UHGV virus genome: UHGV-1579991 | Source of the DNA: a virus | DNA length: 64,000 nucleotides | Strand: one strand, 5' to 3' | In this document: positions 1 through 64,000 of the stretch, piece by piece | Numbering within the stretch: position 1 is the stretch's first letter | How the letters are laid out: each line of letters starts with the position of its first letter | Notes under the pieces: generated by a model | The model's input: only the letters and a program-made list of their open reading frames with translations | What the model was told of the DNA's origin: nothing | Databases searched by the model: none | Made by a program: the position numbers and the translations under genes

Positions 1-874
1 TCTTCAGTTTAAGCGGCAATTCTTTGAATGCATCCATTGCTTGGAACGACTGACAAATTTGCTCAGCTTTCTTGACATTAAGACCTCGCCAATCAGGTGT
101 AAGCCACTGAGCTGCAAGAATATATGTCTTTGCATTCATCAATGTGTCTTTGTCAAGTGTTCGCATGTACTCTGCAAAAACTTTGCCAACGCCGATTGTC
201 GATGGCTTGAGTACAAGTTCGCCATACGAACGAGTTTGAACTCGATAGCAGCCGGTTTCAGAATCAATGTACTTGTCCATTGACTCATCGGGCTCATCCC
301 AAGTCATGTTATCAGCAGTCAAGTCAAGCTTAAAATTATGCTTGCAAGTGCCTGATGAAATTTCCAGCGTAATTGGATTTGTCAGCTCAGAGTTCTCAGG
401 GAATGTGAGGTCGTGAATCAACATTATTAAGCGCCACTTGTCATGTTCGTATATATCATCAACTGACCAATGATTCATACCAGACTTGCTGACACATCGA
501 ACACATACCTTGACAATGTCGTTCAAATATGTTGCTGCTTCAGCTGGATTTGCATTGTCATCAAGATTTGACCAGTGACGAATTTCACCTGCTCGGCAAG
601 CTCGATAGATAATTTGCAAATCACTTGGGTACAGTCGGCCTTGCTTAGCAAGCTTCGTCATGTCAACATTGAACCAGCCAGTATCTGTAACTTCTGATTG
701 ACGCGCTCTTTCTGCAATGCGCTCTTGAGCTACTTCAGTTGCAGCGTCAATTGCGCTGTCATTGATTTTTGTAGCTGCTTCAGCTTCTTCTACTGCAGAT
801 GCAAGTGGATTGTTTCGACCTGCATTCTCACCACCATCTGCTGGAATGCTAAGACGTTTTCTTTCTTGTGGCAT
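1..874 (-). CDS. hypothetical protein, partial (ORF runs off the low-coordinate edge of the window; C-terminus missing)
   Basis: Hand translation of the minus strand from ATG at 874..872 (MPQERKRLSIPADGGENAGRNNPLASAVEEAEAATK...) stays open to position 1; in-frame stop immediately upstream at 911..913. Absent from the ORF track because no stop lies inside the window. Confidence 0.45.
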   Translation of the reverse strand, partial: MPQERKRLSIPADGGENAGRNNPLASAVEEAEAATKINDSAIDAATEVAQERIAERARQSEVTDTGWFNVDMTKLAKQGRLYPSDLQIIYRACRAGEIRHWSNLDDNANPAEAATYLNDIVKVCVRCVSKSGMNHWSVDDIYEHDKWRLIMLIHDLTFPENSELTNPITLEISSGTCKHNFKLDLTADNMTWDEPDESMDKYIDSETGCYRVQTRSYGELVLKPSTIGVGKVFAEYMRTLDKDTLMNAKTYILAAQWLTPDWRGLNVKKAEQICQSFQAMDAFKELPLKLK

Positions 875-947
875 ATTGTAATGTATTTGAATGGTTTTGT
901 TTTGTTTTTGCTATCGCATTTCAAAGACAAATGATATAATCATTTGT

Positions 948-2222
948 TTATATATTTGACAGCTGTTTGCGTTGCAAAATTGCATGACCGCAGTCATATA
1001 CTGCAACATAACCTGCATCAATCATCTCTTGCTCATTTTGTCCGCAGTCTTCAATATGTTCTTTTGTCTTTAAATGACACCAGTGTTTGCGAATTGTTGA
1101 CTTGTCATCTGACAGTTGCGGATTAAGTGCGAAGTTAGTTGAGTCTACTGGTTCACCTGCAAGATGCTTTCGAATGACATCAATGACTTCATTGTCATCC
1201 ATCCATTCGAATATTGTAATGCAAGTGTAGCCAAGCTTAAGAGCAAGCTGAGTTTTGTCGAAGTGATAGAATTTGCTAACATGCTTATTGTGTGTAGTAC
1301 GGCCAATTAAATATGCAAAACCATATGTTGAATTGTGTGACCAAGTTGGATTGATTTCAATCAATAATTTGCAATGTTCATTACTGTAATTGAGGTCATA
1401 TGACCATCGCTCAAGATTGACATCATCAAGCCCACAATCAATCCCAAGTTCTTGCAGCAATTTGTCATGCCACCAATGGTTTGCTCGTGATTTTACATGA
1501 CCTTGAGCATCACGACATTTAGCAGTCATACAAAAATATGGGACACCATAGCGTTGCATGTTAGTTGACGCAATTTTTTGCAAATCGCCTGCAGCAGACC
1601 CATATTTTTGTCGTTTTGTTGCAACTGCTACTGCAATATTGCCAAATTTGTTGCCATATCGTTTCTGTTTAGTTTCAAGTGCTTTGTCAATATTTATGAT
1701 GCCTCTTGTACCATGTTCTTTTTCACGTTTAGCTAAAATTGTTTGCATGTCGCCAAGTTTGTTGCCATATCGTTGCAATTTAGTTTCATGCATTTTTGCA
1801 ATATTTGTCCAACTATCACCATAATGTTGTCTATGTGTTGCAGCGCAACGTGCTTTGTCACCAAACATGTGTCCAAACTTTGCTAAACGACGCTCAACAA
1901 ATTTTTGCATGTCACCCATGCCATTACCATATCGTTTCTGCTTAGTTGCAACAGCCTTTTGCATATTGACACCTCGATAGCCATAACGCATTTCTATTGT
2001 TGTAGTAATTTTATCACTGATGACTTTTGATTGCTGAGCATACTCAAAACCATATTTACGCAAGCAGCCAATTCGCTTATTATATTTCAAACGAATTTTA
2101 CCATGTGATGTCTTCTTTGGGCCATACCATTCATATGGCGTTTCTGCAATCAATTTATCACGTTCAGCTTCAAGTTCTTTTATTCGAGCTTCAAGAGCTT
2201 CACCTATTAATTGTGTTGCCAT
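948..2222 (-). CDS. putative homing-endonuclease-like protein (paralog family, intact archetype)
   Basis: 424 aa ORF. N-terminal coiled-coil (EALEARIKELEAERD), array of K/R-YG-N-x-x-G-D-x-Q repeats, C-terminal nuclease-like region (WWHD...LIEINPTWSHN...GYTCITIFEW) and terminal VYDCGH motif. Family assignment is by motif only. Confidence 0.55.
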   Translation of the reverse strand: MATQLIGEALEARIKELEAERDKLIAETPYEWYGPKKTSHGKIRLKYNKRIGCLRKYGFEYAQQSKVISDKITTTIEMRYGYRGVNMQKAVATKQKRYGNGMGDMQKFVERRLAKFGHMFGDKARCAATHRQHYGDSWTNIAKMHETKLQRYGNKLGDMQTILAKREKEHGTRGIINIDKALETKQKRYGNKFGNIAVAVATKRQKYGSAAGDLQKIASTNMQRYGVPYFCMTAKCRDAQGHVKSRANHWWHDKLLQELGIDCGLDDVNLERWSYDLNYSNEHCKLLIEINPTWSHNSTYGFAYLIGRTTHNKHVSKFYHFDKTQLALKLGYTCITIFEWMDDNEVIDVIRKHLAGEPVDSTNFALNPQLSDDKSTIRKHWCHLKTKEHIEDCGQNEQEMIDAGYVAVYDCGHAILQRKQLSNI

Positions 2223-2281
2223 TATAAAATATTGAGATATTCAATATATGTACATATAATACGAATATTCAAATTAAACAT

Positions 2282-4273
2282 ATGTCTGAAGTTAAGCATC
2301 AAGTATATGACCCTGTAGCACAATTCAAATCTGCAGAAGAAAAGGAAGCTGCAAGAGTCGTGTGGTGTTCAGAAAGTGTGCGTCGTGCATATGCAGCAGT
2401 TGACCAAGGCCTGCCATTACGGTCGAATCCCTGGTTCTTTGGCAATATTGCATTGCGTAAGCCAGGACTATTGTATAGATACTCTGACGTAGAGCTACGT
2501 GAATGGCTTAGATGTGCTTATGATATACTGTACTTTGCCAACACATACGCTACACTCATGACACCTGCAGGTGTGCGAATGCATATTACGTTGCGACCAT
2601 ATCAGAAAAAAATGCTTCGTGCGTATCAAAAGCAAAAGTACATTATAAGTTTGTGTGGACGACAAATAGGCAAAACTACGACTGCTGCAATTTTCCTCGC
2701 TTGGGCTGTCATTTTCAATCGTGAGCTCAACATAGCAGTACTTGGCGACCGCTTGGCTACATCAAGTGAAAACCTGAACAAAACAAAAGACATCATAAAC
2801 AATCTGCCATTCTTTATGAAGCCTGGTGTGTTTGTTTGGAATGGTGGAATGGTCGCATTTGACAATGGCTGCAAAATTATCACAGGTACTGCTCAAAAGT
2901 CATCACTTGTCGGTAAAACAATTCACATCTTGTATCTTGATGAGCTCGCAATTCCGCCTGCTCAGCAATCAAAGACTCTTGTAGACTATGCATTGCCCAC
3001 AATTGCATCATTGCCAACTGGCAAAGTTATCGTAACATCTACGCCATCTGGTGATAATGTGTTCAAGACTTTGTGGCTTGGTGCAATTAACAAAACAAAT
3101 GGATTCTTTCCAATTCAAGTAAACTGGTGGGACATTCCAGGTCGTGATGAAAAGTGGAAAGCTGAACAAATTGCAATTCTTGGTGAAGATGCTTTCAATG
3201 AGCAATACAACTGCGTGTTCTTGTCAGGTGCAACGTCAATTTTCAATTCAAGAGCAATTGATGATATTGCAAGACGACAACAAAAGTATGAATTTGTTGC
3301 TGATGAGCGTCTTGAATCGCTGCTCAGATTTTTCATTGCTGATTCAGATGTTGGCACTGAACCTGAGCCGCATTCATTTATGACTTGGCGTGCAGATATT
3401 GACCCAGCGACACTCAAAAATGAAACATGTATCATCAACATCGACATCGCTGAAGGCTTATCTGGCGACTTTTCTGTCATACATGTGCATCGTATAGTTG
3501 ACATTGCAAAAGATGCTGAACTTGAACTTGATGCAAGCAATCTGTATGATATGTTTGACGATGACAAAAAATCATTGTTTGCAAAAGCAGTTGAAATGCA
3601 ACGTCAAATGTCGGCAACACAAGCTCAAGATGATGACGATGATGACGATGACGACTGGTTTGGCGCAGACGATGATGTTGCTCAAGGAGTCGATGCATAT
3701 CAAGATTATGCGAATGCTGCAGTAGAAGAGATTGGCTTGTGGCGCTCAAATGTGACGTCAATTAAAGTCATGGCTCTGTATTTGCAGTTCTTAATGACAT
3801 ATGTGTTTGACGCAAACAAAACAAAGATTATCTATGAACGCAACAAATATGGTGGAGAGTTTCGTTCATATTGTTTGTCTGAACGTGCACGCAATATTGC
3901 AATTGATGAAGAGAGCTTCGTAAGCTTCCAACGAACTCTTGGTTCAGAACAACTTGCACCAGGCTGTTCAATTACGCCTGGCACCAAACCAGTGTACGTA
4001 AGACAGCTCAAAGACCTTATTGAAACTGGCAAGATTCTTGAAAACAATGCAGATACGCAAAGAGAGCTTACATACTTTGGCGGTGTCAAAGGCAAGAATG
4101 GTCATGTGTCATATCAGGCATCACCAGGCTTCCATGATGACATTGCAATGACTCTTGTATCTCTTGCAGCATTTATGGACACTCGATGCAACGATTGGCT
4201 TGAACTGCTTGATGTGTTCTACAATGGCAGCAGTCAAACAAGTTCTGATGATGACGATGATGACTGGATTTGA
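2282..4273 (+). CDS. terL: terminase large subunit
   Basis: 663 aa ORF with Walker A-like P-loop (LCGRQIGKTTTAA) followed by a nuclease-type C-terminal half; contains poly-Asp tracts (DDDDDDDDDW and C-terminal DDDDDDWI). Confidence 0.8.
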   Translation: MSEVKHQVYDPVAQFKSAEEKEAARVVWCSESVRRAYAAVDQGLPLRSNPWFFGNIALRKPGLLYRYSDVELREWLRCAYDILYFANTYATLMTPAGVRMHITLRPYQKKMLRAYQKQKYIISLCGRQIGKTTTAAIFLAWAVIFNRELNIAVLGDRLATSSENLNKTKDIINNLPFFMKPGVFVWNGGMVAFDNGCKIITGTAQKSSLVGKTIHILYLDELAIPPAQQSKTLVDYALPTIASLPTGKVIVTSTPSGDNVFKTLWLGAINKTNGFFPIQVNWWDIPGRDEKWKAEQIAILGEDAFNEQYNCVFLSGATSIFNSRAIDDIARRQQKYEFVADERLESLLRFFIADSDVGTEPEPHSFMTWRADIDPATLKNETCIINIDIAEGLSGDFSVIHVHRIVDIAKDAELELDASNLYDMFDDDKKSLFAKAVEMQRQMSATQAQDDDDDDDDDWFGADDDVAQGVDAYQDYANAAVEEIGLWRSNVTSIKVMALYLQFLMTYVFDANKTKIIYERNKYGGEFRSYCLSERARNIAIDEESFVSFQRTLGSEQLAPGCSITPGTKPVYVRQLKDLIETGKILENNADTQRELTYFGGVKGKNGHVSYQASPGFHDDIAMTLVSLAAFMDTRCNDWLELLDVFYNGSSQTSSDDDDDDWI

Positions 4274-4280
4274 TTTGTGG

Positions 4281-4338
4281 CACATCATCACAAAACAAGC
4301 CAGCAGAATTGTCTGCTGGCTTGTTTTGTGATGATGTG
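4281..4338. terminator. 58-bp perfect palindrome (27-bp arms) between convergent terL and DHFR genes; putative bidirectional terminator
   Basis: cacatcatcacaaaacaagccagcaga / tctgctggcttgttttgtgatgatgtg are exact reverse complements; located between the stop of terL (4273) and the stop of the DHFR gene (4342). Confidence 0.5.
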
Positions 4339-4341
4339 CTG

Positions 4342-4845
4342 TCATCGTTTTCGATGGAAGACTTTGAATTTGTATCGTAACGTTCTGTCATTATCTGTGC
4401 ATGTGTATAGTGCAGACTCAGATTTTTTAGTCCACATTCGCCAATTGACTGCAGGAAATCGAACGTCGCCCTCAACATAATTGTCAATCATCGTCAAGTA
4501 CATTCTGTCTGCATAAATCATTGCTTCTTCAAACAACTTAGAACCGCCGATGATAAACATGTTAGACGCAAATGCAGACTTGCAATATGCTATTGCATTG
4601 GCTAGCGTGCTAAATACGAAATAGTCGCTTGTTGGCTGCAATGTAGAGCTTATAACAATGTTAATTCTGTCAGGCAAGGGTTTGCAATTCATCGACTCAA
4701 AAGTCTTACGACCCATGATGACAATGTGATTCTTTGTGAGTTTCTTGAAGTGCTGCAAGTCATATGGAATATGCCAGGGCAAATCACCATTGCGACCTAT
4801 GACATTGTTATTTGATACTGCTGCTATGATATTGATGTATTGCAT
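4342..4845 (-). CDS. folA: dihydrofolate reductase
   Basis: 167 aa; N-terminal DHFR signature IIAAVSNNNVIGRNGDLPWHIPYDLQHFKKLT...IVIMGRKTFES. Confidence 0.85.
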   Translation of the reverse strand: MQYINIIAAVSNNNVIGRNGDLPWHIPYDLQHFKKLTKNHIVIMGRKTFESMNCKPLPDRINIVISSTLQPTSDYFVFSTLANAIAYCKSAFASNMFIIGGSKLFEEAMIYADRMYLTMIDNYVEGDVRFPAVNWRMWTKKSESALYTCTDNDRTLRYKFKVFHRKR

Positions 4846-4860
4846 TGTTGATGAAGTTGT

Positions 4861-5172
4861 TTATAATGAGTCAGACACTACAGATGCATATTGCAAGACC
4901 TGTTTGCGAATATCACTGCCAATCAGTCGTTCATATTGCAGACGCAGTTCTGTAACTGTCATATTATCTGGCAGCTCTTTGACTTTGATAAAGATGCCTG
5001 CAGTGTCACCTTTAGCAATATAGCCTGTTTTCTCGCACATGTTACGCAAACAGTCAATATATGAATGTCGCTCAGATTTGACTGCACATAGCATTTGCTG
5101 CCTGCTAAATGACTCACCTACTGCAATGCTTGCAATGAATGACTTAAATGCATGCCAACGTGTCATTGTCAT
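4861..5172 (-). CDS. hypothetical protein
   Basis: 103 aa minus-strand ORF co-oriented and tightly packed with neighbours. Confidence 0.4.
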   Translation of the reverse strand: MTMTRWHAFKSFIASIAVGESFSRQQMLCAVKSERHSYIDCLRNMCEKTGYIAKGDTAGIFIKVKELPDNMTVTELRLQYERLIGSDIRKQVLQYASVVSDSL

Positions 5173-5627
5173 TACAGATTTGATTTGTATGTTTCACAGC
5201 GTTTCCAATCTGTTGCAGCTTTCAGACCCTTCAAGTATTCTACATACATTGGATGTTCCCATGCAGGGTCATCAGTTACAGCAACATAGCCTTTGCTATG
5301 CTTGTCTTTGTCAATAAGCATCTCTGCATATTTTGGCGCAAGCAGTCGTTTGTTTGCAGCCCAAGCAAAATGACATTTGATAAAGTGTCGCGTAATTCTT
5401 GTGTATGCCGCTTTGACAGACTTTAGCATATCAGGGTCTGCAATAACATCTGCCAAATTCTGTGGCGCTGCTGCAATGAAAACTGCTTCGCAGTCTTTAT
5501 GCTTTGCAGCTATTTGCTGCAATAAGTCTTTATGTGAATTGAGATGCAGAATTGTCGAACAAATGACTACAATGTCTGTTGCAGGTTCAATTCGTTTTGC
5601 TTGTTCTTTAAGAGATGGTTGTTCCAT
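5172..5627 (-). CDS. hypothetical protein
   Basis: 151 aa minus-strand ORF, abuts neighbouring genes. Confidence 0.45.
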   Translation of the reverse strand: MEQPSLKEQAKRIEPATDIVVICSTILHLNSHKDLLQQIAAKHKDCEAVFIAAAPQNLADVIADPDMLKSVKAAYTRITRHFIKCHFAWAANKRLLAPKYAEMLIDKDKHSKGYVAVTDDPAWEHPMYVEYLKGLKAATDWKRCETYKSNL

Positions 5628-5633
5628 GTTGTG

Positions 5634-5888
5634 TCAGATTTTGATATGTCGTAGCAAAATTTTATGCAAATTCAACAATGATTGCGCTGCATATGCTGGA
5701 TTTGGTTGAAGCTCTTTGCAGTTGTCGCATTTCAATGACTGCTCAGTTATTTGAGCATCTGTGTCAATGTTAATTGCAGTTTGACAAACTATGCATTGCC
5801 ATTTAAGCGTATGCGTATGTAAGTTGTCTACGAACAATGTAGAGCCAAACTTATCTTGCCAGTCTTCTGCGCATTTTGGATGAAACAT
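5634..5888 (-). CDS. hypothetical zinc-ribbon-like protein
   Basis: 84 aa ORF with paired Cys motifs (CAEDW...CIVCQ...CDNCK). Confidence 0.4.
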   Translation of the reverse strand: MFHPKCAEDWQDKFGSTLFVDNLHTHTLKWQCIVCQTAINIDTDAQITEQSLKCDNCKELQPNPAYAAQSLLNLHKILLRHIKI

Positions 5889-5892
5889 ATTG

Positions 5893-6900
5893 TTATGCGT
5901 TGTGAGCCCAGTTCAGCCAAACGTCATCTATTGACTGTGTAGTGTATTCACAATCATACAAGAAATTTACAAGAGCATCATAATTGCGTCTGCCCCACAA
6001 TTTGTGCTTCAAACTGCCGATTTCTTCGTCTTTCTTGTAATTGTTGTAGATTCGTTCAAGCATTGCTGAAGAGCCTGCTTTTGTGTCATATTCTGCCTCA
6101 AACAAACAGCCACAACTTGCTTTCTTTACAATTATGCGGTCATACATTGACACTACTGCTCTCAAAATGCTTTTTGACTGCAATCGTAACACATCAAGTT
6201 TATTGCATTGAGACTCCCATTTTTTGTACAATGTGTTGAATGATGGATTGTCAAGCAGCTTGTCTGCAATTGCGTATGCAAACGACATTGCATGCCAATC
6301 ATCTGTTCTGAAGTCCTCTGTGTTATGCTTATTGTAATATGCGCCAGTCGGTGCACAACCAATAAATGCTTCAAGTTGTCCAGCGTCATTTCGCAATATA
6401 CGCAATGAATGCTTATTAAAGAATGACACCCATATGCGATTATGCGCAACTATCACAGAATACTTGTTTTCACATTTTGCTGCAGCATCGCTTATTGAAC
6501 GACAATCAATCTGCTTGCAAATTGATGTTATGAATGCTGCAAACTCTTCATGCTTCTTGAGCTTGTTTTGCGTGACGTCATATAGATGCAACAAACCATT
6601 GACAACAGAGTCAAGCTTAGCTTCATCAGACTCAAAACTACCAAATGTTTCAAAGACTCGCATCTCTTTGTCAACAAGCATTTCTACGATTGCGTCAATA
6701 TCTTTGCTAAGCAGTGTTTTGGGTTCTAACGTTGCATGCATAAATGTCAATTGAAGCAGCGCATTCGCAGTTTGTTCAGACAGCACGTCATTTGCGCGCG
6801 CAATGTCGATTGCAGCTTTAAGTTCTGTTCGTTTGACTTCAAAATATCGTTGCAGCTGTAGTTTAAGTTGCTGAGAATAGACATTATTTGGTCTGAGCAT
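5893..6900 (-). CDS. hypothetical protein
   Basis: 335 aa minus-strand ORF; no motif recognised. Confidence 0.5.
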   Translation of the reverse strand: MLRPNNVYSQQLKLQLQRYFEVKRTELKAAIDIARANDVLSEQTANALLQLTFMHATLEPKTLLSKDIDAIVEMLVDKEMRVFETFGSFESDEAKLDSVVNGLLHLYDVTQNKLKKHEEFAAFITSICKQIDCRSISDAAAKCENKYSVIVAHNRIWVSFFNKHSLRILRNDAGQLEAFIGCAPTGAYYNKHNTEDFRTDDWHAMSFAYAIADKLLDNPSFNTLYKKWESQCNKLDVLRLQSKSILRAVVSMYDRIIVKKASCGCLFEAEYDTKAGSSAMLERIYNNYKKDEEIGSLKHKLWGRRNYDALVNFLYDCEYTTQSIDDVWLNWAHNA

Positions 6901-7003
6901 ATTTGGGATGGACTCTTACGTTTATTTAAGAATAAAGTACCACAAGTTGTCAAGTTTTGCTAACTTTGACGACTTGTGGTACGTCTGTTTTATGCATGCA
7001 CTG

Positions 7004-7372
7004 TTATTTGATTGCGCGTTCAAACATTCTGCAGCACCAGTCTTTATATGCTGGATTGCCCTTAACATCTGCTCGGAATGCACAGTTGATAAGAGTCTTC
7101 TCTTCATCAACAAAGCATGCATAACGACAGTTTGCACAGCAACGAGCATCTTCTTGCTTAGTACAGAATGCTGCACATGTCATGTCATCTTCTGTGTTGC
7201 GAATTGTTTTTGTTGGCGTGTATTCATAAGTGCACTGACAAATGCCATTATGTTCACGATGAAAGAAGCAATTTTTGCAAACATGCGCAACTTCTTCAAC
7301 TGGTGCTGATGCTGCATATGTTTGTTCTTGCTCTACTGCAGACTGTGCAGCAGCTTTAGTCTTTTTTGCCAT
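7004..7372 (-). CDS. cysteine-rich hypothetical protein (start placed at internal Met, MAKKTKAA)
   Basis: The track ORF 7004..7456 begins inside a tandem repeat, so its first 28 residues are a repeat artefact; ATG at 7372..7370 is the likely start. Product carries more than 12 Cys (CKNCFF...CQC...CAAFC...CCANC...CC). Confidence 0.45.
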   Translation of the reverse strand: MAKKTKAAAQSAVEQEQTYAASAPVEEVAHVCKNCFFHREHNGICQCTYEYTPTKTIRNTEDDMTCAAFCTKQEDARCCANCRYACFVDEEKTLINCAFRADVKGNPAYKDWCCRMFERAIK

Positions 7373-7397
7373 TGTATCAAATGTTTGTATTTGTAAG

Positions 7398-7473
7398 TTG
7401 TTTTGATGCAAAATGCAAAACAATATAAAATTGTTTTGATGCAAAATGCAAAACAATATAAAATTGTTTTGAT
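7398..7473. repeat. 33-bp tandem direct repeat (about 2.3 copies), each unit containing an 8-bp inverted repeat
   Basis: Unit ttgttttgatgcaaaatgcaaaacaatataaaa at 7398-7430 and 7431-7463, partial third copy to 7473; internal ttgttttg...caaaacaa inverted repeat. Lies between the ligase stop and the Cys-rich gene start. Confidence 0.7.
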
Positions 7474-7475
7474 AT

Positions 7476-9380
7476 CTACAAAGATTTGAACAATTCCTCG
7501 TATGTTACAATTTTCTTGCCTTTTGCAAGTGCTGCTTTCATTTTGTTCGACAGCTTGTTGACATCATTTGTGACAACATAGTCACATGCATCAATGTTTG
7601 CACCGACATCTTCAAGCTTACCATTTGCTGCATCAATAAATGCACCTTTTGTTGCCCAAGTAGGCTTAGGCGAGCCTGTCATGACAACCTTGATTGTGTT
7701 AGCATGCGCAGATGCTTCTTTATGCATTTCATTGAACATCACGAAGCATTGTGGAAAGCGCTTGAGTAATCTTTGTATGACATTCAACTTTATGAGCCTG
7801 TCAATTGGCTCCATGCTCAAGCCCTTAAAGTCATACTGGCAATTGCTAAAGTACGCAGACAACTGATATGCAGCTTTACCACCGAGACCAGGAATCTGCA
7901 TGCATTCAATGAAATGCGACAAGTGAATGCTACTGAAGCGTTCACGTAAGCCTGCAATGACTGTACGGTCATTTTTGCTGTTTGTGTCAAACTGCAGCAG
8001 CTCAAACAGTCGTTCATTGTCAACTTCTTGCACAATGCAGAACAAGTCTTCAATTGTGGGCGCATCAGAGAATGTCAACATGACATCAAGATTGTCTTGT
8101 GCAATAAGCAATGCTTCACAAATTTTCGTAGCATAAACCCAGCCAAGCCCATCAATATTAAGCTTGCAAACGCCTTTGATAAACCTCGTGCATCTTGCAA
8201 ATTCCTCAGGCATCATCAAGTGAATGCCATCGACATATGCATGTACAGGAATGTCAGCTTTGCTGCTATCACCAGGTTCAATACATTCTTGAATGTCTGG
8301 AATAATGTCACCGCCCTTTTCAATACGAACAAGAGCGCCTGGCCAAATACCATTTGCATGCAAAAAGCCATAGTGAAATGCTGAAGCTGCTTTTACTGTA
8401 GTGCCATCAAGCTCAACAGGCTCAAGTTCAACTCTCGGAAAAAGCTCACCATTGATTCGCTGACGCCAATCAATTCGAGTCACTCGAGTTACAGCAGACA
8501 TTGCGTCAAGCTTCAATGCAACCATGTTTGCATATTCTGCTGCATTTGCAAACTGCTGCTCAATCCACAAGTCATCTGCAAAAGGCTTGACTACAATGCC
8601 ATCAATGCGATATTTGAATTCTGAACGCCCATTGGCAATTTTTGTGCAAGTTTCTGCAAACTCATTGTAATCAGTGACTTCAAAGACTTCTGCAATGAAT
8701 TCTGCAGGCCAGCCAACTTTAGCAAGAGCATCTGCAGGATTGGTTTGCTCATATGTTTTGCCATCAAGTGTGTCAGTCAGCATGTATGCCATAGGGTCAA
8801 TGTCTTCCATGCCACACATGTCTAATGACTTCACAAATGCTGCAGCAGTATTGCGCTCATTTTTGTATTTGACAGAGCCATCAGCATTGAAATGATATTT
8901 TTGTGCAAAAATGTCTTTTGCAATGACAGCCTCAAAGCGAATTTGATATGGCTGTTCTGCTGCAGCAAGCTGCATCGGCACTTTGCCTGCTACAACAAAT
9001 TTGCGCGTGACATCATAGCCCGTATAGCCATCACCACGAGTAACAACTTTTAGCAATCTGCCATCAGTGTCGTAATGTGCTTCACAGCCCATGCCATCAT
9101 ACTTGTGCATAAGCAGCATTTCATGACCAACAATGTTGCACACAGTATCATGCAACGCAGTTGTAAACTGTGACTTTGTATGAATTGCAGCAAGACTCAA
9201 TGCAGGTGTAAGATGCTTAACTTCTTGTTTATTTGACTCTTCAAAGCGAATCTTATGTTTAATGTCGCTATTTGCAAGAAGCTGCTGTTCAAGAGCATCA
9301 AATGCCTCATCAGACATTATCGGATTGCCTGCATAATACGCAGCTATTGCGTCATGGTACATATTGAGTGTATCAGTCAT
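7476..9380 (-). CDS. ligA: NAD-dependent DNA ligase
   Basis: 634 aa; LigA-type N-terminus (YYAGNPIMSDEAFDALEQQL), adenylation KxDG motif (MHKYDGMG), C-terminal HhH-like region (GLGGKAAYQL). Confidence 0.75.
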   Translation of the reverse strand: MTDTLNMYHDAIAAYYAGNPIMSDEAFDALEQQLLANSDIKHKIRFEESNKQEVKHLTPALSLAAIHTKSQFTTALHDTVCNIVGHEMLLMHKYDGMGCEAHYDTDGRLLKVVTRGDGYTGYDVTRKFVVAGKVPMQLAAAEQPYQIRFEAVIAKDIFAQKYHFNADGSVKYKNERNTAAAFVKSLDMCGMEDIDPMAYMLTDTLDGKTYEQTNPADALAKVGWPAEFIAEVFEVTDYNEFAETCTKIANGRSEFKYRIDGIVVKPFADDLWIEQQFANAAEYANMVALKLDAMSAVTRVTRIDWRQRINGELFPRVELEPVELDGTTVKAASAFHYGFLHANGIWPGALVRIEKGGDIIPDIQECIEPGDSSKADIPVHAYVDGIHLMMPEEFARCTRFIKGVCKLNIDGLGWVYATKICEALLIAQDNLDVMLTFSDAPTIEDLFCIVQEVDNERLFELLQFDTNSKNDRTVIAGLRERFSSIHLSHFIECMQIPGLGGKAAYQLSAYFSNCQYDFKGLSMEPIDRLIKLNVIQRLLKRFPQCFVMFNEMHKEASAHANTIKVVMTGSPKPTWATKGAFIDAANGKLEDVGANIDACDYVVTNDVNKLSNKMKAALAKGKKIVTYEELFKSL

Positions 9381-9612
9381 CGTCTTCTTCTGTTAAATCA
9401 TTTTCTTCTACCAATGTGTCAGTTGTGTCAATATCTGGAAATTCGTAGTTGTTAGGTCGTTTTACGCTAATGTCATGCAAATGCTTCATAAGTTCATCAC
9501 GAGTCATAAAGAACGTGTTATTATTGTCATTTGCATACATTAAAGACTTTGCTGTAGATTCATATGTAGTTGCCGTGCACATATACAACGGCAAGCCATT
9601 CAGTGTTGGCAT
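9373..9612 (-). CDS. hypothetical protein (acidic C-terminus)
   Basis: 79 aa ORF, co-oriented, overlaps ligase start by 8 nt. Confidence 0.35.
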   Translation of the reverse strand: MPTLNGLPLYMCTATTYESTAKSLMYANDNNNTFFMTRDELMKHLHDISVKRPNNYEFPDIDTTDTLVEENDLTEEDDD

Positions 9613-9613
9613 T

Positions 9614-10057
9614 TCATTGCAATTGTTTTTGATACGCTATCAATTCATTAAGCAGTTCATCTGCATGACATTGAACAAGTAGTTGCCACGTTTTTGAATC
9701 AATGTCTTCAGTTTGCATGTACAAGTCTACTACTCGTTTGTCAAACTTGTTTATTGCATCTATAGTAGCATTACTTACAGGCTTGTCAACTTTCTTACCG
9801 CTGATAAAAGACCATTTTGGCTGTCTTGCATTACTAAGTTCTCTATGATAAGCATTCATAACTTGTGTCATGTCCATACCGAGTTTGTTGAATGCTTGAG
9901 CAATCTGCGGAAAGGCTATGGCAACATTGCGATTTGTCATGAATGCATTGTCTGCTTTTTGTTTTGCAGTCAACTTATCATAATCGCTATCACGAACATA
10001 CAGCAACTCCTTAAATTTGAAGAAGTCTACTTTTTGTGTGATGAATTGTTCTGCCAT
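9614..10057 (-). CDS. hypothetical protein
   Basis: 147 aa ORF; preceded by the recurring upstream motif ATACAAC-N11-ATTTGCA at about 10080-10110. Confidence 0.45.
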   Translation of the reverse strand: MAEQFITQKVDFFKFKELLYVRDSDYDKLTAKQKADNAFMTNRNVAIAFPQIAQAFNKLGMDMTQVMNAYHRELSNARQPKWSFISGKKVDKPVSNATIDAINKFDKRVVDLYMQTEDIDSKTWQLLVQCHADELLNELIAYQKQLQ

Positions 10058-10111
10058 TGAAGTTTATTGTTATATAGTGATATAATACAACAAAAATCTC
10101 AAATTTGCACA

Positions 10112-10621
10112 CTACGATGGCTTTTTGTCATCAAATTTGAAAATGACTGGCATTGCAGAATCAGGCTTTATGTCGCCTTTGTTAACTGCGTCATTTAAGC
10201 ATTCTACAATCTTTTTGCCAAGGTCTTTTACTTCTGCAGGAATTTTCTCGTATGGCACATTTGATGACAGTTGAAGCTCATTTTGCTGATGCTCGTTTTG
10301 TTGAAGCTCTGCTGTTTCAGATAGCTGCTTGTCAATTCGAGTAAACATCAATTCATCACGTGCATCAATAAATTCTTGAATTGCTTGCAGCTGCTCAATG
10401 CTGCATATGACAACACATTGCAATAAGTTTGATGCATCATAGAATGACATGCCAATAATTCGTGTAGTGTCACAATCGAATGCGCAATTGATGTCTTTCA
10501 ATGTGTCCATAAATGACATTGATAAGTCTTCAATGCCTGATACATCTGCAATGCTGAACACAAATTGTGTGCTGCCAACGCATTCATGCTCATCTGAAAA
10601 TATGAGCTTATCTACTGTCAT
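10112..10621 (-). CDS. hypothetical protein
   Basis: 169 aa ORF. Confidence 0.45.
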   Translation of the reverse strand: MTVDKLIFSDEHECVGSTQFVFSIADVSGIEDLSMSFMDTLKDINCAFDCDTTRIIGMSFYDASNLLQCVVICSIEQLQAIQEFIDARDELMFTRIDKQLSETAELQQNEHQQNELQLSSNVPYEKIPAEVKDLGKKIVECLNDAVNKGDIKPDSAMPVIFKFDDKKPS

Positions 10622-10833
10622 TTCGTAGTTGCTTTTGTGATGATGCCCTTTGCAAGCATCTTTTTGTATGTGTCATAGCCGATAATGTCAATTGTTGTGT
10701 CGTTTACTCGCCGAACAATCAACTCTGCTTTATCTGCAGCAGACATGATGTTATCTGCAGCTTCTTTGTTTGCAGTGATAGCAGACCATTTACCATTACC
10801 GAGCTTAGTTATGTTTGCTTTGATTGATGTCAT
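10618..10833 (-). CDS. hypothetical protein
   Basis: 71 aa ORF, overlaps neighbour by 4 nt (translational coupling pattern). Confidence 0.35.
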   Translation of the reverse strand: MTSIKANITKLGNGKWSAITANKEAADNIMSAADKAELIVRRVNDTTIDIIGYDTYKKMLAKGIITKATTK

Positions 10834-10838
10834 TGTTG

Positions 10839-12182
10839 TCAGAATTGAAACATGTTATTGATAAATGCGTCGCCAAACTGCGCATCTGCAGCTTTTGACG
10901 TTGTGTCATACGTTGCTGCATTGATGCCAAGTGCAGTTATTGTTGATTGCGCATCTACAAGTTCATACACTTTGCAGCTCGGCTTTGTAATGTCTGTAAA
11001 CGACATTGTGTACATGAAGTTTTCAAAGATATGTCTTGGTACTTCACGTGCATTCAAACATGCAAGTTGTCTATTTTCTGCAAATCGCGCCTTGAGCCAT
11101 TCAAAGTCATCTGCAGGTACTGAGTCAACATTCATGAATGTCTTATATGCTGCAGTCAAAAACATTGCAATGACTTCGTCATCATACAAATCTTCACCAA
11201 GCATATATCGCATGCCAGGTTCCAACTGTTTTGCATTGTTAGTTTCAATACCAAGAGACTTCAATGCATCGTAGATTTGGCCTACAGATAAATGCGACCA
11301 ATTGTTGCCACGTTTCTTGAGCTTGCCAAACAATTCTGGGATGTTGTCACCAGCATCACCAAGCACAATCTTGTAAAACAAGAAACTTGGCACATGTTCA
11401 TGAATCTCAGCATCAACATACTCAAGCAATGCTGCATATGGGTTGTCAAGAATACGTGTTTTAACTTGAGCACCAGCAAAGCTGTCGAAGATGCTGCCGC
11501 CGACATTCTGCGACTTTTCACCAGCAAGTTCTTTGATGTGTTCAAGCACAAACTTGTCGCCCATCAGTACTCGAGACTTCTGCCACCCATTTGCTTTGCA
11601 GCCATTTTTGATGATTGCATATGCTGAACATGCGCCAGTGTTTGTGTTGACACATACACATTGAGTCAAGTCTTTATCAGTGCCTTGATACAGCACATTG
11701 CGGCCTTTTGATGTTGCATATCTACTAAGCATGAAGATGACATCATCAGCCTCTGCTTCAGAAAGCTTGATGTGACGAATGCCATGTACTTCTTGCATCA
11801 ACTTAAGCCATTCAAAATATACACCATAAACTTTGAGCCAGTTGATTGTCTGGTCATACGTTCGAGTGCCTTTGTAACCAGCATCTTCACCTTGTTCAAA
11901 GCCTTCTCTTGTCAAATATTGATGCTTTGAGCGCCACAAATTCGACTTTTTGTCATCGACAGCAATAATGACATCATCAACGACATCTTCAAGTCTACGA
12001 AGCTCATTACAAAGGTCGAGCGTTAACTTGGATATCAAAGACAGTCTTGATGCATTCTCATTCTTTTCGAATGACAAGTCTGTACCTGATTTTGCTAATA
12101 CTGGCACTCTGCTCTTAACCCACCAGCTCCCGTCAATTACGTAAATGAACTTGTGATTATGAGTATTGTCAAGCTTTGTCAT
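10839..12182 (-). CDS. 5'-3' exonuclease / flap endonuclease (RNase H-like)
   Basis: 447 aa; FEN/5'-3' exonuclease-like motifs (IYVIDGSWW, GYKGTR, SEAEADDVIFMLS, QGTDKDLTQ). Confidence 0.65.
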   Translation of the reverse strand: MTKLDNTHNHKFIYVIDGSWWVKSRVPVLAKSGTDLSFEKNENASRLSLISKLTLDLCNELRRLEDVVDDVIIAVDDKKSNLWRSKHQYLTREGFEQGEDAGYKGTRTYDQTINWLKVYGVYFEWLKLMQEVHGIRHIKLSEAEADDVIFMLSRYATSKGRNVLYQGTDKDLTQCVCVNTNTGACSAYAIIKNGCKANGWQKSRVLMGDKFVLEHIKELAGEKSQNVGGSIFDSFAGAQVKTRILDNPYAALLEYVDAEIHEHVPSFLFYKIVLGDAGDNIPELFGKLKKRGNNWSHLSVGQIYDALKSLGIETNNAKQLEPGMRYMLGEDLYDDEVIAMFLTAAYKTFMNVDSVPADDFEWLKARFAENRQLACLNAREVPRHIFENFMYTMSFTDITKPSCKVYELVDAQSTITALGINAATYDTTSKAADAQFGDAFINNMFQF

Positions 12183-12538
12183 TGTCTGAATGCTTTTGCA
12201 ATTGCTGATGTTGAGAGCATTGGCACACTACCATTTTTGAAGCGAGGCTTTTTGTTTGACAACGACCACTTTTGCTTATGCCACTTTGAACAGCTTGTGC
12301 CACGATTTGTTACATCTGCGCCGGACCTTGAGCACTTGAGTCGGAAATCTTGTGCAGATGTGCCATGCTTCTTTATTGAATGTTGACAATTATAACAGCA
12401 TTTATCGTGTCGTTCTACTGGATATCTCATGTCATTCAATGATAAGTGTATGACCAACTTCTTTCGCAAATGATACAATGCAGCCAAACAATTGCGGGTC
12501 GCACCAAGGTTTGATGAACTGCTGCCACCAGTGAACAT
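12179..12538 (-). CDS. hypothetical Cys-rich protein (start uncertain)
   Basis: 119 aa track ORF overlapping the upstream gene by about 100 nt; a shorter product from an internal Met is more likely. Confidence 0.3.
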   Translation of the reverse strand: MFTGGSSSSNLGATRNCLAALYHLRKKLVIHLSLNDMRYPVERHDKCCYNCQHSIKKHGTSAQDFRLKCSRSGADVTNRGTSCSKWHKQKWSLSNKKPRFKNGSVPMLSTSAIAKAFRQ

Positions 12539-12899
12539 CAGATGACACCATCATTTCTTTGACAAGGTCTTCCTTTTCCCTGTCAAGATATGCAATATCA
12601 CCCAACGCAAACATTGACTTCAAGATATTATCATCACTCATGTCAAACTTGCCAAGCCCTTGTTCGTCAACTTTTCGTGCAACTTTGATTGCATCGGGCA
12701 GCTTACATGCGCCATTTGCGCACAAACATGCTGCAAGAATTACAAATGCAGGCTTCTTATCCTGTGCAAGTCTGTATGCCCAATTGCGTGTAGCAGGAAA
12801 GTTTGGCACTCTGATGTCTACACCTTGAGGCAGATTGGATTCTTTAACTGCTTTAAGCTTGGCATCACTGCCAACCATGCCCATCTTTATTTGTGTCAT
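12432..12899 (-). CDS. hypothetical protein
   Basis: 155 aa ORF. Confidence 0.45.
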   Translation of the reverse strand: MTQIKMGMVGSDAKLKAVKESNLPQGVDIRVPNFPATRNWAYRLAQDKKPAFVILAACLCANGACKLPDAIKVARKVDEQGLGKFDMSDDNILKSMFALGDIAYLDREKEDLVKEMMVSSDVHWWQQFIKPWCDPQLFGCIVSFAKEVGHTLIIE

Positions 12900-13026
12900 A
12901 TATCAATCTTGGTCAAGAAATTGTTCTTCGTCATTTGGTTGTTTCTTTGTCGACTCATCGACATTGTCTGCATCAAGCCACTTGTCATCTTGCTCGACTG
13001 TTCCAGTATCTGGTGTGTTCATATTG

Positions 13027-13422
13027 TTATCGGTTCTTTGAAAATGAAACTTGCGTTGATTGCTGTGGTCGAACATCAACAAACACTGAATCTACTGCGT
13101 CAAACTTAAGCGTAGCAAGTGAATCAATTGTTTGCCTTGCTTTTTGCAAATTGCGTGCTTTGATGCCTGATACTGTTGCAGATTTTTCAAGCAGATATGC
13201 ATCACGAGGCGTCCAGTAGCGAGCCTGCCAACGCATATGCATAGAGTCGACAACCAAATTTTCTGCTGCAGCATCAATAATTGCTGCAGTTGATTGCTGA
13301 GTTGCATCAAGTCGTTGCTGCAATACTGCTAATTGCTTTGTGTGCTGCTGTTGATGTTTGAATACTATGCTGATTGCTCCAAATAAGAGAAACCATGCAA
13401 TAAAACGCAAAAATGACTTCAT
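13027..13422 (-). CDS. hypothetical membrane-anchored or secreted protein
   Basis: 131 aa; hydrophobic N-terminus MKSFLRFIAWFLLFGAISIVF. Confidence 0.45.
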   Translation of the reverse strand: MKSFLRFIAWFLLFGAISIVFKHQQQHTKQLAVLQQRLDATQQSTAAIIDAAAENLVVDSMHMRWQARYWTPRDAYLLEKSATVSGIKARNLQKARQTIDSLATLKFDAVDSVFVDVRPQQSTQVSFSKNR

Positions 13423-14462
13423 GATTGCTGCACGAATTTTGAGAGCTCGAATGACAATGCGAGCATTGTTATGAATTGGTCAATTGACTGTTTAGACTCT
13501 ACACTGTATTTGTGAGCTGCAATGACAATGTCTCCAAGTCGTGCAACAAAACCAGGCGTATTCTTTGAGAGCTTTGCATAGCACCAATTTGCAAAGTCAG
13601 TTGAGAGAGCATTGATGACTTCAGTTTCACGACCTTTGTATTGTGACAATGTTTTGTAAAATTCACGCGGGTCTTTGCATGCGACAATGAAGTCATACAG
13701 TTCTTCAAACTTTGCTGACATGCCCTTTGTGACATGCTCAAGCGTTATATGACGCTCACCTTGATTGAAGACAAAGTAGCAAATGTTCAGAATTTTGCGG
13801 AAGTCTGGATAGTTATCTTGAATTAGCTTGATGAGCGCTTCTTTTTCAATGGTGCATTCATTTTCCTTCAAGATATTGTAGACGCGAACCATGCACTTCT
13901 TCATCAACTGTTCTGCAATATCATCAGAAAAGTCGAATGACAGCATTTTGAGACGAGATTGAGCAATTGATGCATCAATACGGTCTGGATAATTGCAAGT
14001 TGCAATGAAAAACGCAATGCCTGCAAACTCTTCAATGGTGCCTCGCAAAGCCATCTGGCTTTGTGTCGATAGATAATCCATTTCATCAAGCAGCACAACC
14101 TTTACGCCACTTGACGACAATGACATATGCTGACAGAATTCTGAAATTGTGTTGCGAACTGTGTCAATGCCAGAATTCTTTGAGCAGTTGATTTGCAGAA
14201 TTGAACGTCTATCAGTCCACTTCAATGCCAATGCTCTTGCTGCGGTTGTTTTTCCACTTCCTGGTGCTCCTGCGAACAAATAATTTTGCGGCTGACCATT
14301 AAATGCCGCAGCATAATCATCAGGCACAATTAACTCTTCGACTTTTGTTGGCCTGTAGCGTTCTAACCAAGTTCTATCTTTAAGGGATGCCATTTGTTGT
14401 TTGTTGATATATGTAAAAATATTGTACAACAATACTGTCATTTTTGCACAGCATGGCCGCAA
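13419..14462 (-). CDS. sliding-clamp loader subunit (AAA+ ATPase, RFC/gp44-like)
   Basis: 347 aa; Walker A (FAGAPGSGKTTAARALA), Walker B (VVLLDEMD), sensor-like SRL region. Confidence 0.7.
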   Translation of the reverse strand: MRPCCAKMTVLLYNIFTYINKQQMASLKDRTWLERYRPTKVEELIVPDDYAAAFNGQPQNYLFAGAPGSGKTTAARALALKWTDRRSILQINCSKNSGIDTVRNTISEFCQHMSLSSSGVKVVLLDEMDYLSTQSQMALRGTIEEFAGIAFFIATCNYPDRIDASIAQSRLKMLSFDFSDDIAEQLMKKCMVRVYNILKENECTIEKEALIKLIQDNYPDFRKILNICYFVFNQGERHITLEHVTKGMSAKFEELYDFIVACKDPREFYKTLSQYKGRETEVINALSTDFANWCYAKLSKNTPGFVARLGDIVIAAHKYSVESKQSIDQFITMLALSFELSKFVQQS

Positions 14463-15629
14463 TCGTACACAGGCACATAACCAGCGTCAAGCATTTGTTG
14501 TTCATCTACTTCTGCAGTATGCGCAGCATACAGTCGCTTCTTGTAATTCCACCAATGTTTTCTAATAGTCAATTTGTCATTGCATATGACAGGATTTTTT
14601 GACAAGTCTGTGCTATCTACACGTTCATTGCATAAATGCTGTCGTATGATTTCTACAACGTCATCAGGGTTATCCCAATCCCATATTGTAATGCATATGT
14701 AGCCTGCTGTAAGTGCTGCTTGAGTTTTTCTAAAATGTCTATCATTAGGAATTGGCAAATTGCGTTTAGATTTGCCAATTGCATATGCAAAGCCAAATGC
14801 AGCATTATGTGAAAACGATGGGTTGATTTCTATTAGTAGATGCTTATAATGCAAATCATAAGAAAATCTGCCAATATTGACATCATCAAATGTGCAATCA
14901 ATGTTAAGTCGTTGCAGCAAAAAATCATGCCACCAACGATTAACCGTTGTAATGGTGCGCCCATTAGCATGCCGACAACGCTCAGTCATAACAAACCAAG
15001 GTACACCATAGCGTTCAAGATTTGTTTGCATGCGTTTTGCAGTGCCACCATATTCATCACCGTATCGTAATCTGCGTGTATGAACTGCTTTTAATGGGTT
15101 GCCAGCAGAATTGCCATATCGTAGCATCTTTGTTTGCTGCGCTTTAGCAGTAATTACACCATGGTCAGGATAGTGTTCGCGTATTGTTTGCTGCACTTTA
15201 GTAGCATTCCATGTGCGATAGCCGTACTTGTGTAATTTTGTTTGCTGGGCTTTTTGCATGTTGTTATAATATGGGTCGCCATAGCGTTCTTCTTTAATTT
15301 TGCACATTAACTGTTGGTCGCCAAATGCATTGCCATATTTTGCAAGTTTTGTTGCCTTAAATTTAGTCATGTCGCCAAGCCCATTGCCATATCTTTCTCG
15401 TTTTGTTGCGACACCTTTGTTTGTAAATTCTTTTTAATTGCGCAGTGTTTTCAACACCATATTTACGCAAATTGCTTATACGACTGTTATATGTACGTTT
15501 GCAAATTGTGTATTGTGAGTAGCGTTTATGCTGAGGTCGTTCTTTAGACGCAGTTTGCAATATCACATCTCTTTCCTCTTCAAGTTCTTTTATGCGAGCT
15601 TCAAGAGCTTCTCCAGTTAATGGTTCCAT
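14438..15629 (-). pseudogene. frameshifted member of the homing-endonuclease-like paralog family
   Basis: Track ORFs 15363..15629 (coiled-coil N-terminus, LRKYGVENTAQLK) and 14438..15370 (YG repeats, nuclease-like domain, VYDCGH tail) are the two halves of one paralog in different frames. The second frame stays open upstream to 15433 (KEFTNKGVATKRERYGNGLGDM...), so the shift lies at the A5 run at plus 15429-15436. Confidence 0.6.
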
Positions 15630-15865
15630 ATGTCATTTGTGTAAATGTCAACAAAAATAGCGCAGCAGTGTAATCTCACGACTAACTGCTGCGCTTGAAC
15701 ATTGTGCTATGAAAGAATGACCATCCCAAACACCCAAACAAGCACAAATGTTCCGACACAAGAAAACGGAAGAACCCGAAAGAAGCGAGGAGCACGCTTT
15801 GTTTGTGACTGGATTATGTTATCAATGTATGTACTTATAGGGTGTTTGTTCGTGGGTTCTTGTCA

Positions 15866-18800
15866 TCAAAAGCCTCGATTCATCAGTTCATCAGCAAGTC
15901 GTTCAAGTTCAGTAGCAGCTTTTTGTCGCTTGGCTTCTCTTTCTGCTTCAACATCTGCTTTGCTTACTGGCGATTCCAAGTCTTTTGCAGGTGCATCTTC
16001 AATAACAGTCAAATTGTTGTCATCAAACTTGTTGTCAATGTCAACTCGTTTGAATGATATGATGCCTGATGACACCTGAGCTTCTACTTGTTGTTTGTCA
16101 AATACAAGACTACTAATCGTTGATTGCAGTTTTGTAGATGCCAGCAATCGTTCTGTGTTATCTGCAAAAATGTCATCAGTAAACAATACATGCAGCATTT
16201 GAGCAATCGAATCACGACTTCTGCTGTAGCCACTGTCAAATGCAGGCAACTGCTTAATTGCATAGATGTCGCCATCATGTACAGTAATTGCATTGAACAT
16301 GCGTCTTGCAATTGATGCCACCGAATCAAGTACATCTGGTGATTGCGGCGTGTAGCCTCGTGAATCAAAGTATATGAGTGCAGAGTTCTTAACAATTTGA
16401 TCGACTACTTCTGATGCAATTGAGACTGCATCTTTGCTGTTATTGAAGACATCATTTAGCATATATGACACAATCTTGATGTTCGACTCATGCATTGTGC
16501 CACTTGAGCCAGCATCAAATATTGACACTGCGTCTTTGATTGATTTGAGTCTTGCAAGTCGATACATGTCTTTGTTATCAATGACATACATATCGATAGT
16601 CTTCATAATTGTGTCGAACAAGTAATGATGCGATAGTGTTCGCAATGCATGTCGCCAATCATCAAATACTCGTCTGTCTTCTACAAGATATGCAAGCTTG
16701 CCATTTTTCTTGACAAGTTCAAATCTGTCTGATTCTTGAATTTGCTCTGCCGGCAAATTCATGATGACTTCGAATGTAGCCTGATTGACAAATGATGCAA
16801 ACATTTTGCCAATCTTGCTGTTCTTTTCTTGACGGTACTCTGCTCGAGCTTCTTTTGCAGCATTGAGAACTTGAGCAATCATCATGTCATCTGCAACAAC
16901 ATCTTGCACGACTTTGCATTCATAGCCATACGATGACAATGTGTTCTGAATGATGACAAGCTGAGTAGCCCATTGTCGCCATTTCTGCTCAAACATATTG
17001 AGCTTATACGCAGTCAAGTGAATCTTGATTTCACCTGTGTACGGGTCACGATAAAAGTACGGTGCATTGAATGCCCATTCAAAGAAATCAAAGAGACTTC
17101 TTGAGTCATTGCGCTTTGTCTGCATTTGCAAAATGTCCCAGAATGTCAACTTTTCAACATTTGTTAATGTCAAGTCAAGCTCATCATATGCAGTGATGTT
17201 TCGTGGGTCACCATTCGCTTTTGTCATACTGAAATACACATATGACTGAATGGATATTTTGCGAAGTCGTGAGTTGAACTGCTCAATTTCTTGACCAGTG
17301 AATGCCTCGTCATAAATGACATCGAATTCGTAGCTGTCATTGATATCAATGCCAACTGACAAGTAATTTGTGCAGAATAGCAGTTCAATATCACCGATTG
17401 TGCCAGATTCATTGATTGATTGAACAAAGTCATGCATTGCATTGTCACGCTTGTAGTACTTGACTTTTGGATTTCTGCCAAGCATCATTCGAACTGCACC
17501 AACAATTGCATGAGTAAATGCATCGCCTTTGTTTGTTGGGAACAGAATTCGTTTGCCTGCTTTAATTGCTGTTGAGATATGTGATGCAAGTTTTGTAATC
17601 TTGTCGCCGTCATGTTTGCAGCAGACAAATCTGACACCTTTGTTGTAATTAAGTGGCTTATCGCAGAATACGACAGTATCAAAATGACAGAACATGTGTT
17701 CAGCTACAGGTGTGCCTGTCATCAAAATGACTTTTGTCTGTAACTTTGTTAAGTTGTCAATCACATTTGCAGGTACAACATCACGATATGCAGACATTGT
17801 CAACAAGTGCGACTCGTCGACGACGACGTAGTCATATAAAATTGACACTTCCTCTGGGTCAGCTAATGTAAATTTATCGAATGTCAAAGCTACATTGACA
17901 TGCTTAGACAATTCAAGACCACGCTGACCAAATGAGCAATACATGCCAAGGTCTGACATCTCAATCTTTGATTGCAAGATTGATGTGTATGGTTCAATCA
18001 GCATGACTCGTTTTCCATCACGAGTAAGCTGTTTGATGAATTCTGTCTTGCCTGAACCTGGTCGTGCAATCAAATAGTTGATGCCAGTTACAAATGCTTC
18101 TTCAAGTTCATGCTTGTATGTCGACAAATACTCATTTTCTGCAAGTTTGAAGACATGCGTATGTCGAAGTTCAAAGTCTTTTTGCTGTGCAACTTTCGAC
18201 ATAATGTATTGACTGATTGCGTCTTCTGTATTGTGTTCAGCAATCAGTTCATTGACAGTTACAGACGACTTGTTAGCAAACTTGAATTTGAAGCCATGTT
18301 TTTCACGAAGTTCTTTGACAGATGACCATACACATGGACAAGTGCCTGCTGCATTACGTTCAACTGCAGACCTGAATGAGTTTGCCCAGCTGTTATGCTC
18401 TGCATTGAACTTTGGATTGCCCGAACACATTTGCAAGAACATTTGCAACACATGTTGATATTGTGCAGAAGTCGTTGATTGCAAATCATATAAAAATGCT
18501 AAAGTATATGCAAGTCTGTATCTACCAGTGTTATCGTAGTTTTGTGGAGTGATTGTGAGCATTGTGCCCTCTTCAATCATTGTGATGTCGTCACGTTGAG
18601 TAAAGACTTGCTCGCCGTCAGTCATTGCAGTCATATGAGACTTCGGTGCATAATCAAAACGACCACGAAGTCTATCAAACATTGTCTTCAGTTTGTCGAT
18701 GCAGAATTTTGCATCAACTGAAGCATAAATGCTAACATCAAACTCTGGTTGCTCAATGAATTGCGCGTTTTGATTGATGATGACATCTTTATCTCGTGCA

Positions 18801-19465
18801 ACAAATAGTGGCTGACTAATTTTGCAAACAGACGCATCAACTACTCGAGATTCAGACATTTGACCTGACTTTTCAAGTCGTCTTGACAATGTATTGTTGA
18901 CAGGATGCACTTCTCGAGCCATGTCATGATTGCCCTCTGATTCAAGCTGGTCACTCAGCAACACAAGGCATTTCCAAATGACATACAGTTTTGCCTCATA
19001 TGCATCAAGATATACTTTCTTTGCTGCAGAAGCATTTTCAGATGACACAAATACAGCATCTTCAGTTTGAATTGACAGAGGCTTTGAGATTGTATAGACG
19101 TGCAAGCCTGAACCAGAAGTCGACTTAAGCACAGCAACACACCACGGATATTTGCAAAGCATTGCAGCCAAACGTGGTTTAATGACTTCTACAAGTTCTT
19201 TTGAGTGAAAGTCCAAATCGACTGGCTGTAAGCCTGACCAAGTCAAGTAGTCATGAACTTGTTGTTTTGGTCGAGCAAACATTGTCGATTGCGACACAAA
19301 GGGACGATGCGCTTTATCTACTGTGTCAAGTGACTCATCATTTGCAACTTTCATGATGAGGTCATACAATGAAATTTGTTGCTTATTGACAGTGTCTTCT
19401 GTTTTACGAACACTGTCGCCCATCATGAACTTTATGCCACTGAGCAAATCTTTGACGTTTGACAT
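15866..19465 (-). CDS. putative DNA helicase (DExH box; possibly primase-helicase)
   Basis: Track ORF 15866..19561; start moved to ATG at 19465 (MSNVKDLLSG) to avoid overlap with the upstream gene. Walker A ARPGSGKTEF, Walker B/DExH VVVDESHLLT. Confidence 0.6.
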   Translation of the reverse strand: MSNVKDLLSGIKFMMGDSVRKTEDTVNKQQISLYDLIMKVANDESLDTVDKAHRPFVSQSTMFARPKQQVHDYLTWSGLQPVDLDFHSKELVEVIKPRLAAMLCKYPWCVAVLKSTSGSGLHVYTISKPLSIQTEDAVFVSSENASAAKKVYLDAYEAKLYVIWKCLVLLSDQLESEGNHDMAREVHPVNNTLSRRLEKSGQMSESRVVDASVCKISQPLFVARDKDVIINQNAQFIEQPEFDVSIYASVDAKFCIDKLKTMFDRLRGRFDYAPKSHMTAMTDGEQVFTQRDDITMIEEGTMLTITPQNYDNTGRYRLAYTLAFLYDLQSTTSAQYQHVLQMFLQMCSGNPKFNAEHNSWANSFRSAVERNAAGTCPCVWSSVKELREKHGFKFKFANKSSVTVNELIAEHNTEDAISQYIMSKVAQQKDFELRHTHVFKLAENEYLSTYKHELEEAFVTGINYLIARPGSGKTEFIKQLTRDGKRVMLIEPYTSILQSKIEMSDLGMYCSFGQRGLELSKHVNVALTFDKFTLADPEEVSILYDYVVVDESHLLTMSAYRDVVPANVIDNLTKLQTKVILMTGTPVAEHMFCHFDTVVFCDKPLNYNKGVRFVCCKHDGDKITKLASHISTAIKAGKRILFPTNKGDAFTHAIVGAVRMMLGRNPKVKYYKRDNAMHDFVQSINESGTIGDIELLFCTNYLSVGIDINDSYEFDVIYDEAFTGQEIEQFNSRLRKISIQSYVYFSMTKANGDPRNITAYDELDLTLTNVEKLTFWDILQMQTKRNDSRSLFDFFEWAFNAPYFYRDPYTGEIKIHLTAYKLNMFEQKWRQWATQLVIIQNTLSSYGYECKVVQDVVADDMMIAQVLNAAKEARAEYRQEKNSKIGKMFASFVNQATFEVIMNLPAEQIQESDRFELVKKNGKLAYLVEDRRVFDDWRHALRTLSHHYLFDTIMKTIDMYVIDNKDMYRLARLKSIKDAVSIFDAGSSGTMHESNIKIVSYMLNDVFNNSKDAVSIASEVVDQIVKNSALIYFDSRGYTPQSPDVLDSVASIARRMFNAITVHDGDIYAIKQLPAFDSGYSRSRDSIAQMLHVLFTDDIFADNTERLLASTKLQSTISSLVFDKQQVEAQVSSGIISFKRVDIDNKFDDNNLTVIEDAPAKDLESPVSKADVEAEREAKRQKAATELERLADELMNRGF

Positions 19466-19532
19466 ATTTTGTTGATGCTTTTGTTTGGTCAAAATTATAT
19501 TGAATATGATACAACACTTGTGACATTTTTGC

Positions 19533-20174
19533 TTAGAATGCGACACCGACATGTGCGCCAATCATAGCAGCTTTTGAGTCAACTTGCTTCATGCAGCCAG
19601 CATCAATACCGACACGCCATTGTAAACTACCTTTGCCAAATTGACGAGTGTATGACAGCCAATACATGTCAATTGATTGCTTGTCAAATGTGCCAAATGC
19701 ATAATGAAAGTCTACATTATTTCGTGGCGCATCATGGTCAATGACTTTAATTGTCGTAGTTTGCACTTCACGAATGACTGTGTCTGCTTTGAACATCAAA
19801 ACGTCCCAATCACGTTGCTTAATTGCGTTTTGTGTGACATAGTCTTTTATTGCTATTTGCAGTTTGTCTGACTTCAATGTGTCTGCGTACTCATATTGTG
19901 CAAAGTAGTCATTAACATAATGCATAAGCTTTGTTGTGTCAATGTCAACTACAAGAGTCGTGTCACAATACACTGGCACTGGTATTGTCTTGCCAGGTAT
20001 ATGAACTGTGTCGTGTTTAATGAATGTGTCAACTTTGACAATTGGCTCTGCATTTATAGCATCTTGATATGTTTGCCAGTCTTTTGGGCTGACAAAATGC
20101 CAATCTTTGAAAATCATGACAGCAGTCAATACAATGACTGCTGTCATGACTATGATTTTGAGTGTCTTCAACAT
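19533..20174 (-). CDS. hypothetical protein with N-terminal transmembrane segment
   Basis: 213 aa; N-terminus IIVMTAVIVLTAVMIF. Confidence 0.45.
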   Translation of the reverse strand: MLKTLKIIVMTAVIVLTAVMIFKDWHFVSPKDWQTYQDAINAEPIVKVDTFIKHDTVHIPGKTIPVPVYCDTTLVVDIDTTKLMHYVNDYFAQYEYADTLKSDKLQIAIKDYVTQNAIKQRDWDVLMFKADTVIREVQTTTIKVIDHDAPRNNVDFHYAFGTFDKQSIDMYWLSYTRQFGKGSLQWRVGIDAGCMKQVDSKAAMIGAHVGVAF

Positions 20175-20180
20175 GGTTGC

Positions 20181-21776
20181 TTATGCTTTTGCAGTTACAG
20201 ATGATAAGACAATTCGCTGTAGGAAATTGCCCGTAGTGTCCATGATGTCCCAAGTAGTACTTGAGCCCTCATTGTTTGACAATGTAAATCTGATGTAATT
20301 CGATGTTCTTGTCAATTCATCGCGAATGATATTGTTGCCTGAACGTGCAATGTAACTACCAAATTTCTGCAATGCAATTTGAGCATTGTCTGTGTCAAGC
20401 AATGCAATTGATATGTCTACAGAAGAGCCTTTTGGACAGTTAATTGTCTTGACAACGAACAATGATTGAGCATCATCATTTATCACAAGCTTGCTGATAA
20501 GCGTAGGCACTGGTCTGTCAATCTGCAAGACTCTATCTACGCCTGCTTTAGCATTGCCAATGACAGTCTTTTGATTGATAACTTTATGCACAATGTCATA
20601 TGATTCAAATTTGACTTGAGGCTTACGATGCCAGCAAAGCATTGCAATGTCGTCTTCAGACAGAATCAATTGCATTGAACGACTTATACGCACTTGTCCA
20701 AGAGTCGACACGTAATCAAGTACAGCAGTAACATACACAAGAGCCATTTTTGGCTTGTTATCTGGATTGTCATTATCTACAATGATGGGTGACCATTCAA
20801 CTGCTTGTGTCGCATTGTCAACATTTGCAAATTGCATATGTCGTATGCTTGAGTCTATGAGAGAGCCTTCTGCATTGTATGCTTGCAAGATGACGTCATA
20901 TGTTACATTCGCATCATCAATCAACTCAAGTCTTGAAATCCAATCTGACAATTGCATTGTGCGATGCTTCATCTGCATTTCAATACATGCAGGCGCGTAT
21001 TCGGATTCTTGTCTAAGTACTACATCTGCATACAAAGTCTCATCTTCATTGCCGGTCAACAGCAATGCTTGTTTGATTTCTCGAAGAGCAAACTGAGTAA
21101 ACGTTCTGACTGCACCAGATACAAGTGACTGCTCAAATGAATAGACTTTGTCATCATATACAAGGCCAATTTCTACATTGATATTTGATTGCAGTGCTCG
21201 TCTTGTAGATGTACCAAACACGAACTCACGAACTTTAGACATTTCGTCACTGTTCATTGAACACAAAAAGTCAATATCAACAATTTTGAATTCAATTTCA
21301 GTAGTGAATTGCTCATTGTCAATGACAACAATTTTGTTCTTGACAGGTGCAAACAATGAACGTGCTTTGATGTCAAGCAATGACATCAAACTGTATTTGA
21401 CATCATCAATGTCAATTGACAGTCTAAGCCAAACGCCAATGACATTTGATGCATAACGAAATCCGCTGACTGCGTATAATCTGCATGTTAGATATTGCAG
21501 TTTGTCAAGCGATGTCGTTTTATATGCTGAATCTGCAAAATTTGCAACAATTGTGTCTGTGTATGAGTCTGGTGTCAGATATGTCGGCACCTGATATGTA
21601 GTGTTTTGTGCAACTGAACTATATTCACGAACATTGTGTGTTTCTGCACCATCGGCATTCAATAAATGCACAACACCACCACTTGCAATCTTATGCAAGG
21701 GCACATCTGTCATATCATAGACACTTGAATCACCAATCTCAAGGGCAAAATCTTCAGTCAGTCTCAGTCGTTGCAT
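20181..21776 (-). CDS. hypothetical protein
   Basis: 531 aa ORF; no motif recognised. Confidence 0.5.
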   Translation of the reverse strand: MQRLRLTEDFALEIGDSSVYDMTDVPLHKIASGGVVHLLNADGAETHNVREYSSVAQNTTYQVPTYLTPDSYTDTIVANFADSAYKTTSLDKLQYLTCRLYAVSGFRYASNVIGVWLRLSIDIDDVKYSLMSLLDIKARSLFAPVKNKIVVIDNEQFTTEIEFKIVDIDFLCSMNSDEMSKVREFVFGTSTRRALQSNINVEIGLVYDDKVYSFEQSLVSGAVRTFTQFALREIKQALLLTGNEDETLYADVVLRQESEYAPACIEMQMKHRTMQLSDWISRLELIDDANVTYDVILQAYNAEGSLIDSSIRHMQFANVDNATQAVEWSPIIVDNDNPDNKPKMALVYVTAVLDYVSTLGQVRISRSMQLILSEDDIAMLCWHRKPQVKFESYDIVHKVINQKTVIGNAKAGVDRVLQIDRPVPTLISKLVINDDAQSLFVVKTINCPKGSSVDISIALLDTDNAQIALQKFGSYIARSGNNIIRDELTRTSNYIRFTLSNNEGSSTTWDIMDTTGNFLQRIVLSSVTAKA

Positions 21777-21842
21777 ATTGTCGAAATCTTGTTTGTGTTA
21801 TATGTACACAAAACTGCACCAGCAAAATTGCTGGTGCAGTCG

Positions 21843-22100
21843 TTAATTGTTGAGATACTGCTGAAGCTCGGCTTCTGTTGCAAGTCTACATTGCTTAATA
21901 TTGAACACTGTCATAATATGACAACTCTTGCATTTATGCCAAATTTCAGCAACAGCAGTTTGTGTGTTCTTTGGCAATGAGTGTCTGTACTTGACAATGT
22001 CTGTAGTACCGCAGCATTTACATGTGCCAAGCACTACATACAATTTTGAGTTAGTCGCGCTCAATTGTGACATGTCTAACTTCTGCTTCTTCATAGCCAT
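21843..22100 (-). CDS. hypothetical zinc-ribbon protein
   Basis: 85 aa; CKCCG...CKSCH Cys4 arrangement; overlaps the topoisomerase ORF by 50 nt. Confidence 0.35.
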   Translation of the reverse strand: MAMKKQKLDMSQLSATNSKLYVVLGTCKCCGTTDIVKYRHSLPKNTQTAVAEIWHKCKSCHIMTVFNIKQCRLATEAELQQYLNN

Positions 22101-23511
22101 GCTCTCTTAGCTTTTCAATGAGCGCTTCAACATCTGCTCGATAAGTATCGCGATTGTCGGAACGTTCAACTATTTTGTACTCTTTCTTAAGTTCTACAAT
22201 CTTTGCTTTAAGCTTTTTCTGTTCATCTTGAGTCAATCTGCTGACTGCAATTTCAAGAACTTTGTGATTGATTGAATGCTCATCAAGAATAGACTTGACT
22301 TGCTTAGTCGTCATTTTGTGCAGCACAATGACTTCGTCAAGCACAAGTTGAATGAACTTCATGATGTCTTCATACCACTGAATTGTAGTACGAATGTCTT
22401 CAAGTCGTTTTTGCTTGCGAATTTCATAGAATTGCAAACGCCACTCGACAAATCGCATAATGAGTGAACCGACTGTTTTGTATCGACGAATCTTGTCATC
22501 GAAGTCAATGACAGTCAAGTTGTCACGTTCAATTCTGCAGAACATTGCAAGAGTCCAGTATAATGAATCTTTTGCAAGCAACTCAGCAAGTTTTGCTTTC
22601 GTAAACTTTATCTCATACAGAATCTTGTCTTTGTGAGAGTAATTTGTCCATGCTTCAATAATGTCACGGTCAAGCAGCATATTGAGATGGTTTTCATAGC
22701 CATCGAATGTGTTGTTGTATGGGATTGCAGTTACATTGACTGTAGTGTCATCAACAACTTCCATTCGACCATGATGCTCATATACACCATTGACAAGTCG
22801 CCATTCTCCTTGCAAGCCTTTGACATATGGCGTAATTTTACGTTCAGAAATATCTTCGCCATCAAGAGCATCAATAACAGCATTGCAAACTTCAATTGGA
22901 TTACGATTGATAATTGTGCTTGAGTAGCCAACCGCAATGCCCATAATTGAATTTAGCAAAATTGTGGGCACAATTGGCAGATAAAATTGCGGCTCAACTT
23001 CAATGCCCTCTTGCCAACGATTTGTAAGCAACTCATTGTCTTTCATAAGCAACTCAAATGCATCTGACAATCGAACAAAGATGTATCGAGGCGCACCTGC
23101 ATATGGGCTATAGAACGTACCAAACTGGCCTTCACCAATAAAATATGGAATGTTCTGCTTAAAGTCCTGAGACATGATTGTGATATTGCCCTCAAGACTT
23201 GTCTGGCCGTGTTCGTAACCACCCTCTGCTTTTACATAGCCTGCAAATGCACCTACAGTTTGCTTAACGCCACCTTTAAGACGCTTGAGTGCAACATACA
23301 TGATTTTTCGTGCAGTAGGCTTAAAGCCATCACGAACATCAGGTATCGCACGTTCAAATGCTGTGTGTAATGCGTACTCTTTATATCGAGTATTCAAAAA
23401 TTCCGCAATGGAAATTTGAATATCTTGTTCTGTCAATGGTTCTGTGTAAACTTCTTGTTTTCGTCGTGCCATTGTAGCTAATTTGATTTTATTTCCTATA
23501 TTATTGTACAA
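22051..23511 (-). CDS. DNA topoisomerase II, DNA-breakage/reunion subunit (GyrA/gp52-like)
   Basis: 486 aa; GyrA/ParC-type N-terminus (FLNTRYKEYALHTAFERAIPDVRDGFKPTARKIMYVA). Confidence 0.75.
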   Translation of the reverse strand: MYNNIGNKIKLATMARRKQEVYTEPLTEQDIQISIAEFLNTRYKEYALHTAFERAIPDVRDGFKPTARKIMYVALKRLKGGVKQTVGAFAGYVKAEGGYEHGQTSLEGNITIMSQDFKQNIPYFIGEGQFGTFYSPYAGAPRYIFVRLSDAFELLMKDNELLTNRWQEGIEVEPQFYLPIVPTILLNSIMGIAVGYSSTIINRNPIEVCNAVIDALDGEDISERKITPYVKGLQGEWRLVNGVYEHHGRMEVVDDTTVNVTAIPYNNTFDGYENHLNMLLDRDIIEAWTNYSHKDKILYEIKFTKAKLAELLAKDSLYWTLAMFCRIERDNLTVIDFDDKIRRYKTVGSLIMRFVEWRLQFYEIRKQKRLEDIRTTIQWYEDIMKFIQLVLDEVIVLHKMTTKQVKSILDEHSINHKVLEIAVSRLTQDEQKKLKAKIVELKKEYKIVERSDNRDTYRADVEALIEKLREHGYEEAEVRHVTIERD

Positions 23512-23708
23512 CGATGTTGTTAGATTTGCATCATTTGAATATCTTCAAATCTGCAAAGCTGCGCAGTAGACTGAATACGGAATACTAAGAATACACCGCA
23601 ATCAGTGACACGTTTAACAAGTGCATCTTCATTTGTAGGCGTATACAGTACAACATCCCAAGGTTCGAGTTGTTTTGCTTCTTCTGCTGTCATATTTGTA
23701 GTAATGTT

Positions 23709-24677
23709 TTAGTCGAGCCAATGCAGCATATTCTCGTCATCAAAACGAGATTCAAGCTCTGCTGTCGTAATGAATGCAAGTTTGTTCAGCATATACTGCT
23801 GCAATTCACGTTTGCGAATTGATTCAAATCTGACAAATGTTTCAGGCACTTCAAGCTCACCATCAGCATCATATGTTGCAACAGAAGTGTCAACATTGAT
23901 GTTGTGAATCTTTTCGCATGACACTCTGTACTTTGTCAAGTCAAAGCCTGGTTTGCCATCATTACGAGGCAACAAACTCCACATAGCAAAGTTTTCTACA
24001 GCTTCAGCAACAAATGCAAGAGCTTCATGCATGTCAACACTGTAGTCTTCTATAAGATTTGCGTATAGTGTAGCTACAATGTTTTGATGTGTCGCAAGGT
24101 CAAGCTTATTGCTAATTGCATGCTCAAAAATGTCTTTGAAGTTCTCATACATAGTAAAGTTCTTCAAGACAAGTCGCTGTAATGCTGTGCGGTCTTCAAG
24201 AGCTGCATATGCAGTGTCATCATGCATTGCAGAAGCCGCTGCTTGCTGAGCATTCAGTACAACTGATACGTCATGAATGACAAATTTTGAGTCAATCAGC
24301 ACTGACACTGCAATAAACGGTGCAACAGACTTTGAGTCTTTTTGAGCAAAGTCAATCTCAATGTGAAATGAATTGCCTTGTCGCGATTGCACCGAATGAT
24401 AAATTTCATAGTCATTGACGTACAGCTTAAAGTGCTGCTTAATTGCGTCATTGACTGCATTGATGCCCGCATCATAAATGTTGCCAATCACTTCAAGTGC
24501 ACGAGTGTTAAGTGTATGTGCAAGAAATGCTACATTTTGATAGTTGACGAGTTTGTGAGACAAATCAGTCGTGTTGTTAAGTTGTCTCATCAAATCATGC
24601 AGTGCATCATATGACAGTTTGATGTCATCTAACGTGTTGCACTCATGTATTGCGTTAATTTGCTGTGTCAGAGTCAT
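23709..24677 (-). CDS. hypothetical protein
   Basis: 322 aa ORF. Confidence 0.5.
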   Translation of the reverse strand: MTLTQQINAIHECNTLDDIKLSYDALHDLMRQLNNTTDLSHKLVNYQNVAFLAHTLNTRALEVIGNIYDAGINAVNDAIKQHFKLYVNDYEIYHSVQSRQGNSFHIEIDFAQKDSKSVAPFIAVSVLIDSKFVIHDVSVVLNAQQAAASAMHDDTAYAALEDRTALQRLVLKNFTMYENFKDIFEHAISNKLDLATHQNIVATLYANLIEDYSVDMHEALAFVAEAVENFAMWSLLPRNDGKPGFDLTKYRVSCEKIHNINVDTSVATYDADGELEVPETFVRFESIRKRELQQYMLNKLAFITTAELESRFDDENMLHWLD

Positions 24678-24921
24678 TTTGTGTATGTTCTTGATTTGCT
24701 TGTTCTGCTAAGTTGTTTATGAATGCTTTGAGCAATTCAATGATTGTTGTTAGTAACTGAATTTGAAACAATACAATGCTAAACATGACAATTGCTACAA
24801 TGCAAATTGAAATGAAGAGCATATTGATGTCAAATTTGTTTGCTATCAATGTTTGCAGCCAAGTTATGACTGCAAACATTGAAATCAGTATGAATACTTT
24901 GTGCTGTGATAACGATTTCAT
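24655..24921 (-). CDS. hypothetical small membrane protein
   Basis: 88 aa; two hydrophobic segments (VFILISMFAVITWL, ICIVAIVMFSIVLF). Confidence 0.4.
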   Translation of the reverse strand: MKSLSQHKVFILISMFAVITWLQTLIANKFDINMLFISICIVAIVMFSIVLFQIQLLTTIIELLKAFINNLAEQANQEHTQNDSDTAN

Positions 24922-25637
24922 TTGAAATGTGCGGATGTCGGATTAGTGTCGGTCATTCTAATGTGCCAGTCATAAATGAACCATCTTGCGAGGTCATCAT
25001 TTTTGATGTTATGAGTTTTGACATACTGTTCAGGGCCTAATGCCTCGCCGGTTTCAGGATTGACTGCGAAGTGGGATTCATCTACATTAGTAGACTTGTT
25101 TTTGATGTTTGAGATTCGGAGCTTTGTATGCAGTTCAGTGCCATCAGATTGCAGTGTTTTGACATAGAATGCAGTTTTTGTCGTTGCTTCATTGTCAAGC
25201 CATACACCGAACTTAACTCCGTGCGATTTCCAGTATGCATTGTCAGCATCCCTGATTGCTTTGAAGTTCGGGTCATCAAGCCAAGGCTTGAAGACATATA
25301 CAGCATGTTGTTCCTTTCGAGTGATTTCGCCTTTGCCTTCACAAACTGTATGATACAGCCGCATTGCAGTTTCTTCATCGAAATAATAAGTCAGATTGCC
25401 TGGCTTATCGAATGTGCCAAACTGCTGACCATCGATTACGAGAATGAATGTGTAACGTGAATCCTTGAAGAACTCTACTCGTACAGGCTGTTTGTGCTGT
25501 CTGCTGTTAAGCAGTCTGTCAATTGTAATGACTGCCCAGTTGGTGCCTGTCTTTGTTTTGTTGCCGTGAAACAGTTCAGGATATGAAACTGTGTAAGGCA
25601 ATGCTTTGTACTTCCAATGTTCATTAAAACTTTTCAT
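24918..25637 (-). CDS. hypothetical protein
   Basis: 239 aa ORF; two copies of the upstream motif at 25700-25830. Confidence 0.5.
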   Translation of the reverse strand: MKSFNEHWKYKALPYTVSYPELFHGNKTKTGTNWAVITIDRLLNSRQHKQPVRVEFFKDSRYTFILVIDGQQFGTFDKPGNLTYYFDEETAMRLYHTVCEGKGEITRKEQHAVYVFKPWLDDPNFKAIRDADNAYWKSHGVKFGVWLDNEATTKTAFYVKTLQSDGTELHTKLRISNIKNKSTNVDESHFAVNPETGEALGPEQYVKTHNIKNDDLARWFIYDWHIRMTDTNPTSAHFK

Positions 25638-25900
25638 ATGTAGAGATTTTTGTAGTTTGTATCAATTGCATTCTATATCAATTGCATCTTGTATCAAATA
25701 CATTATATTGATATATGATAATTGTACTACAAAAATCCCAAATTTGCACACTTTGATAATCAAAAGTGCAAACAAAATTCAAAGTTATATTGTACATCAT
25801 AAAGTGCAAATTTGCACTTTATGATGCTGCAAAATGTTTGCATAAAAAAATAAGCAGCTTAGATTGCTAAGCTGCTGTCATTGTATGTATGCAGTCACTG

Positions 25901-26437
25901 TCATTTGTAGTGTTCAGTTATGTATGCAGAGCATAGCAAAACAACTGATACACAAATGACAATGTATGTTGGCGTAATCAGTGTCACATTGAATAACAAT
26001 GCAGTCAATGCGCATACTGTTACTGATATGAGTGTTGAAATGAATGCAGCATATGCACTAAACTTGCTTTTTAACAAACGTTCGATGATATATGTTGTCG
26101 CAACAGACAGTAAGACTACACATGCAAATAACAACAGCCAAGTTGAGTTTGACGTTGTCGGCTCTTCAATAAACTGCAATGTTGCTGATGGCACTTCAAT
26201 ATTGTTTGATGCTTGTAATGTGCCACTTGCAGCATCTGCGTACATCACAGTTAAGTAGTGTCGTTGAATTTCTGCTGCGTCTACTTTATAGATTCTATGC
26301 CATGCAACATCTGATATGATGTATGTTGCAGCCATAAATGCAGCAATGCATAGCATATAAGAGCCAAACTTTGCAATCGGTTTCATGCAAATATATTTTT
26401 GTTTGTATATGTACATAAAAGAGCAAGTTCTCCACAT
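25901..26437 (-). CDS. hypothetical multi-pass membrane protein
   Basis: 178 aa with several hydrophobic stretches. Confidence 0.45.
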   Translation of the reverse strand: MWRTCSFMYIYKQKYICMKPIAKFGSYMLCIAAFMAATYIISDVAWHRIYKVDAAEIQRHYLTVMYADAASGTLQASNNIEVPSATLQFIEEPTTSNSTWLLLFACVVLLSVATTYIIERLLKSKFSAYAAFISTLISVTVCALTALLFNVTLITPTYIVICVSVVLLCSAYITEHYK

Positions 26438-26764
26438 TGAGAACTTGCTCAGCTGACCTGTTACCAGGTGAAAGCGTGGTGCAGCACCTTGTGCTGCAAT
26501 GGCTATGCTGCCATCGCCATAACGGGCTGAGCATTGCCCAGCATCATTACACGACCAGCTGCATTAAGCGTACGCTTTGCTTTGTTGAAAAATTTGCCAG
26601 TTATCTGGTATCTGCACATCTATTCAAGCGACCTACTATGCAATCAAATGCCTGTCGAGCCCAATGTTTGAGCAGTTGTTTGTCAGATGCTCAGCTGACT
26701 GCAGTCTTTCTGAGTGTATCAAGTTCAGCGATTCTGCATCTTTGCTAAATGGCAATGGTTCAGG

Positions 26765-26800
26765 TGGACTCGCCGAGAATCGAACTCGGGTCTTACATAG
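26765..26800 (-). other. tRNA-like fragment (T-arm plus acceptor 3' strand only)
   Basis: Minus-strand read CCGAG-TTCGATT-CTCGG-CGAGTCC-A is a canonical T-arm plus acceptor 3' strand, but I could not find a matching 5' acceptor strand, D-arm or anticodon arm before the next tRNA. Confidence 0.3.
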
Positions 26801-26845
26801 CGCATCCTTGACTTGGTCCTGTAAACAGGGTTGTCAACATGCATT

Positions 26846-26916
26846 GCAATACGACAGGACTCGAACCTGCGACCTCGGATTGGACGTCCGCGCTCTTACC
26901 GCTGAGCTACGTATTC
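26846..26916 (-). tRNA. tRNA, anticodon uncertain (possibly Gly-UCC)
   Basis: Minus strand: acceptor GAATACG/CGTATTG (G1-G72 mismatch), D-arm GCTC-AGCGGTAA-GAGC, T-arm GCAGG-TTCGAGT-CCTGT; anticodon stem irregular (4 bp), loop CGTCCAA. Confidence 0.5.
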
Positions 26917-27009
26917 TTATCAATTGACTGCACTGCAATGCAATCAATCGTGCCAATGATATTTGACACGCATAATTGCAGTTATGCGTAACAATTCAAA
27001 TGTCATTTG

Positions 27010-27082
27010 AGCCAACTGCAGGAATCGAACCTGTAACCTGCTGAGTACAAATCAGCTGCTCTACCAATTGAGCTAAGTTGGC
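27010..27082 (-). tRNA. tRNA-Thr (anticodon UGU)
   Basis: Minus strand: acceptor GCCAACT/AGTTGGC, D-arm GCTC-AATTGGTA-GAGC, anticodon stem GCTGA/TCAGC with loop TTTGTAC, T-loop TTCGATT. Confidence 0.75.
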
Positions 27083-27164
27083 ATAAAGTCGTTGGGCCAT
27101 TGCAACCCAAACCTATCATCTTTGCCTAACCAAAGATGCAAGCGCTCTCTTACACCACGACTTG

Positions 27165-27235
27165 TAGCCGAACTTGGAGTCGAACCAAGCTTTCGAGAAT
27201 GAAAATCTCGCGTCCTAACCGATAGACGAAACGGC
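27165..27235 (-). tRNA. tRNA-Glu (anticodon UUC), non-canonical acceptor stem
   Basis: Minus strand: D-arm GTCT-ATCGGTTA-GGAC, anticodon stem CGAGA/TCTCG loop TTTTCAT, T-arm CTTGG-TTCGACT-CCAAG; acceptor GGCCGTT/TTCGGCT has two U-U mismatches at its base. Confidence 0.5.
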
Positions 27236-27419
27236 CAAGAGCAGTTCAAGTCTGCAGCATTGAACTGCGGAAACAATGCCTGTACGGGCAACCAATTGTG
27301 CAGATACAGCGACATTGCAAAATCACACCGAACCAAGTTTGTGGCTCTTCTGTCTCATAAAAACAAGTAATCATTACACTTGGCACCAATGATTTTGATG
27401 TAAAAATCGGTGTGTTACG

Positions 27420-27504
27420 CGGAGAGTAAGGGATTCGAACCCCTGGTACGTTGCCGTACAGTGGTTTTCAAGACCACCGCCATCGACCGCTCGGCCAACT
27501 CTCC
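27420..27504 (-). tRNA. tRNA-Ser (anticodon UGA), type II
   Basis: Minus strand: acceptor GGAGAGT/ACTCTCC, anticodon stem GTGGT/ACCAC loop CTTGAAA, 16-nt variable arm, T-arm AGGGG-TTCGAAT-CCCTT. Confidence 0.75.
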
Positions 27505-27697
27505 ATAAAACATTGCATAAGCATTCTTATCTCTTGATGAGGCCAAGTAGCTAATTTGGCAAGTTTGTTATATCTATCGTGACTGTTGCAGTTTGTTGTC
27601 ACTCAATACACAAAACTTTCGAACATTCATTGACAACACTGCAATATCGCTTTTTAAGCTCAGCCATCAATGTATTTATGCAATGTATAACAATTCG

Positions 27698-27779
27698 TAG
27701 CCAAACCGGGACTTGAACCCAGACTCCTAATGGAACAACATTTTGAGTGTTGCGTGTCTACCAATTCCACCATTTGGCC
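27698..27779 (-). tRNA. tRNA-Leu (anticodon CAA), type II
   Basis: Minus strand: acceptor GGCCAAA/TTTGGCT, anticodon stem CAACA/TGTTG loop CTCAAAA, 13-nt variable arm, T-arm CTGGG-TTCAAGT-CCCGG. Confidence 0.7.
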
Positions 27780-27876
27780 ATTTGCAAATGCAAGCTGTTT
27801 CACAACTGTTTGCATTTGCATTTGCATTGTTTAACACACTAAAATATGATTCATCTAATCAAAAACCAGAGAATTG

Positions 27877-27949
27877 TCGAGAATGTGCGATTTGAACGCC
27901 AATTATACGTCCCAAACGTATCGTGTTACCGGATTACACTACATTCTCG
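27877..27949 (-). tRNA. tRNA-Pro (anticodon UGG)
   Basis: Minus strand: acceptor CGAGAAT/ATTCTCG, anticodon stem ATACG/CGTAT loop TTTGGGA, T-loop TTCAAAT with a weak 3-bp T-stem. Confidence 0.6.
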
Positions 27950-27956
27950 TTAATTG

Positions 27957-28027
27957 TTGAACTGTCTGGACTCGAACCAGAAATATATCATCCAAAGTGA
28001 TATGTGTTACCATTACACCACAGCTCA
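27957..28027 (-). tRNA. tRNA-Gln (anticodon UUG)
   Basis: Minus strand: acceptor TGAGCTG/CAGTTCA (one G-U), D-arm GTG-TAATGGTAA-CAC, anticodon stem TATCA/TGATA loop CTTTGGA, T-arm TCTGG-TTCGAGT-CCAGA. Confidence 0.7.
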
Positions 28028-28132
28028 GTATATAATGTATGCTTGTGTTATTATGTATATTTGTTAGTAATTATATGAATAATATACTACATTTATTTAT
28101 GATTTGCACCATATACTGCAACTTTGTATCAC

Positions 28133-28495
28133 TTAATTGCACAATGTGACTCTGTCTTTAAGTTTATGCATGTGTAGCACGTTTGCAATATCTACTGGCA
28201 ACTTATATGACCCATCAGATATTGCAAATGCTGCAAGTTGCATAATCAAATCTGCATTGTCTGTAAGAACTTCTGCAAATTTACTGGCATCACAACATGC
28301 GTAATACTTGCGAATTGTTGCTGCTTGCTTTTGTATGATGACACGCACATATACAGTTTGAGCAATGACTGCGCGTCGTAAATCAACTTTGACAATACAC
28401 ATAGTGTCATCGTCGTCTTTCACGACATGTCGCCATACGCCGTCATTGCAAATGCCATGCTGTGCTATAAGTGTTTTAGTGATATCAGACATCAT
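28133..28495 (-). CDS. hypothetical protein
   Basis: 120 aa ORF immediately downstream (in transcript sense) of the tRNA array. Confidence 0.45.
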   Translation of the reverse strand: MMSDITKTLIAQHGICNDGVWRHVVKDDDDTMCIVKVDLRRAVIAQTVYVRVIIQKQAATIRKYYACCDASKFAEVLTDNADLIMQLAAFAISDGSYKLPVDIANVLHMHKLKDRVTLCN

Positions 28496-28540
28496 CTCTA
28501 CTCAAATATAATTTTTTGATAATAAAATTCCATACAAATA

Positions 28541-29038
28541 TCATTCGATGTTACCAGATAATATCCGAATGGCATCCAATGCATTTTCTCGTATCAAGCC
28601 AAACTTACCTATAACTTGAACAAAATGTTTGTCATTTTCAAATGTTGAGTCATCAAGAATGACATATTGTTTGATGTTATGTTTCTCAACAAGCGCAGGC
28701 ACTGCAGCAAATCTGTCATGAAAGCCCTCAGCATAAATTGATGGCAACAAATAGCCTGGCATATTGCGCTTAAGCCACATTATCTTGCAGTCATCAAGAA
28801 TAGCCCAACTGCTTATTAAGCATATTGCACCAACATCTGACATTTGACAAATGTATCTCAACCAGCCAACACAACGTTCATCGAACAATTGGCCAAACTC
28901 ATCTTTTGACTGCACATCCATGTTTGCACGATGCTTTGACATGTGCAACATATTGAGATTATCTTGGCTATTCAGAACACCATCAATGTCCAAGAATATC
29001 ACTTTGTCAGGCCAAATCACTTTGTTTGTTGTGTTCAT
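28541..29038 (-). CDS. HAD-superfamily hydrolase-like protein
   Basis: 165 aa; HAD motif I FLDIDGVLNS near the N-terminus and a C-terminal ILDDS acidic motif. Confidence 0.5.
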   Translation of the reverse strand: MNTTNKVIWPDKVIFLDIDGVLNSQDNLNMLHMSKHRANMDVQSKDEFGQLFDERCVGWLRYICQMSDVGAICLISSWAILDDCKIMWLKRNMPGYLLPSIYAEGFHDRFAAVPALVEKHNIKQYVILDDSTFENDKHFVQVIGKFGLIRENALDAIRILSGNIE

Positions 29039-29906
29039 GACGATGTTTTGTTATGTCTTCTACTGTTAGCTTGAGTTCAGGCCAAGTGTCAAACACTTTC
29101 TGCAGCTGCTCATCTGACTTGTTAAGAAGCTTCTTGTATATTGTGTGTATTGATTGATAATGAGCATCAAGAGCTTTGCCGATGTGCACAAACGGTATTT
29201 GCAAATGCACAATGCAATGCAGTATGAATGCTTGTTTACGAAGTCTTTGAACACCGCCATCCAAACGCCAAATTTGTAGTACACCTGCATTCAGTGCATC
29301 TTCATACAATGACTGTACAACTTGTATGTTATGTTCTGCTGTAGCACGTTTGTTATCGCGCTTTGCTGCTGCAAGCGACCTACGTGAATCTGGCATTGCT
29401 CTTGTGTGCTTAGTAGTCTGTACTGTGACATCATTGATATGACTATGAATGTTCTCAACATCAATGAATTCAGTACGATGTTCTTTTGCTGCAGTTTTTC
29501 GTCTGCCAAGTATATGTTTATCATACACTTGTTCTTGCAGTCGTTCAGACAACTCTGCTTGCAAATCTGCAACTTGTTTGCGTAATACAACATTCTGCGC
29601 AGATTGCTGTGCTGCAATATCTGCAACAGACATAATGTCAAAGACTGTGTTGAGCTGCAGCCATACATTATATGCGCATTCTACAATATGACGTTTGGCT
29701 GCATCAATTGTGGCAAATTGCTCACGAGTCTTAAATGCATCAAGCATTGTGCTTATGACATACACATGCTCACGTTGAATTATGGTGACATTGATGCTGC
29801 CAATGGTTGCAGTCCATTGCATTGGTGCAGATAACTGCACATTGACAGATGCATCGATAGACTTGCGCAATGAATCAAACATGGTTGCTTGGGGGTGGGT
29901 GGTCAT
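29007..29906 (-). CDS. hypothetical protein
   Basis: 299 aa ORF. Confidence 0.5.
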   Translation of the reverse strand: MTTHPQATMFDSLRKSIDASVNVQLSAPMQWTATIGSINVTIIQREHVYVISTMLDAFKTREQFATIDAAKRHIVECAYNVWLQLNTVFDIMSVADIAAQQSAQNVVLRKQVADLQAELSERLQEQVYDKHILGRRKTAAKEHRTEFIDVENIHSHINDVTVQTTKHTRAMPDSRRSLAAAKRDNKRATAEHNIQVVQSLYEDALNAGVLQIWRLDGGVQRLRKQAFILHCIVHLQIPFVHIGKALDAHYQSIHTIYKKLLNKSDEQLQKVFDTWPELKLTVEDITKHRHEHNKQSDLA

Positions 29907-30415
29907 TATAACATTACGAGTTGTTGACGTGCCTGCATCTGTTCAATGCAATCATCGCCTATTATGCACAAATACTGAGGCAGCTTATCAAGTGAAATGA
30001 GCGTGCAAATGTATGGGTCAAAGAACTTATTTGTTGATGCAAGCAAATCGTAAAATAGACATGCTTGTTCTGCGTCAAGTCGAGTAACAACAAGTCTATT
30101 GTATCCAGGCGCATCAAACCCGCATTTGAGCAAATGTCTACCGACATGTATGTCATTGCCCATTGTCAATGTGGCTGCAAGCATGCTGTCGCATTCTACT
30201 GCAGGTTCTGAGTAATGCCAGTTAATTGATGCATATGCAGTTAGCACATACATGCCAGCAGTCACATCCCATTCAGACTCTGCAATAATTGCCCATGTGC
30301 GCTTGCCATTATGTTCAATTTCGACAAAGTCACCTCTTGTGAATGAATCTACAAGCTTTGCAGTTATCAGATATTGCAGTTGTTCTGTGCTATTGTATTT
30401 GATGCAAGTTTTCAT
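29906..30415 (-). CDS. hypothetical protein
   Basis: 169 aa ORF. Confidence 0.45.
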   Translation of the reverse strand: MKTCIKYNSTEQLQYLITAKLVDSFTRGDFVEIEHNGKRTWAIIAESEWDVTAGMYVLTAYASINWHYSEPAVECDSMLAATLTMGNDIHVGRHLLKCGFDAPGYNRLVVTRLDAEQACLFYDLLASTNKFFDPYICTLISLDKLPQYLCIIGDDCIEQMQARQQLVML

Positions 30416-30710
30416 AATCTGTCAATATAAAACATCTAACAAGTTTTGAAACAAGTCGTCTATGACCCGTCTCAACTCGTATCATATGCTTGGTGAATAG
30501 TGGACCTGCTGCTGTAACACAATGTCTGTCAAGGGCATTTAGTACTTTGTTCATTGCAATCAATGGGTGCAAATGACTATTCGGCCAGCATTCTTCTGCA
30601 ATGTCTGTCAGAATGTCATCACCATATGACACAACTGAACATTTGTCTGCAATAAGATGCTTCTTAGCAATCTCTGCAACTTTTTGTGTAGAACAACGCA
30701 TAACAATCAA
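30390..30710 (-). CDS. hypothetical protein
   Basis: 106 aa ORF overlapping both neighbours by a few nt. Confidence 0.4.
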   Translation of the reverse strand: MIVMRCSTQKVAEIAKKHLIADKCSVVSYGDDILTDIAEECWPNSHLHPLIAMNKVLNALDRHCVTAAGPLFTKHMIRVETGHRRLVSKLVRCFILTDYENLHQIQ

Positions 30711-32803
30711 TCATCTGCAGCGTCACCATCGAAGCCCATGAGCACTTTGCGTACATGCGCATTGCCGCCGAGCCATGCATTGATTGCATCCCATGAGTCT
30801 TCTTTAGCGACTACTTGTTCGAGTACAGGTGCAGACATAATGTCTTCAAACTCTGTAGAAGTCAATGATGCAAGACCCTTCTTATGATTAACTTCCCAAT
30901 CTTTGCTGCCATTGAATTTGTCTGCGACTTTATTGTAGTCATCATAGAAGTAGAACTTTCGTTCTTCACCAGTTTTGCGATTGTTGCAGATGATGATTGG
31001 CGTGACTACATTATACACAAGACCCATGTCAAACAACTCAGGCCAGAACTTGTAGAAGAACAGCTGCAGCAATGATGAAATGCTGTAGCCATCAACATCT
31101 GCATCAGTCAAAATGCAAATCTTGCCATAGCGTAATTTGCGTGGGTCTGCTTTTTCATTGAATCGCAAACCAAGTGACTGCATCAAACCTGCAATTTCAG
31201 GCTTTTCTATGAGTTTCTTTGGATTGTCATAGTAGCAATTGCCAATTGACTTACCACGAATACAGTAGAAGCCTTGGGTCAATGCATTTCGATTGACTCG
31301 AATACCTTGTGATGCAGAATCACCTTCTACAATGAACAACATGCATTCATTACGATTTGTCTTTTGTGCAGCATCTACAAGCTTATTGACATGAAACTGC
31401 TTTGTCTTGACTTCAAGTTTCTTATTGAGCTCCTTGGCTTCTTTGGCTTTCTCTTTCTCTTCTTCAATCTGTTTCTTGATTTTGCAGTCCATCAAGATGC
31501 GGTCAAGAATTTCAGTTTTTGTCAAGTACTTCTTGAGCTTATCTGAAATGAGAATTGGGAAGCCGAACTTTTGCGTCTTTGTAGCCAATTTGTCTTTGAC
31601 CTGCGCATCGAATTCAGGATTAGGAATTTTCCACATTGACAAGATTGACATGTGCTTGAACACGTCTTTCTTTGCGGGTTCAAATCCATATTTGTTTTTG
31701 ATGTGGTCAATCAAAAAGTCTGCGCATACATTCGCGATGAAGTCCATATGCGTGCCATAGTCACATCGAATTGAATTGACTATTGCAAAGCTTTCAAAGA
31801 AGCCTGCTCTACTTGGGCCAATCTCGAAACTATAGTTCTCGTTTTCATCACCACGAAATTCTTTGGTGTGTTCCCACAAGTCTTTGTACTCCCAAAAGTG
31901 CTTGAACTTGAATTCATAGTTTTCGCCAGTAGCTTCATTGTGCCATTCAACTACAAGTGGATTGTTTACATCGCAGCCCATAACTGCGACTTCGATTGCT
32001 CGTGACAGCCACTTGTCTACAGTGTCATCTGGAATGTGGTCAAGCGGAGCTGCGTTAATCCACTCCCATCTGCCAAGGTCAAGATGAGCTTCGATGTATG
32101 TAAAATGTTCAGACTTACGGCATTTGCTGACTTTTGCCTCATCATGTCGCCCCATGTTGTCATACCAGCAAATTTCAAGTTTTTTGCCATCTTTTGCTGT
32201 AATGACTTTGAATGACTTAGACATCACATTGACAAGTGACGCGCCAAGACCATTTGTGCCAGACAATGCGCCGCGGTCAGCAACAAAATTTGAACCAGAC
32301 CTCAATGAGCCAAATACCATCTGCGGTATGTACTCATTGTACTCTGGATGCATCACTACAGGAATGCCACCGTTGTCCCATACTGCAAGCTTGCCTGTTT
32401 TTGGGTTGACTGTGACTGATATGCGATTGACGATGCTACTGTCATGTCGTTGTATGCTACGTTCATGTTCATCAAATGAGTTTGAAATTAACTCATTAAA
32501 CATAGTATTCAATGCAAGTGATTGATATGTTGTATAAACACGTCGAATTGGTCTTTCAGCGTCCTCATATGGACGATACAGCTCACATTCTTGTTCTGCA
32601 AGAAATTCAAGCGACCCTATGTACATACCAGGCTTCAGTAGACAATGTTCGCGCGTTGAAAGTTTTTTGAACTTTTCTGTCAGATTGTTTATGTCAGACA
32701 TGTCTGTAAATTGAGATGTTTGTATATGTATATTGTACAACAAGAATGCAAAACTTGCACTGAAAATATACACATTTTCACATAGCTGCAAGCATAATGC
32801 CAA
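30707..32803 (-). CDS. DNA topoisomerase II, ATPase/TOPRIM subunit (GyrB/gp39-like)
   Basis: 698 aa; GHKL-ATPase-like N-terminal half and TOPRIM signature (MLFIVEGDSASQ), then GRxxxxGK-type lysine-rich region. Confidence 0.8.
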   Translation of the reverse strand: MALCLQLCENVYIFSASFAFLLYNIHIQTSQFTDMSDINNLTEKFKKLSTREHCLLKPGMYIGSLEFLAEQECELYRPYEDAERPIRRVYTTYQSLALNTMFNELISNSFDEHERSIQRHDSSIVNRISVTVNPKTGKLAVWDNGGIPVVMHPEYNEYIPQMVFGSLRSGSNFVADRGALSGTNGLGASLVNVMSKSFKVITAKDGKKLEICWYDNMGRHDEAKVSKCRKSEHFTYIEAHLDLGRWEWINAAPLDHIPDDTVDKWLSRAIEVAVMGCDVNNPLVVEWHNEATGENYEFKFKHFWEYKDLWEHTKEFRGDENENYSFEIGPSRAGFFESFAIVNSIRCDYGTHMDFIANVCADFLIDHIKNKYGFEPAKKDVFKHMSILSMWKIPNPEFDAQVKDKLATKTQKFGFPILISDKLKKYLTKTEILDRILMDCKIKKQIEEEKEKAKEAKELNKKLEVKTKQFHVNKLVDAAQKTNRNECMLFIVEGDSASQGIRVNRNALTQGFYCIRGKSIGNCYYDNPKKLIEKPEIAGLMQSLGLRFNEKADPRKLRYGKICILTDADVDGYSISSLLQLFFYKFWPELFDMGLVYNVVTPIIICNNRKTGEERKFYFYDDYNKVADKFNGSKDWEVNHKKGLASLTSTEFEDIMSAPVLEQVVAKEDSWDAINAWLGGNAHVRKVLMGFDGDAADD

Positions 32804-32888
32804 GCACTACTGCAAGACATATCAAACCTATGCCAAGAACAATAAAGTCCAGCATAGAATAAGTGTCATTAGACTGTTTCATAAGTAA

Positions 32889-33815
32889 TTATCGCAATTG
32901 ATTCTTTGCAATGAATGCATTGATGTGCTCTGGCTTGCATACAGCACGATAGTAGAGTTCAAATACTCGTTTAGCAGATGGCAATTTGCATGCAGTCAAA
33001 TCTTTATCTTGCATTACAACACCAGTAATGTACTTAATGTCATGCAGCTCAATGTCTGAACAATGATGCTTTGCTGCAAACTCAAATGCTTGCTTAACAA
33101 TTTTTGAGCATTCTGCTGTAGTACATTGCTGAAATGCTGCACAAAACTCTGCATAAGTGCTGCAGTCATTTTGCAGATGTAATGCAACAGATGATTTCAA
33201 CATTGCTTCTGTTAAGTACTTTGGCAGCTTGCACAAAATTTTGACGTACTTGCACTTGTCATCTGTCACATGCACGTAGCCAGACACTGCAAGCATTCTA
33301 ACATATCGAACAAGTTCTCTATGCTGTAGTGCTGTGCGCAGTATGACATTGTTTTGCAGCAAAATCTCATTGTCAACTGTGCAGTTAAGTGGCAATGTGT
33401 TGTATGCTACTTTAAGATACGATAGCTTCGTTAATTGTTGTAAGCCATCATAGCCAACAAAATCTGCTGGCACAATCAGTGGCAGACTGCAAACGACTTG
33501 TCGATTATTTCTGTCAACAATTGTGATTGCTGGGTTTTGCAAGTCAAGCACAGATTTTGAACAAAACACTTGCATTGTGTCTTGAACTGTAACAAATCCG
33601 AAGTTCTTGCACAATTGCATATTGCATGTACGAGCTTCTGCTGCGCTAATTGTTGCAATGGGCAACTGTTTGTCGCTACACACATGCATCGGAGTTGGCC
33701 ATATTGGGTCAGCTCTCAATACAAGCACATGTTTGTTGCAGTCATATATTGCAGCAAAATCTGCAAGATTGCTGATGTATCTTAAAGTAGTGTTACAAAT
33801 CCCATTCATATGCAT
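32889..33815 (-). CDS. hypothetical protein (start moved to internal Met)
   Basis: Track ORF 32889..34007 overlaps the upstream gene by more than 200 nt; ATG at 33815 (MHMNGICNTT) leaves a 23-nt overlap. Confidence 0.4.
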   Translation of the reverse strand: MHMNGICNTTLRYISNLADFAAIYDCNKHVLVLRADPIWPTPMHVCSDKQLPIATISAAEARTCNMQLCKNFGFVTVQDTMQVFCSKSVLDLQNPAITIVDRNNRQVVCSLPLIVPADFVGYDGLQQLTKLSYLKVAYNTLPLNCTVDNEILLQNNVILRTALQHRELVRYVRMLAVSGYVHVTDDKCKYVKILCKLPKYLTEAMLKSSVALHLQNDCSTYAEFCAAFQQCTTAECSKIVKQAFEFAAKHHCSDIELHDIKYITGVVMQDKDLTACKLPSAKRVFELYYRAVCKPEHINAFIAKNQLR

Positions 33816-34626
33816 TGTCTTGTACAGGTCCGCTAATTTGAACATCGAGGCCAAAGCGCTCAAGATAGCCATCGCAGAAATCAAGCCCATATTTGTTGCA
33901 CTGTCTGAATGCATACTGGAACTTATCCAAGATTGCCCATAGATAAGGCTTCGAGCCCTCGGTGGGATATCCACCCTTTCTGTAATGCCACCAGCGCATG
34001 ATATCATGAAACTCCCAATCTTCTGCTTCGCATTCTACTGTAAAGCAGTCATGATATTTTGTCATCTGAGGCCAGAGCTCAGTGTTGATGCGCTGACGAG
34101 TTGCTGCACAGTCATCAAGCAACTCAAGAAACTCTTCAGGCGCATCAATCATGGGCAGATTTGCTTCATTGACATCGATTTCTGCATCATTCGACAGCAG
34201 CTTTGTGATACGACCATTGTGCTCTGCAATGTCTTCATAGACTTTTTTGCGCGTAGCATCCATAGTCGCAGTCCACTTCGTGCCCTCTTCAATTTTCGGA
34301 AGTTGCTTGTCTTTGTTTTCATTCCATTCAGGTGACTGGTCGAATATTGCCTTGCGACGAATATCGACAAGCTCCAAAAAGAAGGGCTTCGTCAACATAA
34401 CAGTATCACCCAGAATTTCTTTTGCTTGTTCAAAGCCCTCAATTTTGATTGAGTCTGCTGCAGCACAAATCTGCTCCTGAATTTTGTCTGCAGCTTCAAG
34501 AATGATGCGAGCTTTTGTTTTGATGTCGTAAGATGCAGAATGTAAGCCAAGCTGCTCTGCAATTTCTACGGAATTTTGAAGACGAGCCTGCATGGCTTCT
34601 TCATTGTTCTTCTTTCCTCGTGCCAT
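33793..34626 (-). CDS. hypothetical protein
   Basis: 277 aa ORF. Confidence 0.5.
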   Translation of the reverse strand: MARGKKNNEEAMQARLQNSVEIAEQLGLHSASYDIKTKARIILEAADKIQEQICAAADSIKIEGFEQAKEILGDTVMLTKPFFLELVDIRRKAIFDQSPEWNENKDKQLPKIEEGTKWTATMDATRKKVYEDIAEHNGRITKLLSNDAEIDVNEANLPMIDAPEEFLELLDDCAATRQRINTELWPQMTKYHDCFTVECEAEDWEFHDIMRWWHYRKGGYPTEGSKPYLWAILDKFQYAFRQCNKYGLDFCDGYLERFGLDVQISGPVQDNAYEWDL

Positions 34627-34641
34627 AATGTTATTGTTTTG

Positions 34642-34890
34642 CTATATGAGACTTGTTATGACTTCAAGCACATGTTCTTTTGAATAGCACTTATCAAACT
34701 TATGCTTGAAGTCAATTAGTGACTCAAGCTTTGTTAAGTACCATTGATTGTCATACTTGAACCAGACTCGAGCATTTGCCGAACATATTGCATGCATTGC
34801 AGCATTCTGGTCTTCTTCAGGATTACGCCACATAGACCCAAAGTGATATTGCAATGTAATGCCGCATTTATGAATTTCGTGCAATTTCAT
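34642..34890 (-). CDS. hypothetical protein
   Basis: 82 aa ORF. Confidence 0.4.
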   Translation of the reverse strand: MKLHEIHKCGITLQYHFGSMWRNPEEDQNAAMHAICSANARVWFKYDNQWYLTKLESLIDFKHKFDKCYSKEHVLEVITSLI

Positions 34891-34899
34891 GTGTACTTG

Positions 34900-35154
34900 C
34901 TAAAATGTTAACTGTAATGACTTGATATTGACGCATTCAATTTTTAACATGACAAGCTTATCATGTGCAGCCATTGCGTCATATTTGATGTTTGCAATTT
35001 CGAGCTTTTGTGCAATTTTGTATGCAGTGGCGCCATCAGTAGATATGCAGATGCAATTGCCAATGACAATATTTGCTGCATCTGTTATATTAACTTTGCA
35101 TGCATTATCATTGTTATCAATGACTTCTATGCATTTGATTGAGTTAAAGTCCAT
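34900..35154 (-). CDS. hypothetical protein
   Basis: 84 aa ORF; its start lies directly downstream of the promoter cassette at 35161-35230. Confidence 0.4.
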   Translation of the reverse strand: MDFNSIKCIEVIDNNDNACKVNITDAANIVIGNCICISTDGATAYKIAQKLEIANIKYDAMAAHDKLVMLKIECVNIKSLQLTF

Positions 35155-35160
35155 ATTGCA

Positions 35161-35230
35161 GAGGTTTAGTATATTTGACAGTATATTATTTATAGATATA
35201 TAATACTACATACTTGCAGATTTTGCACTT
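35161..35230 (-). promoter_or_regulatory. putative late-type promoter cassette (TATAAATA box on the minus strand)
   Basis: Minus-strand read GTGCAAAATCTGCAAGTATGTAGTATTATATATCTATAAATAATATAC...; shares the core attatttatagatatataatactac...attttgcac with 51127-51200; sits 10-70 nt upstream of the 34900..35154 start. Confidence 0.45.
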
Positions 35231-35361
35231 AGTTGATAAATAATTTATAAACATTTTCACAAACTTTTAACAGCTCTTTCGCTTATGAAAACTACTCAAC
35301 TCTGGTTTGAACGCCAGCAGTCAATCGCGGGGGGGCTCTTCGTGCTCCTGATTACATAGAT

Positions 35362-36054
35362 GTGCGGTTTACACTCGTAGATGATATGAGCATACCTTGT
35401 GCATATATGCCAAACATATATGTGTTTGCTGATGGCAATGAGTATGCAATATCTCCAATAGGTTCACAATCACTTGATTATGACGGCTCATGTATTGTAC
35501 GTATTACCAAGTCAGACTGGATTGAAATGTTTGGCGCTGGTGTTACACAAGGCAGACTTAAATTTGGCTATGGCACAAATGAGCTTGAATTTTGTGAATT
35601 GATAAGCGCTGCAACTGCTGAAGTCAAATTCGTTATTGGTTATGAACAAAGCCAGTCTGTCACTGCAACATTTAGTGATTTGCTGCATAATCCACTTGTC
35701 GCAACAAACAACAATTCTGCACAAGCAACAATTACATATACATTTAGTCATGCGACATTTAGAACAGCAGCATTTAAGATTATCGGTAATGTGACATTAT
35801 TACCAGGCGGTGATGTAAGTAACACAGCTACAATTCTTGCGCCTAATTATAGTACAACAATTAAGTACACTACGTCATCAACGCCAAAACTATTTGAGCA
35901 TTCAATGACATTTGAGCGTAACAATGAAATGCTTGAGTATGTTGGCACTGAAGTAGACAGACATGCGTATTGTCAAATGAGACGTAGAACTACGGGCTTA
36001 ACTGTATATTGTCATGTGTATATTGATGATAGCATGCTTAATATGATGAATTGA
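35362..36054 (+). CDS. hypothetical protein (GTG start)
   Basis: 230 aa plus-strand ORF beginning at GTG 35362; one of the few plus-strand genes, convergent with the large minus-strand gene. Confidence 0.45.
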   Translation: MRFTLVDDMSIPCAYMPNIYVFADGNEYAISPIGSQSLDYDGSCIVRITKSDWIEMFGAGVTQGRLKFGYGTNELEFCELISAATAEVKFVIGYEQSQSVTATFSDLLHNPLVATNNNSAQATITYTFSHATFRTAAFKIIGNVTLLPGGDVSNTATILAPNYSTTIKYTTSSTPKLFEHSMTFERNNEMLEYVGTEVDRHAYCQMRRRTTGLTVYCHVYIDDSMLNMMN

Positions 36055-36071
36055 TAGTTGTGTAACATTGC

Positions 36072-36117
36072 GCAAAAAGAAAGCCGAACTGAAATTCAGT
36101 TCGGCTTTCTTTTTGCA
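36072..36117. terminator. 46-bp perfect palindrome; putative bidirectional intrinsic terminator
   Basis: gcaaaaagaaagccgaactgaa / ttcagttcggctttctttttgc; T-run on the plus strand and A-run upstream (T-run on minus); lies between convergent genes 35362..36054 (+) and 36133..39339 (-). Confidence 0.6.
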
Positions 36118-36132
36118 TACGCTTATGCTATG

Positions 36133-39100
36133 TTAGAACAGAGCAATGATGTTGTCGACAAACATAAAGCATGCATGCAGCAATTCAGCTGTCGGCGTCA
36201 TCTCATATGCTTTGCCATCATACATGAATCGCACAGTGACAATTGGTGATACTTCGTCTTTGAATGCAAGCACTGGAATGTCTACGCCTGCAGTCAATTG
36301 CACTTCAACGTCCTTGTCAGCTGCTGCATCTTTAGCAATCACTGCGATATCTCGACAACGACCAGCAGCTACTGCATACCGAACATTTGTCAATGCTGCA
36401 GACATATCAACAAGAGCTTGCATAATTTGCTGTTGAGTAAATTGCTCGACTGACTTCTTTGCAGCCTTGACTGCTTCGATATCTTGCGTATTTGCAAGAA
36501 TCAATGCTACCACTGCAGGGTCAGAAGTAGTCCACCAACGGCCATCAATTGCAAGCCACAGTCGATTGCCATTGACGTCAATTGCATATGCATATTGAGT
36601 GTTTGGTGCCAATGTGACTTTTCGAGTGTTCTTTAAGAACTCTGCTGCATCAGGAGCTGCAACAATGTTCTTGACAAATGACGGCAGCATTTCAGCTTCA
36701 AATGTTTGTGTAGCTTCAAAGACACCGCCACGTGCATCGTCATCAATTCTGCCTGCAAAGCGTTTGCAGATTTGAATGATTGTAGCCATGCCTACTGTTG
36801 GAACGACTTGACGTTTCATTGCAGGCATTTGCAGAGGCATTGTATCTTGTGCAATGTACAATGATGCAACATCAACTGTGTCAAGTACTCGTACAATGTC
36901 AGCAGCGTCAACAATTACAAACCAGTCACCATCATGACAAACAATCAGTTGCTTGCTATCATTTGCGAATGTTAACAGCACTGCAACGTCATTTTTGATT
37001 GATATTGCAGGAATCCATGCTTGTTGCAGAGGTAAGTCAAGATTTGGTGTGCCGCATGGATAAAGCGCAGATGGCTGCATAATTGAGCGGCAATCAAAAC
37101 CTATTGAACTTACAAGCTGCAGAACTTCGCCACGAATGCAAGCATTACTTTGATTCTGTGTCATATCATATGCAAGCCAACTGCAAATTGCTTTGATTGA
37201 TGACACTGGAAATGCTATGCCAATTGTGCTGTATGCAATCTTGCCGTCTGCTGACAATGACTCATCAACTGCAATGCCAGCATCATTGAACAATGACATA
37301 TCAATTGAACAATGGAATTCGCCACCAGGCATTGGACCTGCAGCAATACCATAGCCAGGACCAAGTGACAGCCATTCTTTCATTGCATCTGAATTGTATG
37401 ACGAGAACTTGTACAACACATATGACTTATGCGGGTCACTAACTGACTTGCGAATCTCCATCTTGGCGCCTGCTTTCTTTGCAATTGCTTTGATGTTGTC
37501 AGCATGCTTCTTTGCCTCAGACTTGTCAAATTTGCCTTCATCAAGTTGAGCAATCTTGCCAAGCGCATAAGCAGTCCATGCAATTGACAATTGATTCAGT
37601 GCACCAACTTCTGACCACGACTTTTCTGCAAACCATGAGCCAAGACCAGATTTGTCAAGAGTTGCTTTGCGTTCAGCTTTTGTTGCAGCATCCCACCACT
37701 TGCCTGTTGCAGGCAACACAATGTCTTTGATTTGCTCCTTGCGAAGCTCATTGACGCCAATTTTGCCCTCATGAATATGCGCATTTGCATGATATGCTCT
37801 AAGAGCAGCCAATGCAGCATCATATGAGTCATAGTCTTGCGGCCAGAATTCCCCATTCTTGCCAATGATGCCCCATACGCCCTTTGACTTTTCTTGGATG
37901 ACAGAGTCTTTGTCACCAGCAGCTTCATTGACAAATGCAGTGTTAAGATATGCAATGACATGCTGAAGCTCTTTGTCGTCTGCAGACTCATTGACGTTCT
38001 TAGCGTAATCACCAAGAATTGATTCAACTTTGCCACGTAAATTGCTTGGCATATCATCAAGGTCAAGATTGCCATACTTCGTGACTTCTGGTTGAGACAA
38101 TCCAAGCAATTTCAACACCTTATCACGGTACTTGTTTGCGAGCTTCTTCCAAATCCAGCGGAATGTTACAGCGCCAATCAAGAATTTGATGAGGCCCTCA
38201 TCAAGTACATGTTGTTCACGCAAATATGCTGTAATGCATGAACGTTGACCATCAGTTAAGTCAACCCACATTTTATCAAGCAGTATTGAATCTGGGTTGC
38301 TTGCAATGCCAGCGCCACTGCGGTTGTACACATTCATTCTGTCAATTGCTGGTGTTGCGTCATTGTCCCACCAAGCTTGCGCATATGAACATCCAGCAGG
38401 ATTTGAGATTGCCTCATCAATGTACATGACATTGAAAATTTCGCAAAGACGCTTGCGACATTCAGGTGACATAACTTGCCATTGTGTTGCAATTTTGTCT
38501 TCTGACCACTGCAACAGCATGTCTGCAAATTCTTTACCTGCACATTGCTCAACTGCGCCATGTTTCGAACGCCAATAATTGTCAGGCTCAATCTGCGCAA
38601 TTGCATGAACAAATGAAGTCAGATTGTATGACGCAGATTCGCAAATGCAATGCTGTTCAATGTAGCTACGAACAGCAAGTGCAGTGTCTTCCGGCAAGTT
38701 GCTATATGGTGACTCATAGATGTTTGCTTGCTGATTGAGCATATGTGGAGCGACTTCTGCAATGATTTGTTTGCGAACATTCAATGGCCATGCATTCCAC
38801 GAAGATTCCACAGATTCATCAAGATGCATACCAATTGCATCCATAACTGCATCAGCATCTTTGCCCGACAGTTCGTCAAACAATTTGTCTACTACTGCAG
38901 CGTCATATCGCAAATTTGGCTGAGCTTTTGCAAGAGCATCCATCATTGCTTTGCGTTCTTGTTTTGACGCATTGTTCCATGTGCCAGCATACAATTCTGC
39001 TGTCGCGCTTTCACAAACAATATCTGCAGTAGCATATGCTTGCTTCATAATGTCCATGAAGATTGACTTCATTTTTGGATGCATCACATGATACTTTTCA

Positions 39101-39339
39101 TTGTAAATGTCAAGTGTGCCATAGACATCTTTCAATGGTCTAATGCTTTCTGATGAGCCGAATGATGGCTTCAAAATTGAATTGCATACACGTTCAACGG
39201 TGCCACGCATAAACTTGACATCACTTCGCTTGTCACTGATAGACATAAATGCATCAATGACAGACTTGATGGTGTCATCTGCGGCTTCATTAACAAAGCC
39301 TACTGGTCGACCGCCAAACTTGTTTGTTTGTGTTGTCAT
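36133..39339 (-). CDS. large hypothetical protein (1068 aa)
   Basis: Long uninterrupted minus-strand ORF; no polymerase, ATPase or other catalytic motif recognised by eye. Confidence 0.55.
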   Translation of the reverse strand: MTTQTNKFGGRPVGFVNEAADDTIKSVIDAFMSISDKRSDVKFMRGTVERVCNSILKPSFGSSESIRPLKDVYGTLDIYNEKYHVMHPKMKSIFMDIMKQAYATADIVCESATAELYAGTWNNASKQERKAMMDALAKAQPNLRYDAAVVDKLFDELSGKDADAVMDAIGMHLDESVESSWNAWPLNVRKQIIAEVAPHMLNQQANIYESPYSNLPEDTALAVRSYIEQHCICESASYNLTSFVHAIAQIEPDNYWRSKHGAVEQCAGKEFADMLLQWSEDKIATQWQVMSPECRKRLCEIFNVMYIDEAISNPAGCSYAQAWWDNDATPAIDRMNVYNRSGAGIASNPDSILLDKMWVDLTDGQRSCITAYLREQHVLDEGLIKFLIGAVTFRWIWKKLANKYRDKVLKLLGLSQPEVTKYGNLDLDDMPSNLRGKVESILGDYAKNVNESADDKELQHVIAYLNTAFVNEAAGDKDSVIQEKSKGVWGIIGKNGEFWPQDYDSYDAALAALRAYHANAHIHEGKIGVNELRKEQIKDIVLPATGKWWDAATKAERKATLDKSGLGSWFAEKSWSEVGALNQLSIAWTAYALGKIAQLDEGKFDKSEAKKHADNIKAIAKKAGAKMEIRKSVSDPHKSYVLYKFSSYNSDAMKEWLSLGPGYGIAAGPMPGGEFHCSIDMSLFNDAGIAVDESLSADGKIAYSTIGIAFPVSSIKAICSWLAYDMTQNQSNACIRGEVLQLVSSIGFDCRSIMQPSALYPCGTPNLDLPLQQAWIPAISIKNDVAVLLTFANDSKQLIVCHDGDWFVIVDAADIVRVLDTVDVASLYIAQDTMPLQMPAMKRQVVPTVGMATIIQICKRFAGRIDDDARGGVFEATQTFEAEMLPSFVKNIVAAPDAAEFLKNTRKVTLAPNTQYAYAIDVNGNRLWLAIDGRWWTTSDPAVVALILANTQDIEAVKAAKKSVEQFTQQQIMQALVDMSAALTNVRYAVAAGRCRDIAVIAKDAAADKDVEVQLTAGVDIPVLAFKDEVSPIVTVRFMYDGKAYEMTPTAELLHACFMFVDNIIALF

Positions 39340-39452
39340 ATATCAACTATTTTGATTGTCAATCAATTGATTTGTTTGTTATATGTATGCAACAATGCAA
39401 AATGAACCTGCAAATTTCTTCGCAGGTTCATTTTTGTATGCATCATGCAGCA

Positions 39453-42400
39453 TCAATTACATGCTGAATGTCCGCAGTTGGTGCATCGAACACAGCCGTC
39501 AAACTTGACCATGTCACCACCGCATTCAGGACACTTTGCATACATCTTTGAGCCATCTTGAATGTGTAGTTTCAATGCGCGACCAATTGCTTTGCAGAAT
39601 GTGCCAACAGATGCAAAGCTTTTTGCAGTTTGGTCGACAATTTCACCAAGGTCGATGCCATTGCGAAGCATCGTTGAGTACAGTCGAGTAATTGTTTGCT
39701 GCTCATCTGAACCAAGACGTTCTGAGATATTGTCATAGTGTTGCAAGAATGACAAATTATCACCAAGCTTGTAGTGCTTCTTATCAGTCTTTGTGATTGT
39801 CGTTTGTTCAATGCCTTGCAACTTGTCAAATTCGTCTTTGTCAAGTTCAAATGCAAAGATTTCATAGGGTCGACCATCATCACAACCTACAAGAATACAC
39901 CACTTACGCTTATACACTGATACACAATACACTGCAGCAGGCAATACAGGTTTTCGTTTTGAGCGATGACCAGACTGCAAGACATGCGACTTATCCTTAG
40001 ACTGCTTATCATCTTTTACGAGAACACCTGCACGTGAGCCATCTCGATAAATTGTGCAACCCTTGCAGCCAGATTTCCATGCAGTCAGATAAATTTCACG
40101 AACAAGCTCTTTTGTTGCAGAGTTTGGAATATTGACTGTTACAGAAATTGATGAGTCAATGTACTTTTGCAACGCGCCTTGCAGTTTAACCTTGCCAATC
40201 CAGTCAACATCTTCAGTAGTTGCCTTATAGTATGGTGATTGAACAAGCAATTCATCAATGACTGCTTGCGAAGCATTTGACAACCAAGCTTTGATACGAG
40301 ACATTTCTGCTTCTGACCATTCAATGCCAGTATCTTTGACAAGGGTGAATTTGTCATCACCAAGCTGCACTCGTTTGCAAATCCACTGCATCAATGGGTA
40401 GTGAACTACAGCGTATTCAATGAACTTGTCACCAGTAGTCTCATCAATGAAGTTGATGTCTGCTTCATTATCAACTGCAGTAGGCTTTCGACGACGTTTG
40501 TGCAGTGGCATAAAAACAGGTTCAATGCCAGAAGTTGTCTGAGTCATCAAAGCTGTGGTGCCAGTTGGCGCAATTGTTGTTGTGTTGATGTTTCGACGAC
40601 CAAATTGTTGATAAGTTGTGATGTGCTCATCATCAATCAGTTCAGATAACATACGCTGAATGAACTTTGACTGCACATCTGTGTCATAGTCGAATATTGC
40701 AAATGAGCCACGAATCTCTGCCAAGTCAATTGACGCTTCATAAGTCGCCTTTACAAGCCATTGTTGCATAGTGACTGCGAAGTCAATTGACTCTTGTGAA
40801 CCATAGCGCAAGCCAAGCATTGCCATTGCATCGCCAAGTGCAAGAAAGCCCATGCCATATCGACGAGTATTTGTCAATTTGTCATAGACTTTATGCCACA
40901 AGTCAAGCTCAGTTTTCTTAATGTCAAATGATTCTTTGTCTGATTCAACCTTTGCAATGATTCGTTGAACTGCTTCAATTTCAAGCTGCACAAGGTCATC
41001 CATGATGACTGCACAGTCATATGTATCTTTGTAGAATGCTTCAAAGTCAAATGATGCATCAGCAGTCCAAGGATTAAGCACATATGCAGTCAAATTGCGA
41101 TGTGATAAAATGCAGCTTGCATATGCTGCAAGAGGCTGTTCACCGCACTGCCTGTTGTTTACAAATACTTGCATATGTCTGTCATTTGTATCATTGACAG
41201 CGTCAAATGACCCTACAAAAAAGTTGTGATAATCATCTACAGTGCCATTATACACATCTTCTACACCATCAAGTTCAACAGTGTGTACCCTATGATTGTA
41301 GTAATCTGCAAACTGCTTAAACTTTCTGTATGACGCATGAATAGCAGCGTCAACATTGTTAGATTTGCATTCATTTGCAAATTCTTCATAATTTGGTCGT
41401 TTGCCAAGTTTTTGCTTTGCTGCAGTATATACAAGCACTTGTTCTTTAGACCATTTTGCTTGCTGAGCTGCGTGGCCGCATTCGGCAGAACAATATGCAA
41501 CTTCTCTATAAAACCAGTGCGCCCAAAATTCAGAGCCGCAATGTTCGCAAATACGTTTAACATACACTTGTTTGTCAACAAATTTAGTGTCATAGCCCAT
41601 ATTGCGAACTTTAATTGCTGTTGCTATGCATCTGCTATCAATGCCAACTAAATCAGGATATTTAACATTAGCGCGCGTTGCACAATGACTTAAAAATGCA
41701 TCAATAGAGCCAAATGTTTCTACTAATTTATTGTACCTGTAGCCAGACCATGCAACAGTATTATTGCCTGGCGCATAGCGCATATAGTATTCTAATTCTT
41801 TGCGACTAAGGCCTCTTCCAACTTTTGCAGTGCATTGCGTAACATAGTCTACAATTGATTGCACAGTTGTATCAATATCATATCTGCCATTACGTTCACC
41901 AGAAGTAGATGCACTCATTTTAGCAGAATACTGTGCAAAACGTTCTGCATTTGCTTTAATTTTGTATATTGGATTGTTAGTGCCTCTACGTTCAAGTGCA
42001 TGTAATGCATCATGCTCTTTTTTGCTTAGTACTTGTAAGTTATTTGGGTCATTGTTTAATGAATTGCCATCGATATGATGCACTACTGTGTGTGTAGCAT
42101 CAAACTGTTCAGCATGACAGTATTCTGCTATTAAACGATGCTCAAACTTATATACACCATTATTCAACACTGCATAATATGGTGCAGATTTGCTATTTGT
42201 TTGATAGCTAAGCACTTCATCAAATGAACATTGTTGTCTTGCAATAATTGCTAAGCTATCACCATGCTGTAATTGTCGTGCTTCTTTGTATGTGCCATCT
42301 GTTAACTTAAACTTGTGATTACCTGTGCAACGAATAACATCACCAGAATCAAGTGTAACTTTGTATATTTGCACATTTGAGCCTGTTTTGCGTGGATGCC

Positions 42401-43439
42401 GCATTTTGCGTACAACTACATTATTGTTGTCATCATAGCAATACACATTAACATCATCGCCAATATCTGCAAGTTCACGTATTGTCATTGTTTGTCTGCC
42501 ATCAGCAAGCATAACTTTAGTGCTGCCAACAATGCATGGATTTGTTGAGCGCTCTTCATACATTTTACCGTATGCTTTCGAGTTCGACTCTTCCATAATG
42601 CGGTCCCAAAAGAACACGCCGGGTTCTGCAGATGCCCATACATTGTCAACAATTTTGTCAAATAATGCTTTTGCATCTGATGTCTTATGCAGCTCTTGGC
42701 CATCAGAGCCACGCCAAATATGTTCAAACTGCTGTTCTGCAAGCACTGCACGCATAAATGCATCAGTAAGCTTGATGGAAATGTTTGCACCTGTGATTTT
42801 TGTCAAGTCTTTTTTTGCGTCAATGAACTTATCTGCATCAGGATGCTCAATTGACAATGACAACATCAATGCGCCACGCCTGCCATTTTGTGCAACTTCT
42901 TTTGTCGATGTTGAAAAGCGTTCCATAAATGACACGACACCAGACGTCGTAATAGCACTGTTATGTACTTCTACGCCTTCTGGGCGAATATGCGACAAAT
43001 CATGGCCAACACCACCACGACGTTTCATCAACTGAACTTGCTCTTCATCTGTTTTGAAGATGCCGCCATATGAATCTGCATCATTGCCTATTACATAGCA
43101 ATTTGACATTGATGTGTAACCGCCAAGACCGATACCAGCCATTGGAGAACCACCAAGTACAAATCGCTTAAATGGCTCAAGCAAATATGCAAGTCGCTCT
43201 TTTGACAATACACGTTTGCCTGTCTGTTCTTCAAATTGTGATTCTATACGGTCAAATTCATTGACCCAGCGCTCATGCATATCAGACAATGAGTGTTCAT
43301 ACAAATTGTCTTTGTCATGATGCAAGTATTTTGACATGCATATGTCAGCAGCCATTGAGTCGCCCGTAAATTCATGCGTCAGTGTAGTGTGCACTTCAGC
43401 ATATTCAGGCGACCCAATTTGAATGGGACGTTTTGTCAT
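39453..43439 (-). CDS. nrdJ: ribonucleotide reductase, class II (NrdJ)-like, intein-containing precursor
   Basis: Track ORF 39453..43499; likely start at ATG 43439 (MTKRPIQIG). Exteins reconstitute the RNR active-site motif NP-CGEQPL...AYASC; C-terminal Cys-rich zinc-ribbon-like tail. Class assignment is tentative. Confidence 0.7.
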   Translation of the reverse strand: MTKRPIQIGSPEYAEVHTTLTHEFTGDSMAADICMSKYLHHDKDNLYEHSLSDMHERWVNEFDRIESQFEEQTGKRVLSKERLAYLLEPFKRFVLGGSPMAGIGLGGYTSMSNCYVIGNDADSYGGIFKTDEEQVQLMKRRGGVGHDLSHIRPEGVEVHNSAITTSGVVSFMERFSTSTKEVAQNGRRGALMLSLSIEHPDADKFIDAKKDLTKITGANISIKLTDAFMRAVLAEQQFEHIWRGSDGQELHKTSDAKALFDKIVDNVWASAEPGVFFWDRIMEESNSKAYGKMYEERSTNPCIVGSTKVMLADGRQTMTIRELADIGDDVNVYCYDDNNNVVVRKMRHPRKTGSNVQIYKVTLDSGDVIRCTGNHKFKLTDGTYKEARQLQHGDSLAIIARQQCSFDEVLSYQTNSKSAPYYAVLNNGVYKFEHRLIAEYCHAEQFDATHTVVHHIDGNSLNNDPNNLQVLSKKEHDALHALERRGTNNPIYKIKANAERFAQYSAKMSASTSGERNGRYDIDTTVQSIVDYVTQCTAKVGRGLSRKELEYYMRYAPGNNTVAWSGYRYNKLVETFGSIDAFLSHCATRANVKYPDLVGIDSRCIATAIKVRNMGYDTKFVDKQVYVKRICEHCGSEFWAHWFYREVAYCSAECGHAAQQAKWSKEQVLVYTAAKQKLGKRPNYEEFANECKSNNVDAAIHASYRKFKQFADYYNHRVHTVELDGVEDVYNGTVDDYHNFFVGSFDAVNDTNDRHMQVFVNNRQCGEQPLAAYASCILSHRNLTAYVLNPWTADASFDFEAFYKDTYDCAVIMDDLVQLEIEAVQRIIAKVESDKESFDIKKTELDLWHKVYDKLTNTRRYGMGFLALGDAMAMLGLRYGSQESIDFAVTMQQWLVKATYEASIDLAEIRGSFAIFDYDTDVQSKFIQRMLSELIDDEHITTYQQFGRRNINTTTIAPTGTTALMTQTTSGIEPVFMPLHKRRRKPTAVDNEADINFIDETTGDKFIEYAVVHYPLMQWICKRVQLGDDKFTLVKDTGIEWSEAEMSRIKAWLSNASQAVIDELLVQSPYYKATTEDVDWIGKVKLQGALQKYIDSSISVTVNIPNSATKELVREIYLTAWKSGCKGCTIYRDGSRAGVLVKDDKQSKDKSHVLQSGHRSKRKPVLPAAVYCVSVYKRKWCILVGCDDGRPYEIFAFELDKDEFDKLQGIEQTTITKTDKKHYKLGDNLSFLQHYDNISERLGSDEQQTITRLYSTMLRNGIDLGEIVDQTAKSFASVGTFCKAIGRALKLHIQDGSKMYAKCPECGGDMVKFDGCVRCTNCGHSACN
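41148..42536 (-). mobile_element. intein (Hint domain plus HNH homing-endonuclease domain) inside the RNR gene
   Basis: In-frame 463-aa insertion from Cys at 42536 (CIVGSTKVMLADG) to ...VFVNNRQ at 41148, followed by the +1 Cys of CGEQPL. Contains HNH motif HHIDGNSLNNDPNNLQVLSKKEHDALH and intein block-F-like VYNGTVDDYHNFFVG. Confidence 0.75.
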
Positions 43440-43504
43440 TGTAACAGTGCATTTAAGTGTTTTAACAGTTTTATGTATAAATTGTACAACAATGGGCAAA
43501 ATTT

Positions 43505-43558
43505 TGCATCAACTCAAAACAGCCAAGCAATTCATTGCTTGGCTGTTTTGAGTTGATG
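43505..43558. terminator. 54-bp palindrome (26-bp arms); putative terminator or operator immediately upstream of the RNR gene
   Basis: gcatcaactcaaaacagccaagcaat / attgcttggctgttttgagttgatgc are exact reverse complements, separated by 2 nt; between the stop of 43565..43870 and the RNR start. Confidence 0.5.
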
Positions 43559-43564
43559 CTGCGC

Positions 43565-43870
43565 TTAGTATTGCTTGTATTGTATCTGCATTGCATCATA
43601 CAAAAGCAGTCGAACATCTTTGTTCATTGTAAGCTTTGACATTGTAGTTTCATGTTTGTCTTTGCCAATGTTAAAATTTACAATGGTGCTACCTACTGCA
43701 GACATCAATTGCAGAAAATTCAACTTTGTCATTGCTTTGCCATTATAACGTATCTGCTGTTGTTTGATAAGTTCGTCCATGTAGTCAAACAGCTGCCAAT
43801 TTTCTACATTGTTAGCTTTGACCGCTAATTCAAGTGTTTGACGATACTTGCTAAGCTTGTTTGTTGCCAT
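43565..43870 (-). CDS. hypothetical protein
   Basis: 101 aa ORF. Confidence 0.45.
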   Translation of the reverse strand: MATNKLSKYRQTLELAVKANNVENWQLFDYMDELIKQQQIRYNGKAMTKLNFLQLMSAVGSTIVNFNIGKDKHETTMSKLTMNKDVRLLLYDAMQIQYKQY

Positions 43871-43886
43871 AGTGCATAGTATTTAG

Positions 43887-44348
43887 TTATTGTGCTTTTG
43901 CTTGTGCAGTGTAATAAGTGATTGCATCAATGTAAGGTAGTTCTTTAGACATTAGCCAATCAATGCCAAATACTGTATCTTGGCGAAATCTTCGTTGTGC
44001 AATCATTTGAACTTCGATTGGCATATCTACGTCCTTGCCAAATCTGATTGTATTTGCAAGTTCTGTGATTGCATATCTGAGAATTTTATCGGTACTCATT
44101 GTTAAGGTGCTTTCCGGCAATTGCCAATAACGTTCTTGGAATGCTCGATTTGCTGAGTAAGTCCAAAGTTCAAGTCTTGCATTTCTGCAATCATATGAAA
44201 CAATCAGACTTAATCCTTTTGTCCAGCAATGTGCTATCTTAATGATTGGCTTGTCATCATTGATAGATGACATTGCTTGCAGTTTTTCGAAATCTTTAAC
44301 ATATCTGTTATCATTCGAAAGCTGTTCCATTATTTCACCGTAAGTCAT
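43887..44348 (-). CDS. hypothetical protein (start at MTYGEIMEQ)
   Basis: Track ORF 43887..44426 begins inside the upstream motif region; ATG at 44348 is preceded by the leader AACCTCTACTACA, identical to the leader of 50253..51125. Confidence 0.45.
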   Translation of the reverse strand: MTYGEIMEQLSNDNRYVKDFEKLQAMSSINDDKPIIKIAHCWTKGLSLIVSYDCRNARLELWTYSANRAFQERYWQLPESTLTMSTDKILRYAITELANTIRFGKDVDMPIEVQMIAQRRFRQDTVFGIDWLMSKELPYIDAITYYTAQAKAQ

Positions 44349-44540
44349 TGTAGTAGAGGTTAAAATATATTGATATATAATAATTATACTACAAAGTTGC
44401 CAGATTTGCACCAGAATGTATAACAAGTTTGCATAAAAAAGTTTTTACATAAAATGGCAAACAAAAAACAAGCAGACTGCAATTGCAGCCTGCTTGCGCC
44501 AAAACAGAAAAAGATGATAACTTAACCCAAAAACCTAACT

Positions 44541-46082
44541 TTATCTACTTGCAGAATCTCGCATTGAAATCATAACTTGCTCTTGAATTGATATAGGTAT
44601 GATGTTGAAGTCTGACACTTCAGCAACGTCATCAACATCAAGAGCTCTCAATGTATCTGTGTCACAGCAAGTCACAATGATTGACTTGCGAACATACTCA
44701 TCAGCAACATTCCACAGCAGCTGACAAATTGCCCTATTATCAAGACAAATTTCATTGACTGTGCGAACAAGACTATACCATGCAGTCACATTATTGCGCT
44801 TCAGAGTTTCAAGCATATATCGTGCAAGCCCAAAACCTGCTACATATGACCCAGTCTGCTTATTGAATGACTCAATTGCGTATGCATCAAACAATGCTTC
44901 TGTCATCAAAGGCATTGCTGCAGTCATTCTGTAGTATCGATAGTCAACACATACAATCAACCAGTTAACATATGAATTGACTGCATATGCATGTGCCTTG
45001 AAGCCAAGGTCATTCAAGATTGTGCAGATGGCATTGTAAGTCGATTCATCAGCATTGCCAAAGTTTGCAAGCAGCTTAACTTTAAGAATGTCTTCGCCAA
45101 TTGCATTTCTTGTAGCAGTGAATGATGGCATGCATGCAAAGCTTCTTTTGCAGATGTCTGTGATAAGTTGCTGTGCGTCATTTACAAGCTGTCTTGCAGC
45201 TTCAGCACGTTTTTCAGACTGTGCTTGATATTTTGGCCGCAACTGTGATGAGCCAGTTGCAGCGCCATATCGCATAGCAGCTTGCCAGTCCTTGAGATTA
45301 TTTTGCAATTCACGAACATAGTCTGCAGCAACAATTGCAGATGGAGTTCTTTGTTGCTCGATTAGTTTGTTGATGTTTGCAAGCACATCTGATGCAAACA
45401 TATCTTTTGGCTTGACTCTTGCAATTTCAGCAAGCACTGCCGGTACACGAGCAATACCGCGAGGTTCATTTGAAACTACTACTGCATAGTCTACAAGCGC
45501 CTCACATACAAGCTGCTCATCAACAAAGTACTCAGGATTCTGCACAGCATCTTCAACAACTGCAATCAATGTTGCTCTACGATTGCTGTCAGGTTTGTTG
45601 CCAAACAGCTCAATGTACAGCATGTCTGCTTGCTGATCTGTCATTGAACCTGCGATGTCAATTGTCTTTGCAAGTTTGTTAAGCAGTTCAGCTTGCTTAC
45701 TTGACAATCTGACTTTGTATGACGACTCTACGGCTTCTTTGACTGCTTTGAGTTTTCTGTCAATGTCAAGGCTGCTTTCATTGACATTCATGCCGACAAT
45801 GCCTGCAGCATCAGTATTAAATTGCTCAACAGTTTCTGCTGCAGTTATTGGCAATGACACAATAGATTGTTTTGCATTTGCTGCAAGCTGATTGAGTCGA
45901 GTGACTGCTTCAGAATCTTGCGCAACTGCAAGATATCTTACGCACAGCTCATCAATCTGTGAAAGATAACTTTGGGTCATGTTTATTGAAAAATTGTTGT
46001 TTCTTGACGAATAGCTGTTGGATGCAATTTGCGGAAACACTTCGACATTTCTAAGTTCCGATGATGACAACAATGTTTCCAT
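44541..46082 (-). CDS. hypothetical protein
   Basis: 513 aa ORF. Confidence 0.5.
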   Translation of the reverse strand: METLLSSSELRNVEVFPQIASNSYSSRNNNFSINMTQSYLSQIDELCVRYLAVAQDSEAVTRLNQLAANAKQSIVSLPITAAETVEQFNTDAAGIVGMNVNESSLDIDRKLKAVKEAVESSYKVRLSSKQAELLNKLAKTIDIAGSMTDQQADMLYIELFGNKPDSNRRATLIAVVEDAVQNPEYFVDEQLVCEALVDYAVVVSNEPRGIARVPAVLAEIARVKPKDMFASDVLANINKLIEQQRTPSAIVAADYVRELQNNLKDWQAAMRYGAATGSSQLRPKYQAQSEKRAEAARQLVNDAQQLITDICKRSFACMPSFTATRNAIGEDILKVKLLANFGNADESTYNAICTILNDLGFKAHAYAVNSYVNWLIVCVDYRYYRMTAAMPLMTEALFDAYAIESFNKQTGSYVAGFGLARYMLETLKRNNVTAWYSLVRTVNEICLDNRAICQLLWNVADEYVRKSIIVTCCDTDTLRALDVDDVAEVSDFNIIPISIQEQVMISMRDSASR

Positions 46083-46094
46083 GTGATATGTATT

Positions 46095-46700
46095 TTAGCC
46101 TGCAAACTCATTGATTTTTAGGTCATTTGTCGTAACTGCAAAGCAATCAATGTGCAGCCATGTGACGTCTTTTTCTATACGACAACGATGCGGCAATTCA
46201 TCTGCATGTTCTTTAATGAGCTTTCGCATTTCTGCAGCAGTCATATCTGCAGACTGACAATCAATTGCTGCACCATTACAATGAGCACTCAAATAAAGCT
46301 TGTTTGCAAGTGTCTTGTCTTTTGGGATTTGACAGATATTGCATCGTAAGCCCCGTTGACTCATTGTGCCACCTTTAGCCCAATTATTGACACACAACGG
46401 AACTTTCAGCACAAACTTGCGTAATGCAAGCAGCAAGTCAAGCAGTTCTCTGTCAAGAAACTGCCAAGAATTATCGCCAAACTTGTCATAGCAATGTTTG
46501 CATACAAGTTCTTTTATGCTGAAGTACTGCTTAAGCTCTGCAATAACAGAGTCTCTTGAAGCACTTGCAATATCTGCAATGTTAGTTATGCTGTTGTTGC
46601 TGTTCATGTTGTCTGTCAAGTTCTTTGCATTTGCACTCATTTCGTTCACCCATGACTTTTGTAATGCCTGCAGTTGCAAACATGCCTGCGACTGCACCAA
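46095..46700 (-). CDS. putative endolysin, peptidase M15-like (zinc D-Ala-D-Ala carboxypeptidase / L-Ala-D-Glu peptidase fold)
   Basis: 201 aa; SxHxxGxAxD motif (LSAHCNGAAIDC) and downstream His (WLHID); true start may be an internal Met. Overlaps the holin-like ORF. Confidence 0.6.
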   Translation of the reverse strand: MVQSQACLQLQALQKSWVNEMSANAKNLTDNMNSNNSITNIADIASASRDSVIAELKQYFSIKELVCKHCYDKFGDNSWQFLDRELLDLLLALRKFVLKVPLCVNNWAKGGTMSQRGLRCNICQIPKDKTLANKLYLSAHCNGAAIDCQSADMTAAEMRKLIKEHADELPHRCRIEKDVTWLHIDCFAVTTNDLKINEFAG

Positions 46701-46890
46701 TTATGCCTGCAACTGCGCCAAGCTGTTCAGTTGTTTTACCAGTTGCTACGACTTCCCATATGATAGCAAAACAAACAACGAGCAATATAAAGATGCCTAT
46801 AAAAGTCACAGCTACAACAAAAAATGATTTGACTGACACACCTGTGTCATTCGTCACTAAGTTGCGCATTGTAAATTTGTTGTTATTCAT
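46582..46890 (-). CDS. holin-like small membrane protein
   Basis: 102 aa; two hydrophobic helices (FFVVAVTFIGIFILLVVCFAIIW, AVAGIIGAVAGMFATAGI) and a charged C-terminus; 3' end overlaps the endolysin start. Confidence 0.45.
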   Translation of the reverse strand: MNNNKFTMRNLVTNDTGVSVKSFFVVAVTFIGIFILLVVCFAIIWEVVATGKTTEQLGAVAGIIGAVAGMFATAGITKVMGERNECKCKELDRQHEQQQQHN

Positions 46891-47050
46891 AGGGATGGCG
46901 AACTGTACACATTGTACACATTGTACACACTTATATTGTATGTGTTTGTATATGTATTTTAACAGGCATTAGCAAACAATACAAAAATGCAAAATGAAAG
47001 TGGCTCAGATGTATATCTGGGCCACTTTCATTTGTCATATACGTTGTCTA

Positions 47051-48706
47051 TTATGCAAGCAATGTTTGCAGCATGTAGCAGCCTTTTGCATATGCGACAA
47101 TTGCTTTTGCAGGGTTGTTCTTGATGTATGCAGGCAACTTGAGCCAAATCAATGCCACAAGCACTTTCTGTCGCAGCGTCAAATCAAGTTCATCAATGTT
47201 GTAGCCAATGACTTTTGCTCTGACGTCGCCATCAACATAATCGAATTGCTGATATGCTGACTGATTGAATACATCATAGCCAGACAAACCATATGCAAAC
47301 TTTGCAATGTCATAATCGATGTCACCTGTCATCTTAACGTCACCAAAGTAGCCTCTGGGGTCAATGAACATGCATTTTGATGAATCTGCACTGAACATTG
47401 TATTTGACGTATTCGGGTCACCATGAATGAATGACCAATTTTCGCATGCATAGTCAATTGAATCTTCTTGTGACAAGAAGAATCTTAACTTGCTCATCAG
47501 TTCATCGAATGGCATCAATGCAATACCATTGAATGATTCGATGCCTGCTACAAGTGACTTGACTTCAGCATATCTTGCAATAGTAGTCTCAATGTACTCT
47601 TTGCGCATTGCGTCAATCATTTGCTGTCTGCTAACTGGCCAAATCTCGTCATTGTCAAGATTGCTTGCATGCAATTCATTGATTGACTGCTTGAATGTCG
47701 TCATGCAGCCACGTGCAATTGTAGCATATCTACGCTCAATATCAACTTTGTTGAGGAACTGATGTACAGTCACTCCGTTAATTTTCGACATTTTGATGAA
47801 GTCTTCACCAGTTTCAAATATCGATGGAATGACTGTCGATTCTGCATTCATAGCATGACGATACCATTCTTGTTCTTTCTGAATGAGTGCCAAACCACGA
47901 GCATTTGTAGCAGATTTCGTAACAATATCGCCATCAATGCTAATGCTATTGAAATACCGTACTTCATTATCACGTGCAGCCTTGACTGCTTCACTGACAA
48001 ATGCTCCGCGTTCGCCATATGAATGACAGCCAGCAATTTCATATCTGTCTACAAATGTAACGTTGGTCATTAAATCAGCAAAATCAGCATTGTTATCATT
48101 ATGCTGCATATCAATGACATTGTTATGAAACGCTGCAGGTACATAATATGCGCCAACAATGCCACTATGATATGTAGACTCATACAAATGGTCGAGCACA
48201 TATGCTTCTGCATCTGCATAAGACCCTACTTTGTAGAATGCATCAGTAGGAATGAGATGCAGTCTGCAATCAATGTCATTTGACGTGCAGCAAGTTATGC
48301 AGCCAGTTTTGAATTTGTCAAGTGGCAATTTAATGTCACCAAGCCATACGTCAGACCAGTGATAGAATACATTGCAGCCACCAATGTTGTTAGCAACATA
48401 CAGTGCTACATCTGCGCATGCTTTTGCTGAGCCATCAGCTTTGTCATGCACAATAGTTGACAATTTGATATCTGGTGCAAATGCTGCAGCATGTTCATGA
48501 ATCATTGCTGCATGAGTGTCATTTGCACATGCAACAATGACTTCATCAAACTGTCGAGCATAGGATGTCAAAATTTTTGCGAGCACGGTTTGTTTGCCCG
48601 CATTTACAAGAGTTTTAGGGATGTAATTGTTGCCAGTCATTGTTGACATGCGAGTGCCCAAACCACATGCAATGATTGCTAACACATTTGGATATTGATG
48701 AGACAT
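47051..48706 (-). CDS. bifunctional sugar-1-phosphate nucleotidyltransferase / kinase (APH or choline-kinase-like) fusion
   Basis: Start placed at internal Met (MSHQYPNVLAIIACGLGTRM). N-terminal NTP-transferase G-x-G-T-R motif; C-terminal kinase Brenner motif FIHGDPNTSN and FIDPRG. Confidence 0.6.
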   Translation of the reverse strand: MSHQYPNVLAIIACGLGTRMSTMTGNNYIPKTLVNAGKQTVLAKILTSYARQFDEVIVACANDTHAAMIHEHAAAFAPDIKLSTIVHDKADGSAKACADVALYVANNIGGCNVFYHWSDVWLGDIKLPLDKFKTGCITCCTSNDIDCRLHLIPTDAFYKVGSYADAEAYVLDHLYESTYHSGIVGAYYVPAAFHNNVIDMQHNDNNADFADLMTNVTFVDRYEIAGCHSYGERGAFVSEAVKAARDNEVRYFNSISIDGDIVTKSATNARGLALIQKEQEWYRHAMNAESTVIPSIFETGEDFIKMSKINGVTVHQFLNKVDIERRYATIARGCMTTFKQSINELHASNLDNDEIWPVSRQQMIDAMRKEYIETTIARYAEVKSLVAGIESFNGIALMPFDELMSKLRFFLSQEDSIDYACENWSFIHGDPNTSNTMFSADSSKCMFIDPRGYFGDVKMTGDIDYDIAKFAYGLSGYDVFNQSAYQQFDYVDGDVRAKVIGYNIDELDLTLRQKVLVALIWLKLPAYIKNNPAKAIVAYAKGCYMLQTLLA

Positions 48707-48749
48707 TGTGTAGTGTTGTTTATATGAGAATATTGTACAATATGCATTG

Positions 48750-49007
48750 CTATTTTGCAAGATGACAATGCTTACGCCATACTGCAATTTCAACATCTGT
48801 AGCAAAATCAAAGTGCAAGCCATGCAATTGTTTCATGCCATATTGACGTCTTGCAATATACTTATTGCCAACTCGCTCAACAACGGAACCAATTTCTACT
48901 ACATTTTTAGAATGTCGTGGCTCATGTAATGGCACTCTGAATATGTATCTGCCATCTAATGTTGACATTATGTCACCATTATCAATTATGCCTGTTTGCC
49001 TGCTCAT
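48750..49007 (-). CDS. hypothetical protein
   Basis: 85 aa ORF. Confidence 0.35.
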   Translation of the reverse strand: MSRQTGIIDNGDIMSTLDGRYIFRVPLHEPRHSKNVVEIGSVVERVGNKYIARRQYGMKQLHGLHFDFATDVEIAVWRKHCHLAK

Positions 49008-49022
49008 TGTTAAAGCATCAAG

Positions 49023-49697
49023 TCATTTTTGAATGCCTACAAGTTCTGCAACAATTCTATTGTATGCTAATAAGTGCTTAGTTGCGTCATCAAGCAGCTT
49101 GTTAAATTCAAGATACTGCTGCAGCACTTTGTCATTATGCAATGACTGCTCAAGCGCAGCATAATCACCTGCAAACGGGCGATTCATTGACAGGCCAAAG
49201 TTCTTCGCACATTTAGCATAAAATGCATTGTACTCTGCAGCATCAATTGGTGTCGCGTCATGCGCATTAAGCGCACTTTTACTGAGCAATGGAATGCTGA
49301 GTTTTCTGCAACGAGTAAACTCATCTTTGTCGACATACAGCACAGAACAACGAACCACATGGTCTTCTGCATTCATGCCACCTGTCAACAAATCCATTTC
49401 CCAATCGAAGCAAATGTTGTAGATGTACAGCATCACAGTTCGATGCTTGTTATCAACAAACTTCCAATATCGAGACTTTTTGCAGATAGCTTTGATATGC
49501 TGCAAGTCATGCATAAACTTATCATGCGATATCGCATCAAAGCGAGGCAATGATTTGTTGTCAATGAATGCGTTTGCTGCATCTGCACAACGTTTGAATT
49601 CTGCTTGATGCATATTCAGCTCTTCTATGCGCTTTGCTACAAGCGCTTCATATTCTGCTTTTGCAAGAGCAAGTCTTGCTTCATACAAACTTTGCAT
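49023..49697 (-). CDS. hypothetical protein
   Basis: 224 aa ORF. Confidence 0.45.
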   Translation of the reverse strand: MQSLYEARLALAKAEYEALVAKRIEELNMHQAEFKRCADAANAFIDNKSLPRFDAISHDKFMHDLQHIKAICKKSRYWKFVDNKHRTVMLYIYNICFDWEMDLLTGGMNAEDHVVRCSVLYVDKDEFTRCRKLSIPLLSKSALNAHDATPIDAAEYNAFYAKCAKNFGLSMNRPFAGDYAALEQSLHNDKVLQQYLEFNKLLDDATKHLLAYNRIVAELVGIQK

Positions 49698-49722
49698 ATT
49701 TGTGTATGTTTATGAGTTTCTG

Positions 49723-50178
49723 TTAAAATTTGCCATCTGCTACTTGAAAGCATCGATAGCCAAGCTCTCGCCATTTAGCGACCATGGAATCGCGGTCTTC
49801 AAGCACAAATGCAATTTGTTGCAGTTCGTCTTCAGACAATGCTTCTACAAGCAATTCAGGTTTGACAAGCGTATCATGACGTTTATCACCATCTTTTCGC
49901 ATAAGAATTTGCGGATTAACGATTCTGTAATCTGTATGCTGTGCAAGCCAAACTTCTGTCATTTGTCTGCAGCTTTCACGACGGCCTGTGCAGAATATGA
50001 TTCTATAGCCAACTTGCTGCAAATCGCAAAGCAAGTCAAGCACAGTCATAATAGGCTTGTCTTCATAACAGTGTGCATAAAATGCATCCCAATCTTTGTT
50101 TTGCTGTTGAAGATATTTTAGACGGTCGCCAACTTTTGAAATTGTTCCGTCAATGTCGCATATGATGATATTTGCCAT
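49723..50178 (-). CDS. HAD-superfamily phosphatase
   Basis: 151 aa; HAD motif I IICDIDGTIS at the N-terminus, motif II-like FCTGRRE, motif III/IV-like RKDGDKRHD. Confidence 0.55.
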   Translation of the reverse strand: MANIIICDIDGTISKVGDRLKYLQQQNKDWDAFYAHCYEDKPIMTVLDLLCDLQQVGYRIIFCTGRRESCRQMTEVWLAQHTDYRIVNPQILMRKDGDKRHDTLVKPELLVEALSEDELQQIAFVLEDRDSMVAKWRELGYRCFQVADGKF

Positions 50179-50196
50179 GATGTGTATGCTTATGAA

Positions 50197-50222
50197 AGGA
50201 AGAGCTCAATTGAGCTCTTCCT
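50197..50222. terminator. 26-bp perfect palindrome; putative terminator
   Basis: aggaagagctcaattgagctcttcct; between the start of 49723..50178 and the stop of 50253..51125; shares the AGCTCAATTGAGCT core with the palindrome at 54522-54549. Confidence 0.5.
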
Positions 50223-50252
50223 GATAGTCAACTTGATAAACCTCTACGAAAA

Positions 50253-51125
50253 TCAAGCTTGACTACTTTTGTTGATTACGAGATACTTGTATCGTTCTTT
50301 GATTGTGATGTTCTTTGATTTTGCCGCCTCGATTTCTTTGCGTTCCTTGGAGGAATAGTTGAACTTAATGTAGTCGGAGAACAATTCGGGCTTATCTGCT
50401 ACTTCATTGTTCTTGACTTCTTTTACAAGAGTTTGCTGAAACTCATTGATTGTAGTGAAACCAAGGAATGACTGGAACTTGTTAAGCGGAAACAGCTTAT
50501 CTGTGTTGTCCTCGAATGTCGGGAATTCGTCGGAATACGTAATTTCGATTTGGTCTACGAAATATCTAAGTTTTTCCCAAGGTTCCTTGCCAATGAGGAG
50601 AATGTTCTGATGGTCAAGTTTTTCCTCGAACATTTCCAGGAGACATTCGTATGATTTTACGAGACGAACTCCAGGATATGTAATTGATGCAATTGAACGA
50701 GGTTTGTGAGTCGTCTTGACTTCTTTATTGTATGTTTCCTCGTCGATGCAATAGATGTATCGCTTGACCTTGTCGTATTCTTTCGGAAGATAGTTGTTGT
50801 CAAGGAATTGCTTGTCAACTACAATGAAACTGAAAGGATAGAGTTCATTGAATCGTTGACGAAGCTGTTCTGTTGCAAGGAAGAAATGCGAGCCATCTTT
50901 TGCTGCAAATTCCATATTTGAATTGCATCCTGCATATGCAATGTATCTGTTTCGCTTCCATTTGAGGAATCGACTTACCAGGTTCTTTTCGAAGATGTCC
51001 TTGTATTTGAAGTAGGTGTCCCAGTACTCCTTAACAATTCCATCTTGCATTTTTCTTGACAATTTTGAATTGTCTACCGGCCTATCAGTAAAAACTGATG
51101 GTTTGTTTGCGTTGTATAATCCCAT
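50253..51125 (-). CDS. hypothetical protein (compositionally distinct)
   Basis: 290 aa ORF; codon usage looks richer in G/C-ending codons than its neighbours (judged by eye); preceded by the promoter cassette and the leader AACCTCTACTACA-ATG. Confidence 0.5.
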   Translation of the reverse strand: MGLYNANKPSVFTDRPVDNSKLSRKMQDGIVKEYWDTYFKYKDIFEKNLVSRFLKWKRNRYIAYAGCNSNMEFAAKDGSHFFLATEQLRQRFNELYPFSFIVVDKQFLDNNYLPKEYDKVKRYIYCIDEETYNKEVKTTHKPRSIASITYPGVRLVKSYECLLEMFEEKLDHQNILLIGKEPWEKLRYFVDQIEITYSDEFPTFEDNTDKLFPLNKFQSFLGFTTINEFQQTLVKEVKNNEVADKPELFSDYIKFNYSSKERKEIEAAKSKNITIKERYKYLVINKSSQA

Positions 51126-51126
51126 T

Positions 51127-51200
51127 GTAGTAGAGGTTTGTTAATTTATTATTTATAGATATATAATACTACGACAATGCAAATTTTGCACTGTCGTAGC
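51127..51200 (-). promoter_or_regulatory. putative late-type promoter cassette (TATAAATA box on the minus strand), duplicate of 35161-35230
   Basis: Minus-strand read GTGCAAAATTTGCATTGTCGTAGTATTATATATCTATAAATAATAAATTAACAAACCTCTACTACA-ATG; shares the core attatttatagatatataatactac with 35183-35208. Confidence 0.5.
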
Positions 51201-51220
51201 ATAAAAGTTTACACATTTTT

Positions 51221-51559
51221 TTACAAATGCGAGAACAACTTATTCGTAACTCGTTCAATTGCAAATTCAACACCATATTGCAACAACTGTTCAGTGCTAA
51301 ATGCTTTTGCTGCATGCGCAGGCGCAATATGCTTTGTCTGTGCATACAAAGTCCAAGTATCAGTTGGCCTGTCATAAGTAACTGTCAGTCTGTATGTTTG
51401 CAACACAAACTCTTGACTAAAGTATTCTCTTCGCCAAAACTCTGGTTCTGCAATATGCAAATCAAGCCAAGCAAACTCAAACAGAATTTGTTTAAGTTGA
51501 CGTTGATGCTTACGTTCAGCACGATATGTGCCACTAAACAGATACTTGATGATGTTCAT
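51221..51559 (-). CDS. hypothetical protein
   Basis: 112 aa ORF. Confidence 0.4.
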   Translation of the reverse strand: MNIIKYLFSGTYRAERKHQRQLKQILFEFAWLDLHIAEPEFWRREYFSQEFVLQTYRLTVTYDRPTDTWTLYAQTKHIAPAHAAKAFSTEQLLQYGVEFAIERVTNKLFSHL

Positions 51560-51578
51560 TTATTTAAGTTTTGTGTTA

Positions 51579-52565
51579 TTATACTACAGCAGACAATTGT
51601 TGCAATGTTGACTGCATAACGTCATCAGTTACAAATAATTCGTTTTCAGTGAACACATAAAATTTTAAGCCATGTTGTTTTGCATATTGCACTGCTGCAG
51701 TAGATTTTTTACGTACTGCATCACAAAATGCATATGCACATGGCTTAATTTCTATTAGCAATCCATATGTAGGCAAATAGAAATCTACAATGTATTTATG
51801 ATGCCCATTGTATGGCACTGCAACAGTTTCATATTCATATTGAATGCCAAGACGTTCTAATGTCAATACAAAATGAGTTTCATAACTACTGCGTGTATGC
51901 AATTGCGTTGGCATTGCAATAGAATGACATTTTACACACTGCTGAACAAGTACTAATGCGCGTTTGCCCTTACCACAGTTTTGCATTTTGCCATTTTGCA
52001 TTGCTCGTGCAACACCTGCAGCAACGTGCATAGCAAATGATGGGTCTTCTTTATATTTTCGTCGTAACCCTGCAGATACACGAGACTTAAAGTCTGGGTC
52101 TTCTGCATAGCGTCTGTTCAAACCAGCAGTTACTCGTTGGCTAAATGTCGGGTCATTCACTACAGCAACCATTGCTTTTCGCGTGCCAATTGACACATTT
52201 TTACATCGAGTTTCATCTCGCCATACTTTAGACATAGATGCTGTCCAGCGTTTAACATATTCAGGGTCATCAAACGCATGTTTTGCGCGACAGCATTTAC
52301 AAACATTATTAAAGTAGCCATATCTAATGCCTATGTATGCTATAGCAGCCCCACAATATTTGCAATGTTTTGCTGCGTCATCATACAATAGATATTTGTC
52401 ATAGTAGTCTTGTTCATGCATATTAACAGATTGTAATGCTCTGCGTATTGTGCATGATGTACACCATTTGTTAAGCTCTGGTACATAATACTCATAACGT
52501 TGCTGCCCCTTTGGTGTTATTCGTGCAAGTCTTTTATATTCCGGATGATATGTAGGATTTTTCAT
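51579..52565 (-). CDS. homing-endonuclease-like paralog (divergent N-terminus)
   Basis: 328 aa; C-terminal nuclease-like domain (YIVDFYLPTYGLLIEIKP) as in the other paralogs; N-terminal Cys-rich region with repeated DPxFKxRVxAGLxRxY motifs. Confidence 0.45.
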   Translation of the reverse strand: MKNPTYHPEYKRLARITPKGQQRYEYYVPELNKWCTSCTIRRALQSVNMHEQDYYDKYLLYDDAAKHCKYCGAAIAYIGIRYGYFNNVCKCCRAKHAFDDPEYVKRWTASMSKVWRDETRCKNVSIGTRKAMVAVVNDPTFSQRVTAGLNRRYAEDPDFKSRVSAGLRRKYKEDPSFAMHVAAGVARAMQNGKMQNCGKGKRALVLVQQCVKCHSIAMPTQLHTRSSYETHFVLTLERLGIQYEYETVAVPYNGHHKYIVDFYLPTYGLLIEIKPCAYAFCDAVRKKSTAAVQYAKQHGLKFYVFTENELFVTDDVMQSTLQQLSAVV

Positions 52566-52659
52566 AGAATATGTATATGCACGTTATGCACCAGGATGCA
52601 CAAACAAAAACTCACAGTAACTATGTATAGTTACTGTGAGTTATCACAACATGCTTTAA

Positions 52660-53382
52660 TTAGTTATCATGCACAGCAGCTATATAACGGCCTTGCGAAT
52701 CCAAATGAATCGCAGTTTGCATTGTAATTTCTGGCTGCGCTTTGTTGTGTTGTTGCTCTGCATCATATTCACGTCGCAACCCACCATTCGGATGACATAG
52801 GTAAAACCTATCAAAATCTGTACCCAACTGTTCAGCGACAGACAGCATAATATTGTCGCCTACAAGCTGAGATGCTAGCAGAGAATTTGTTGGGATTCGT
52901 GGATTGCGTGAGTCCTCGTCAATTGCTGGCAATGATACAAGCAAGTCTGCCCAAGCATTCATATCAGTGACCTTGCCACCGGCAAAGTTGATGCCAATGA
53001 TTTGACAATTCGGTGCAAGCAATTCACGATGTTCACGAAGATATGTCATTGCAGTTGCAAGTTCAGATGTGTTGCCAGTTTTGCTGAATGCTACAATAAC
53101 ATCGTTGTTTCGAATCATGCCAAAGTCACCATGCATTGCATGCACTGCATCAAAGAATGATGCGTTCAATGACAAGCAATAACATGTTGCAGCAAGTTTT
53201 TCACAGCAATGCACATTTTTGCCGATGCCAGTGAACAACACTTTGCCATCAGACTTCAATGCATTTGCAATGATATCTGCTGCAATGCCAAGAACATCAT
53301 ATTGCGCATCTGAAATGTTGTTGTGCCATGCTACAAGCGATTCAACTGATGCAGCAATGCCTTTGTGTACAAGTGTTTTCAT
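52660..53382 (-). CDS. SIS-domain sugar-phosphate isomerase (KpsF/GutQ arabinose-5-phosphate isomerase-like)
   Basis: 240 aa; SIS signatures VLFTGIGKN, HAMHGDFGMI and FSKTGNTSEL. Confidence 0.65.
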   Translation of the reverse strand: MKTLVHKGIAASVESLVAWHNNISDAQYDVLGIAADIIANALKSDGKVLFTGIGKNVHCCEKLAATCYCLSLNASFFDAVHAMHGDFGMIRNNDVIVAFSKTGNTSELATAMTYLREHRELLAPNCQIIGINFAGGKVTDMNAWADLLVSLPAIDEDSRNPRIPTNSLLASQLVGDNIMLSVAEQLGTDFDRFYLCHPNGGLRREYDAEQQHNKAQPEITMQTAIHLDSQGRYIAAVHDN

Positions 53383-53400
53383 TTTGTGATGTTTGAAGGT

Positions 53401-54081
53401 TCAAAAAAACTTAAGTTTTGATAGCATTTCAGTGTCTTGTTCTGTGTTGATGCCAAGCTCTTGCATGACATCAAGCAATGCAGACCATAATTGCTCATAT
53501 GATTTGCCGCTGTTCATAACAACAGCGTCAACAAACAACTCGTCGATATATTGTTCACTTGAATGATTGATGCTTTGCTTGACATCGTCATTGATAATTT
53601 TAATGAGTTTGAAGCCTCTTGAACGCAATGCGGTCGCTTCATTTGGATATCGACAATCGCCAACACAAATAAGAGCTTCATTATGACAATTGTCAAGTCG
53701 ATACAGCAAACTGTTTACAAAGAAGTCTTCACCATACAGTTTCTTGAGCGCATCTGAAACATCAAGATGCACATTGCGAATCGATGAACCTGCAAACTCT
53801 ACAAAGTGTTTCTGTTTGAATGCATTGTTATGCAAGTCTTGCAAATTGTAGCCCAGTGTACTTGCAATAAATGCTTTCAGTGGCTTTGCAAAGCACTCAT
53901 ATGCAAGATTGCAGCCACATGACCAGTATGGATTCGCTTCAATTTGCTGTAAAGTTGATGTGTAAATGCCATCAACTACAGTGAACTTGCATTTAGTCAT
54001 GACTCGAATCATCGCCCAAGCCAAATCTTTGCCTACGCCTGCATGACCAACAAGCGCAATTTTTGTTATGTCATCATTCAT
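53401..54081 (-). CDS. deoxynucleoside monophosphate kinase (T4 gp1-like)
   Basis: 226 aa; P-loop-like LVGHAGVGKD and VGDCRYPNE motif resembling the RFxNE element of phage dNMP kinases. Confidence 0.5.
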   Translation of the reverse strand: MNDDITKIALVGHAGVGKDLAWAMIRVMTKCKFTVVDGIYTSTLQQIEANPYWSCGCNLAYECFAKPLKAFIASTLGYNLQDLHNNAFKQKHFVEFAGSSIRNVHLDVSDALKKLYGEDFFVNSLLYRLDNCHNEALICVGDCRYPNEATALRSRGFKLIKIINDDVKQSINHSSEQYIDELFVDAVVMNSGKSYEQLWSALLDVMQELGINTEQDTEMLSKLKFF

Positions 54082-54463
54082 TGCACCACTGTTTAAGAGT
54101 CACAAAATTGTTGAAGTCTGCATAAAAGTCATCGCCACCGTTAAGCATTGCGACATTCTCAAGTTCATTGAGAATGATTTGCTTATCAATGACTATTGCA
54201 AGAGCGTCAAAGTCTTCTTTTGATTGCAAGTCAAGTAGCACAGGATGACCTTTGAGTCTTGTAGTTAATGTTGCTGGCAGTCTATGCACAGACTTCTTTT
54301 TCTTTGACTGCGTAGGATGTTTTGAGCGCTTTCTTGTAGCAGTCAGCTGAATATCATAATCAATTTCAAGCAAACCTGCATCTTGCATTACAAAATTGAG
54401 ATTAACATGCACAGGATGCTTTTGCTGAATGTCTATGAATTCTTGTAATTTGTCGTTTATCAT
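54074..54463 (-). CDS. hypothetical protein (start at MINDKLQEF)
   Basis: Track ORF 54074..54556 would read through the palindrome at 54522-54549; ATG at 54463 is more plausible. Confidence 0.4.
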   Translation of the reverse strand: MINDKLQEFIDIQQKHPVHVNLNFVMQDAGLLEIDYDIQLTATRKRSKHPTQSKKKKSVHRLPATLTTRLKGHPVLLDLQSKEDFDALAIVIDKQIILNELENVAMLNGGDDFYADFNNFVTLKQWCNE

Positions 54464-54521
54464 TTGAAATGCATTTGTATATGATAATTGTACCACGCAT
54501 GCATCAACTTTGCACACAAAA

Positions 54522-54549
54522 CAAGACCAGCTCAATTGAGCTGGTCTTG
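54522..54549. terminator. 28-bp perfect palindrome; putative terminator
   Basis: caagaccagctcaattgagctggtcttg; directly downstream (transcript sense) of 54568..55140; CAATTG centre as at 50197-50222. Confidence 0.5.
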
Positions 54550-54567
54550 CGGTCATATGTAGACTTC

Positions 54568-55140
54568 TTAAAATTTGGATAGACTCGTAGTATCAAGCGA
54601 TGCAATTGAATCAATGCGCAAAGAATCTGCTATAGGTGCGCAATCATCAATTGGGTGACTTGCAGGCTTAACTTTGAGCATATACATTCTGCAATTGCCA
54701 ATATCTATAAGGGAACCAGAACGTGTCATATAATCACAGCCCAAAATGCCAACGACTTCATGACCAAGTGCTTTGCTAAGCTGAACTAAAATAGGTGAAA
54801 TATCATCAATAAACATATCCAACTGTACAGAGCCATTTGCGATAGTAATATCTGCGTCTATTGCATGAGATACTTGAAGAGCCCCTGTAACATATGATAA
54901 TCGCTTAACTGAACGCTCTTTGCCAACCATGTCATGAGTAGCAACAAATGTGCTATCAATCAATGACAATGACGCGCCAGTATCAAGCAAAAGCCATGCA
55001 TCGACACCATTGACATTTGCATGCACAAATGGCAGGCTCTTCAAAACAATTGGTGACTGTGATTGCTGCAATGCTTCATTGCACATTGTCAGCGTCATAA
55101 TCGCAAGTAGCGATATGAGAAACAATTTGAATGCTTTCAT
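54568..55140 (-). CDS. secreted retropepsin-like aspartic protease
   Basis: 190 aa; N-terminal signal-peptide-like hydrophobic segment (LFLISLLAIMTLTM), catalytic D-T-G-A-S (LLLDTGASLSLIDS) and downstream GILGCDYM motif. Confidence 0.5.
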   Translation of the reverse strand: MKAFKLFLISLLAIMTLTMCNEALQQSQSPIVLKSLPFVHANVNGVDAWLLLDTGASLSLIDSTFVATHDMVGKERSVKRLSYVTGALQVSHAIDADITIANGSVQLDMFIDDISPILVQLSKALGHEVVGILGCDYMTRSGSLIDIGNCRMYMLKVKPASHPIDDCAPIADSLRIDSIASLDTTSLSKF

Positions 55141-55154
55141 AAGGCTACTCTGCT

Positions 55155-57104
55155 TTAGTCATTTGCTTTAGTTGCTTGCATCAGTTCAGCAAAGCTTACA
55201 GTGTAAGCGTCTTCGCCAACGGTCACGTATGCAGCATTGACATTTGAGTCATTGCCTGTGTATGTAACCAAGGTGCCTGCAGGAATTTCCACACCGTCAA
55301 TGGTTCGCATCGAATTGACAAGCTTGTATGTCTTGTTATCTTCGAAGTTCTCATTGACATATGCAGCAGCAATCATTGTTGAACGCTTACGAGATTCATT
55401 GATGAAACTTGCGCCAACAAGTTCTGACAACTTCTTCTTTGTTACAGCAGAGCATTTGTCATATGCAATGTCAATTGCGAGGTCTACATCACCAAGTTCC
55501 TTTGCAATGAGTTCATCAATCTGAGACAGCTTCTTGTCATCTTTGACAGCGACAAAATTCATTGCAAACTTGCGAGCGTTGTCTGACAATGATTCATCAA
55601 TGTTCCACTGTTTCATCAATGTCTGCTTCAGTACCTTGTCAAGTTCCGACCAGTCCTTATCTGCAAGAGTAGTTGCATCAAAGTCTTCATTGCTGAACTG
55701 CTTCAGCACTTTGACTTTGTCATCATGTGACAATGCAGCCCACTTGTTTGCAGCCTCTTCAGCAGATTCAAGCAAAGGCTTGATTGCATCTTTGAGTTCT
55801 TGCGGCCAAGTTTCAGGCGCTTTGAGCAGCATCTCAGATGAGTTGTACTCAAGCATGTCAGTCATGATTGCAAGCTTAACATTGTTAGCTTTCTCCTCGG
55901 GTGACAGAGCTTTGAACTTTTCAGCCCAGTCTTCAGATTCAGTTACAATTGACACTGGTTTTGCAAAACCAGCAACAAAGACAAGCTTATACATGATATT
56001 CGTCATGAATGAGCAAACTGCATCAATGTCTGACTGTGTTGCTGCAGATTGAGCATCACGAATGTTGAGCAATGCCTGACGAAGAGACATAATGCCTACA
56101 ACAGGGTCAGACCATGTCAACACAACAGAGCTGTCAATTGTGATACCCTTGTCGAATCGCATATTTTCTGCAATACGGTCAGCAAGTTCAGGCAGTTCAG
56201 TGTAGTACTGCTCAAGTGCTGCATGTGTAGCAGGAATCGAAACTTTTGCAGCATCAAATGGGTTGTTGATGTGCATAACATGTGCAGTTTGAATTGACTG
56301 CATCAGCATCGACACTACTGCAGATTCTATTGCAACATCATCTGCAGCAGCTTCATCAAGATTTGCAAGTTTTAGCAATGTCTTTTTGTCTGCATCTGAC
56401 AATCGCAGCCAAATGTATTCCCATTGACTGTTTGCATCATAGCCACGGTCAGTAGCAAACTTGGTGAGTTCTGCAGATTTCTTTGCTGCGTCATCGTCAT
56501 CAAGCCAATCCAAGAATGCTTTCAGTTTGTCGTCAAATGCTTCATTAACAAATGACGCCATTGCATTTTGCAGCAAATATTGATGGTCTCGTACTGGCGA
56601 CTCAACAATTTCAAAGCCTTCAAGAGACTTTGGCGAGTCAGTTGCTGAACCAGCTTCAAGACACTTCTTTGATGCATTGTCAATGACAAACCACATCTTT
56701 TGTGCTTTGAGTGCAATGTAAGTCTTGTCTTTTGATTGCTGAACAGTCATGTTGTCAAGAGCCAATGCACTGATTGGCAAATTCTTGACTGCTGACTTGT
56801 CAAGTGCTTCATTGACTGCTACATTGTCATCACTCATTAACTGAGTATTTGCAGCAAATGTTGCAGAATCAATGTTAAGCTCTTTGCCATCAGGCATAGA
56901 GAACTTAACTGCATCTGCAACATCAAGCACTTGTACCATGGTACCTGCTTCGACTTTGTCATCACCAACAGCGAACTCAGTTACAACCTGATATGCCTTG
57001 TTAGCTTCAACAGTTTCAACAGACTCCATAATGAACTTTGCTGTACTGCAAGAGATTTTGTGCTTTTTCATGTTCATGTATGAATTTGAGTGTTTGTTGT
57101 TCAT
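55155..57104 (-). CDS. hypothetical acidic protein (649 aa)
   Basis: Long minus-strand ORF rich in Asp/Glu/Ala; no catalytic motif recognised; possibly structural or scaffold. Confidence 0.5.
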   Translation of the reverse strand: MNNKHSNSYMNMKKHKISCSTAKFIMESVETVEANKAYQVVTEFAVGDDKVEAGTMVQVLDVADAVKFSMPDGKELNIDSATFAANTQLMSDDNVAVNEALDKSAVKNLPISALALDNMTVQQSKDKTYIALKAQKMWFVIDNASKKCLEAGSATDSPKSLEGFEIVESPVRDHQYLLQNAMASFVNEAFDDKLKAFLDWLDDDDAAKKSAELTKFATDRGYDANSQWEYIWLRLSDADKKTLLKLANLDEAAADDVAIESAVVSMLMQSIQTAHVMHINNPFDAAKVSIPATHAALEQYYTELPELADRIAENMRFDKGITIDSSVVLTWSDPVVGIMSLRQALLNIRDAQSAATQSDIDAVCSFMTNIMYKLVFVAGFAKPVSIVTESEDWAEKFKALSPEEKANNVKLAIMTDMLEYNSSEMLLKAPETWPQELKDAIKPLLESAEEAANKWAALSHDDKVKVLKQFSNEDFDATTLADKDWSELDKVLKQTLMKQWNIDESLSDNARKFAMNFVAVKDDKKLSQIDELIAKELGDVDLAIDIAYDKCSAVTKKKLSELVGASFINESRKRSTMIAAAYVNENFEDNKTYKLVNSMRTIDGVEIPAGTLVTYTGNDSNVNAAYVTVGEDAYTVSFAELMQATKAND

Positions 57105-57354
57105 ATGATATGATATATATCAAGTGCAGCAATTGAACAGATTGCAAAAACAATGCTCAGACTTTACAGTCTGAGCATTGAACGACTAAATTGTACATCT
57201 TCCACAATGATATAGAATCATTGTTAATATTGTATTGATATTGTACAACATGCATTGCATATTTGCAATGATACAACATGCAAAATGCACTTGCACTTTG
57301 ATGCAAAGTACTGCGTACACAACATGCATTGCATATTTGCATTTTGACGCAATG

Positions 57355-58425
57355 TCATTGTTGTTTATGCCAGCCATATGATGCCTGACCAGCATCATAC
57401 ACTTCTACAAAACCATGGTCGTACATAAAATCTTCATTACGAGTGCCCTTGCCACCATTAGTGCCAAGAATACGGTCTGCACCATGCATAAGTAGCATGT
57501 TATTTGTGACATGTTGCTTTGTCAGCATATTGAACCAGTGTTTGCTATATGACAAACCAAGACCATCAAAGCCCAGCTTTGTGTACACACCACCGTCAAA
57601 CTTGCTTAAATCACAATATGATAACACAGATTCAGGGTCATATGTCTTGATAAAGTGCTTAAAGATTCGTTCAGCACCACCAACAACTTTGGTTGCTGCA
57701 CAAAGACGTAGCAATTCATATTGATAGCGCTTATTGTATCGTGGACGACCAAATGTCATAAGTTGATGAATGACATAACCACCAAGCAACTCAAGTGGAT
57801 GACCTTCAATCAACGCAAGATTGATAAAATTGCCTGAGCACTTGCCTTGCAAATGATGTTCAATCAAAAATTGATTTGCAGTATACTTGTCAATTTCAAC
57901 AACTTTAAGCTTGCGAGCATATACAATCTTTGATTTGTCTACGATTTGATGCTTGATGTGATTGATAACTTTCTTGGCGTCATCCCAATCCCACACATGA
58001 ATACAATGAAAGCCTGCAGCTTTTGCAATGTCTGTTTTCTTTGCATGAACATCACAAGGCAAATGTGCATCTTTTGCATCATGCATAAACAAGTGCTCAA
58101 ATGAATGCGTACTGTTATGCGAAAATGCAGGATTGATGTTAATGACAATATTGTCATGTCGAAAATCGAAGACTTCATCACCAATGACAAAGTTGCGCTC
58201 AAAATCTATACCGACATGTTTGAGCAACACTTGATGCCACACGTCTTTATAGGCTGATTCAAGCTTGCTTAGCTCATCACAGTTTGCAATGTTTTTGTAA
58301 CGTTGAATAGCAGCATCAAAGTCAAGATTGACTTCAGCGTAGTCTGCATTTTTATCATAGTGAAATTTTGAGCTCATGCGTATAATTTTGTGTATATAAT
58401 TATTGTACAACATGCAAATGCACAT
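57355..58425 (-). CDS. homing-endonuclease-like paralog (nuclease-like domain N-terminal)
   Basis: 356 aa; N-terminal IVININPAFSHN...GFHCIHVWDWDD nuclease-like domain and C-terminal FVEVYDAGQ tail homologous to the family VYDCGH motif. Confidence 0.5.
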   Translation of the reverse strand: MCICMLYNNYIHKIIRMSSKFHYDKNADYAEVNLDFDAAIQRYKNIANCDELSKLESAYKDVWHQVLLKHVGIDFERNFVIGDEVFDFRHDNIVININPAFSHNSTHSFEHLFMHDAKDAHLPCDVHAKKTDIAKAAGFHCIHVWDWDDAKKVINHIKHQIVDKSKIVYARKLKVVEIDKYTANQFLIEHHLQGKCSGNFINLALIEGHPLELLGGYVIHQLMTFGRPRYNKRYQYELLRLCAATKVVGGAERIFKHFIKTYDPESVLSYCDLSKFDGGVYTKLGFDGLGLSYSKHWFNMLTKQHVTNNMLLMHGADRILGTNGGKGTRNEDFMYDHGFVEVYDAGQASYGWHKQQ

Positions 58426-58468
58426 TGCATTTGATACAACATACAGTATAAGTTTGCTTTTGACAGAC

Positions 58469-59530
58469 TTATTTTGTATTGCTACGCGTCATTGTTAAAT
58501 GACCGCAATCATACACATCAACTTCTGTTTTGCCAAGCATACATGTATGACAATTTATTTTGAAATCTGCTGCAGTGTAATCAGGATAGTTTAGCGGAGA
58601 TTCTTTTGACAAATCAATTTCAATTGTGTCAGTAGTTTTAAGTTGTTCAGTGCCTGCAATGATATCTGCAATAAGATTGATAACTTCTTCTTGTGAATCC
58701 CAATCAAACACAGTTATGCAACGATAGCCTGCATCAAGTGCAAGTTTTGTTTTGTTGTAATGGTATTGAGCACCAATAACATTGTTGTCTTTTGCTCGAC
58801 CAGTTAAATATGCAAAACTAACAGTGCAGTTGTGCGTAACTGTTGGACAAATTTCTATAAGTAACTTTGCAGGCTCATACTGCAAATCATATGTTTGATT
58901 ATTGATGTTAAACTCGTACTGTGTATCAATTGCCAACTGTCGTAATAACGCATCATGCCACATCATATTACATTTAGAAATTGTTTTGGATGACAATCTG
59001 CATTGCGGCAATTGACATGGCCAATCTACGCCGTACATTTGTTGTGTTGTTTGACGCATTTTGTTAACATCACCAAAATGATTGCCATATCGATGCTCTT
59101 TGGTTTTAAGCGACTGCTCAATATTGACATTGCCTACACAACCATAACGTTCAAGTTTTGTTGCAGCAGTTTTGCTAACATCACCATGCCCATTGCCAAA
59201 TTTGGCGACTTTAGTTGCAAGTATTTTATGACTTGGGCCAAATGCATTGCCATACAATTCTTGTTTAGTCGCAAGCATTTTGTCGATATTACAACCAGCG
59301 CCATAAGTGTTATGCATAGTTTGCATACGTTGTCGAATAAATTTTGGCACAGATAAAGGACTTTCTACACCATATTTGCGTAAGCAACTGATTTTGCATG
59401 CGTACTTTTGCTTGATGACAGAATGTGCATTTCGACGTCCTATGTAAGTGTTTTCTGATGTAGCAGCAAGCTCTGCATCTCTAAGAACTTCAAGTGCAGC
59501 AATTCGTGCTTCAATTTCTTCAGATGTCAT
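58469..59530 (-). CDS. homing-endonuclease-like paralog
   Basis: 353 aa; coiled-coil N-terminus (EIEARIAALEVLRD), YG-x-x-x-G-D repeats, LIEICPTVTHN...GYRCITVFDWD nuclease-like domain, VYDCGH tail. Confidence 0.55.
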   Translation of the reverse strand: MTSEEIEARIAALEVLRDAELAATSENTYIGRRNAHSVIKQKYACKISCLRKYGVESPLSVPKFIRQRMQTMHNTYGAGCNIDKMLATKQELYGNAFGPSHKILATKVAKFGNGHGDVSKTAATKLERYGCVGNVNIEQSLKTKEHRYGNHFGDVNKMRQTTQQMYGVDWPCQLPQCRLSSKTISKCNMMWHDALLRQLAIDTQYEFNINNQTYDLQYEPAKLLIEICPTVTHNCTVSFAYLTGRAKDNNVIGAQYHYNKTKLALDAGYRCITVFDWDSQEEVINLIADIIAGTEQLKTTDTIEIDLSKESPLNYPDYTAADFKINCHTCMLGKTEVDVYDCGHLTMTRSNTK

Positions 59531-59610
59531 TTTTTATCATATTGATAATTGTACAACATGCAAATGGCGTTTGCATTTGATGCAACAATGACTTAGCTTG
59601 TACAGTTTGC

Positions 59611-59647
59611 AAAAAAGAACCGCTTGCAATCTAATTGCAAGCGGTTC
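59611..59647 (-). terminator. intrinsic terminator downstream of the putative capsid gene
   Basis: aaaaaa-gaaccgcttgcaat-cta-attgcaagcggttc: 14-bp perfect stem, 3-nt loop, followed on the minus strand by a T6 run. Confidence 0.65.
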
Positions 59648-59876
59648 AATGAATACGTTTGTCAGAAACTGTCAATGGTGCAATCGCTTGAAGAGTTAGC
59701 TGAACAACTTGTTGATGCGATTGCTGCATTGGTGACTACCAAGCAGCCCATTGAACATTGGATTCGACATCAACGTCTTTGTGGTTGTTGTTAAACTCCC
59801 CAAGCCAGCAAGTATCATTTAGCAAGTTTCCAAACTTAACGTACTTGTCGTTCCCCGGCTTGGGTGGCGCAGGTTG

Positions 59877-61592
59877 TCAAATCCAGCCGTAGTCGCTGTG
59901 GATAGCGAAGGTGAGGTAAGCCAACTCGGGATACATACCCGTCTCCGCGAGAGCGTAATCCGACTCAATCAGCAACTTAGGCGCTGCTGTACCTTCGGCT
60001 GTTAATTCCACACTTGATGCAAGGTCATATGGCATGAATACGCATCCCTGGTTGACATTCTCTACGTCAACGCCGTCAGCAGTTTTGTTCGTACGAAGAA
60101 CGAGAACAGTGTTATCGTTCAGCGGCTGCTTAGGATTGCAATAGATTTTAATGCCAGCAAGGTCACCTGCATAATACAGGTTCTTGTTGTCCTGTACCAG
60201 CGTATTGTCAAGAGCTGCAACAAAGTTCTTCTGAGCCTTAATTGCAACCAAGGCAATCGTATTGACCACGGCAGCATCACCGGCACCGAAACGCGACAGG
60301 TTGCCAATGATTGCCGAAGCAGCCAGGATACGAGTTGCGATACGAGCCTGACGGGTAATCTGGTTCTCAGCCGAGCTGTTCGATTCAGCGTTCGGAACCA
60401 TACCGAATTCAGCCGTACGGTCTACACCCATCTTGTCGACAAATGCAGGAGCCTGGAATTCTGAGAATGCCTTGGCGGTTGAACCAGCGTAGCCAATGTA
60501 CAAGTTCAGGTTGTAGCCCTGAGCAGCCAACAGCTGAGCATGTGTCGTAACACCAAGTGCACGCATGCGCTTCAGACCATTGTCGTTAATTGACTGCGTG
60601 ATTTCATTCTGCATTGCATTCTTGATGATTGCAACTGCATCCAAACCGCGAGCACGGAGGTCCTTAACCTGTCGACGAGTCAGAGCACCCCAAGTCTGGT
60701 ACGTCTTAACTTCGATAGCCTTTGAGAAGGTGCGGAGCTCCAGCATGTTCGGGTTGCCAGCCTCAGCCTCAGAACGAGACATTGGGTTGCCGTCAATGTC
60801 ATCCATTGCAGCGAAGCCGTGGATGTGTTCGTCACCAGCCGAAACCAGGTCGAACATAACCTCAGTCATGCCAGTCAGCATGTCAGTTACAGCACCTGCA
60901 GCGTCAACCGAGTAGATTTTCGATGCAGCCATTGCAACATCAGCCAACGACTTGTCAGGAGCAACTGTCATTGCGCCACCTGCGCCTACAGTGTACACGC
61001 CCTCATTGCGAACTACGAGGTAGCCTGCAACACGCGATACCTGTACAAACGTTACCTTGGCAGCAAGCTCACCGGCAGCTGAACCGCCGATGTACAGAAC
61101 TTGACCCTTCTTGAGGCCATGAACCATTGTCTGCGAAGCAACATTGTACAACTCCTTCCACTTGATGAGGAAGTAACGAGGACCCTTGGCTGCATTCAAC
61201 TTGCCACCGCCATATACGTAGTCTACATAGTCCAGCTGAACCAGCGGGCTGTAAACAGGAATGGTCGGGAGCAGGTCGAACAGAATCGTGTTGGCTGCGA
61301 TGTTCATGTTCAGAGCCAGAACATTGGCAGCTACATCTATTGAACCACGCTTACGCGACGGGTCATGGAACTGTGCTTGCGTACCTGGGTCAGCAGGGAA
61401 AGCGACCGGACCTACGCCATTGAGATTCTGCGAATACGTCGACTCAAACGACTCGTTCATATACTGAACGTTCTGAGCGATTGATGCGAGCAGATACTTC
61501 TTAGCGGGCGAGAGCTTGGAGTCAAACGACTCATCAAGAACAGGACCCCACTTTTTCAGCAATGCATCAATCTGTGTACGTTTTGCGTTCAT
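59877..61592 (-). CDS. putative major capsid protein
   Basis: 571 aa ORF in a locally GC-richer stretch with distinct codon usage (highly expressed gene signature, judged by eye), followed by a strong intrinsic terminator; no catalytic motifs. Functional call is inference, not a recognised motif. Confidence 0.4.
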   Translation of the reverse strand: MNAKRTQIDALLKKWGPVLDESFDSKLSPAKKYLLASIAQNVQYMNESFESTYSQNLNGVGPVAFPADPGTQAQFHDPSRKRGSIDVAANVLALNMNIAANTILFDLLPTIPVYSPLVQLDYVDYVYGGGKLNAAKGPRYFLIKWKELYNVASQTMVHGLKKGQVLYIGGSAAGELAAKVTFVQVSRVAGYLVVRNEGVYTVGAGGAMTVAPDKSLADVAMAASKIYSVDAAGAVTDMLTGMTEVMFDLVSAGDEHIHGFAAMDDIDGNPMSRSEAEAGNPNMLELRTFSKAIEVKTYQTWGALTRRQVKDLRARGLDAVAIIKNAMQNEITQSINDNGLKRMRALGVTTHAQLLAAQGYNLNLYIGYAGSTAKAFSEFQAPAFVDKMGVDRTAEFGMVPNAESNSSAENQITRQARIATRILAASAIIGNLSRFGAGDAAVVNTIALVAIKAQKNFVAALDNTLVQDNKNLYYAGDLAGIKIYCNPKQPLNDNTVLVLRTNKTADGVDVENVNQGCVFMPYDLASSVELTAEGTAAPKLLIESDYALAETGMYPELAYLTFAIHSDYGWI

Positions 61593-61680
61593 GATTGAAT
61601 TTGTTTGTTATTGAAAGTGAAACATATATTTCTGTATAATATGTATAGAACTACTGACATTGATTGAATTGTGAAAATGG

Positions 61681-62970
61681 TCATTTTTCAATCTTTTTGA
61701 GCAATGCATGACCGCAATCATAGACTTCGACGAAGCCTGAAGCAATCAATGAGTCAACATCTATAGAAGACGTTCGTATAATATGTTCGTGTGTCTTGAT
61801 ATTGTATAGATGACACTGAACCCATGTTTTGACGACTTCATAATTTGGATACAATCGAGGGTCTTCTTTTGACAAATCAAGTTCTATGACATCATCAGTT
61901 TTGAGCTGCTCAGTTTTGTTTATGACATCTCTAATGTGCAGCAACATATCATATCTACAATCCCAGTCAAATATTGTTATACATCGATAGCCATTGCGTG
62001 CTGCAACATCTGTTTTGAATTTGTGAGCATACGCAGGTTTGGCGTCATTATCAACAGAATGCCCAGTTATGTAACCAAAGCCCTTTGTTGCATTGTGTGT
62101 AACAGTTGGATTGATTTCAATTACAACAGCATCTTTTCGCAAATCATATAACAAGTTCTCAATAGGATGCTCAGTAACAAAATCAAGATTGCAAGAATGT
62201 TTCAAATCCCATTGCCACGACATATTGATGTTTGATGTCAACCTTGCAGATGCTTGCGGCAATTGCAATGCATGTTCTACACCATAGCGTTCACGTAATG
62301 TTGCATGAGCCTTTTGCATATTTTGCATTGCTGGACCCCAATGCTTAAATTTTGTTGCATTTATCTTCGCAATTTTGTCTGGCAGCTTATTTGTACTATC
62401 TACACCATATTTAATAAGACAGCTGATGCGAATATTGTATTGTCGTTTTATTCGAGAATGTGATGTAGCACATCTACTAAATCGTTCAAATGGTGTTGAT
62501 GCAATCAATGCATCTCGTTCTGACTCAAGAGCTTTGACATGTTCAAGCACTTCTGCTGGCACATTATCATAGTCAATCACATATTGCTGACGTGGTTGCG
62601 TTACATGAGTTTTGCCATATGTCTTAAGCTTATTGATTTGCATGCTATACTTTCTGCGTATATGTGGATGTCTTGATGCATCAGATTGCGCAATTTCATG
62701 CTCTCGTTGCTCTTCAAGTTTAGCTATTTGCTCAACAATAGCTGGTTCAATGTCTGGTTTGTCTGATATGACTATACTTTTAAGCTCATCAAGACGTTTG
62801 TTTAGATATTTGACACGTCTTGTGTATGTTATCTTTGCAACTTGATGGTTTGTATGATGCTTACCTACTTGCTGTTCTGGTTGATTCAGCGTGTCATCAA
62901 GGCGTTGCTTAGCGAGCTCAAATTCATTATCAAGCCATGCTTTGTGTGTGTCAAATTCGTCTTGTGTCAT
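61681..62970 (-). CDS. homing-endonuclease-like paralog
   Basis: 429 aa; coiled-coil region, YG repeats, VVIEINPTVTHN...GYRCITIFDWD nuclease-like domain, FVEVYDCGHA tail. Confidence 0.55.
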   Translation of the reverse strand: MTQDEFDTHKAWLDNEFELAKQRLDDTLNQPEQQVGKHHTNHQVAKITYTRRVKYLNKRLDELKSIVISDKPDIEPAIVEQIAKLEEQREHEIAQSDASRHPHIRRKYSMQINKLKTYGKTHVTQPRQQYVIDYDNVPAEVLEHVKALESERDALIASTPFERFSRCATSHSRIKRQYNIRISCLIKYGVDSTNKLPDKIAKINATKFKHWGPAMQNMQKAHATLRERYGVEHALQLPQASARLTSNINMSWQWDLKHSCNLDFVTEHPIENLLYDLRKDAVVIEINPTVTHNATKGFGYITGHSVDNDAKPAYAHKFKTDVAARNGYRCITIFDWDCRYDMLLHIRDVINKTEQLKTDDVIELDLSKEDPRLYPNYEVVKTWVQCHLYNIKTHEHIIRTSSIDVDSLIASGFVEVYDCGHALLKKIEK

Positions 62971-63095
62971 ATGTGTAGTACCTGATTAATCATGTTATAT
63001 ATCATATGACTGCTAACTACTTTGCACACAACAAAAAGAAGCCAAGTCATTTTGACTTGGCTTCAAATTATTCTAACTTATTGATAGTTAATAAG

Positions 63096-63671
63096 TTAAA
63101 ATTGAGAACCTACAACGCGTGGCACTGCAAGTTCGCTGGTAAGAACGACTTGACAAGTGTAAATGTCGTCACTATTCTTGTCATGTGAATCAACTGCGCT
63201 GATAGGACCCTTAGGAAATCCATTCTTGTACGACGTTACTCTCCAGGCTGTTCCAACCTGATTATTTTCAACGAGAATCCAAGAACCCACATAGCCCTTC
63301 TTGAGACCCATGGCTCCCGTGAGAGGATTCCTGCGTTTCGCATTCCAACTTTGGAAAGCATTGTAAATCACAGGGTCATTGGTGTCTGGTCCATGCAAGT
63401 TCAGATTCATTGTGATAGTCAGGTTGTGAATGTTGCTGACTGTCAATGCTGAGAACTGACGAGACTGATTTTGCGCAACTTTTTGTGAAACCACATCAGG
63501 TGCATTGTCAAGTGTGCCCAAACCTGAAATTGACTGAATTTGCTCATCAATTGTATCTGGAATCACAACGCCTGCAGGTGGCATAAGTGTGAGCTCGAAC
63601 AATGAACTGAACACGGGTTCAGCATATTCGGCAGTCACTTCGCTGTTTTTGATATGCGGTAACTTCGGCAT
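63096..63671 (-). CDS. hypothetical protein (possibly structural)
   Basis: 191 aa ORF adjacent to the putative capsid region. Confidence 0.45.
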   Translation of the reverse strand: MPKLPHIKNSEVTAEYAEPVFSSLFELTLMPPAGVVIPDTIDEQIQSISGLGTLDNAPDVVSQKVAQNQSRQFSALTVSNIHNLTITMNLNLHGPDTNDPVIYNAFQSWNAKRRNPLTGAMGLKKGYVGSWILVENNQVGTAWRVTSYKNGFPKGPISAVDSHDKNSDDIYTCQVVLTSELAVPRVVGSQF

Positions 63672-63704
63672 GATTGTAATGTTTGTTAAATTGTTCTTGT
63701 TTTG

Positions 63705-64000
63705 TTATGCGTCATCGTACAGTGAATGACTTATCGTCATCTTCTGTAGTAGTTGGGTCATCAATTACATCGTGGCCAATACCTGACATGGGCTCTGGCT
63801 CAGGTTCCGGTTCTGGTTCCGGTTCTGGTTCCGGTTCTGGTTCCGGTTCTGGTTCCGGTTCTGGTTCCGGTTCTGGCTTTGGCTCCGGCTTAGGCTCTGG
63901 CTTAGGCTCTGGCTCAGGTTCCGGCTCAGGTTCCGGTTCTGGTTCCGGTTCTGGTTCCGGTTCTGGTTCCGGTTCTGGTTCCGGTTCTGGTTCCGGTTCT
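63705..64000 (-). CDS. hypothetical protein with (Glu-Pro)n / (Lys-Pro)n dipeptide-repeat region, partial (N-terminus beyond window)
   Basis: Minus-strand frame is open from the window edge to stop TGA at 63707..63705; ggttccggttct repeats translate as EPEPEP...EPKPEPKP, ending ...[29 protein letters not shown]. Confidence 0.5.

Follow-up and report, generated by a model that had tools for sequence, protein, structure and literature searches.

The window analyzed here, the whole 64,000-nucleotide stretch of virus genome UHGV-1579991, carries on its minus strand a circularly permuted tmRNA gene that is preceded by seven tRNA or tRNA-like genes and ends at an intrinsic terminator (Table 1). An array of seven minus-strand tRNAs had been proposed in a sequence-only reading of the locus, and this was borne out by both ARAGORN and the Rfam tRNA covariance model (RF00005), which place seven genes at 26846 to 28027 with scores of 44 to 68 bits, all clearing the gathering threshold of 29 bits. 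It is very likely that the stretch from 28027 to 26417 is a single RNA operon of a large phage, in which the tRNAs are followed without a gap by the permuted tmRNA and then by a strong intrinsic terminator. A sigma-70 promoter scan was uninformative, with 9 sites against 7.2 expected from a tool that does not cover Bacteroidota promoters, and an Rfam scan of the array found none of the other families, the glutamine riboswitch included. Searches with blastn of the whole array or of the tmRNA alone against 50,697 phage records recovered only generic tRNA or T-arm matches. Among the neighboring ORFs, Pfam and PHROGs annotated one protein, which has a HAD_SAK_2 domain, and no other.

TABLE 1 Features of the minus-strand RNA operon, with positions in the window
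Feature	Position	Strand	Character	Support
RNA operon	28027-26417	-	seven tRNA or tRNA-like genes, permuted tmRNA gene, intrinsic terminator	
tRNA-Gln(UUG)	27956-28027	-	canonical; U1-A72 pair	ARAGORN; Rfam, 64.4 bits
tRNA-Pro(UGG)	27876-27949	-	shortened T stem	ARAGORN; Rfam, 49.9 bits
tRNA-Leu(CAA)	27697-27779	-	class II, canonical	ARAGORN; Rfam, 54.2 bits
tRNA-Ser(UGA)	27419-27504	-	class II, canonical	ARAGORN; Rfam, 56.5 bits
tRNA-Glu(UUC)	27164-27236	-	G1.U72, U6.U67, U7.U66	ARAGORN; Rfam, 46.4 bits
tRNA-Thr(UGU)	27009-27082	-	near-canonical	ARAGORN; Rfam, 67.7 bits
Gly(UCC)-like gene	26846-26916	-	D and T arms normal	ARAGORN; Rfam, 44.1 bits
tmRNA acceptor piece	26763-26845	-		ARAGORN tmRNA*; RF04321; cofold; covariation
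Acceptor piece, outer-helix strand	26843-26836	-		
Acceptor piece, hairpin	26829-26818	-		
Acceptor piece, P2 strands	26813-26793	-		
Acceptor piece, T arm	26789-26773	-		
Acceptor piece, acceptor 3' strand	26772-26766	-		
Acceptor piece, A73	26765	-		
Acceptor piece, CC	26764-26763	-		
Intervening segment	26663-26762	-	100 nt; predicted to be removed on maturation	
tmRNA coding piece	26417-26662	-		ARAGORN; RF04321; cofold
Coding piece, acceptor 5' strand	26662-26656	-	GGGCUCG; G3 pairs with U70	
Coding piece, D-loop analogue	26655-26644	-		
Coding piece, P2 strands	26643-26613	-		
Coding piece, tag frame	GGC 26598 to stop TAG 26505-26503	-	GKFFNKAKRTLNAAGRVMMLGNAQPVMAMAA	
Coding piece, hairpin	26498-26480	-		
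Coding piece, GNRA hairpin	26468-26457	-		
Terminator	26450-26421	-	12 bp, then U-run	

Codon-matched tRNAs of the array

Six of the seven genes match favorite codons of the phage, as judged from codon usage in 30 long ORFs: CAA makes up 65% of Gln codons, CCA 49% of Pro codons, TTG 31% of Leu codons, TCA 44% of Ser codons, GAA 72% of Glu codons, and ACA 50% of Thr codons. The role of these six tRNAs would be to serve the A-ending or UUG codons that the phage prefers, and the Gly(UCC)-like gene is the exception. The clean cloverleaves that had been ascribed to five of the genes hold for Ser, Leu, and Gln, which are canonical, and nearly so for Thr, where the T stem contains a single A49.C65 pair; the description does not hold for Pro, whose T stem is reduced in the Rfam alignment to three Watson-Crick pairs and one G.A, with one pair absent. 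The sister contig L002 has a canonical Pro(UGG) gene in place of the tRNA-Pro of the window, and the Ser slot of the sister genome L003 is occupied by a different, tRNA-Sec-like fold; tRNA-Leu does not differ from either sister. Over these three closely related genomes (the window and its two sisters), 50 of the 627 columns in the spacers of the array are variable (∼8%).

The two U-U mismatches reported at the base of the tRNA-Glu acceptor stem were confirmed as U6.U67 and U7.U66, and the gene also has a G1.U72 pair, which is the rule in tRNA-Glu of the Bacteroidales. Because both U.U mismatches recur in the crAss-like phage cr3_1, where other stems show four double compensatory changes, the tRNA-Glu sequence is probably that of a functional variant. 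The odd members of the array had been taken as either functional but idiosyncratic or decaying; the cr3_1 homolog speaks for function in the case of Glu, and decay does not apply to the supposed orphan half at the end of the array, which is a piece of the tmRNA described below. tRNA-Glu offers a concrete test case for the tolerance of two conserved U.U pairs.

A permuted tmRNA at the end of the operon

The element at 26765 to 26800 had been described as a T arm plus acceptor 3' strand with no detectable 5' half. The T arm and acceptor strand are indeed there (26789 to 26766), but the 5' half had been missed: GGGCUCG, complementary to the acceptor 3' strand, is found 103 nt downstream, in permuted order. 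What looked like an orphan half is the acceptor piece of a two-piece tmRNA with a circularly permuted gene. ARAGORN reports such a gene (tmRNA*) at 26412 to 26854, and the Rfam model RF04321 aligns to 26503 to 26823, covering all helices of the tRNA-like domain, with 30.7 bits and an E value of 6.5e-4. This score misses the RF04321 gathering score of 47 bits, which is passed by Pelagibacter phage Mosig, Chryseobacterium phage MA9V-3, and the crAss-like phage cr10_1. The alpha, beta, and cyano subtype models (RF01849, RF01850, and RF01851) gave no match to the window at E values up to 10.

The two acceptor strands form 7 bp (G-C, G-C, G-U, C-G, U-A, C-G, and G-C) followed by A73; G3.U70 and discriminator A73 are the identity elements of alanine. 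Cofolding of the two pieces gives −50.1 kcal/mol (z = −2.9), with the 7-bp acceptor stem, the T arm, 9-bp and 8-bp P2 helices, and an 8-bp outer helix. Where a pseudoknot PK1 would be expected, ahead of the resume codon, the cofold shows only a hairpin, CCAG-AUAA-CUGG, at 26608 to 26597. Paired in trans, the two pieces restore an acceptor stem of the alanine type (G1-C72, G2-C71, G3.U70, and A73), the T arm, and a long P2 system. The L003 tmRNA cofolds into the same architecture from a different sequence (−50.5), and mixed cofolds of window and L003 pieces are less stable (−37.1 and −45.1). Its acceptor strands are GGGGGUG/CACCUCC versus GGGCUCG/CGAGUCC in the window, a difference of three double compensatory changes that leaves G3.U70 intact, and a hairpin in the intervening segment (about 26693 to 26669) is preserved in L003 by two double compensatory changes. 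Across seven phage permuted tmRNAs, a set assembled partly through a search for the complementary 5' strand so that its percentage of paired cells is inflated, 84 of 84 cells pair and 7 of 12 pairs are changed on both sides, a combination reached by none of 500 shuffles; G3.U70 is invariant in all seven. The L003 gene scores 24.9 bits with RF04321, and because its T loop has 6 nt and ARAGORN does not call it, some tmRNA alleles may be impaired. A pairing between the terminal hairpins (26829-18 and 26468-57) was considered and rejected, as the complement is absent in L003; the tetraloop-type loops kept in both hairpins also oppose it.

The tag frame ends in ...PVMAMAA-stop in both the ARAGORN call and the RF04321 alignment, and the MAMAA-stop ending, as well as an AUAAC(A/U)-GGC motif before the resume codon, is common to the window tmRNA and the permuted tmRNAs of L125 and L165. 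At 31 codons the frame is unusually long, and both its start and its length are uncertain. It is backed by only one synonymous change, and an open frame of this length is not improbable by chance.

From the sequence, we infer a maturation route and a function in trans-translation. RNase P would cut at G26662, and a tRNA 3'-end nuclease would cut after A26765, whereupon the CCA-adding enzyme would complete the end, a step needed because the gene reads ACCU and not ACCA. The 100-nt intervening segment would be discarded, and trimming of the Gly-like tRNA at its 3' end would free the acceptor piece at its 5' end. The resulting two-piece RNA would be charged by the host AlaRS and, together with host SmpB, would rescue stalled ribosomes during infection and append a tag ending in ...VMAMAA, while the six codon-matched tRNAs would supply their preferred codons. 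A tblastn search found no SmpB gene in the window, a weak test with an E. coli SmpB query, and function would therefore depend on a fit with the SmpB of the host.

A conserved Gly(UCC)-like gene beside the tmRNA

The last tRNA-like gene of the array ends at 26846, and the outer helix of the tmRNA begins 3 nt on, at 26843. The G1-G72 mismatch and the irregular anticodon stem with loop CGUCCAA that had been noticed in this gene are upheld by the Rfam alignment, in which the anticodon stem has 4 bp. The gene is without the canonical elongator traits of a 5-bp anticodon stem, U33, and a paired 1-72; it has G33 in the loop and C73 as the discriminator, and its minimum-free-energy fold (z = −0.56) is without the anticodon stem. 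Exact and relaxed searches for its anticodon-arm pattern found matches only in two near-identical IMG/VR contigs. Two other registers, a tRNA-His-like one with G-1:C73 and a Trp(CCA) loop, were tried and rejected, as pairing fails in each. None of the 71 columns of the gene is variable across the three genomes, versus 50 of the 627 spacer columns (P = 0.006). Neither of the choices originally offered for the odd members of the array, functional or decaying, fits this gene well: it is too aberrant for a decoder and too conserved for drift.

Alternative explanations

That the element at 26765 to 26800 is what decay has left of an eighth tRNA gene, its 5' half lost, is extremely improbable. It has no cloverleaf partner immediately upstream, and the RF04321 score is under the gathering threshold, but the 5' strand downstream is perfectly complementary, with a G3.U70 pair, and after it come a D-loop analogue, P2 helices, an AA-stop tag frame, and a terminator; both halves co-vary between the sister genomes, which in practice refutes decay. 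When a phage genome shows a tRNA 3' half but no 5' half, a permuted tmRNA should be looked for before the element is dismissed as a pseudogene. The tmRNA could also be supposed not to rescue ribosomes but to titrate host SmpB or AlaRS, as a decoy or an inhibitor. Such a role has been proposed for the tmRNA of mycobacteriophage DS6A, which consists of the tRNA-like domain only; a molecule of that kind is reported to inhibit tmRNA (PMC4131195), and both the weak tblastn result for SmpB and the swapping of tRNA-like domains between sister genomes around a fixed coding part would suit such a role. However, the window gene retains a complete coding piece, a conserved resume-codon context, the MAMAA-stop frame, and the downstream hairpin, and the end of its tag resembles the tags of other phage tmRNAs; we regard a decoy as very unlikely.

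For the Gly-like gene, we tentatively favor the view that it is kept as a tRNA-shaped processing handle and not as a glycine decoder, because it is invariant in the three genomes and lies 3 nt from the first helix of the tmRNA. The adjacency and conservation on which the handle reading rests come from only three closely related genomes, and the permuted tmRNAs of L125, L165, and MA9V-3, which have no tRNA immediately upstream, count against it. A working, if unusual, glycine tRNA that reads GGA and GGG is unlikely. The gene is called by ARAGORN and exceeds the Rfam tRNA threshold, it has Gly-type D and T arms, it is unchanged across the three genomes, and a UCC anticodon would suit a series whose other members read A-ending or UUG codons; however, G33 is found in 4 of 689 tRNAs (0.6%) and U33 in 98.4% of them, and the anticodon stem, only 4 bp long, is the one missing from the minimum-free-energy fold. 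The bacterial glycine identity set comprises G1-C72, C2-G71, G3-C70, and U73, with C35 and C36; the gene instead has G1.G72, A2-U71, A3-U70, and C73 and agrees with the set only at C35 and C36. Moreover, GGA and GGG are the rarest glycine codons in the 30 long ORFs (5% and 4%, together 59 of 14,706 codons). This lack of phage demand for the codons it would read would fit a functionless, recently inactivated pseudogene, as would the fact that its anticodon arm and acceptor terminus carry several independent defects. We consider that somewhat unlikely in view of the complete invariance of the gene against 8% variable columns in the flanking spacers, the intact parts recognized by RNase P and RNase Z (acceptor pairs 2 to 7, the T arm, and the D arm), and the loss of one nucleotide from each strand of the anticodon stem, which preserves the helix. 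The gene is a test case of a conserved tRNA-shaped RNA that is probably non-decoding.

Relatives, hosts, and origin of the permuted tmRNA

The phage is large and has T4-like core genes, and relatives of its capsid protein infect Bacteroidota. Its closest cultured relative is Chryseobacterium phage MA9V-1, whose first 50 kb and syntenic topoisomerase region contain no tRNA or tmRNA. A single metagenome scan with the large subunit of topoisomerase II recovered relatives at ≤42% identity only, none with an array, and a scan of a genome collection with the capsid protein found nothing. Among 29,415 Bacteroidota genomes, standard tmRNAs number 24,380 versus 48 permuted ones. The window gene is a divergent two-piece tmRNA in a clade whose cultured relatives infect Bacteroidota, hosts that almost always have the standard form; the origin of phage permuted tmRNAs thereby becomes a question, and the 48 permuted genes that occur sporadically among Bacteroidota assemblies may, as this suggests, be phage DNA. 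In L165, a whole tRNA-Glu lies inside the intervening segment of the tmRNA. A combined reading, which as a whole we hold to be doubtful, is that Bacteroidota phages carry one or more permuted tmRNA lineages that have their source in standard-form phage tmRNAs, separate from the alpha, beta, and cyano permutations, and that are matured by tRNA punctuation; that the non-decoding “Gly” module is a dedicated 5' processing handle; and that the halves of the tRNA-like domain are exchanged between near-identical genomes as a co-adapted pair.

Comparison with known tRNA arrays and two-piece tmRNAs

The tRNA cluster of phage T4 is polycistronic, its tRNAs fit the codons preferred by the phage, and it is processed by host RNase P. 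The array in the window is like it in being polycistronic and matched to phage codons and in its predicted processing by host RNase P; it is unlike the T4 cluster in ending in a tmRNA and in having one member that is unlikely to decode.

The two-piece tmRNA of Alphaproteobacteria was described in Caulobacter by Keiler, Shapiro and Williams (2000), and it has the same order of acceptor piece, intervening segment, and coding piece as the window gene, with a transcript matured by tRNA-processing enzymes into two base-paired RNAs, as we predict for the window. Unlike the Caulobacter type, the window gene has no alpha-model match and does not encode the CCA, and it is borne by a phage whose probable hosts have a standard tmRNA.

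Two-piece tmRNAs have also been published in marine myophages, namely, OM43 phage Melnitz and Pelagibacter phage Mosig (Buchholz et al. 2022, PMC9004378), where, as in the window, a permuted ssrA is found in a large lytic phage with T4-type genes. They share with the window gene the ARAGORN tmRNA* call and G3.U70 in the acceptor stem. Mosig scores 93.6 bits with RF04321, passes the alpha_tmRNA model, and encodes a full CCA, whereas the window gene scores 30.7 bits, has no subtype-model match, reads ACCU, and is without a glutamine riboswitch. Its tag frame has 31 codons versus 9, and it lies at the end of a tRNA operon; the likely host phylum is also different.

The permuted genes annotated in MA9V-3 (PV245944) and cr10_1 (MT774382), which are phages of Bacteroidota, resemble that of the window in encoding only part of the CCA (in these two, AC and then A or G), in having an intervening segment (57 to 96 nt), and in the UUUGAC or UUCGAC of the D-loop analogue. 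The Bacteroidota-phage permuted genes give only partial beta-model matches, below the threshold. MA9V-3 and cr10_1 differ from the window in their shorter, different tags and in having no tRNA directly upstream, and their tRNA-like domains are 44 to 45% identical to that of the window, versus 53 to 58% for several standard-form phage tmRNAs. Two-piece tmRNAs of phages are already known, and the window gene adds to them a divergent one that lies below the Rfam threshold.

Anatomy and covariation of a two-piece tmRNA

Our analysis shows the gene anatomy, pairing, and covariation of a two-piece tmRNA in the window. ARAGORN, run on the whole window, identified exactly eight RNA genes at 26412-28027, all on the minus strand. 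The sequence-only reading had described a tRNA-like 3' half at 26765-26800 as an orphan with no detectable 5' half, but this half belongs to the tmRNA: 26792-26763 reads GAC-CCGAG-UUCGAUU-CUCGG-CGAGUCC-A-CC, corresponding to the T arm, acceptor 3' strand, discriminator A73, and CC, and the partner of the acceptor 3' strand, GGGCUCG, lies at 26662-26656, an arrangement that makes the gene circularly permuted. The acceptor stem pairs are G-C, G-C, G.U, C-G, U-A, C-G, and G-C, with the alanine identity pair G3.U70 correctly placed. The merged permuted-tmRNA model of Rfam (RF04321) aligns end to end with 26503-26823 (E = 6.5e-4), albeit at 30.7 bits, below its gathering score of 47, and 26845-26765 cofolds with 26662-26596 into the complete architecture (-50.1 kcal/mol; z = -2.9 relative to shuffled versions of the coding-piece 5' segment). 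The tag frame stops at TAG, a stop codon found in 1 of 30 long ORFs in the window (TGA 15, TAA 14).

RNA genes of the array and elements of the two-piece tmRNA
Feature	Coordinates	Strand	Basis or remark
Seven tRNAs (Gln UUG, Pro UGG, Leu CAA, Ser UGA, Glu UUC, Thr UGU, Gly UCC)		minus	ARAGORN
Permuted tmRNA	26412-26854	minus	ARAGORN
tmRNA acceptor stem and T arm		minus	Cofold
tmRNA 9-bp helix	26801-26793 with 26643-26635	minus	Cofold
tmRNA 8-bp helix with bulge		minus	Cofold
tmRNA 8-bp outer helix	26843-26836 with 26620-26613	minus	Cofold
Tag frame	GGC 26598 to TAG 26505-26503	minus	Encodes GKFFNKAKRTLNAAGRVMMLGNAQPVMAMAA
Hairpin	26498-26480	minus	Downstream part of tmRNA gene
GNRA-loop hairpin	26468-26457	minus	Downstream part of tmRNA gene
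12-bp terminator with U-run	26450-26417	minus	

Further phage tmRNAs were recovered incidentally through the search for tRNA-Glu relatives. Two other phage contigs, L125 and L165, encode permuted tmRNAs with the tags EHVEMAMAA and GEHVNMAMAA, share the resume-codon upstream context AUAAC(A/U)-GGC with the window tmRNA, and clear the RF04321 gathering score (53.3 and 58.8 bits), as do Chryseobacterium phage MA9V-3 (64.7), crAss-like cr10_1 (49.6), and Pelagibacter phage Mosig (93.6). In an alignment of seven phage T arms and acceptor stems, whose 5' strands were located partly by complementarity, 84/84 cells pair and both sides change in 7 of 12 pairs; no shuffle or slid register approaches this pairing. 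The tRNA-like domain of the window gene has 41 to 45% identity to other permuted genes and 53 to 58% to standard-form phage tmRNAs; that it is no closer to the former hints weakly at independent permutation.

A tmRNA among tRNAs is a frequent arrangement in these phages. In L165 (IMGVR_UViG_3300030390_002309; 5668-6033, minus strand), the intervening segment between the acceptor-piece 3' end and the coding-piece G1 holds a complete tRNA-Glu(UUC) (5855-5927), and ordinary tRNA processing would therefore excise the segment. Two contigs with standard-form tmRNAs (~94 kb and 102 kb) have ARAGORN "tRNA-???" calls with anticodons of 2 or 4 nt (loops of 6 or 8 nt; L006 159-241 and L027 4041-4128, 4673-4745, and 9673-9756), some of which adjoin the tmRNA.

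Sister genomes

Two IMG/VR contigs of ~175 kb from one sample are 93 to 97% identical to the window. One, L002, has the same tmRNA, and in the other, L003 (IMGVR_UViG_3300045988_149023), the tRNA-like domain has been replaced in both halves: 48/86 columns differ from the window in the acceptor piece and 17/48 in the coding-piece 5' part, with 14/100 differing in the intervening segment between these patches and 7/112 in the tag-coding region downstream. The L003 acceptor stem, GGGGGUG/CACCUCC, carries three double compensatory changes and keeps G3.U70, and its pieces cofold to the window's architecture (-50.5 kcal/mol); combining one window piece with one L003 piece gives only -37.1 and -45.1 kcal/mol. 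Three more differences agree with the tmRNA reading: an intervening-segment hairpin just before G1 is kept through two double changes (GAGCA/UGCUC versus GGACA/UGUCC), the tag frame differs by a single, synonymous substitution (AAU to AAC), and the GNRA loop is GUAA in one version and GCAA in the other.

The Ser(UGA) slot of L003 (5902-5984) holds a different gene, missed by ARAGORN and tRNA-Sec-like by Rfam (41.8 bits versus a gathering score of 47), with a 6-bp D stem and anticodon loop CUUGAAA. In L002 (5425-5577, versus 27876-28027 in the window), the Pro gene is swapped for an unrelated canonical Pro(UGG) of 47% identity and the Gln gene shares 81% identity with the window's, in a genome otherwise 93 to 97% identical; RNA genes thus seem to move as cassettes.

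The tRNA array

All seven tRNAs pass the Rfam tRNA model (44 to 68 bits; gathering score, 29), and six read favourite codons of the phage (ACA 50%, GAA 72%, UCA 44%, UUG 31%, CCA 49%, and CAA 65%). Codon use in the 30 long ORFs is also extreme at the low end (GGA 5%, GGG 4%, TCC 2%, ACC 5%, CCC 5%). CCA is encoded by none of the eight genes; the tmRNA gene reads ACCU. In the Rfam alignment, the clean cloverleaves claimed by the sequence-only reading hold except for Pro, whose T stem has three Watson-Crick pairs, one G.A, and one pair absent, and Thr takes a small correction (one A.C pair in the T stem). The same alignment bore out the two U-U mismatches reported in the Glu acceptor stem, as U6.U67 and U7.U66, and added G1.U72.

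The tRNA-Glu of crAss-like phage cr3_1 is 84% identical and has the same three pairs, with double compensatory changes at pair 5-68 and three T-stem pairs. Apart from these, nearly all of the 79 unique phage genes of this family and the 118 bacterial genes compared have Watson-Crick or G.U pairs at 6-67 and 7-66; the double U.U occurs in no other, and a lone U6.U67 appears in one bacterial-assembly gene (L266). The compensatory changes and this rarity indicate that the double U.U is a rare variant under selection rather than decay, in a probably functional tRNA.

Rfam likewise confirmed the G1-G72 mismatch and the irregular anticodon arm with loop CGUCCAA noted for the Gly-like gene (UCC anticodon; 26846-26916, minus strand). 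That this gene is a real but odd decoder is improbable: it keeps an intact D arm, T arm, and acceptor pairs 2-7, but it departs from a working glycine tRNA in five respects. It would decode GGA (5%) and GGG (4%), the Gly codons that the phage uses least; it has G33 (0.6% among 689 tRNAs); Rfam aligns it only with a 4-bp anticodon stem and 7-nt loop CGUCCAA, a stem that the thermodynamic fold does not form; its terminal pair is G1.G72; and its acceptor stem lacks every glycine identity element. A young pseudogene is a slightly less unlikely reading, though against it the gene is invariant across three genomes in which 8% of spacer columns vary (p = 0.006). Because of the intact arms, the invariance, and an end at 26846, 3 nt ahead of the first tmRNA helix with no promoter room, we tentatively favor a tRNA-shaped processing handle whose 3' cleavage would make the acceptor-piece 5' end.

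The array spacers are 80 to 190 nt, and Rfam found no tRNA remnants in them. Long spacer hairpins lie at 27783-27826, 27241-27268, and 26963-26994 (arms of 14 to 17 nt, 81 to 88% complementary), two of which stop 4 to 5 nt before the 5' ends of the Leu and Glu tRNAs, and a GCAAAT hexamer repeat lies at ~27826-27843. The second ORF upstream of the array (28541-29038, minus strand) encodes a HAD_SAK_2 domain ("Swiss Army Knife RNA repair proteins"; Pfam E = 2e-14) and may be a link to tRNA repair; its flanking ORFs have no family matches.

The phage and its probable host

The window encodes a gp23-type capsid protein, a T4-type terminase, a clamp loader, two topoisomerase II subunits, an NAD-dependent ligase, and a ribonucleotide reductase large subunit (39453-43499, minus strand) split by an intein with an HNH endonuclease domain. 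The capsid protein matches 31 phage records only; cultured relatives infect Chryseobacterium, Tenacibaculum, Flavobacterium, and the host of phage PAU, now classed as Sphingobacterium (PMC3738902), and the remainder are Prevotella-associated Lak phages and uncultured metagenomic phages. These relatives, at 26 to 37% protein identity, and the G1.U72 of tRNA-Glu, which is the rule in Bacteroidales (74 genes), make a Bacteroidota host likely. The tmRNA database lists 24,380 standard and 48 permuted tmRNAs in 29,415 Bacteroidota genomes (PMC11915505 Supplementary Table 2), so the permuted form of the phage gene probably differs from that of its host. The same table has similar sporadic counts for other phyla and for archaeal MAGs; these and the 48 may stem from phage contigs that were binned together with their hosts. 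GATC occurs 2 times against 167 expected and CTAG 2 against 63 (1-64000), which looks like strong restriction-site avoidance.

Discussion

By analogy with established tmRNA and tRNA biology, the array would be transcribed as a single unit, RNase P would cleave at G26662 and every tRNA 5' end, a 3' endonuclease would cleave after each discriminator, and the CCA-adding enzyme would then complete the ends. The two-piece RNA would be charged by AlaRS via G3.U70 and delivered to stalled ribosomes by SmpB, assumed to be the host's because no SmpB gene was detected in the 64-kb window (tblastn, approximate E. coli query), and the tag would mark released peptides for degradation.

Two-piece tmRNAs have been known from phages since 2022, when they made up 53 of 133 unique phage tmRNAs and were mostly marine (PMC9004378). 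Records of crAss-like and Chryseobacterium phages already carry annotated permuted genes, and ARAGORN calls the window gene directly; it is therefore not a new type but a divergent new example of a known one. Less ordinary are the probable mismatch between host and phage in tmRNA gene form, the way sister genomes have exchanged the two tRNA-like-domain halves in co-adapted form, the position of the tmRNA closing a tRNA operon behind a putatively non-decoding tRNA-like gene, and a tRNA-like domain no nearer to other permuted genes than to standard-form phage tmRNAs.

Follow-up and report, generated by a model that had tools for sequence, protein, structure and literature searches.

Two stretches of an uncultivated phage genome, at positions 35161–35230 and 51127–51200 of the 64,000 nucleotides analysed here (the whole of this DNA is termed the window), have a core sequence in common and are situated directly upstream of two minus-strand open reading frames, 34900–35154 and 50253–51125. 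The initial annotation described the core as a duplicated promoter cassette with a T4-late-like box and suggested that both genes are expressed late. This raises the question of what kind of signal is repeated at the two loci, and whether it is that of a late promoter.

The genome is ∼175 kb in length, distantly T4-like, and its proteins are mostly unannotated. The window represents about one-third of it, and nearly all window genes are on the minus strand. Recognized genes include a gp23-type major capsid gene (59877–61592), a T4-type large terminase gene (2282–4273, plus strand), both topoisomerase II subunits, a gp44-like clamp loader, an NAD-dependent ligase, DHFR, a PNK-phosphatase and NrdA, which carries an HNH intein. 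Most other window open reading frames have no family match in Pfam or PHROGs. A megablast search of 22 kb against the INPHARED phages gave no match, and thus there is no annotated close isolate. The nearest capsid proteins, at 26–37% identity, are those of Chryseobacterium phages MA9V-1/2, Sphingomonas phage PAU, Tenacibaculum phages PTm1 and pT24, and the Lak megaphages. A Shine–Dalgarno sequence is found at no gene in the window, where the typical start is ACAATG.

On the minus strand, the 25-mer GTAGTATTATATATCTATAAATAAT is present exactly twice in the window, at 35185–35209 and 51148–51172. A search for this 25-mer with three mismatches allowed finds the same two sites only, and 100 dinucleotide shuffles yield none; the near-identity of the two cores is thereby borne out. 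The loci also share GTGCAAAAT (upstream, minus strand) and AAACCTCT, the latter 5–7 nt 5′ of the ATG, and their anchored identity is 63% over 105 nt, which makes them the top pair within a family of 15 copies that is described below. Chance resemblance of two A/T-rich intergenic stretches is refuted and has practically no probability left: although the sequence is A/T-rich and the 8-mer box within it occurs at chance frequency, the 25-mer does not arise in shuffles, both loci fit a 15-member family, and the block is conserved in diverged relatives.

The 8-mer in question is TATAAATA. In phage T4 this sequence, at −13 to −6, constitutes the late promoter, and it is read by gp55/gp33/gp45 (PMC1524935). 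On the minus strand of the window it is found at 35187–35194 (locus 1) and 51150–51157 (locus 2), with no other copy in 64 kb. A search of the 64-kb window for the bare 8-mer thus gives two occurrences against 2.0 expected by chance, so the 8-mer alone is without statistical weight and the excess over chance lies in the extended repeat. With two sites at chance frequency, TATAAATA is not a general late signal of the phage. Measured from its first base, the box lies 40 nt from the ATG at locus 1 (35154) and 32 nt from that at locus 2 (51125); the previously given distance of 35–45 nt roughly suits locus 1 and is slightly long for locus 2.

At locus 1 the box is one of several elements. In what follows, class A denotes the promoter family TGCAA(A/G)-N16-TAYNAT and class B the T4-late-like box.

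35222–35227, minus strand: −35-like box TGCAAA (class A), one of 15 family copies, conserved in five relatives.
35200–35205, minus strand: −10-like TATTAT, exactly 16 nt 3′ of TGCAAA; TATTAA in contig 152288.
35187–35194, minus strand: class B box TATAAATA, 5 nt 3′ of the −10 and over the predicted class A transcription start site; invariant in the six lineages sampled.
35160–35167, minus strand: leader module AAACCTCT, the 3′ edge of the cassette, without a Shine–Dalgarno sequence; the ATG is at 35152–35154.
34900–35154, minus strand: 84-aa open reading frame served by cassette 1, with no assigned function (open reading frame list and family scans).
35235–35244, plus strand: inverted copy GATAAATAAT, 41 nt 5′ of the plus-strand ATG 35286; it forms the 5′ boundary of the conserved cassette.

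This is a divergent region that has no upstream co-directional gene, and the plus-strand open reading frame 35362–36054 is present beside the cassette, as had been stated. There is no stem-loop at locus 1 (z = +1.1) and the leader has no significant fold. The sequence ATAAATAAT has just three copies in the window, every one of them inside the two cassettes.

Both focal loci are members of the class A family. The motif TGCAA[AG]-N16-TA[CT][ACT]AT has 15 copies on the minus strand and none on the plus strand, compared with an average of 0.5 and at most 2 in 200 shuffles. When the spacer is varied from 12 to 20 nt, 16 nt is the only length populated (15 minus-strand copies), other lengths giving 0–1 matches on the minus strand and 0–2 on the plus strand. 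Repeat finding also grouped locus 2 with at least 10 other intergenic sites (families D2, D6 and D13), and further class A copies are found at other places in related contigs. Read as nTGCAA-N17-TAYNAT, the family displays sigma-70 geometry with the TG of the −35 at the canonical place; the −35-like TGCAAA matches TTGACA at three of six aligned positions. The 3′ end of the spacer is GTTG, or GTAG in four copies, the focal two among them. An open reading frame-opening ATG lies 17–83 nt downstream of 12 of the 15 copies, and the remaining three are tandem duplicates. Family membership, geometry and the bias in strand and position are direct observations.

The genes 3′ of class A copies encode the gp44-like clamp loader, both topoisomerase II subunits, NrdA, an NTP-transferase-like protein and several small open reading frames. 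Clamp loader, topoisomerase II and NrdA-type functions belong to the early/middle class in T4. No class A copy precedes the capsid gene or the plus-strand open reading frames beside locus 1. The closest sibling cassette is the following.

44383–44410, minus strand: TGCAAA-16-TATAAT with the locus 2 3′ module AACCTCTACTACAATG, from the family alignment.

In T4 middle promoters the MotA box, (a/t)3TGCTTtA, is centred at −30, about 12 nt from the −10. Class A resembles the T4 early and middle promoters in its host-type −10 (TAYNAT), in an upstream box starting with TGC and in its location before replication and nucleotide-metabolism genes, but TGCAAA is at the canonical −35 with a 16-nt spacer and is not a TGCTT at −30, and no MotA or AsiA homologue is found among the ∼60 window open reading frames. 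TATTAT is known as the −10 of middle-type cassettes of phage nt-1 (PMC4122927).

Other assignments of the motif were considered and rejected. The primary-sigma promoter of Bacteroidota is TTG-N19-TAnnTTTG (−33 TTG, −7 TAnnTTTG). The isolates nearest by capsid infect mostly Bacteroidota, yet the pattern TTG-N17-21-TAnnTTTG has 13 matches in the window, seven plus and six minus, mostly intragenic and none at the two loci; a motif neither enriched nor strand-biased is not considered to be the signal. A plus-strand reading as TTG...nAnnTTTG was discarded as well, as the spacing would be 14 nt and the motif antisense to every gene. A scan of IMG/VR with TGCAAA-N9-13-GTTGTACAAT gave, among the matches listed, mostly chance hits in unrelated contigs, and its sole use was in supplying extra pieces of the two related contigs.

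The late-like box also belongs to a larger class. In the 64-kb window, TA[CT]A[ATC]ATA (TAYAHATA) has 20 matches on the minus strand, 14 of them strictly intergenic and two effectively so, and seven on the plus strand, two of which are intergenic; intergenic DNA constitutes 7.9% of the window. The copies are mostly TACATATA or TATACATA. Stand-alone boxes are found upstream of the gp23-like major capsid gene (TATACATA at 61640–61647) and 23 nt 5′ of the ATG of the T4-type large terminase (TACATATA at 2251–2258, plus strand), and also precede a 1068-aa open reading frame, a 531-aa open reading frame and the tRNA cluster. Upstream of the capsid and terminase genes there is no exact TATAAATA, the relaxed TAYAHATA being present there instead. 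The capsid upstream sequence TCTATACATATTATAC matches TCTATAAATAATATAC of locus 1 at 14 of 16 positions in direct reading. In Chryseobacterium phage MA9V-2, TATAAATA, TACATATA and TATACATA are situated before the capsid, gp2-like and prohead-protease genes, with TATAAATA at the capsid, although the statistics of these boxes are weak because the genome is A/T-rich.

The presence of TAYAHATA alone before capsid and terminase genes points to a late-type box. Class B is thus probably the late-type box of the lineage, with the focal TATAAATA a rare variant of it. The late consensus is known to drift among T4 relatives, Aeh1 having CTAAATA and the T at −13 being variable (PMC1524935). The earlier designation as T4-late-like therefore stands in part: the box plausibly belongs to the T4-late-type class, but TATAAATA itself is not the late consensus of this phage.

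Comparison with relatives shows which parts of the two loci are retained. The relatives comprise the 175-kb IMG/VR contigs 3300045988_149023 and _152288, ∼95% identical, and several read-archive assemblies that are 99–100% identical; more distant homologues are designated below by contig (L130, L136) or by percentage identity. At locus 1, TATAAATA is kept in six of six lineages sampled. In L136 (89% amino acid identity), GTAGTATTATATATCTATAAATAATATA is kept at this locus, and the spacer, leader and flanks differ. At locus 2, the box is kept in contig 152288, ERR1136811, ERR1999775 and the 77%-identity homologue L130, and in contig 152288 and two read-archive assemblies the locus is identical to that of the window. 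L130 has TGCAAA-16-TATTAT-ATATCTATAAATAATAAA together with AAACCTCTAC. Diverged relatives (77–89% protein identity) thus have TGCAAA-16-TATTAT-ATATC-TATAAATAAT intact. At greater distances, the 52%-identity homologue has TGCAAA-16-TATTAT-tttCATATAAA at locus 2, and the 50% and 47% homologues have TGCATT-16-TACAAT and TTGACC-16-TAATAT, respectively, with the sigma-70-like promoter alone left.

There is one natural exception for each element. In contig 152288 the −10 of locus 1 is TATTAA, owing to a 4-nt deletion. In contig 149023, locus 2 reads TGCAAA-ttttgcactgtcgttg-TAATAT-ATACATATATAAT, or in summary TAATAT-ATACATATA; TATAAATA is replaced by CATATATA and the box there is ACATATATA. About 10 differences are found within 60 nt, beside a gene that is 99% identical in protein, and the result resembles the family consensus: class A and a consensus-type class B are retained without TATAAATA. 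The pattern of conservation, itself directly observed, argues that a block of 22–28 nt is constrained as a unit, and that the sigma-70-type promoter is its more deeply conserved part.

Could the repeat then be a T4-type late promoter, with TATAAATA at −13 to −6 recognized by a gp55-like sigma together with gp33 and the clamp, both genes late, and TGCAAA/TATTAT incidental? The identical 8-bp A/T box at both loci matches the T4 consensus exactly (PMC1524935), is invariant in the locus 1 lineages and persists at locus 2 as far as the 77%-identity lineage; contig 152288 keeps it despite a damaged −10, related boxes without a −35 partner precede capsid and terminase genes, and the inverted GATAAATAAT faces a plus-strand gene that has no class A promoter. 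But the exact consensus occurs just twice, a number equal to chance, and not at recognizable late genes, capsid using TATACATA and terminase TACATATA. The box is nested directly 3′ of a complete, rigidly spaced −35/−10 pair of the type found before replication genes, the 47–52% homologues lose the exact box and keep the sigma-70-like promoter, and locus 2 of contig 149023 is without it. Furthermore, the late promoters of T4 relatives were all found 5′ to orthologues of late genes, and novel open reading frames are associated with early promoters (PMC1524935). A purely late promoter is thus quite unlikely. Among the ∼60 window open reading frames, Pfam and PHROGs reveal no homologue of gp55, gp33, gp45, MotA or AsiA, the window making up roughly one-third of the genome. 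For the wider clade, sigma factors and gp33 are on record in every T4-like 'group 2' jumbo phage (PMC7824862).

The deduction of late expression had missed the complete sigma-70-type promoter TGCAAA-N16-TATTAT directly upstream of the box. As class A is present at both loci and is typical of replication and nucleotide-metabolism genes, late expression of the two genes does not follow. Late-only expression is unlikely, and early/middle expression, or tandem early/middle and late expression, appears more likely. The description as a duplicated promoter cassette before 34900–35154 and 50253–51125 is supported.

A different proposal is that there is a single promoter, and that the block after the −10 (ATATCTATAAATAAT, elsewhere ATCAACATATAAT) represents the start site and initially transcribed region, a 5′-leader element that serves stability or translation without a Shine–Dalgarno sequence, or an operator through which a phage regulator co-controls the two open reading frames. 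The box does overlap the predicted +1 of class A, most copies having a C/T-A step ∼5–9 nt after the −10, and a class B-like, CATATA-type sequence is found at a variable 2–6 nt after the −10 of most class A copies. A/U-rich leaders may matter where no gene has a Shine–Dalgarno sequence, and the 22–28-nt block is conserved as one unit. In addition, direct reading shows ATTATATATCTATAAATAAT to be an imperfect palindrome in which 8 of 10 pairs match, but this is not significant for an A/T-only sequence (p about 0.05). The same class of box is present with no TGCAAA/−10 partner before the capsid, terminase, 1068-aa and 531-aa genes and the tRNA cluster, and its distance is fixed neither to the −10 (2–6 nt) nor to the ATG (about 13–60 nt). 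A single promoter is therefore an unlikely reading, although it carries somewhat more weight than a late promoter by itself.

Locus 2 has additional elements, which extend to the far side of the gene.

51169–51199, minus strand: 31-nt stem-loop CTACGACAGTGCAAAATTTGCATTGTCGTAG (17-bp hairpin), overlapping the −35 box, directly after the stop codon of 51221–51559.
51185–51190, minus strand: −35-like box TGCAAA, class A family member.
51163–51168, minus strand: −10-like TATTAT after a 16-nt spacer; TAATAT in contig 149023.
51150–51157, minus strand: box TATAAATA, 5 nt 3′ of the −10; kept in most relatives, replaced in contig 149023.
51130–51139, minus strand: leader module AAACCTCTAC, 4 nt 5′ of the ATG at 51123–51125.
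50253–51125, minus strand: 290-aa open reading frame served by cassette 2, with no assigned function; homologues down to 43% identity, none annotated.
50238–50247, plus strand: inverted AAACCTCTAC (GTAGAGGTTT on the minus strand), 5 nt past the stop codon of the 290-aa gene; identical in three genomes.
50197–50222, minus strand: terminator-like hairpin GGAAGAGCTCAATTGAGCTCTTCC followed by TTTC, closing the 290-aa unit; z = −3.15 for an 82-nt stretch.

The 106-nt stretch 51120–51225, which includes the stem-loop, has a minimum free energy of −26.5 kcal/mol (z = −5.8). L130 retains the hairpin with a different stem sequence, AACAGCGATGCAAATTTTGCATCGCTGTT, and the class A copy at 43508 has a 25-bp stem-loop (z = −8.5). 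A dimer operator at TGCAAA...TTTGCA was ruled out: depending on the copy, the half-sites are 0 to 7 nt apart, a variation that suits a hairpin and not a rigid dimer site. A search of Rfam found only seven tRNAs, and no known RNA family at the cassettes.

The 290-aa gene has a 10-nt inverted repeat on both flanks. With its own promoter, the inverted AAACCTCTAC and the terminator-like hairpin, it is predicted to be a self-contained transcription unit. In having its own predicted promoter and terminator hairpin it is reminiscent of phage morons. It differs in that the open reading frame is present in all relatives sampled and is syntenic to about 50% identity, and in that the genome is lytic and T4-like, while morons belong to temperate phages.

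Approximately 35 kb of the window can be compared with relatives, and five structural differences are observed. A 76-aa zinc-ribbon-like open reading frame, found in contig 149023 and L136 and not in the window, is situated exactly between AAACCTCT and the 84-aa gene. Contig 149023 has, at the 5′ edge of cassette 1, an unrelated 216-aa gene in place of the plus-strand gene 35362–36054; in L136 the latter is cut to a remnant, with the deletion breakpoint 17 nt upstream of TGCAAA, next to GATAAATAAT. The open reading frame 43565–43870 is likewise replaced, with the stem-loop and promoter at 43508 marking the boundary. There is also a difference in the NrdA intein region, and the 328-aa endonuclease gene 51579–52565 is found in the window lineage only, neither event being beside a cassette. 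Three of the five differences thus adjoin a cassette, but the sample is small and open reading frame-sized indels end in intergenic DNA in any case, so a link to recombination is suggested at best. Contigs L129, L137 and L138 end inside or near a cassette; the repeat breaks short-read assemblies at both loci.

These indels, which are direct observations, suggest that the cassettes mark spots of gene gain, loss and swap between relatives, in a manner similar to that of PeSLs. PeSLs (promoter-early stem-loops) are mobile regulatory cassettes of T4-type phages (Arbiol et al., 2010, PMC2839356; Comeau et al., 2014, PMC4122927), and their indel pattern has been described for T4, RB49, KVP40 and relatives (PMC4122927). 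Both are short composite intergenic cassettes, dispersed in multiple copies (15 in 64 kb here, all with the same spacing, 17 nt as nTGCAA), and both comprise a sigma-70-like −35/N17/−10, a leader and a start codon; the stem-loop of PeSLs has a counterpart directly upstream of some copies here. The copies are similar enough to recombine, and small-open reading frame insertions, deletions and replacements between close relatives, which adjoin PeSLs, adjoin a cassette here in three of the five structural differences. However, the −35 is TGCAAA here and TTGACA or TTTACW in PeSLs, and there is a start codon but no Shine–Dalgarno sequence, its place being taken by AAACCTCT or, in some copies, an AACCTCT module. 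The stem-loop is found at locus 2 and not at locus 1, a T4-late-like box follows the −10, and many copies are before core replication genes and not in hyperplastic regions alone. Lastly, the phage belongs to a PAU/PTm1/MA9V/Lak-related branch and not to the Tevenvirinae.

Perhaps recombination is the primary role, the cassettes being recombination sites or footprints of mobile gene cassettes, PeSL-like or moron-like, with the promoter-like features secondary. Indels at both edges of cassette 1 and beside the 43508 cassette, the patchy replacement at locus 2 in contig 149023, the self-contained 290-aa gene with its inverted repeat flanks, and the assemblies that break inside or beside a cassette are all in keeping with this. 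But the strict strand bias, the rigid 16-nt spacing and the location before essential core genes speak for transcription as the main role. No recombinase accompanies the cassettes, and the intein and the endonuclease gene, which account for two of the five structural differences, are not beside one. Recombination as the main function is accordingly very unlikely.

The explanation we favour, with a reasonable though not high degree of confidence, is that of a composite tandem cassette with PeSL-like behaviour, consisting of a sigma-70-type promoter followed by a T4-late-like box. From 5′ to 3′, a stem-loop, at locus 2 only, would end the upstream transcription unit. The putative sigma-70-type promoter follows, with −35-like TGCAAA, the rigid 16-nt spacer ending in GTAG and −10 TATTAT. 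Five nucleotides further, over the predicted start, is the probable T4-late-type TATAAATA, a variant of the usual TACATATA/TATACATA; then comes an A/T-rich leader, lacking a Shine–Dalgarno sequence and ending in AAACCTCT, and the ATG.

Promoter activity, its timing and the mechanism of recombination are inferred from these sequence features. RNA polymerase with a primary-type sigma (that of the host or a phage RpoD-like protein) would start ∼7 nt after TATTAT, before or around replication. TATAAATA could be used as a −35-less, late-type promoter by a gp55-like factor, and both open reading frames might then be expressed from tandem promoters. The same short homologies coincide with breakpoints of gain, loss and swap of neighbouring open reading frames. 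The identity over 25 nt is proposed to result from the two loci being of the same conserved subtype of the 15-copy family, with a function in common, together with occasional exchange of patches between copies.

A further step, which we put forward tentatively and consider possible but rather doubtful, is that the TATTAT-ATATC-TATAAATAAT block is a deliberate dual-class promoter, with primary-sigma and gp55-type late promoters nested within 20 bp, and that TAYAHATA is the late consensus of the whole PAU/PTm1/MA9V/Lak-related branch. If so, late transcription would for the first time become accessible from sequence in phages whose hosts lack Shine–Dalgarno sequences and are probably of Bacteroidota type, and it would mean that promoter cassettes drive the shuffling of open reading frames far outside the classical T-even group.

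The cassette is ordinary regulatory DNA and not a new kind of system. It provides a concrete, testable promoter map, in which the 15 TGCAAA-N16-TAYNAT copies and the TAYAHATA class could assign temporal classes to dozens of uncharacterized open reading frames. The logic of the T4 late promoter, and a PeSL-like exchange of open reading frames, may thus extend to the PAU/PTm1/Lak-related lineage.

No Shine-Dalgarno sequence precedes any gene in the whole window, and the typical start context across it is ACAATG. The canonical Bacteroidota promoter motif shows no enrichment in the window, although the nearest isolates have hosts that are mostly Bacteroidota. Class B boxes, which have the T4-late-like form TAYAHATA, are present upstream in the tRNA cluster region at 28052-28059 and 26406-26413.

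26412-28027, minus strand: seven tRNA genes (Gly, Thr, Glu, Ser, Leu, Pro, Gln)

Within this region, a permuted tmRNA is predicted by ARAGORN at 26412-26854, a call that is not confirmed by Rfam.

Promoters of class A, the sigma-70-like family TGCAA(A/G)-N16-TA(C/T)NAT, also occur in tandem.

57240-57295, minus strand: paired class A promoters, 28 nt apart
25789-25816 and 25721-25748, minus strand: paired class A promoters, 68 nt apart

At the 48759 site, class A copy number differs between related contigs, with two copies in L122 and one in L123. Such a difference could have arisen by slippage or by recombination between cassettes.

Other short repeats are found at several places. An array at one end of the window represents repeat family D1.

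63747-63999, reaching the window end: tandem repeat array with a 12-nt period and at least 13 overlapping copies

Two further tandem repeats are intergenic and lie upstream of minus-strand genes. A unit of ∼34 nt, tcaaaacaattttatattgttttgcattttgca, has at least two copies upstream of the ATG at 7372 (∼7400-7472), and gtgtacaat is repeated two to three times upstream of the ATG at 46890 (∼46891-46925). The 290-aa open reading frame downstream of cassette 2 is flanked by a 10-nt inverted repeat, AAACCTCTAC/GTAGAGGTTT, with one arm in the 5′ leader (51130-51139, minus strand) and the other in the 3′ trailer (50238-50247, plus strand). The repeat does not differ among three genomes. It might allow pairing of both mRNA ends, or might be the mark of a gene cassette.

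At the level of whole genes, endonuclease-type or possibly endonuclease-like sequences are found at several loci.

948-2222, 14438-15370, 58469-59530 and 61681-62970, all minus strand: a set of four paralogues that match DUF7487 weakly
51579-52565, minus strand: 328-aa endonuclease-type gene (PHROG Holliday-junction resolvase/endonuclease; weak Pfam matches to Phage_endo_I and TnsA-like)
39453-43499, especially 41147-42310, minus strand: ribonucleotide reductase large subunit, split by an HNH-endonuclease intein

All four DUF7487-type paralogues contain internal 54-nt (18-aa) repeats of the type ...K(R/K)YGN... (repeat families D3-D20). They are scattered between core genes and adjoin terminase, clamp-loader and capsid genes, a pattern that looks like that of free-standing homing-endonuclease-like genes. 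The window and the 100%-identical assemblies carry the 328-aa gene, but both 95%-identical IMG/VR contigs, 149023 and 152288, lack it, which makes insertion of a mobile endonuclease gene the probable explanation. In contig 149023, the intein region of the ribonucleotide reductase large subunit differs from that of the window.

Variability is also seen beside cassette 1 (35161-35230).

35286-36054, plus strand: short leader open reading frame and, downstream in a different frame, a variable beta-rich open reading frame

The leader is conserved and begins MKTTQLWFERQQSIAGGLFVLL; it contains a G7 run, which is replaced by GGGTGGG in contig 149023. The beta-rich open reading frame has 230 aa in the window and in contig 152288. 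Its position is occupied by an unrelated 216-aa open reading frame in contig 149023, and only a remnant is left in L136, a related locus with 89% amino acid identity at locus 1. Possible readings of the region are a hypervariable gene for host interaction or a gene prone to frameshifts.

Independent metagenome contigs end at or near the cassettes. L129 (OGNF01023980.1) starts inside the 25-mer that is repeated exactly on the minus strand at 35185-35209 and 51148-51172, while L137 and L138 share the same end point, in the plus-strand leader adjoining cassette 1. These contig ends suggest that assemblies are broken by the repeat, or by population heterogeneity at that spot.

Follow-up and report, generated by a model that had tools for sequence, protein, structure and literature searches.

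A putative Gln-ending HNH intein at the catalytic cysteine of a predicted phage NrdJ, and an HNH-less, Asn-ending allele in sister phages

The window analyzed here, a 64,000-nucleotide stretch of the virus genome UHGV-1579991, encodes a predicted class II (adenosylcobalamin-dependent) ribonucleotide reductase, NrdJ, and the active-site motif of this enzyme is split by a long in-frame insert. The insert is very likely a class-1 intein of an HNH and zinc-finger family, which would leave its host protein by cyclization of a C-terminal Gln and would be spreading by homing. We judge the intein to be real and probably active.

The nrdJ gene and the anatomy of its insert

The nrdJ reading frame had been given 1348 residues, which is the count for the mechanical ORF (39453..43499, minus strand) from a TTG at 43499; the gene callers on identical public contigs start at the ATG at 43439, and the correct length is 1328 aa (Table 1). 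In a Pfam search of the ORF, the Ribonuc_red_lgC match runs across both sides of the insert, and the spliced extein passes the equivalog model TIGR02504 (NrdJ_Z) with 468.7 bits (cutoff 399.95). The original prediction of a 463-residue insert splitting NP/CGEQPL is confirmed to the base, with the junction flanks reading EERSTNP/CIVGSTKVML at the N-terminal side and HMQVFVNNRQ/CGEQPLAAY at the C-terminal side. Its excision rebuilds NPCGEQPL, as had been proposed: STNPCGEQPL of the spliced extein aligns with STNPCGEIGL of the Thermotoga maritima NrdJ (1xje) without a gap across the site, and in the same alignment the catalytic Cys and Glu and the partner and flanking cysteines are conserved. We take the Cys+1 residue of the C-extein to be the thiyl-radical Cys of NPCGE. 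The phage lacks a close relative in culture: its best terminase match, at 41%, is Chryseobacterium phage MA9V-1, and a megablast search of the nrdJ gene against 50,697 phage records gave no match.

Table 1. Features of the nrdJ locus (a slash marks the splice junction)
Feature	Coordinates	Strand	Details
nrdJ precursor gene	39453..43439	-	1328 aa from ATG, coordinates include stop; Pfam Ribonuc_red_lgC 1.7e-73
N-extein	42537..43439	-	301 aa, ending ...YEERSTNP; aligned to T. maritima NrdJ as far as STNP
Intein	41148..42536	-	463 aa, Cys1...Gln463; ORF residues 322-784
N-terminal splicing half	42225..42536	-	Blocks A and B; Cys1 and TxxH
Block B Thr71	42324..42326	-	
Block B His74	42315..42317	-	
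HNH nuclease core	42009..42140	-	HHIDGNSLNNDPNNLQVLSKKEHD; intein aa 133-176; Pfam HNH_3
Zinc-finger-like module	41478..41549	-	CxxC-x16-CxxxC (CEHCGSEFWAHWFYREVAYCSAEC); intein aa 330-353
C-terminal splicing half	41148..41291	-	Block F, extended hairpin, block G VFVNNRQ
Final intein codon	41148..41150	-	CAG, Gln463
C-extein	39453..41147	-	564 aa + stop; first residue Cys+1 (TGC, 41145..41147)
Cys-rich C-terminal tail of C-extein			CPECGG...CTNCGHSAC
Intein-less nrdJ junction DNA (predicted)			...GAGCGCTCAACAAATCCA/TGCGGTGAACAGCCT...

The reading of the insert as an intein is borne out by matches to PF14890 (Intein_splicing, 1e-18) and TIGR01445 (intein_Nterm, 43.7 bits; cutoff 24.5), and by an AF2 model with the HINT fold (pLDDT 81) for which Foldseek returned probability 1.0 to the DnaB, DnaE, RecA, PI-PfuI, and NrdJ-1 intein structures. 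Residues T71 and H74 of block B are nearly invariant, and the TxxH motif is found in 104 of 110 family members. The HNH endonuclease core that had been noticed in the insert is likewise present: HNH_3 (PF13392) matches at 1.8e-8, or 1.8e-9 when the HNH segment is searched in isolation, and the motif HHIDGN...NNLQVLSKKEHDALH reaches 37.5 bits (cutoff 24.8) with its catalytic His, Asn, and His intact. The zinc-finger-like motif occurs in 88 of the 110 family members, and a Pfam search of the zinc-finger and helical parts with E up to 10 gave only a weak hint of DUF2256 (E 0.4). The GC content of the intein is 37.5% (GC3 25.7%), compared with 42-43% (GC3 36-37%) for the exteins, and tblastn together with the family HMM, run on all six-frame ORFs, found no further inteins in the window.

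The intein has Cys1, the block B TxxH, a cyclizable Gln463 followed by Cys+1, and the HINT fold, all of which are expected of class 1, and it lacks two residues that typically assist splicing in class 1 without being obligatory, His at the penultimate position (G:6) and Asp at F:4. Block F reads DVYNGTVDDYHNFF and has Asn in place of the usual Asp (F:4; VYNGTV), and in block G the residues at G:5, G:6, and G:7 are Asn, Arg rather than His, and Gln463. The predicted catalytic residue set is atypical, because the block G model TIGR01443 gives no score on the intein, the penultimate His is absent, and Asn replaces Asp in block F. Class 3 (WCT) inteins are marked by a block B Trp, a Cys at F:4, and a block G Thr, and their N-terminal nucleophile is dispensable; that class is ruled out by Cys1 and by the Asn residues at F:4 and G:5. 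Working inteins without His at G:6 are documented (PMC4031507).

We infer splicing chemistry, glutarimide formation, and nuclease activity as follows. The precursor NrdJ would be inactive until spliced. Cys1 would undergo an N-S acyl shift, helped by Thr71 and His74, after which Cys+1, the catalytic Cys of NPCGE, would attack to give a branched thioester; Gln463 would then cyclize to a glutarimide, instead of the succinimide formed from Asn, and release the intein, and an S-N shift would restore ...STNP-CGEQPL... and with it active NrdJ. The nested HNH domain, together with the helical and zinc-finger DNA-binding parts, would most likely cut nrdJ alleles that lack the intein during co-infection, and repair of the cut allele would copy the intein into it.

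Spread of the HNH-bearing allele between strains

Two sister phages (L002 and L003), whose exteins are 93-96% identical, have a different intein of 208 aa at the same site. It belongs to the same family, retains the zinc-finger-like motif, lacks the HNH domain, and ends in Asn, which occupies the same register as Gln463. A fourth strain (L006) has the intein of the window, 99.8% identical in DNA, although its exteins match at no more than 93-96%, which indicates recent horizontal spread of the HNH-bearing intein DNA between phage strains. The two copies of the intein differ at 3 of 1389 nt, as against 40 of 903 and 74 of 1073 nt in the exteins (Fisher p = 3e-23), and divergence restarts 16 nt upstream and 21 nt downstream of the junctions, with no co-conversion tracts detectable beyond those 16-21 nt. 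The L006 exteins are no nearer to those of the window than to those of the mini-intein strains, and the mini-intein has diverged in step with its own exteins (94.2% compared with 94-95%). The description of the intein as a mobile element, a guess when it was made, is now backed by these population data, and its low GC3 relative to the exteins points the same way.

Homing is the reading we prefer, and the alternative that survives best against it is that the intein splices but its HNH domain is inactive, the copy having been moved by ordinary homologous recombination in co-infection. We consider this unlikely, though it has evidence on its side. The exteins are mosaic in the population, with informative sites changing their strain affinity every few tens of bases, as rampant recombination would produce, and all three intein differences between the window and L006 are non-synonymous, which would fit relaxed constraint in some parts of the intein. 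An empty target allele is also missing: a degenerate pattern across YEERSTNP-CGEQP found no intein-free allele in IMG/VR, the one metagenome scan that was run added just one further strain, which has an intein too, and the homing target is hypothetical because no intein-free allele of the phage lineage was found. Against passive transfer, the intein has an unbroken HNH motif that exceeds its Pfam cutoff, the architecture is kept in at least 84 of 110 family members, the HNH-less mini-intein has no such excess identity, and the shared tract stops within about 20 nt of each junction.

The terminal Gln and its family

The intein belongs to a metagenomic family of 378 clusters (50% identity) at E<1e-30, with roughly 2,300 members at E<1e-10, and in this family the residue before CGE is Gln in 71 and Asn in 44 of the 115 scorable members, with no other residue observed and with no penultimate His in any of the 115 scored. 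Other inteins resident in the same proteins read VYDLTV...HN. The terminal Gln without a penultimate His holds as originally read, with Gln463 adjoining the catalytic Cys, but its description as rare does not, since Gln is the majority state of its own family. Nor does slower splicing follow, because the literature on the speed of Gln inteins is split: the Pyrococcus PolII Gln inteins are slow and improve with Asn, whereas the native Gln supports better splicing of the RNR intein of Chilo iridescent virus (CIV) than Asn does (PMC4031507). Across the family, the Gln terminus is a genuine alternative to Asn, and it is probably functional.

Of the 115 scored members, 83 have Asn at -4. At -3, Asn is found in 52 of 71 Gln-enders compared with 8 of 44 Asn-enders, which mostly have Thr or Ser there; both the window (NNRQ) and the sister phages (NTLN) obey this -1/-3 pairing. 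The family is thus marked by an F:4 Asn, the lack of His at G:6, a long hairpin between blocks F and G, the -4 Asn, and a terminal Gln covarying with Asn at -3. On a poorly resolved neighbor-joining tree of 150-aa splicing domains, parsimony required 30 Gln/Asn changes, compared with about 34 when the labels were shuffled, and nearest neighbors agreed in 80 of 110 cases, so that there is some phylogenetic signal. This crude tree hints that Gln and Asn enders are interspersed, with about 30 switches, each of which would take two base changes by way of His or Lys. A tentative and rather doubtful extension is that the RNR-site family is a distinct catalytic sub-type of class 1, in which cyclization of Gln would be a preferred and not a degraded route to C-terminal cleavage.

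The unusual termini could also mean that the intein is splicing-dead, leaving nrdJ a pseudogene or a gene for a non-catalytic protein, a reading that we regard as improbable. The atypical Gln at G:7, Arg at G:6, and Asn at F:4 speak for it, as does the slowness of some Gln inteins (PMC4031507). Yet the 1328-codon frame is unbroken in four assemblies, and most of the substitutions that separate the exteins of different strains are silent, with synonymous to non-synonymous counts of 39 to 1 for the N-extein and 58 to 16 for the C-extein. The exteins are thus under purifying selection, and the nrdJ gene is in use. In addition, Cys1, TxxH, and Cys+1 are all there, the restriction of the terminus to Gln or Asn over 115 diverged members implies selection for a cyclizable residue, and the CIV RNR intein splices with Gln (PMC4031507). 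On the intact frame, extein selection, catalytic residues, and Gln/Asn-only terminus, the pseudogene reading was rejected, and an intein that would splice through Gln463 is retained.

It is highly improbable that the junction has been misplaced, with the Asn of VFVNN as the true intein end and RQ as part of the extein, despite the similarity of VFVNN to the hydrophobic-x-N pattern of canonical block G. Such an end would make +1 an Arg, which is no nucleophile, and would leave NP-RQ-CGE within an invariant active-site motif; moreover, the terminal Asn or Gln of family members stands in the same register, immediately before CGE, and the 1xje alignment is gap-free only when all 463 residues are removed. 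Because that alignment is gap-free through STNPCGEQPL, the boundaries cannot move to give a canonical His-Asn, and the VFVNN terminus is refuted. Finally, a sequencing or assembly error joining separate genes, for which we found no point in favor, can be dismissed with near certainty, since the 1328-aa product is identical on the independent assemblies Logan ERR1136811 and ENA ERZ27265429, a variant of it occurs in ERZ1106954, and the 99.8%-identical intein lies in a third metagenome on a diverged backbone.

Comparison with known inteins and significance

In-frame HNH inteins were reportedly described by Dalgaard et al. in 1997. In a survey of actinobacteriophages, inteins have an HNH domain nested in the HINT domain, as here (bioRxiv 10.1101/2025.01.02.630785), and in these reports the architecture is called rare; the present family differs from the reported HNH inteins in its 378 clusters, its extra zinc-finger module, and its Gln or Asn end without a penultimate His. 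Among the fold matches in BFVD are inteins with the same HINT-HNH build from phage terminases, DNA polymerases, and RNRs. The thiyl-radical Cys is the commonest intein site in RNRs (PMC2677866). A neighboring site, one residue downstream of that used here, is occupied by the split intein NrdJ-1, whose structure 8ubs is a fold match, and one family member (P0008) lies at that NrdJ-1 position (NPC/C...Q/SEQ) and is Gln-ending too. Both NrdJ-1 and NrdA-2 are split, end in the canonical HN, and are accompanied by free-standing nucleases of GIY-YIG or Vsr-like type, whereas the phage NrdJ intein is contiguous with an in-frame HNH.

Among Gln-ending inteins, those of CIV RNR and Pyrococcus abyssi PolII do splice (PMC4031507). 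The CIV RIR1 intein (IIV-6 ORF 085L), an experimentally studied "glutamine-type" intein, resembles the phage intein in its published Gln terminus and viral RNR host, and differs in that it resides in the class I RNR of a eukaryotic virus rather than in a class II RNR of a phage. Iridoviruses related to CIV have allelic mini-inteins (PMC1635734), which parallel the full-length and mini pair in the sister phages. The P. abyssi and P. horikoshii PolII inteins, whose structures 2lcj and 5bkh were matched by Foldseek, are class-1 and Gln-ending as here, but they are archaeal mini-inteins of DNA polymerase II without an HNH and are unrelated in sequence to the phage intein beyond the HINT fold.

Gln-terminal inteins, including one in a viral RNR, HNH inteins, and the insertion site are all already published, and the locus alone is an ordinary if tidy example. 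What is new is the HNH-less, Asn-ending mini-intein at the same site in sister phages and the near-identical intein in L006. In this very large and mostly uncharacterized metagenomic intein family most members end in Gln, which should not be read as a defect when phage RNRs are annotated. One phage population has two alleles at one codon, full-length, HNH-bearing, and Gln-ending or mini, HNH-less, and Asn-ending, and the DNA-level evidence shows recent spread of the HNH-bearing allele only, so that the population illustrates the homing cycle compactly in nature. The Gln and Asn alleles in near-identical exteins also offer a naturally matched comparison of how an intein active site is tuned to Gln or Asn, and together with the covariation at -3 they offer a route to what lets inteins use Gln efficiently, with a possible use in engineered inteins with tuned rates of C-terminal cleavage.

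The nrdJ insert and its splice junction

Re-reading of the nrdJ ORF gave exactly the insert coordinates and sequence of the original prediction, with CIVGSTKVMLADG as the first residues after ...YEERSTNP and HMQVFVNNRQ as the last before CGEQPLAAY..., where CAG is the final intein codon and TGC the codon right after. On public contigs of identical sequence, gene callers place the start of the ORF at ATG 43439, for a product of 1328 aa. The Pfam RNR barrel domain extends across both sides of the insert, and NrdJ without the 463 aa reaches 468.7 bits against the cutoff of 399.95 set for TIGR02504, the NCBIfam equivalog for adenosylcobalamin-dependent RNR (NrdJ), and matches Thermotoga maritima NrdJ (1xje) with E = 4e-50. 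The alignment to 1xje is gap-free at the junction ('stnpCgEqpLaayasC' and 'stnpCgEigLsdyeaC'), which confirms that removal restores the NPCGEQPL motif and identifies the +1 Cys, the first C-extein residue, as the thiyl-radical cysteine, so that the precursor, while unspliced, cannot be active in catalysis. An intein end at the Asn of VFVNN is excluded, as +1 would then be Arg and RQ would be inserted within the invariant motif.

Window features (coordinates in nt)
Feature	Position	Strand	Description
nrdJ ORF	39453..43499	-	1348 aa counted from TTG
Intein	41148..42536	-	463 aa; ORF residues 322-784
Zinc-finger-like module	41478-41549	-	CxxC-x16-CxxxC; intein aa 330-353
Seven-tRNA cluster	26846-28027	-	Gly-TCC, Thr-TGT, Glu-TTC, Ser-TGA, Leu-CAA, Pro-TGG, Gln-TTG
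Large ORF	36133-39339	-	1068 aa; no Pfam/PHROG match
Large ORF	44541-46082	-	513 aa; no Pfam/PHROG match
Large ORF	15866-19561	-	1231 aa; no Pfam/PHROG match

The predicted intein identity is upheld by matches to Intein_splicing PF14890 (1e-18) and, above cutoff, TIGR01445 (intein_Nterm), together with HINT-type fold matches. An AlphaFold2 model (15 input sequences, mean pLDDT 81) has beta-rich halves at the N and C termini, and Foldseek, with a probability of 1.0, pairs both with the splicing domains of inteins of known structure, among them Ssp DnaB, Npu DnaE, Mtu RecA, PI-PfuI, the split intein NrdJ-1 and two PolII inteins that end in Gln (Pab and Pho); the top matches in a viral structure library are HNH-type inteins of phage terminases, DNA polymerases and one RNR. 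The catalytic residues are Cys1 and, in block B, Thr71 and His74; block F is DVYNGTVDDYHNFF, with Asn replacing the usual Asp, and is followed by an extended hairpin and then VFVNNRQ/C. Between the splicing halves lie the anticipated HNH core (aa 133-176; HNH_3 PF13392, 1.8e-9 with the isolated segment as query), a helical region and the zinc-finger-like module, which has no significant Pfam match. That the insert is an intein with this junction is almost certain; it is intact and very probably able to splice.

Terminal glutamine in the intein family

HMMER, run exhaustively over 1.84 billion cluster representatives, gave 5485 matches (378 with E<1e-30), and termini were scored in the best 150 of these plus 14 word-index matches. 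In this set 115 inteins have a VYNGTVD..HNF block F and precede CGE; 71 of them end in Gln and 44 in Asn, with no other terminal residue seen, the penultimate is Leu, Arg or Lys and never His, and 83 have Asn at -4. Other inteins of the same multi-intein proteins have canonical VYDLTV...HN ends before Ser or Cys, so the atypical residues are family-specific and not an alignment artefact. Gln- and Asn-enders are alike in architecture, with a zinc finger in 88 and a strict HNH motif in 84 of 110 family members. The -3 position co-varies with the terminus, Asn occurring there in 52/71 Gln-enders vs 8/44 Asn-enders, of which 28 have Thr or Ser (Fisher 9e-9, counted without correction for phylogeny). 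The two states are strongly mixed on a crude NJ tree (30 parsimony changes), though because that tree is weak the interspersion is only a hint.

The terminal Gln, placed directly before CGEQPL as predicted, is thus normal for this family, and the accompanying label of a rare, slower-splicing variant is unjustified for it. Gln- or Asp-terminal inteins are already on record, the Pab and Mma PolII inteins splicing slowly with Gln while replacement of the native Gln by Asn makes splicing of the Chilo iridescent virus RNR intein worse (PMC4031507; PMC549080), and functional inteins lacking the penultimate His are also known (PMC4031507). We regard the full mechanism, including Gln cyclisation, as highly likely.

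Allelic inteins and recent spread

Two IMG/VR sister phages (L002 and L003, about 175 kb each), with 93-96% DNA identity to the window in the nrdJ exteins and about 95.5% in flanking genes, carry at the identical codon another member of this intein family, a distinct 208-aa mini-intein without HNH that ends VVNTLN/CGEQPL. The two copies are 94.2% identical and their exteins 94-95%, and their GC is that of the host gene; these mini-inteins look resident and vertically inherited. The zinc finger (CECCGKEF...YCCDACA) persists in them though the HNH and helical regions are lost, and this, with its presence in 88/110 members, suggests that it serves the splicing domain, or binds DNA or the extein, and does not serve the nuclease alone.

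A fourth strain, L006 (ERZ1106954), has the 463-aa Gln intein of the window, differing at 3/1389 nt (99.8% identical) within more diverged exteins (40/903 and 74/1073 nt; Fisher p = 3e-23 vs intein), which bears out the claim of a mobile element. Mismatches restart 16 nt before the upstream junction and 21 nt past the downstream one, and the L006 exteins are no nearer to those of the window than to those of the mini-intein strains. The window intein is compositionally foreign to nrdJ (GC3 26% vs 36-37% in the exteins). Extein substitutions between strains are synonymous in the great majority; selection therefore acts on nrdJ, and the intein has to be excised. The three intein differences (S to G, E to K and S to I, at intein nt 328, 544 and 623, 1-based) are all non-synonymous, a sample too small for interpretation. 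No empty-site allele was found in an IMG/VR pattern search or one metagenome scan. Taken together, these population data indicate that the HNH-bearing intein spread horizontally and recently in a phage population that undergoes recombination. The most economical account is homing, and it is likely that the endonuclease drove the spread; the main alternative is that passive recombination moved the intein.

Phage context and precedents

The window belongs to a large (about 175 kb) myovirus with T4-like modules; it encodes a Terminase_6N, a capsid protein of Gp23 type, subunits of topoisomerase II, an NAD-dependent ligase and seven tRNAs. No close cultured relative was found, the best terminase match being Chryseobacterium phage MA9V-1 (41%); the closest NrdJ matches are from uncultured huge phages and crAss-like phages (36-44%). 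The 1068-aa and 513-aa ORFs directly border the nrdJ region and are kept in the sister phages. Adjoining the tRNA cluster, ARAGORN reports a permuted tmRNA (26412-26854, minus strand), probably a false positive, as Rfam at gathering threshold gives seven tRNAs and no tmRNA family. Searches of all six-frame ORFs with tblastn and the family HMM found no further intein in the window.

In the 462-kb uncultured phage LR756500.1 (471-4642) nrdJ is a 'fractured gene', its N-part ending in an N-intein (...TAAPTG/CLEKDAII), followed by a free-standing 376-aa ORF and a third ORF that opens with a C-intein (...YYILDNGIVSHN/TVSLMTQTTSGIEP); its NP/CGE site has no intein (STNPCGEIAL). The layout resembles the combination of a split intein with a free endonuclease described by Dassa et al. 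2009, although the NrdJ site differs. Bacteroides crAss-like phages PhiCrAssBcn14-18 have nrdJ matches in two pieces that together extend over about 3.7 kb, where 2.5 kb would be expected; the annotation gives two RNR genes, and the inserted 1.15 kb or so may be an intein, a free nuclease or an intron.

Allelic mini-inteins are present in related iridoviruses (PMC1635734), and in-frame HNH inteins have been known from 1997 on, though considered uncommon (bioRxiv 10.1101/2025.01.02.630785). Every feature of the nrdJ intein locus fits categories already described; what it offers is a matched Gln/Asn allelic pair and, at the level of the family, the -1/-3 covariation, and both can be put to the test.

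Follow-up and report, generated by a model that had tools for sequence, protein, structure and literature searches.

In the 64,000-nt window analysed here, which belongs to the gut virus genome UHGV-1579991, a two-box motif recurs, TGCAAA-16 bp-TAYAAT on the coding strand, with 17 copies that all lie within or border non-coding DNA ahead of minus-strand genes and are very likely to be promoters. The genes behind the motif are non-structural, and the best reading of the TGCAAA/TAYAAT sites, as judged from the sequence, is that they are early or middle promoters dependent on a phage sigma factor. The chances seem about evenly balanced that the reading holds as a whole, that is, that the motif is a phage-specific promoter of non-structural genes and is read by the host core RNA polymerase together with a phage-encoded sigma factor.

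The phage and its probable host

Nearly all genes in the window are on the minus strand. They encode the large and medium subunits of a T4-type topoisomerase II, a clamp loader, NAD-dependent ligase, DHFR, polynucleotide kinase, dNMP kinase, a T4-type terminase and a gp23-type major capsid protein, among others, and the window also contains seven tRNA genes; a permuted tmRNA predicted by ARAGORN at 26412-26854 was not confirmed. The capsid protein is 26-37% identical to its nearest relatives, which come from the Chryseobacterium phages MA9V-1 and MA9V-2, the ‘Sphingomonas' phage PAU, the Tenacibaculum phages PTm1 and pT24 and the Prevotella Lak megaphages, all of them phages of Bacteroidota (the host of PAU is actually a Sphingobacterium according to White & Suttle 2013, as cited in PMC10537231). 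A Shine-Dalgarno-like 4-mer was detected for 2 of the 53 genes, and the sequences upstream of start codons are depleted in G and enriched in A at position -3. The combination of few Shine-Dalgarno sites with A at -3 is a hallmark of Bacteroidetes (PMC6847099), so that this scarcity already points to a Bacteroidota host. Together, the T4-type genes, the capsid kinship and the start codon context indicate a large T4-like phage which, by these features, is a distant relative of the PAU, MA9V and Lak phages and very probably infects a Bacteroidota bacterium. Metagenome contigs from ENA and Logan, the longest of 181 kb, carry exact copies of one of the window proteins, and a Megablast search of GenBank phages with 10 kb of sequence returned no match.

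Frequency and placement of the motif

The pattern TRTACWAC-N11-WTTTGCA, with at most one mismatch, is found 16 times in the 64-kb window, compared with the expectation of 0.26, and none of 100 dinucleotide shuffles reached 16 matches. A weight matrix (36 nt wide, derived from 15 copies) gives, at a threshold of ≥12 bits, 17 matches on the minus (coding) strand and one on the plus strand of the whole window, the latter being the mirror image of a palindromic site at 51165-51203. First-order Markov random sequence yields 0.18 matches per window, with a top score of 17 bits. The leave-one-out scores of the copies range from 14 to 38 bits; the matrix was made from the same sites that it scores, and the leave-one-out procedure and the independent pattern test lessen this circularity but do not abolish it.

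Under the curated gene calls, non-coding DNA makes up 8.6% of the window. Of the 17 motif sites, 14 are wholly non-coding and the remaining three extend only 1-11 nt into the 3' end of the upstream ORF; this comparison is slightly circular because four gene starts were chosen by the analyst as the first ATG past the motif. The distance from the end of the -10 box to the ATG is 17-45 nt at 12 sites, and is greater for the distal members of tandem pairs. Strong intrinsic terminators are located immediately upstream of several copies. Thus, the motif that the initial annotation had described as recurrent, uniformly oriented and located 20-70 nt upstream of start codons is a real feature of this genome, is not reproduced in shuffled sequence and is not found equally inside coding regions. 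The coordinates given there were correct to within ∼10-15 nt, with the copies at 28081-28108, 35200-35227 and 51163-51190 and the shorter-spacer variant at 51578-51605 overlooked, and the site originally flagged at 43470-43500 does harbor the motif, with the exact span of 43481-43508.

The strand bias, the intergenic location ahead of start codons, often right behind a terminator, and the fact that both boxes persist in relatives with diverged spacers all argue for a promoter-type signal, as initially proposed. A repeat with no role in transcription, be it a replication or recombination element, a homing-endonuclease target or a selfish repeat, is suggested by the palindromic parts within the motif (TTGTACAA, TGCAAATTTGCA) and by the presence of several copies near a homing-endonuclease gene and an intein. 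Such a repeat hardly accounts for the co-orientation with genes (17:1), the short, fixed distance to start codons, the association with coherent non-structural genes and absence from structural modules, or the conservation of the two boxes when the spacer between them varies, and appears very improbable.

Anatomy of the motif

Aligned in the coding-strand orientation, the copies have the form (a)(g)TGCAAA-11 variable nt-TGT(T/A)GTAYAAT(A)(T). The two hexamers are spaced by 16 bp at all 17 sites (TGCAAA-16-TAYAAT or, equivalently, nTGCAA-17-TAYAAT), and one additional variant is 1 bp shorter. The -10 hexamers are TACAAT, TATAAT, TATTAT, TATCAT and, in one case, TATATT, with the T, the A and the final T invariant in 17/17 copies, and are immediately preceded by G(T)(T/A)G. 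The initial remark that the motif does not resemble a sigma-70 -35/-10 pair was mistaken, because the reverse complement, (G/T)TGCAA-17 bp-TAYAAT, has the canonical two-hexamer geometry of the sigma-70 family, with a near-consensus -10 hexamer; written out in full, the layout is (G/T)TGCAAA, 16 bp, GT(T/A)G-TAYAAT. A generic sigma-70 scan detects the TTGCAA variants of the motif and is, on the whole, too unspecific (83 matches vs 59 expected); Rfam gave no match at the motif sites.

Many copies are followed, 5 nt past TAYAAT, by a TATA-rich box. At 35194 and 51157, this box is an exact CTATAAATA, and these are also the only two exact occurrences of TATAAATA, each as an extra box downstream of the motif; elsewhere, the box is TACATATA-like, with the non-exact forms ATACATATAC, TATACATAAAA or CATATAAAC. 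The copies, all of them putative promoters, are as follows (spans are plus-strand coordinates, in which the lower number marks where the -10 box ends and the higher one where the -35 box starts).

10082-10109, minus strand: promoter copy, TGCAAA-16-TATTAT then CTATATAAC, before the gene for a 147-aa protein (9614-10057)
14421-14448, minus strand: promoter copy before the clamp-loader gene (13419-14393)
19506-19533, minus strand: weak variant, AGCAAA-16-TATCAT, 12.8 bits, before a gene of ∼1200 aa (15866-19465)
23503-23530, minus strand: promoter copy before the gene for the topoisomerase II medium subunit (22051-23472)
25721-25748, minus strand: proximal member of a tandem pair, before a 239-aa gene (24918-25637)
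25789-25816, minus strand: distal copy of the same pair, with the -35 box within the perfect palindrome GTGCAAATTTGCAC
28081-28108, minus strand: copy, TGCAAA-16-TATATT; the cluster of seven tRNA genes (26846-28027) begins 53 nt downstream
32732-32759, minus strand: promoter copy, TGCAAG-16-TACAAT then ATACATATACAAAC, before the gene for the topoisomerase II large subunit (30707-32701)
35200-35227, minus strand: copy with the exact CTATAAATA 5 nt later, before an 84-aa gene (34900-35154)
43481-43508, minus strand: promoter copy, TGCAAA-16-TACAAT then TATACATAAAA, directly past a terminator hairpin; downstream is the gene for the ribonucleotide reductase large subunit (39453-43439), which carries an intein and an HNH domain
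44383-44410, minus strand: copy, TGCAAA-16-TATAAT, before a 153-aa gene (43887-44348), 58 nt past a terminator that ends at 44468
48732-48759, minus strand: copy, TTGCAA-17-TACAAT, before a 551-aa nucleotidyl-transferase-like gene (47051-48706)
51163-51190, minus strand: copy followed by the exact CTATAAATA, before a 290-aa gene (50253-51125); located inside the longer palindrome 51165-51203 and scoring on the plus strand too
51578-51605, minus strand: probable variant of the motif whose spacer is 1 bp shorter (TTGCAA-16-TATAAT, with GTAG preceding), 18 nt ahead of the ATG at 51559
57240-57267 and 57268-57295, minus strand: back-to-back copies upstream of a 649-aa DUF5856 gene (55155-57104)
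57316-57341, minus strand: degenerate third tandem copy upstream of the DUF5856 gene
58402-58429, minus strand: copy, TGCAAT-16-TACAAT, before an HNH/homing-endonuclease-like gene (57355-58377)
59548-59575, minus strand: copy before a 353-aa gene (58469-59530), 42 nt after a strong terminator (59617-59647); the spacer is filled by the inverted repeat ATGCAAA-N5-TTTGCAT

In 6-7 of the 17 copies, the TGCAAA box is one half of an inverted repeat, TGCAAA(0-6)TTTGCA, compared with ∼0.004 per site expected by chance (the analyst's estimate from base composition), and arrays of TGCAAA are also present apart from any -10 box, between tRNA genes and at 7310-7475. These observations, and the location of TGCAAA near -30 to -35, similar to that of the MotA box, are compatible with TGCAAA being the site of a phage regulator, either an activator that takes part in sigma appropriation as T4 MotA does or a dimeric repressor/operator protein, with a sigma factor reading TAYAAT only. 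Against this stands the fact that the second half-site is missing or degenerate in most copies, whereas the first half and the 16-bp distance are invariant. Both the spacing and the sequence differ from those of the MotA box, a PHROGs scan of the 64 window proteins detected no MotA- or AsiA-like protein, and a -10 box that is not of the host type would still require a non-host sigma factor. A regulator that takes the place of -35 recognition is thus improbable; the dyad symmetry in a subset of the copies nevertheless leaves room for a dimeric regulator.

Two classes of genes and a late-type box

The motif heads the genes for ribonucleotide reductase, both topoisomerase II subunits, the clamp loader, the nucleotidyl-transferase-like, homing-endonuclease-like and DUF5856 proteins, and also precedes the tRNA cluster and several small ORFs. 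In the window, it does not occur before the capsid, terminase or other large genes, and it is likewise missing from a 10-kb stretch of large genes beyond the left window edge (L133). The genes that lack the motif (terminase, major capsid protein and other large genes) carry instead a lone TACATATAA-type box. This box, TACATATA(A/C)(A/C)AA, is found before the terminase gene, the neighbours of the capsid gene and the genes for 1068-aa and 531-aa proteins, as well as before large genes beyond the left window edge, and is likely to correspond, in this phage, to the T4 late promoter.

The TATA-rich box located 5 nt downstream of the motif matches the lone TACATATA(A/C)(A/C)AA box, which modifies the original claim that the motif is a class of its own: the signal is promoter-like and is not of the TATAAATA type, but its full separateness from the TATA-type cassette does not stand, given that many copies have a late-type box next to them. 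Because of this TACATATA- or TATAAATA-like box, the same genes may also be served late in infection. Identification of the motif itself as a T4-type late promoter was rejected inasmuch as it consists of two conserved upstream boxes rather than of a single TATAAATA-like -10 element without a -35 box.

Conservation in related phages

Two IMG/VR contigs, 3300045988_152288 and 3300045988_149023, with 96-99% protein identity to the window, have the same motif sites. The copy at 32732-32759 is identical in the relatives L001 and L002, and at one orthologous site, the counterpart of 23503-23530 in L002, the spacer is replaced and both boxes are retained. The 47 distinct instances collected from the lineage yield the consensus agTGCAAA...TGTtGTAcaAT, in which the information peaks only at TGCAAA and TGT.GTA.AAT. 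In a more distant relative, 3300030471 (59-74% protein identity), the form CATTGCAAAT-N10-TGTAGTACAAT-(n)CACATATAA is found at four sites.

In PAU, a similar motif, ACTGAAACTTT-N10-GTAGTAYWAT, that is, GAAACT-16-(GTAG)TAYWAT, is present in 16 coding-strand copies in 50 kb; these copies, which are unannotated in the PAU record, precede non-structural genes and are often found inside or after terminator hairpins. The two motifs share the arrangement of a 6-mer, 16 bp and GTAG-TAYWAT followed by an (A)CAT.TATA box, and PAU encodes an orthologous sigma factor. They differ in the upstream box, which is GAAACT in PAU and TGCAAA here, and the region 4.2 helix of the sigma factor differs accordingly (see below). 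A separate GTAGTAYWAT class is absent from the first 50 kb of MA9V-2 and of PTm1. MA9V-2 has at least eight copies of TTTTCAyATGTC...TTATATTT(G/A), with the Bacteroidota TAnnTTTG element and TTTC 19 bp upstream.

An IMG/VR scan with the exact motif returned, among the matches listed, mostly single chance matches in unrelated contigs, and multiple matrix matches, again among those listed, were found only in contigs of the same lineage. Some matches, such as L110, were discarded as apparent ordinary sigma-70 promoters of other phages, with Shine-Dalgarno sites present. A literature search found no paper on this motif or on the promoters of these phages.

Comparison with the host promoter type

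The housekeeping sigma factor of Bacteroidota recognizes the consensus TTTG/TAHHTTTG, in which T-12, A-11, T-8, T-7, T-6 and G-5 are nearly invariant; members of the phylum do not express promoters of the E. coli type, and the specificity of the host sigma factor is described as phylum-wide (PMC6847099). The motif matches three of the six near-invariant positions of the -7 element in either of two registers. In the register TAYAAT(A/T)(T/A), only T-12, A-11 and T-7 are matched, and in the alternative register, which ends at the conserved TG, only A-11, T-6 and G-5, although a few single copies fit it well. The aligned motif sites contain no conserved -33 TTTG 19-21 bp upstream of the -7 element. 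A window-wide search for TTG-N19-TAnnTTTG gave six matches (1.95 expected), mostly intragenic and forming no recurrent upstream class, and a search for TAnnTTTG detected no intergenic class in the window. Thus, a sigma-70-family promoter architecture is found in a phage whose presumed host phylum does not use this architecture.

Early promoters of T4 are read by the host sigma-70, and by analogy, the motif could represent strong early promoters read by the unmodified housekeeping sigma factor of the host, with the extended consensus reflecting selection for strength. The early-type genes that follow the motif fit this view, and in some copies, a good host -7 element (nAnnTTTG) is located with its end 3 nt ahead of TAYAAT; a near-perfect one, in this other register, is GATTTTTG at 10109 and 25748, CAACTTTG at 44410 and TAAATTTG in L131. 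Furthermore, orthologous genes of MA9V-2 (topoisomerase II subunits and helicase) carry a true TATATTTG host element. However, the invariant parts of the motif, TGCAAA, GTA and AAT, are not the positions that are invariant in Bacteroidota, and neither the -7 element, matched at half of its near-invariant positions, nor the distance-dependent -33 TTTG is in place. The -35 box also differs from that of PAU, although the specificity of the host sigma factor is considered uniform across the phylum, and the same genome contains a separate promoter of the host type, at the sigma gene. Recognition of the motif by the host sigma factor therefore appears unlikely. The resemblance to the Bacteroidota housekeeping promoter comes down to the presence of this promoter type, that of the presumed host phylum, at the sigma gene of the phage lineage.

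A phage sigma factor and its own promoter

A 298-aa sigma factor orthologue was found by a synteny walk from the left window edge, ∼15.4 kb beyond the window, in both near-identical contigs. The gene (L139:17334-18230) is located, outside the window, on a contig that is 96-99% identical to the window lineage. The protein contains Sigma70_r2 (33.2 bits) and Sigma70_r4 (26.2 bits) domains, both above the Pfam cut-offs, belongs to phrog_351, is 31% identical to PAU gp1 and can be aligned with SigA and RpoS over regions 2 and 4. Sigma factors appear in other phages of this assemblage as well: MA9V-1 ORF23 has a Sigma70_r2 domain, and sigma factors have also been reported from group 2 jumbo phages, PTm1 and Lak among them, with some of these proteins close to RpoD (PMC7824862). 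When the PAU/MA9V sigma alignment was used to search for related loci, PAU itself was the sole match. Another sigma homologue, P0014, was set aside as it belongs to an unrelated T4-like phage with a GC content of 26% that lacks the motif.

Between the two lineages, region 2.3-2.4 of the sigma factor is similar (KFSTYAYPWIKKYV here and KFSTYAYAWIKKYI in PAU), whereas the recognition helix of region 4.2 differs (STSGIHTIIRRA here and SKPTISRDIARA in PAU). The two motifs show a parallel pattern, with the -10 box in common and distinct -35 boxes, a suggestive correspondence that involves two lineages only. The misfit of the motif to the host consensus, combined with the existence of the lineage's own sigma factor that encompasses regions 2 and 4, makes a holoenzyme containing the phage sigma factor the most likely reader of the motif, and we put about equal weight on this assignment being right or wrong. 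In the proposed mechanism, the motif would consist of three functional parts on the coding strand, a -35-like (G/T)TGCAAA, a 16-bp spacer and an extended -10 element GT(T/A)G-TAYAAT, with region 2 of the phage sigma factor, bound to the host core RNA polymerase, contacting TAYAAT and region 4 contacting TGCAAA. Transcription would start ∼7 nt past the -10 box, producing leaders of ∼10-40 nt, and the 17-18 copies would drive the non-structural genes of this distant T4-like phage.

The sigma gene is preceded by a different promoter, which has one conserved form in this lineage, PAU and MA9V-1: TTTC-N19-TAAATTTA-TATAAC, a host-like sequence. The full form, TTT(C/A)CA..TGT.A.AAA...TGATTA(A/T)ATTTATATAAC, is the same as the host-like type of MA9V-2, and in ∼105 kb of the window lineage, this promoter type is seen only at the sigma gene. 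The location of the sigma gene behind a promoter of the host type suggests a cascade, in which the host sigma factor would transcribe the phage sigma gene, the phage sigma factor would then serve the TGCAAA/TAYAAT class, and the TACATATAA class would direct the late genes.

The promoter of the sigma gene ends in a late-like TATATAAC box, and the gene is located among large, presumably structural genes. The encoded protein could also be a late sigma factor, with a function equivalent to that of T4 gp55. In the PAU record, gp1 is annotated both as a sigma factor and as an ‘internal capsid vertex protein', which opens the possibility of an injected sigma factor: the protein would be packaged in the capsid and enter the cell with the DNA, so that the TGCAAA/TAYAAT sites would function as immediate-early promoters, read by the host core polymerase with the injected protein and fully independent of the host sigma factor. 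This scenario is speculative and quite improbable; if true, it would amount to a takeover by an injected sigma factor, which is not known to have been described for any phage, and would offer a ready orthogonal sigma/promoter pair for Bacteroidota.

Implications

Phage-specific promoters and sigma cascades are already known, and the promoter class described here is a lineage-specific example. To our knowledge, nothing is known of the organization of transcription in T4-like and jumbo phages of Bacteroidota, such as the relatives of PAU, MA9V, PTm1 and Lak, and the promoter type of their hosts is unlike that of other bacteria. The analysis defines the consensus of this putative promoter class and points to a candidate phage sigma factor that would read it, the gene of which has a host-type promoter conserved across three distant lineages. 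Together, these results yield a testable map of transcription in a gut phage lineage, with three classes (host-type, TGCAAA/TAYAAT and TACATATAA-type). Should the link between the sigma factor and the promoter be true, it could be developed into an orthogonal expression switch for Bacteroides and related genera, and would improve the annotation of gene starts and operons in such phage genomes.

Comparison with known promoter systems

With the classical sigma-70 promoter (TTGACA-17 bp-TATAAT), the motif shares the two hexamers 16-17 bp apart, the location upstream of genes and the co-orientation with them; TAYAAT keeps T-12, A-11 and T-7, and TTGCAA/GTGCAA shares TTG..A. The motif differs in its -35 core, TGCAAA, in having G(T)(T/A)G before the -10 box instead of TGn, in the TATA-rich box around the expected start and in that the presumed host phylum lacks such promoters.

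Compared with the T4 late promoter (TATAAATA, recognized by gp55), a TATAAATA-like late box exists also in this phage, but here it takes the form TACATATA(A/C) and is often placed 5 nt downstream of the motif. The T4 middle promoters depend on MotA and sigma appropriation, and the MotA box, (a/t)(a/t)(a/t)TGCTT(t/c)A, is located 11-13 bp from a host-type -10 box. Here, too, a T4-like phage has, before nucleotide-metabolism and replication genes, an upstream box in place of the host -35 element; however, this box is TGCAAA at 16 bp rather than TGCTTyA at 11-13 bp, and the -10 box is not of the host type.

In Bacillus phage SPO1, the middle promoters are read by the phage sigma factor gp28, as part of a cascade of phage sigma factors. 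The present phage differs from SPO1 in being T4-like, with a presumed Bacteroidota host, and in having a different consensus; furthermore, its sigma factor may be part of the virion, in line with the annotation of PAU gp1, and the connection between sigma factor and promoter is deduced here from sequence comparison. The parallels are that both phages have a protein of the sigma-70 family, a non-host consensus before replication-type genes and a host-type promoter at the sigma gene.

The phage sigma gene and its promoter

The gene for the phage sigma factor is preceded by its own promoter, TTTC-N19-TAAATTTA-TATAAC, at the following sites:

L139:17230-17333 and L140:16020-16116, on contigs nearly identical to the window lineage, some 15 kb beyond the left edge of the window
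PAU, genome end/start
L010:1400-1524, for MA9V-1

This promoter, which fits the Bacteroidota -33/-7 type, is conserved in three lineages with capsid proteins of only about 37% identity. The sigma-factor orthologue of PAU, gp1 (L011:94-1182), carries the record annotation 'internal capsid vertex protein (mango) subunit 2', the name of a virion component.

Elements related to the motif

Elements resembling the motif or parts of it, and a leader associated with its genes, were also found in the window:

7310-7475, minus strand, two tandem copies, each about 35 nt long (ATCAAAACAATTTTATATTGTTTTGCATTTTGC...), just 5' of the ORF starting near 7372
about 27600-27700, minus strand, arrays of TGCAAA boxes (ATGCAAATGCAAATGCAAAC ... 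GCTTGCATTTGCAAATGG) between tRNA genes
51165-51203, long palindrome CTACGACAGTGCAAAATTTGCATTGTCGTAG
51126-51142, 44349-44365 and 35155-35170, conserved leader AACCTCTAC(T/A)ACA, present also near 8770 of L131, a contig outside the window with motif copies

Within the tandem copies are TTTTGCA repeats akin to the -35 box of the motif. The arrays between the tRNA genes have no -10 box next to them; a factor recognising TGCAAA may bind these arrays. Because CTACGACAGTGCAAAATTTGCATTGTCGTAG is palindromic, the motif scores on both strands there, and it may serve as an operator or as a bidirectional element. The leader abuts the ATG of several motif-served genes and is more like the anti-Shine-Dalgarno sequence than a Shine-Dalgarno site.

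Other features and comparison with known phages

A permuted tmRNA was called by ARAGORN at 26412-26854 of the window; Rfam gave no tmRNA there at the gathering threshold, and the call is probably a false positive. Further features are:

39453-43439, ribonucleotide reductase large-subunit gene, interrupted by an intein that carries an HNH endonuclease domain
2223-2281, 21797-21810, 39378-39392, 62994-63008 and 46891-46960, second recurrent signal, TACATATA(A/C)(A/C)AA

The intein-interrupted reductase gene has a similar arrangement in PTm1. The second signal stands alone 5' of the terminase gene and of other genes that are large or of structural type, with a palindromic form, ATATGTACATATA, between the terminase and a divergent 424-aa gene; it is probably the late promoter of this phage, to be compared with the T4 late promoter TATAAATA.
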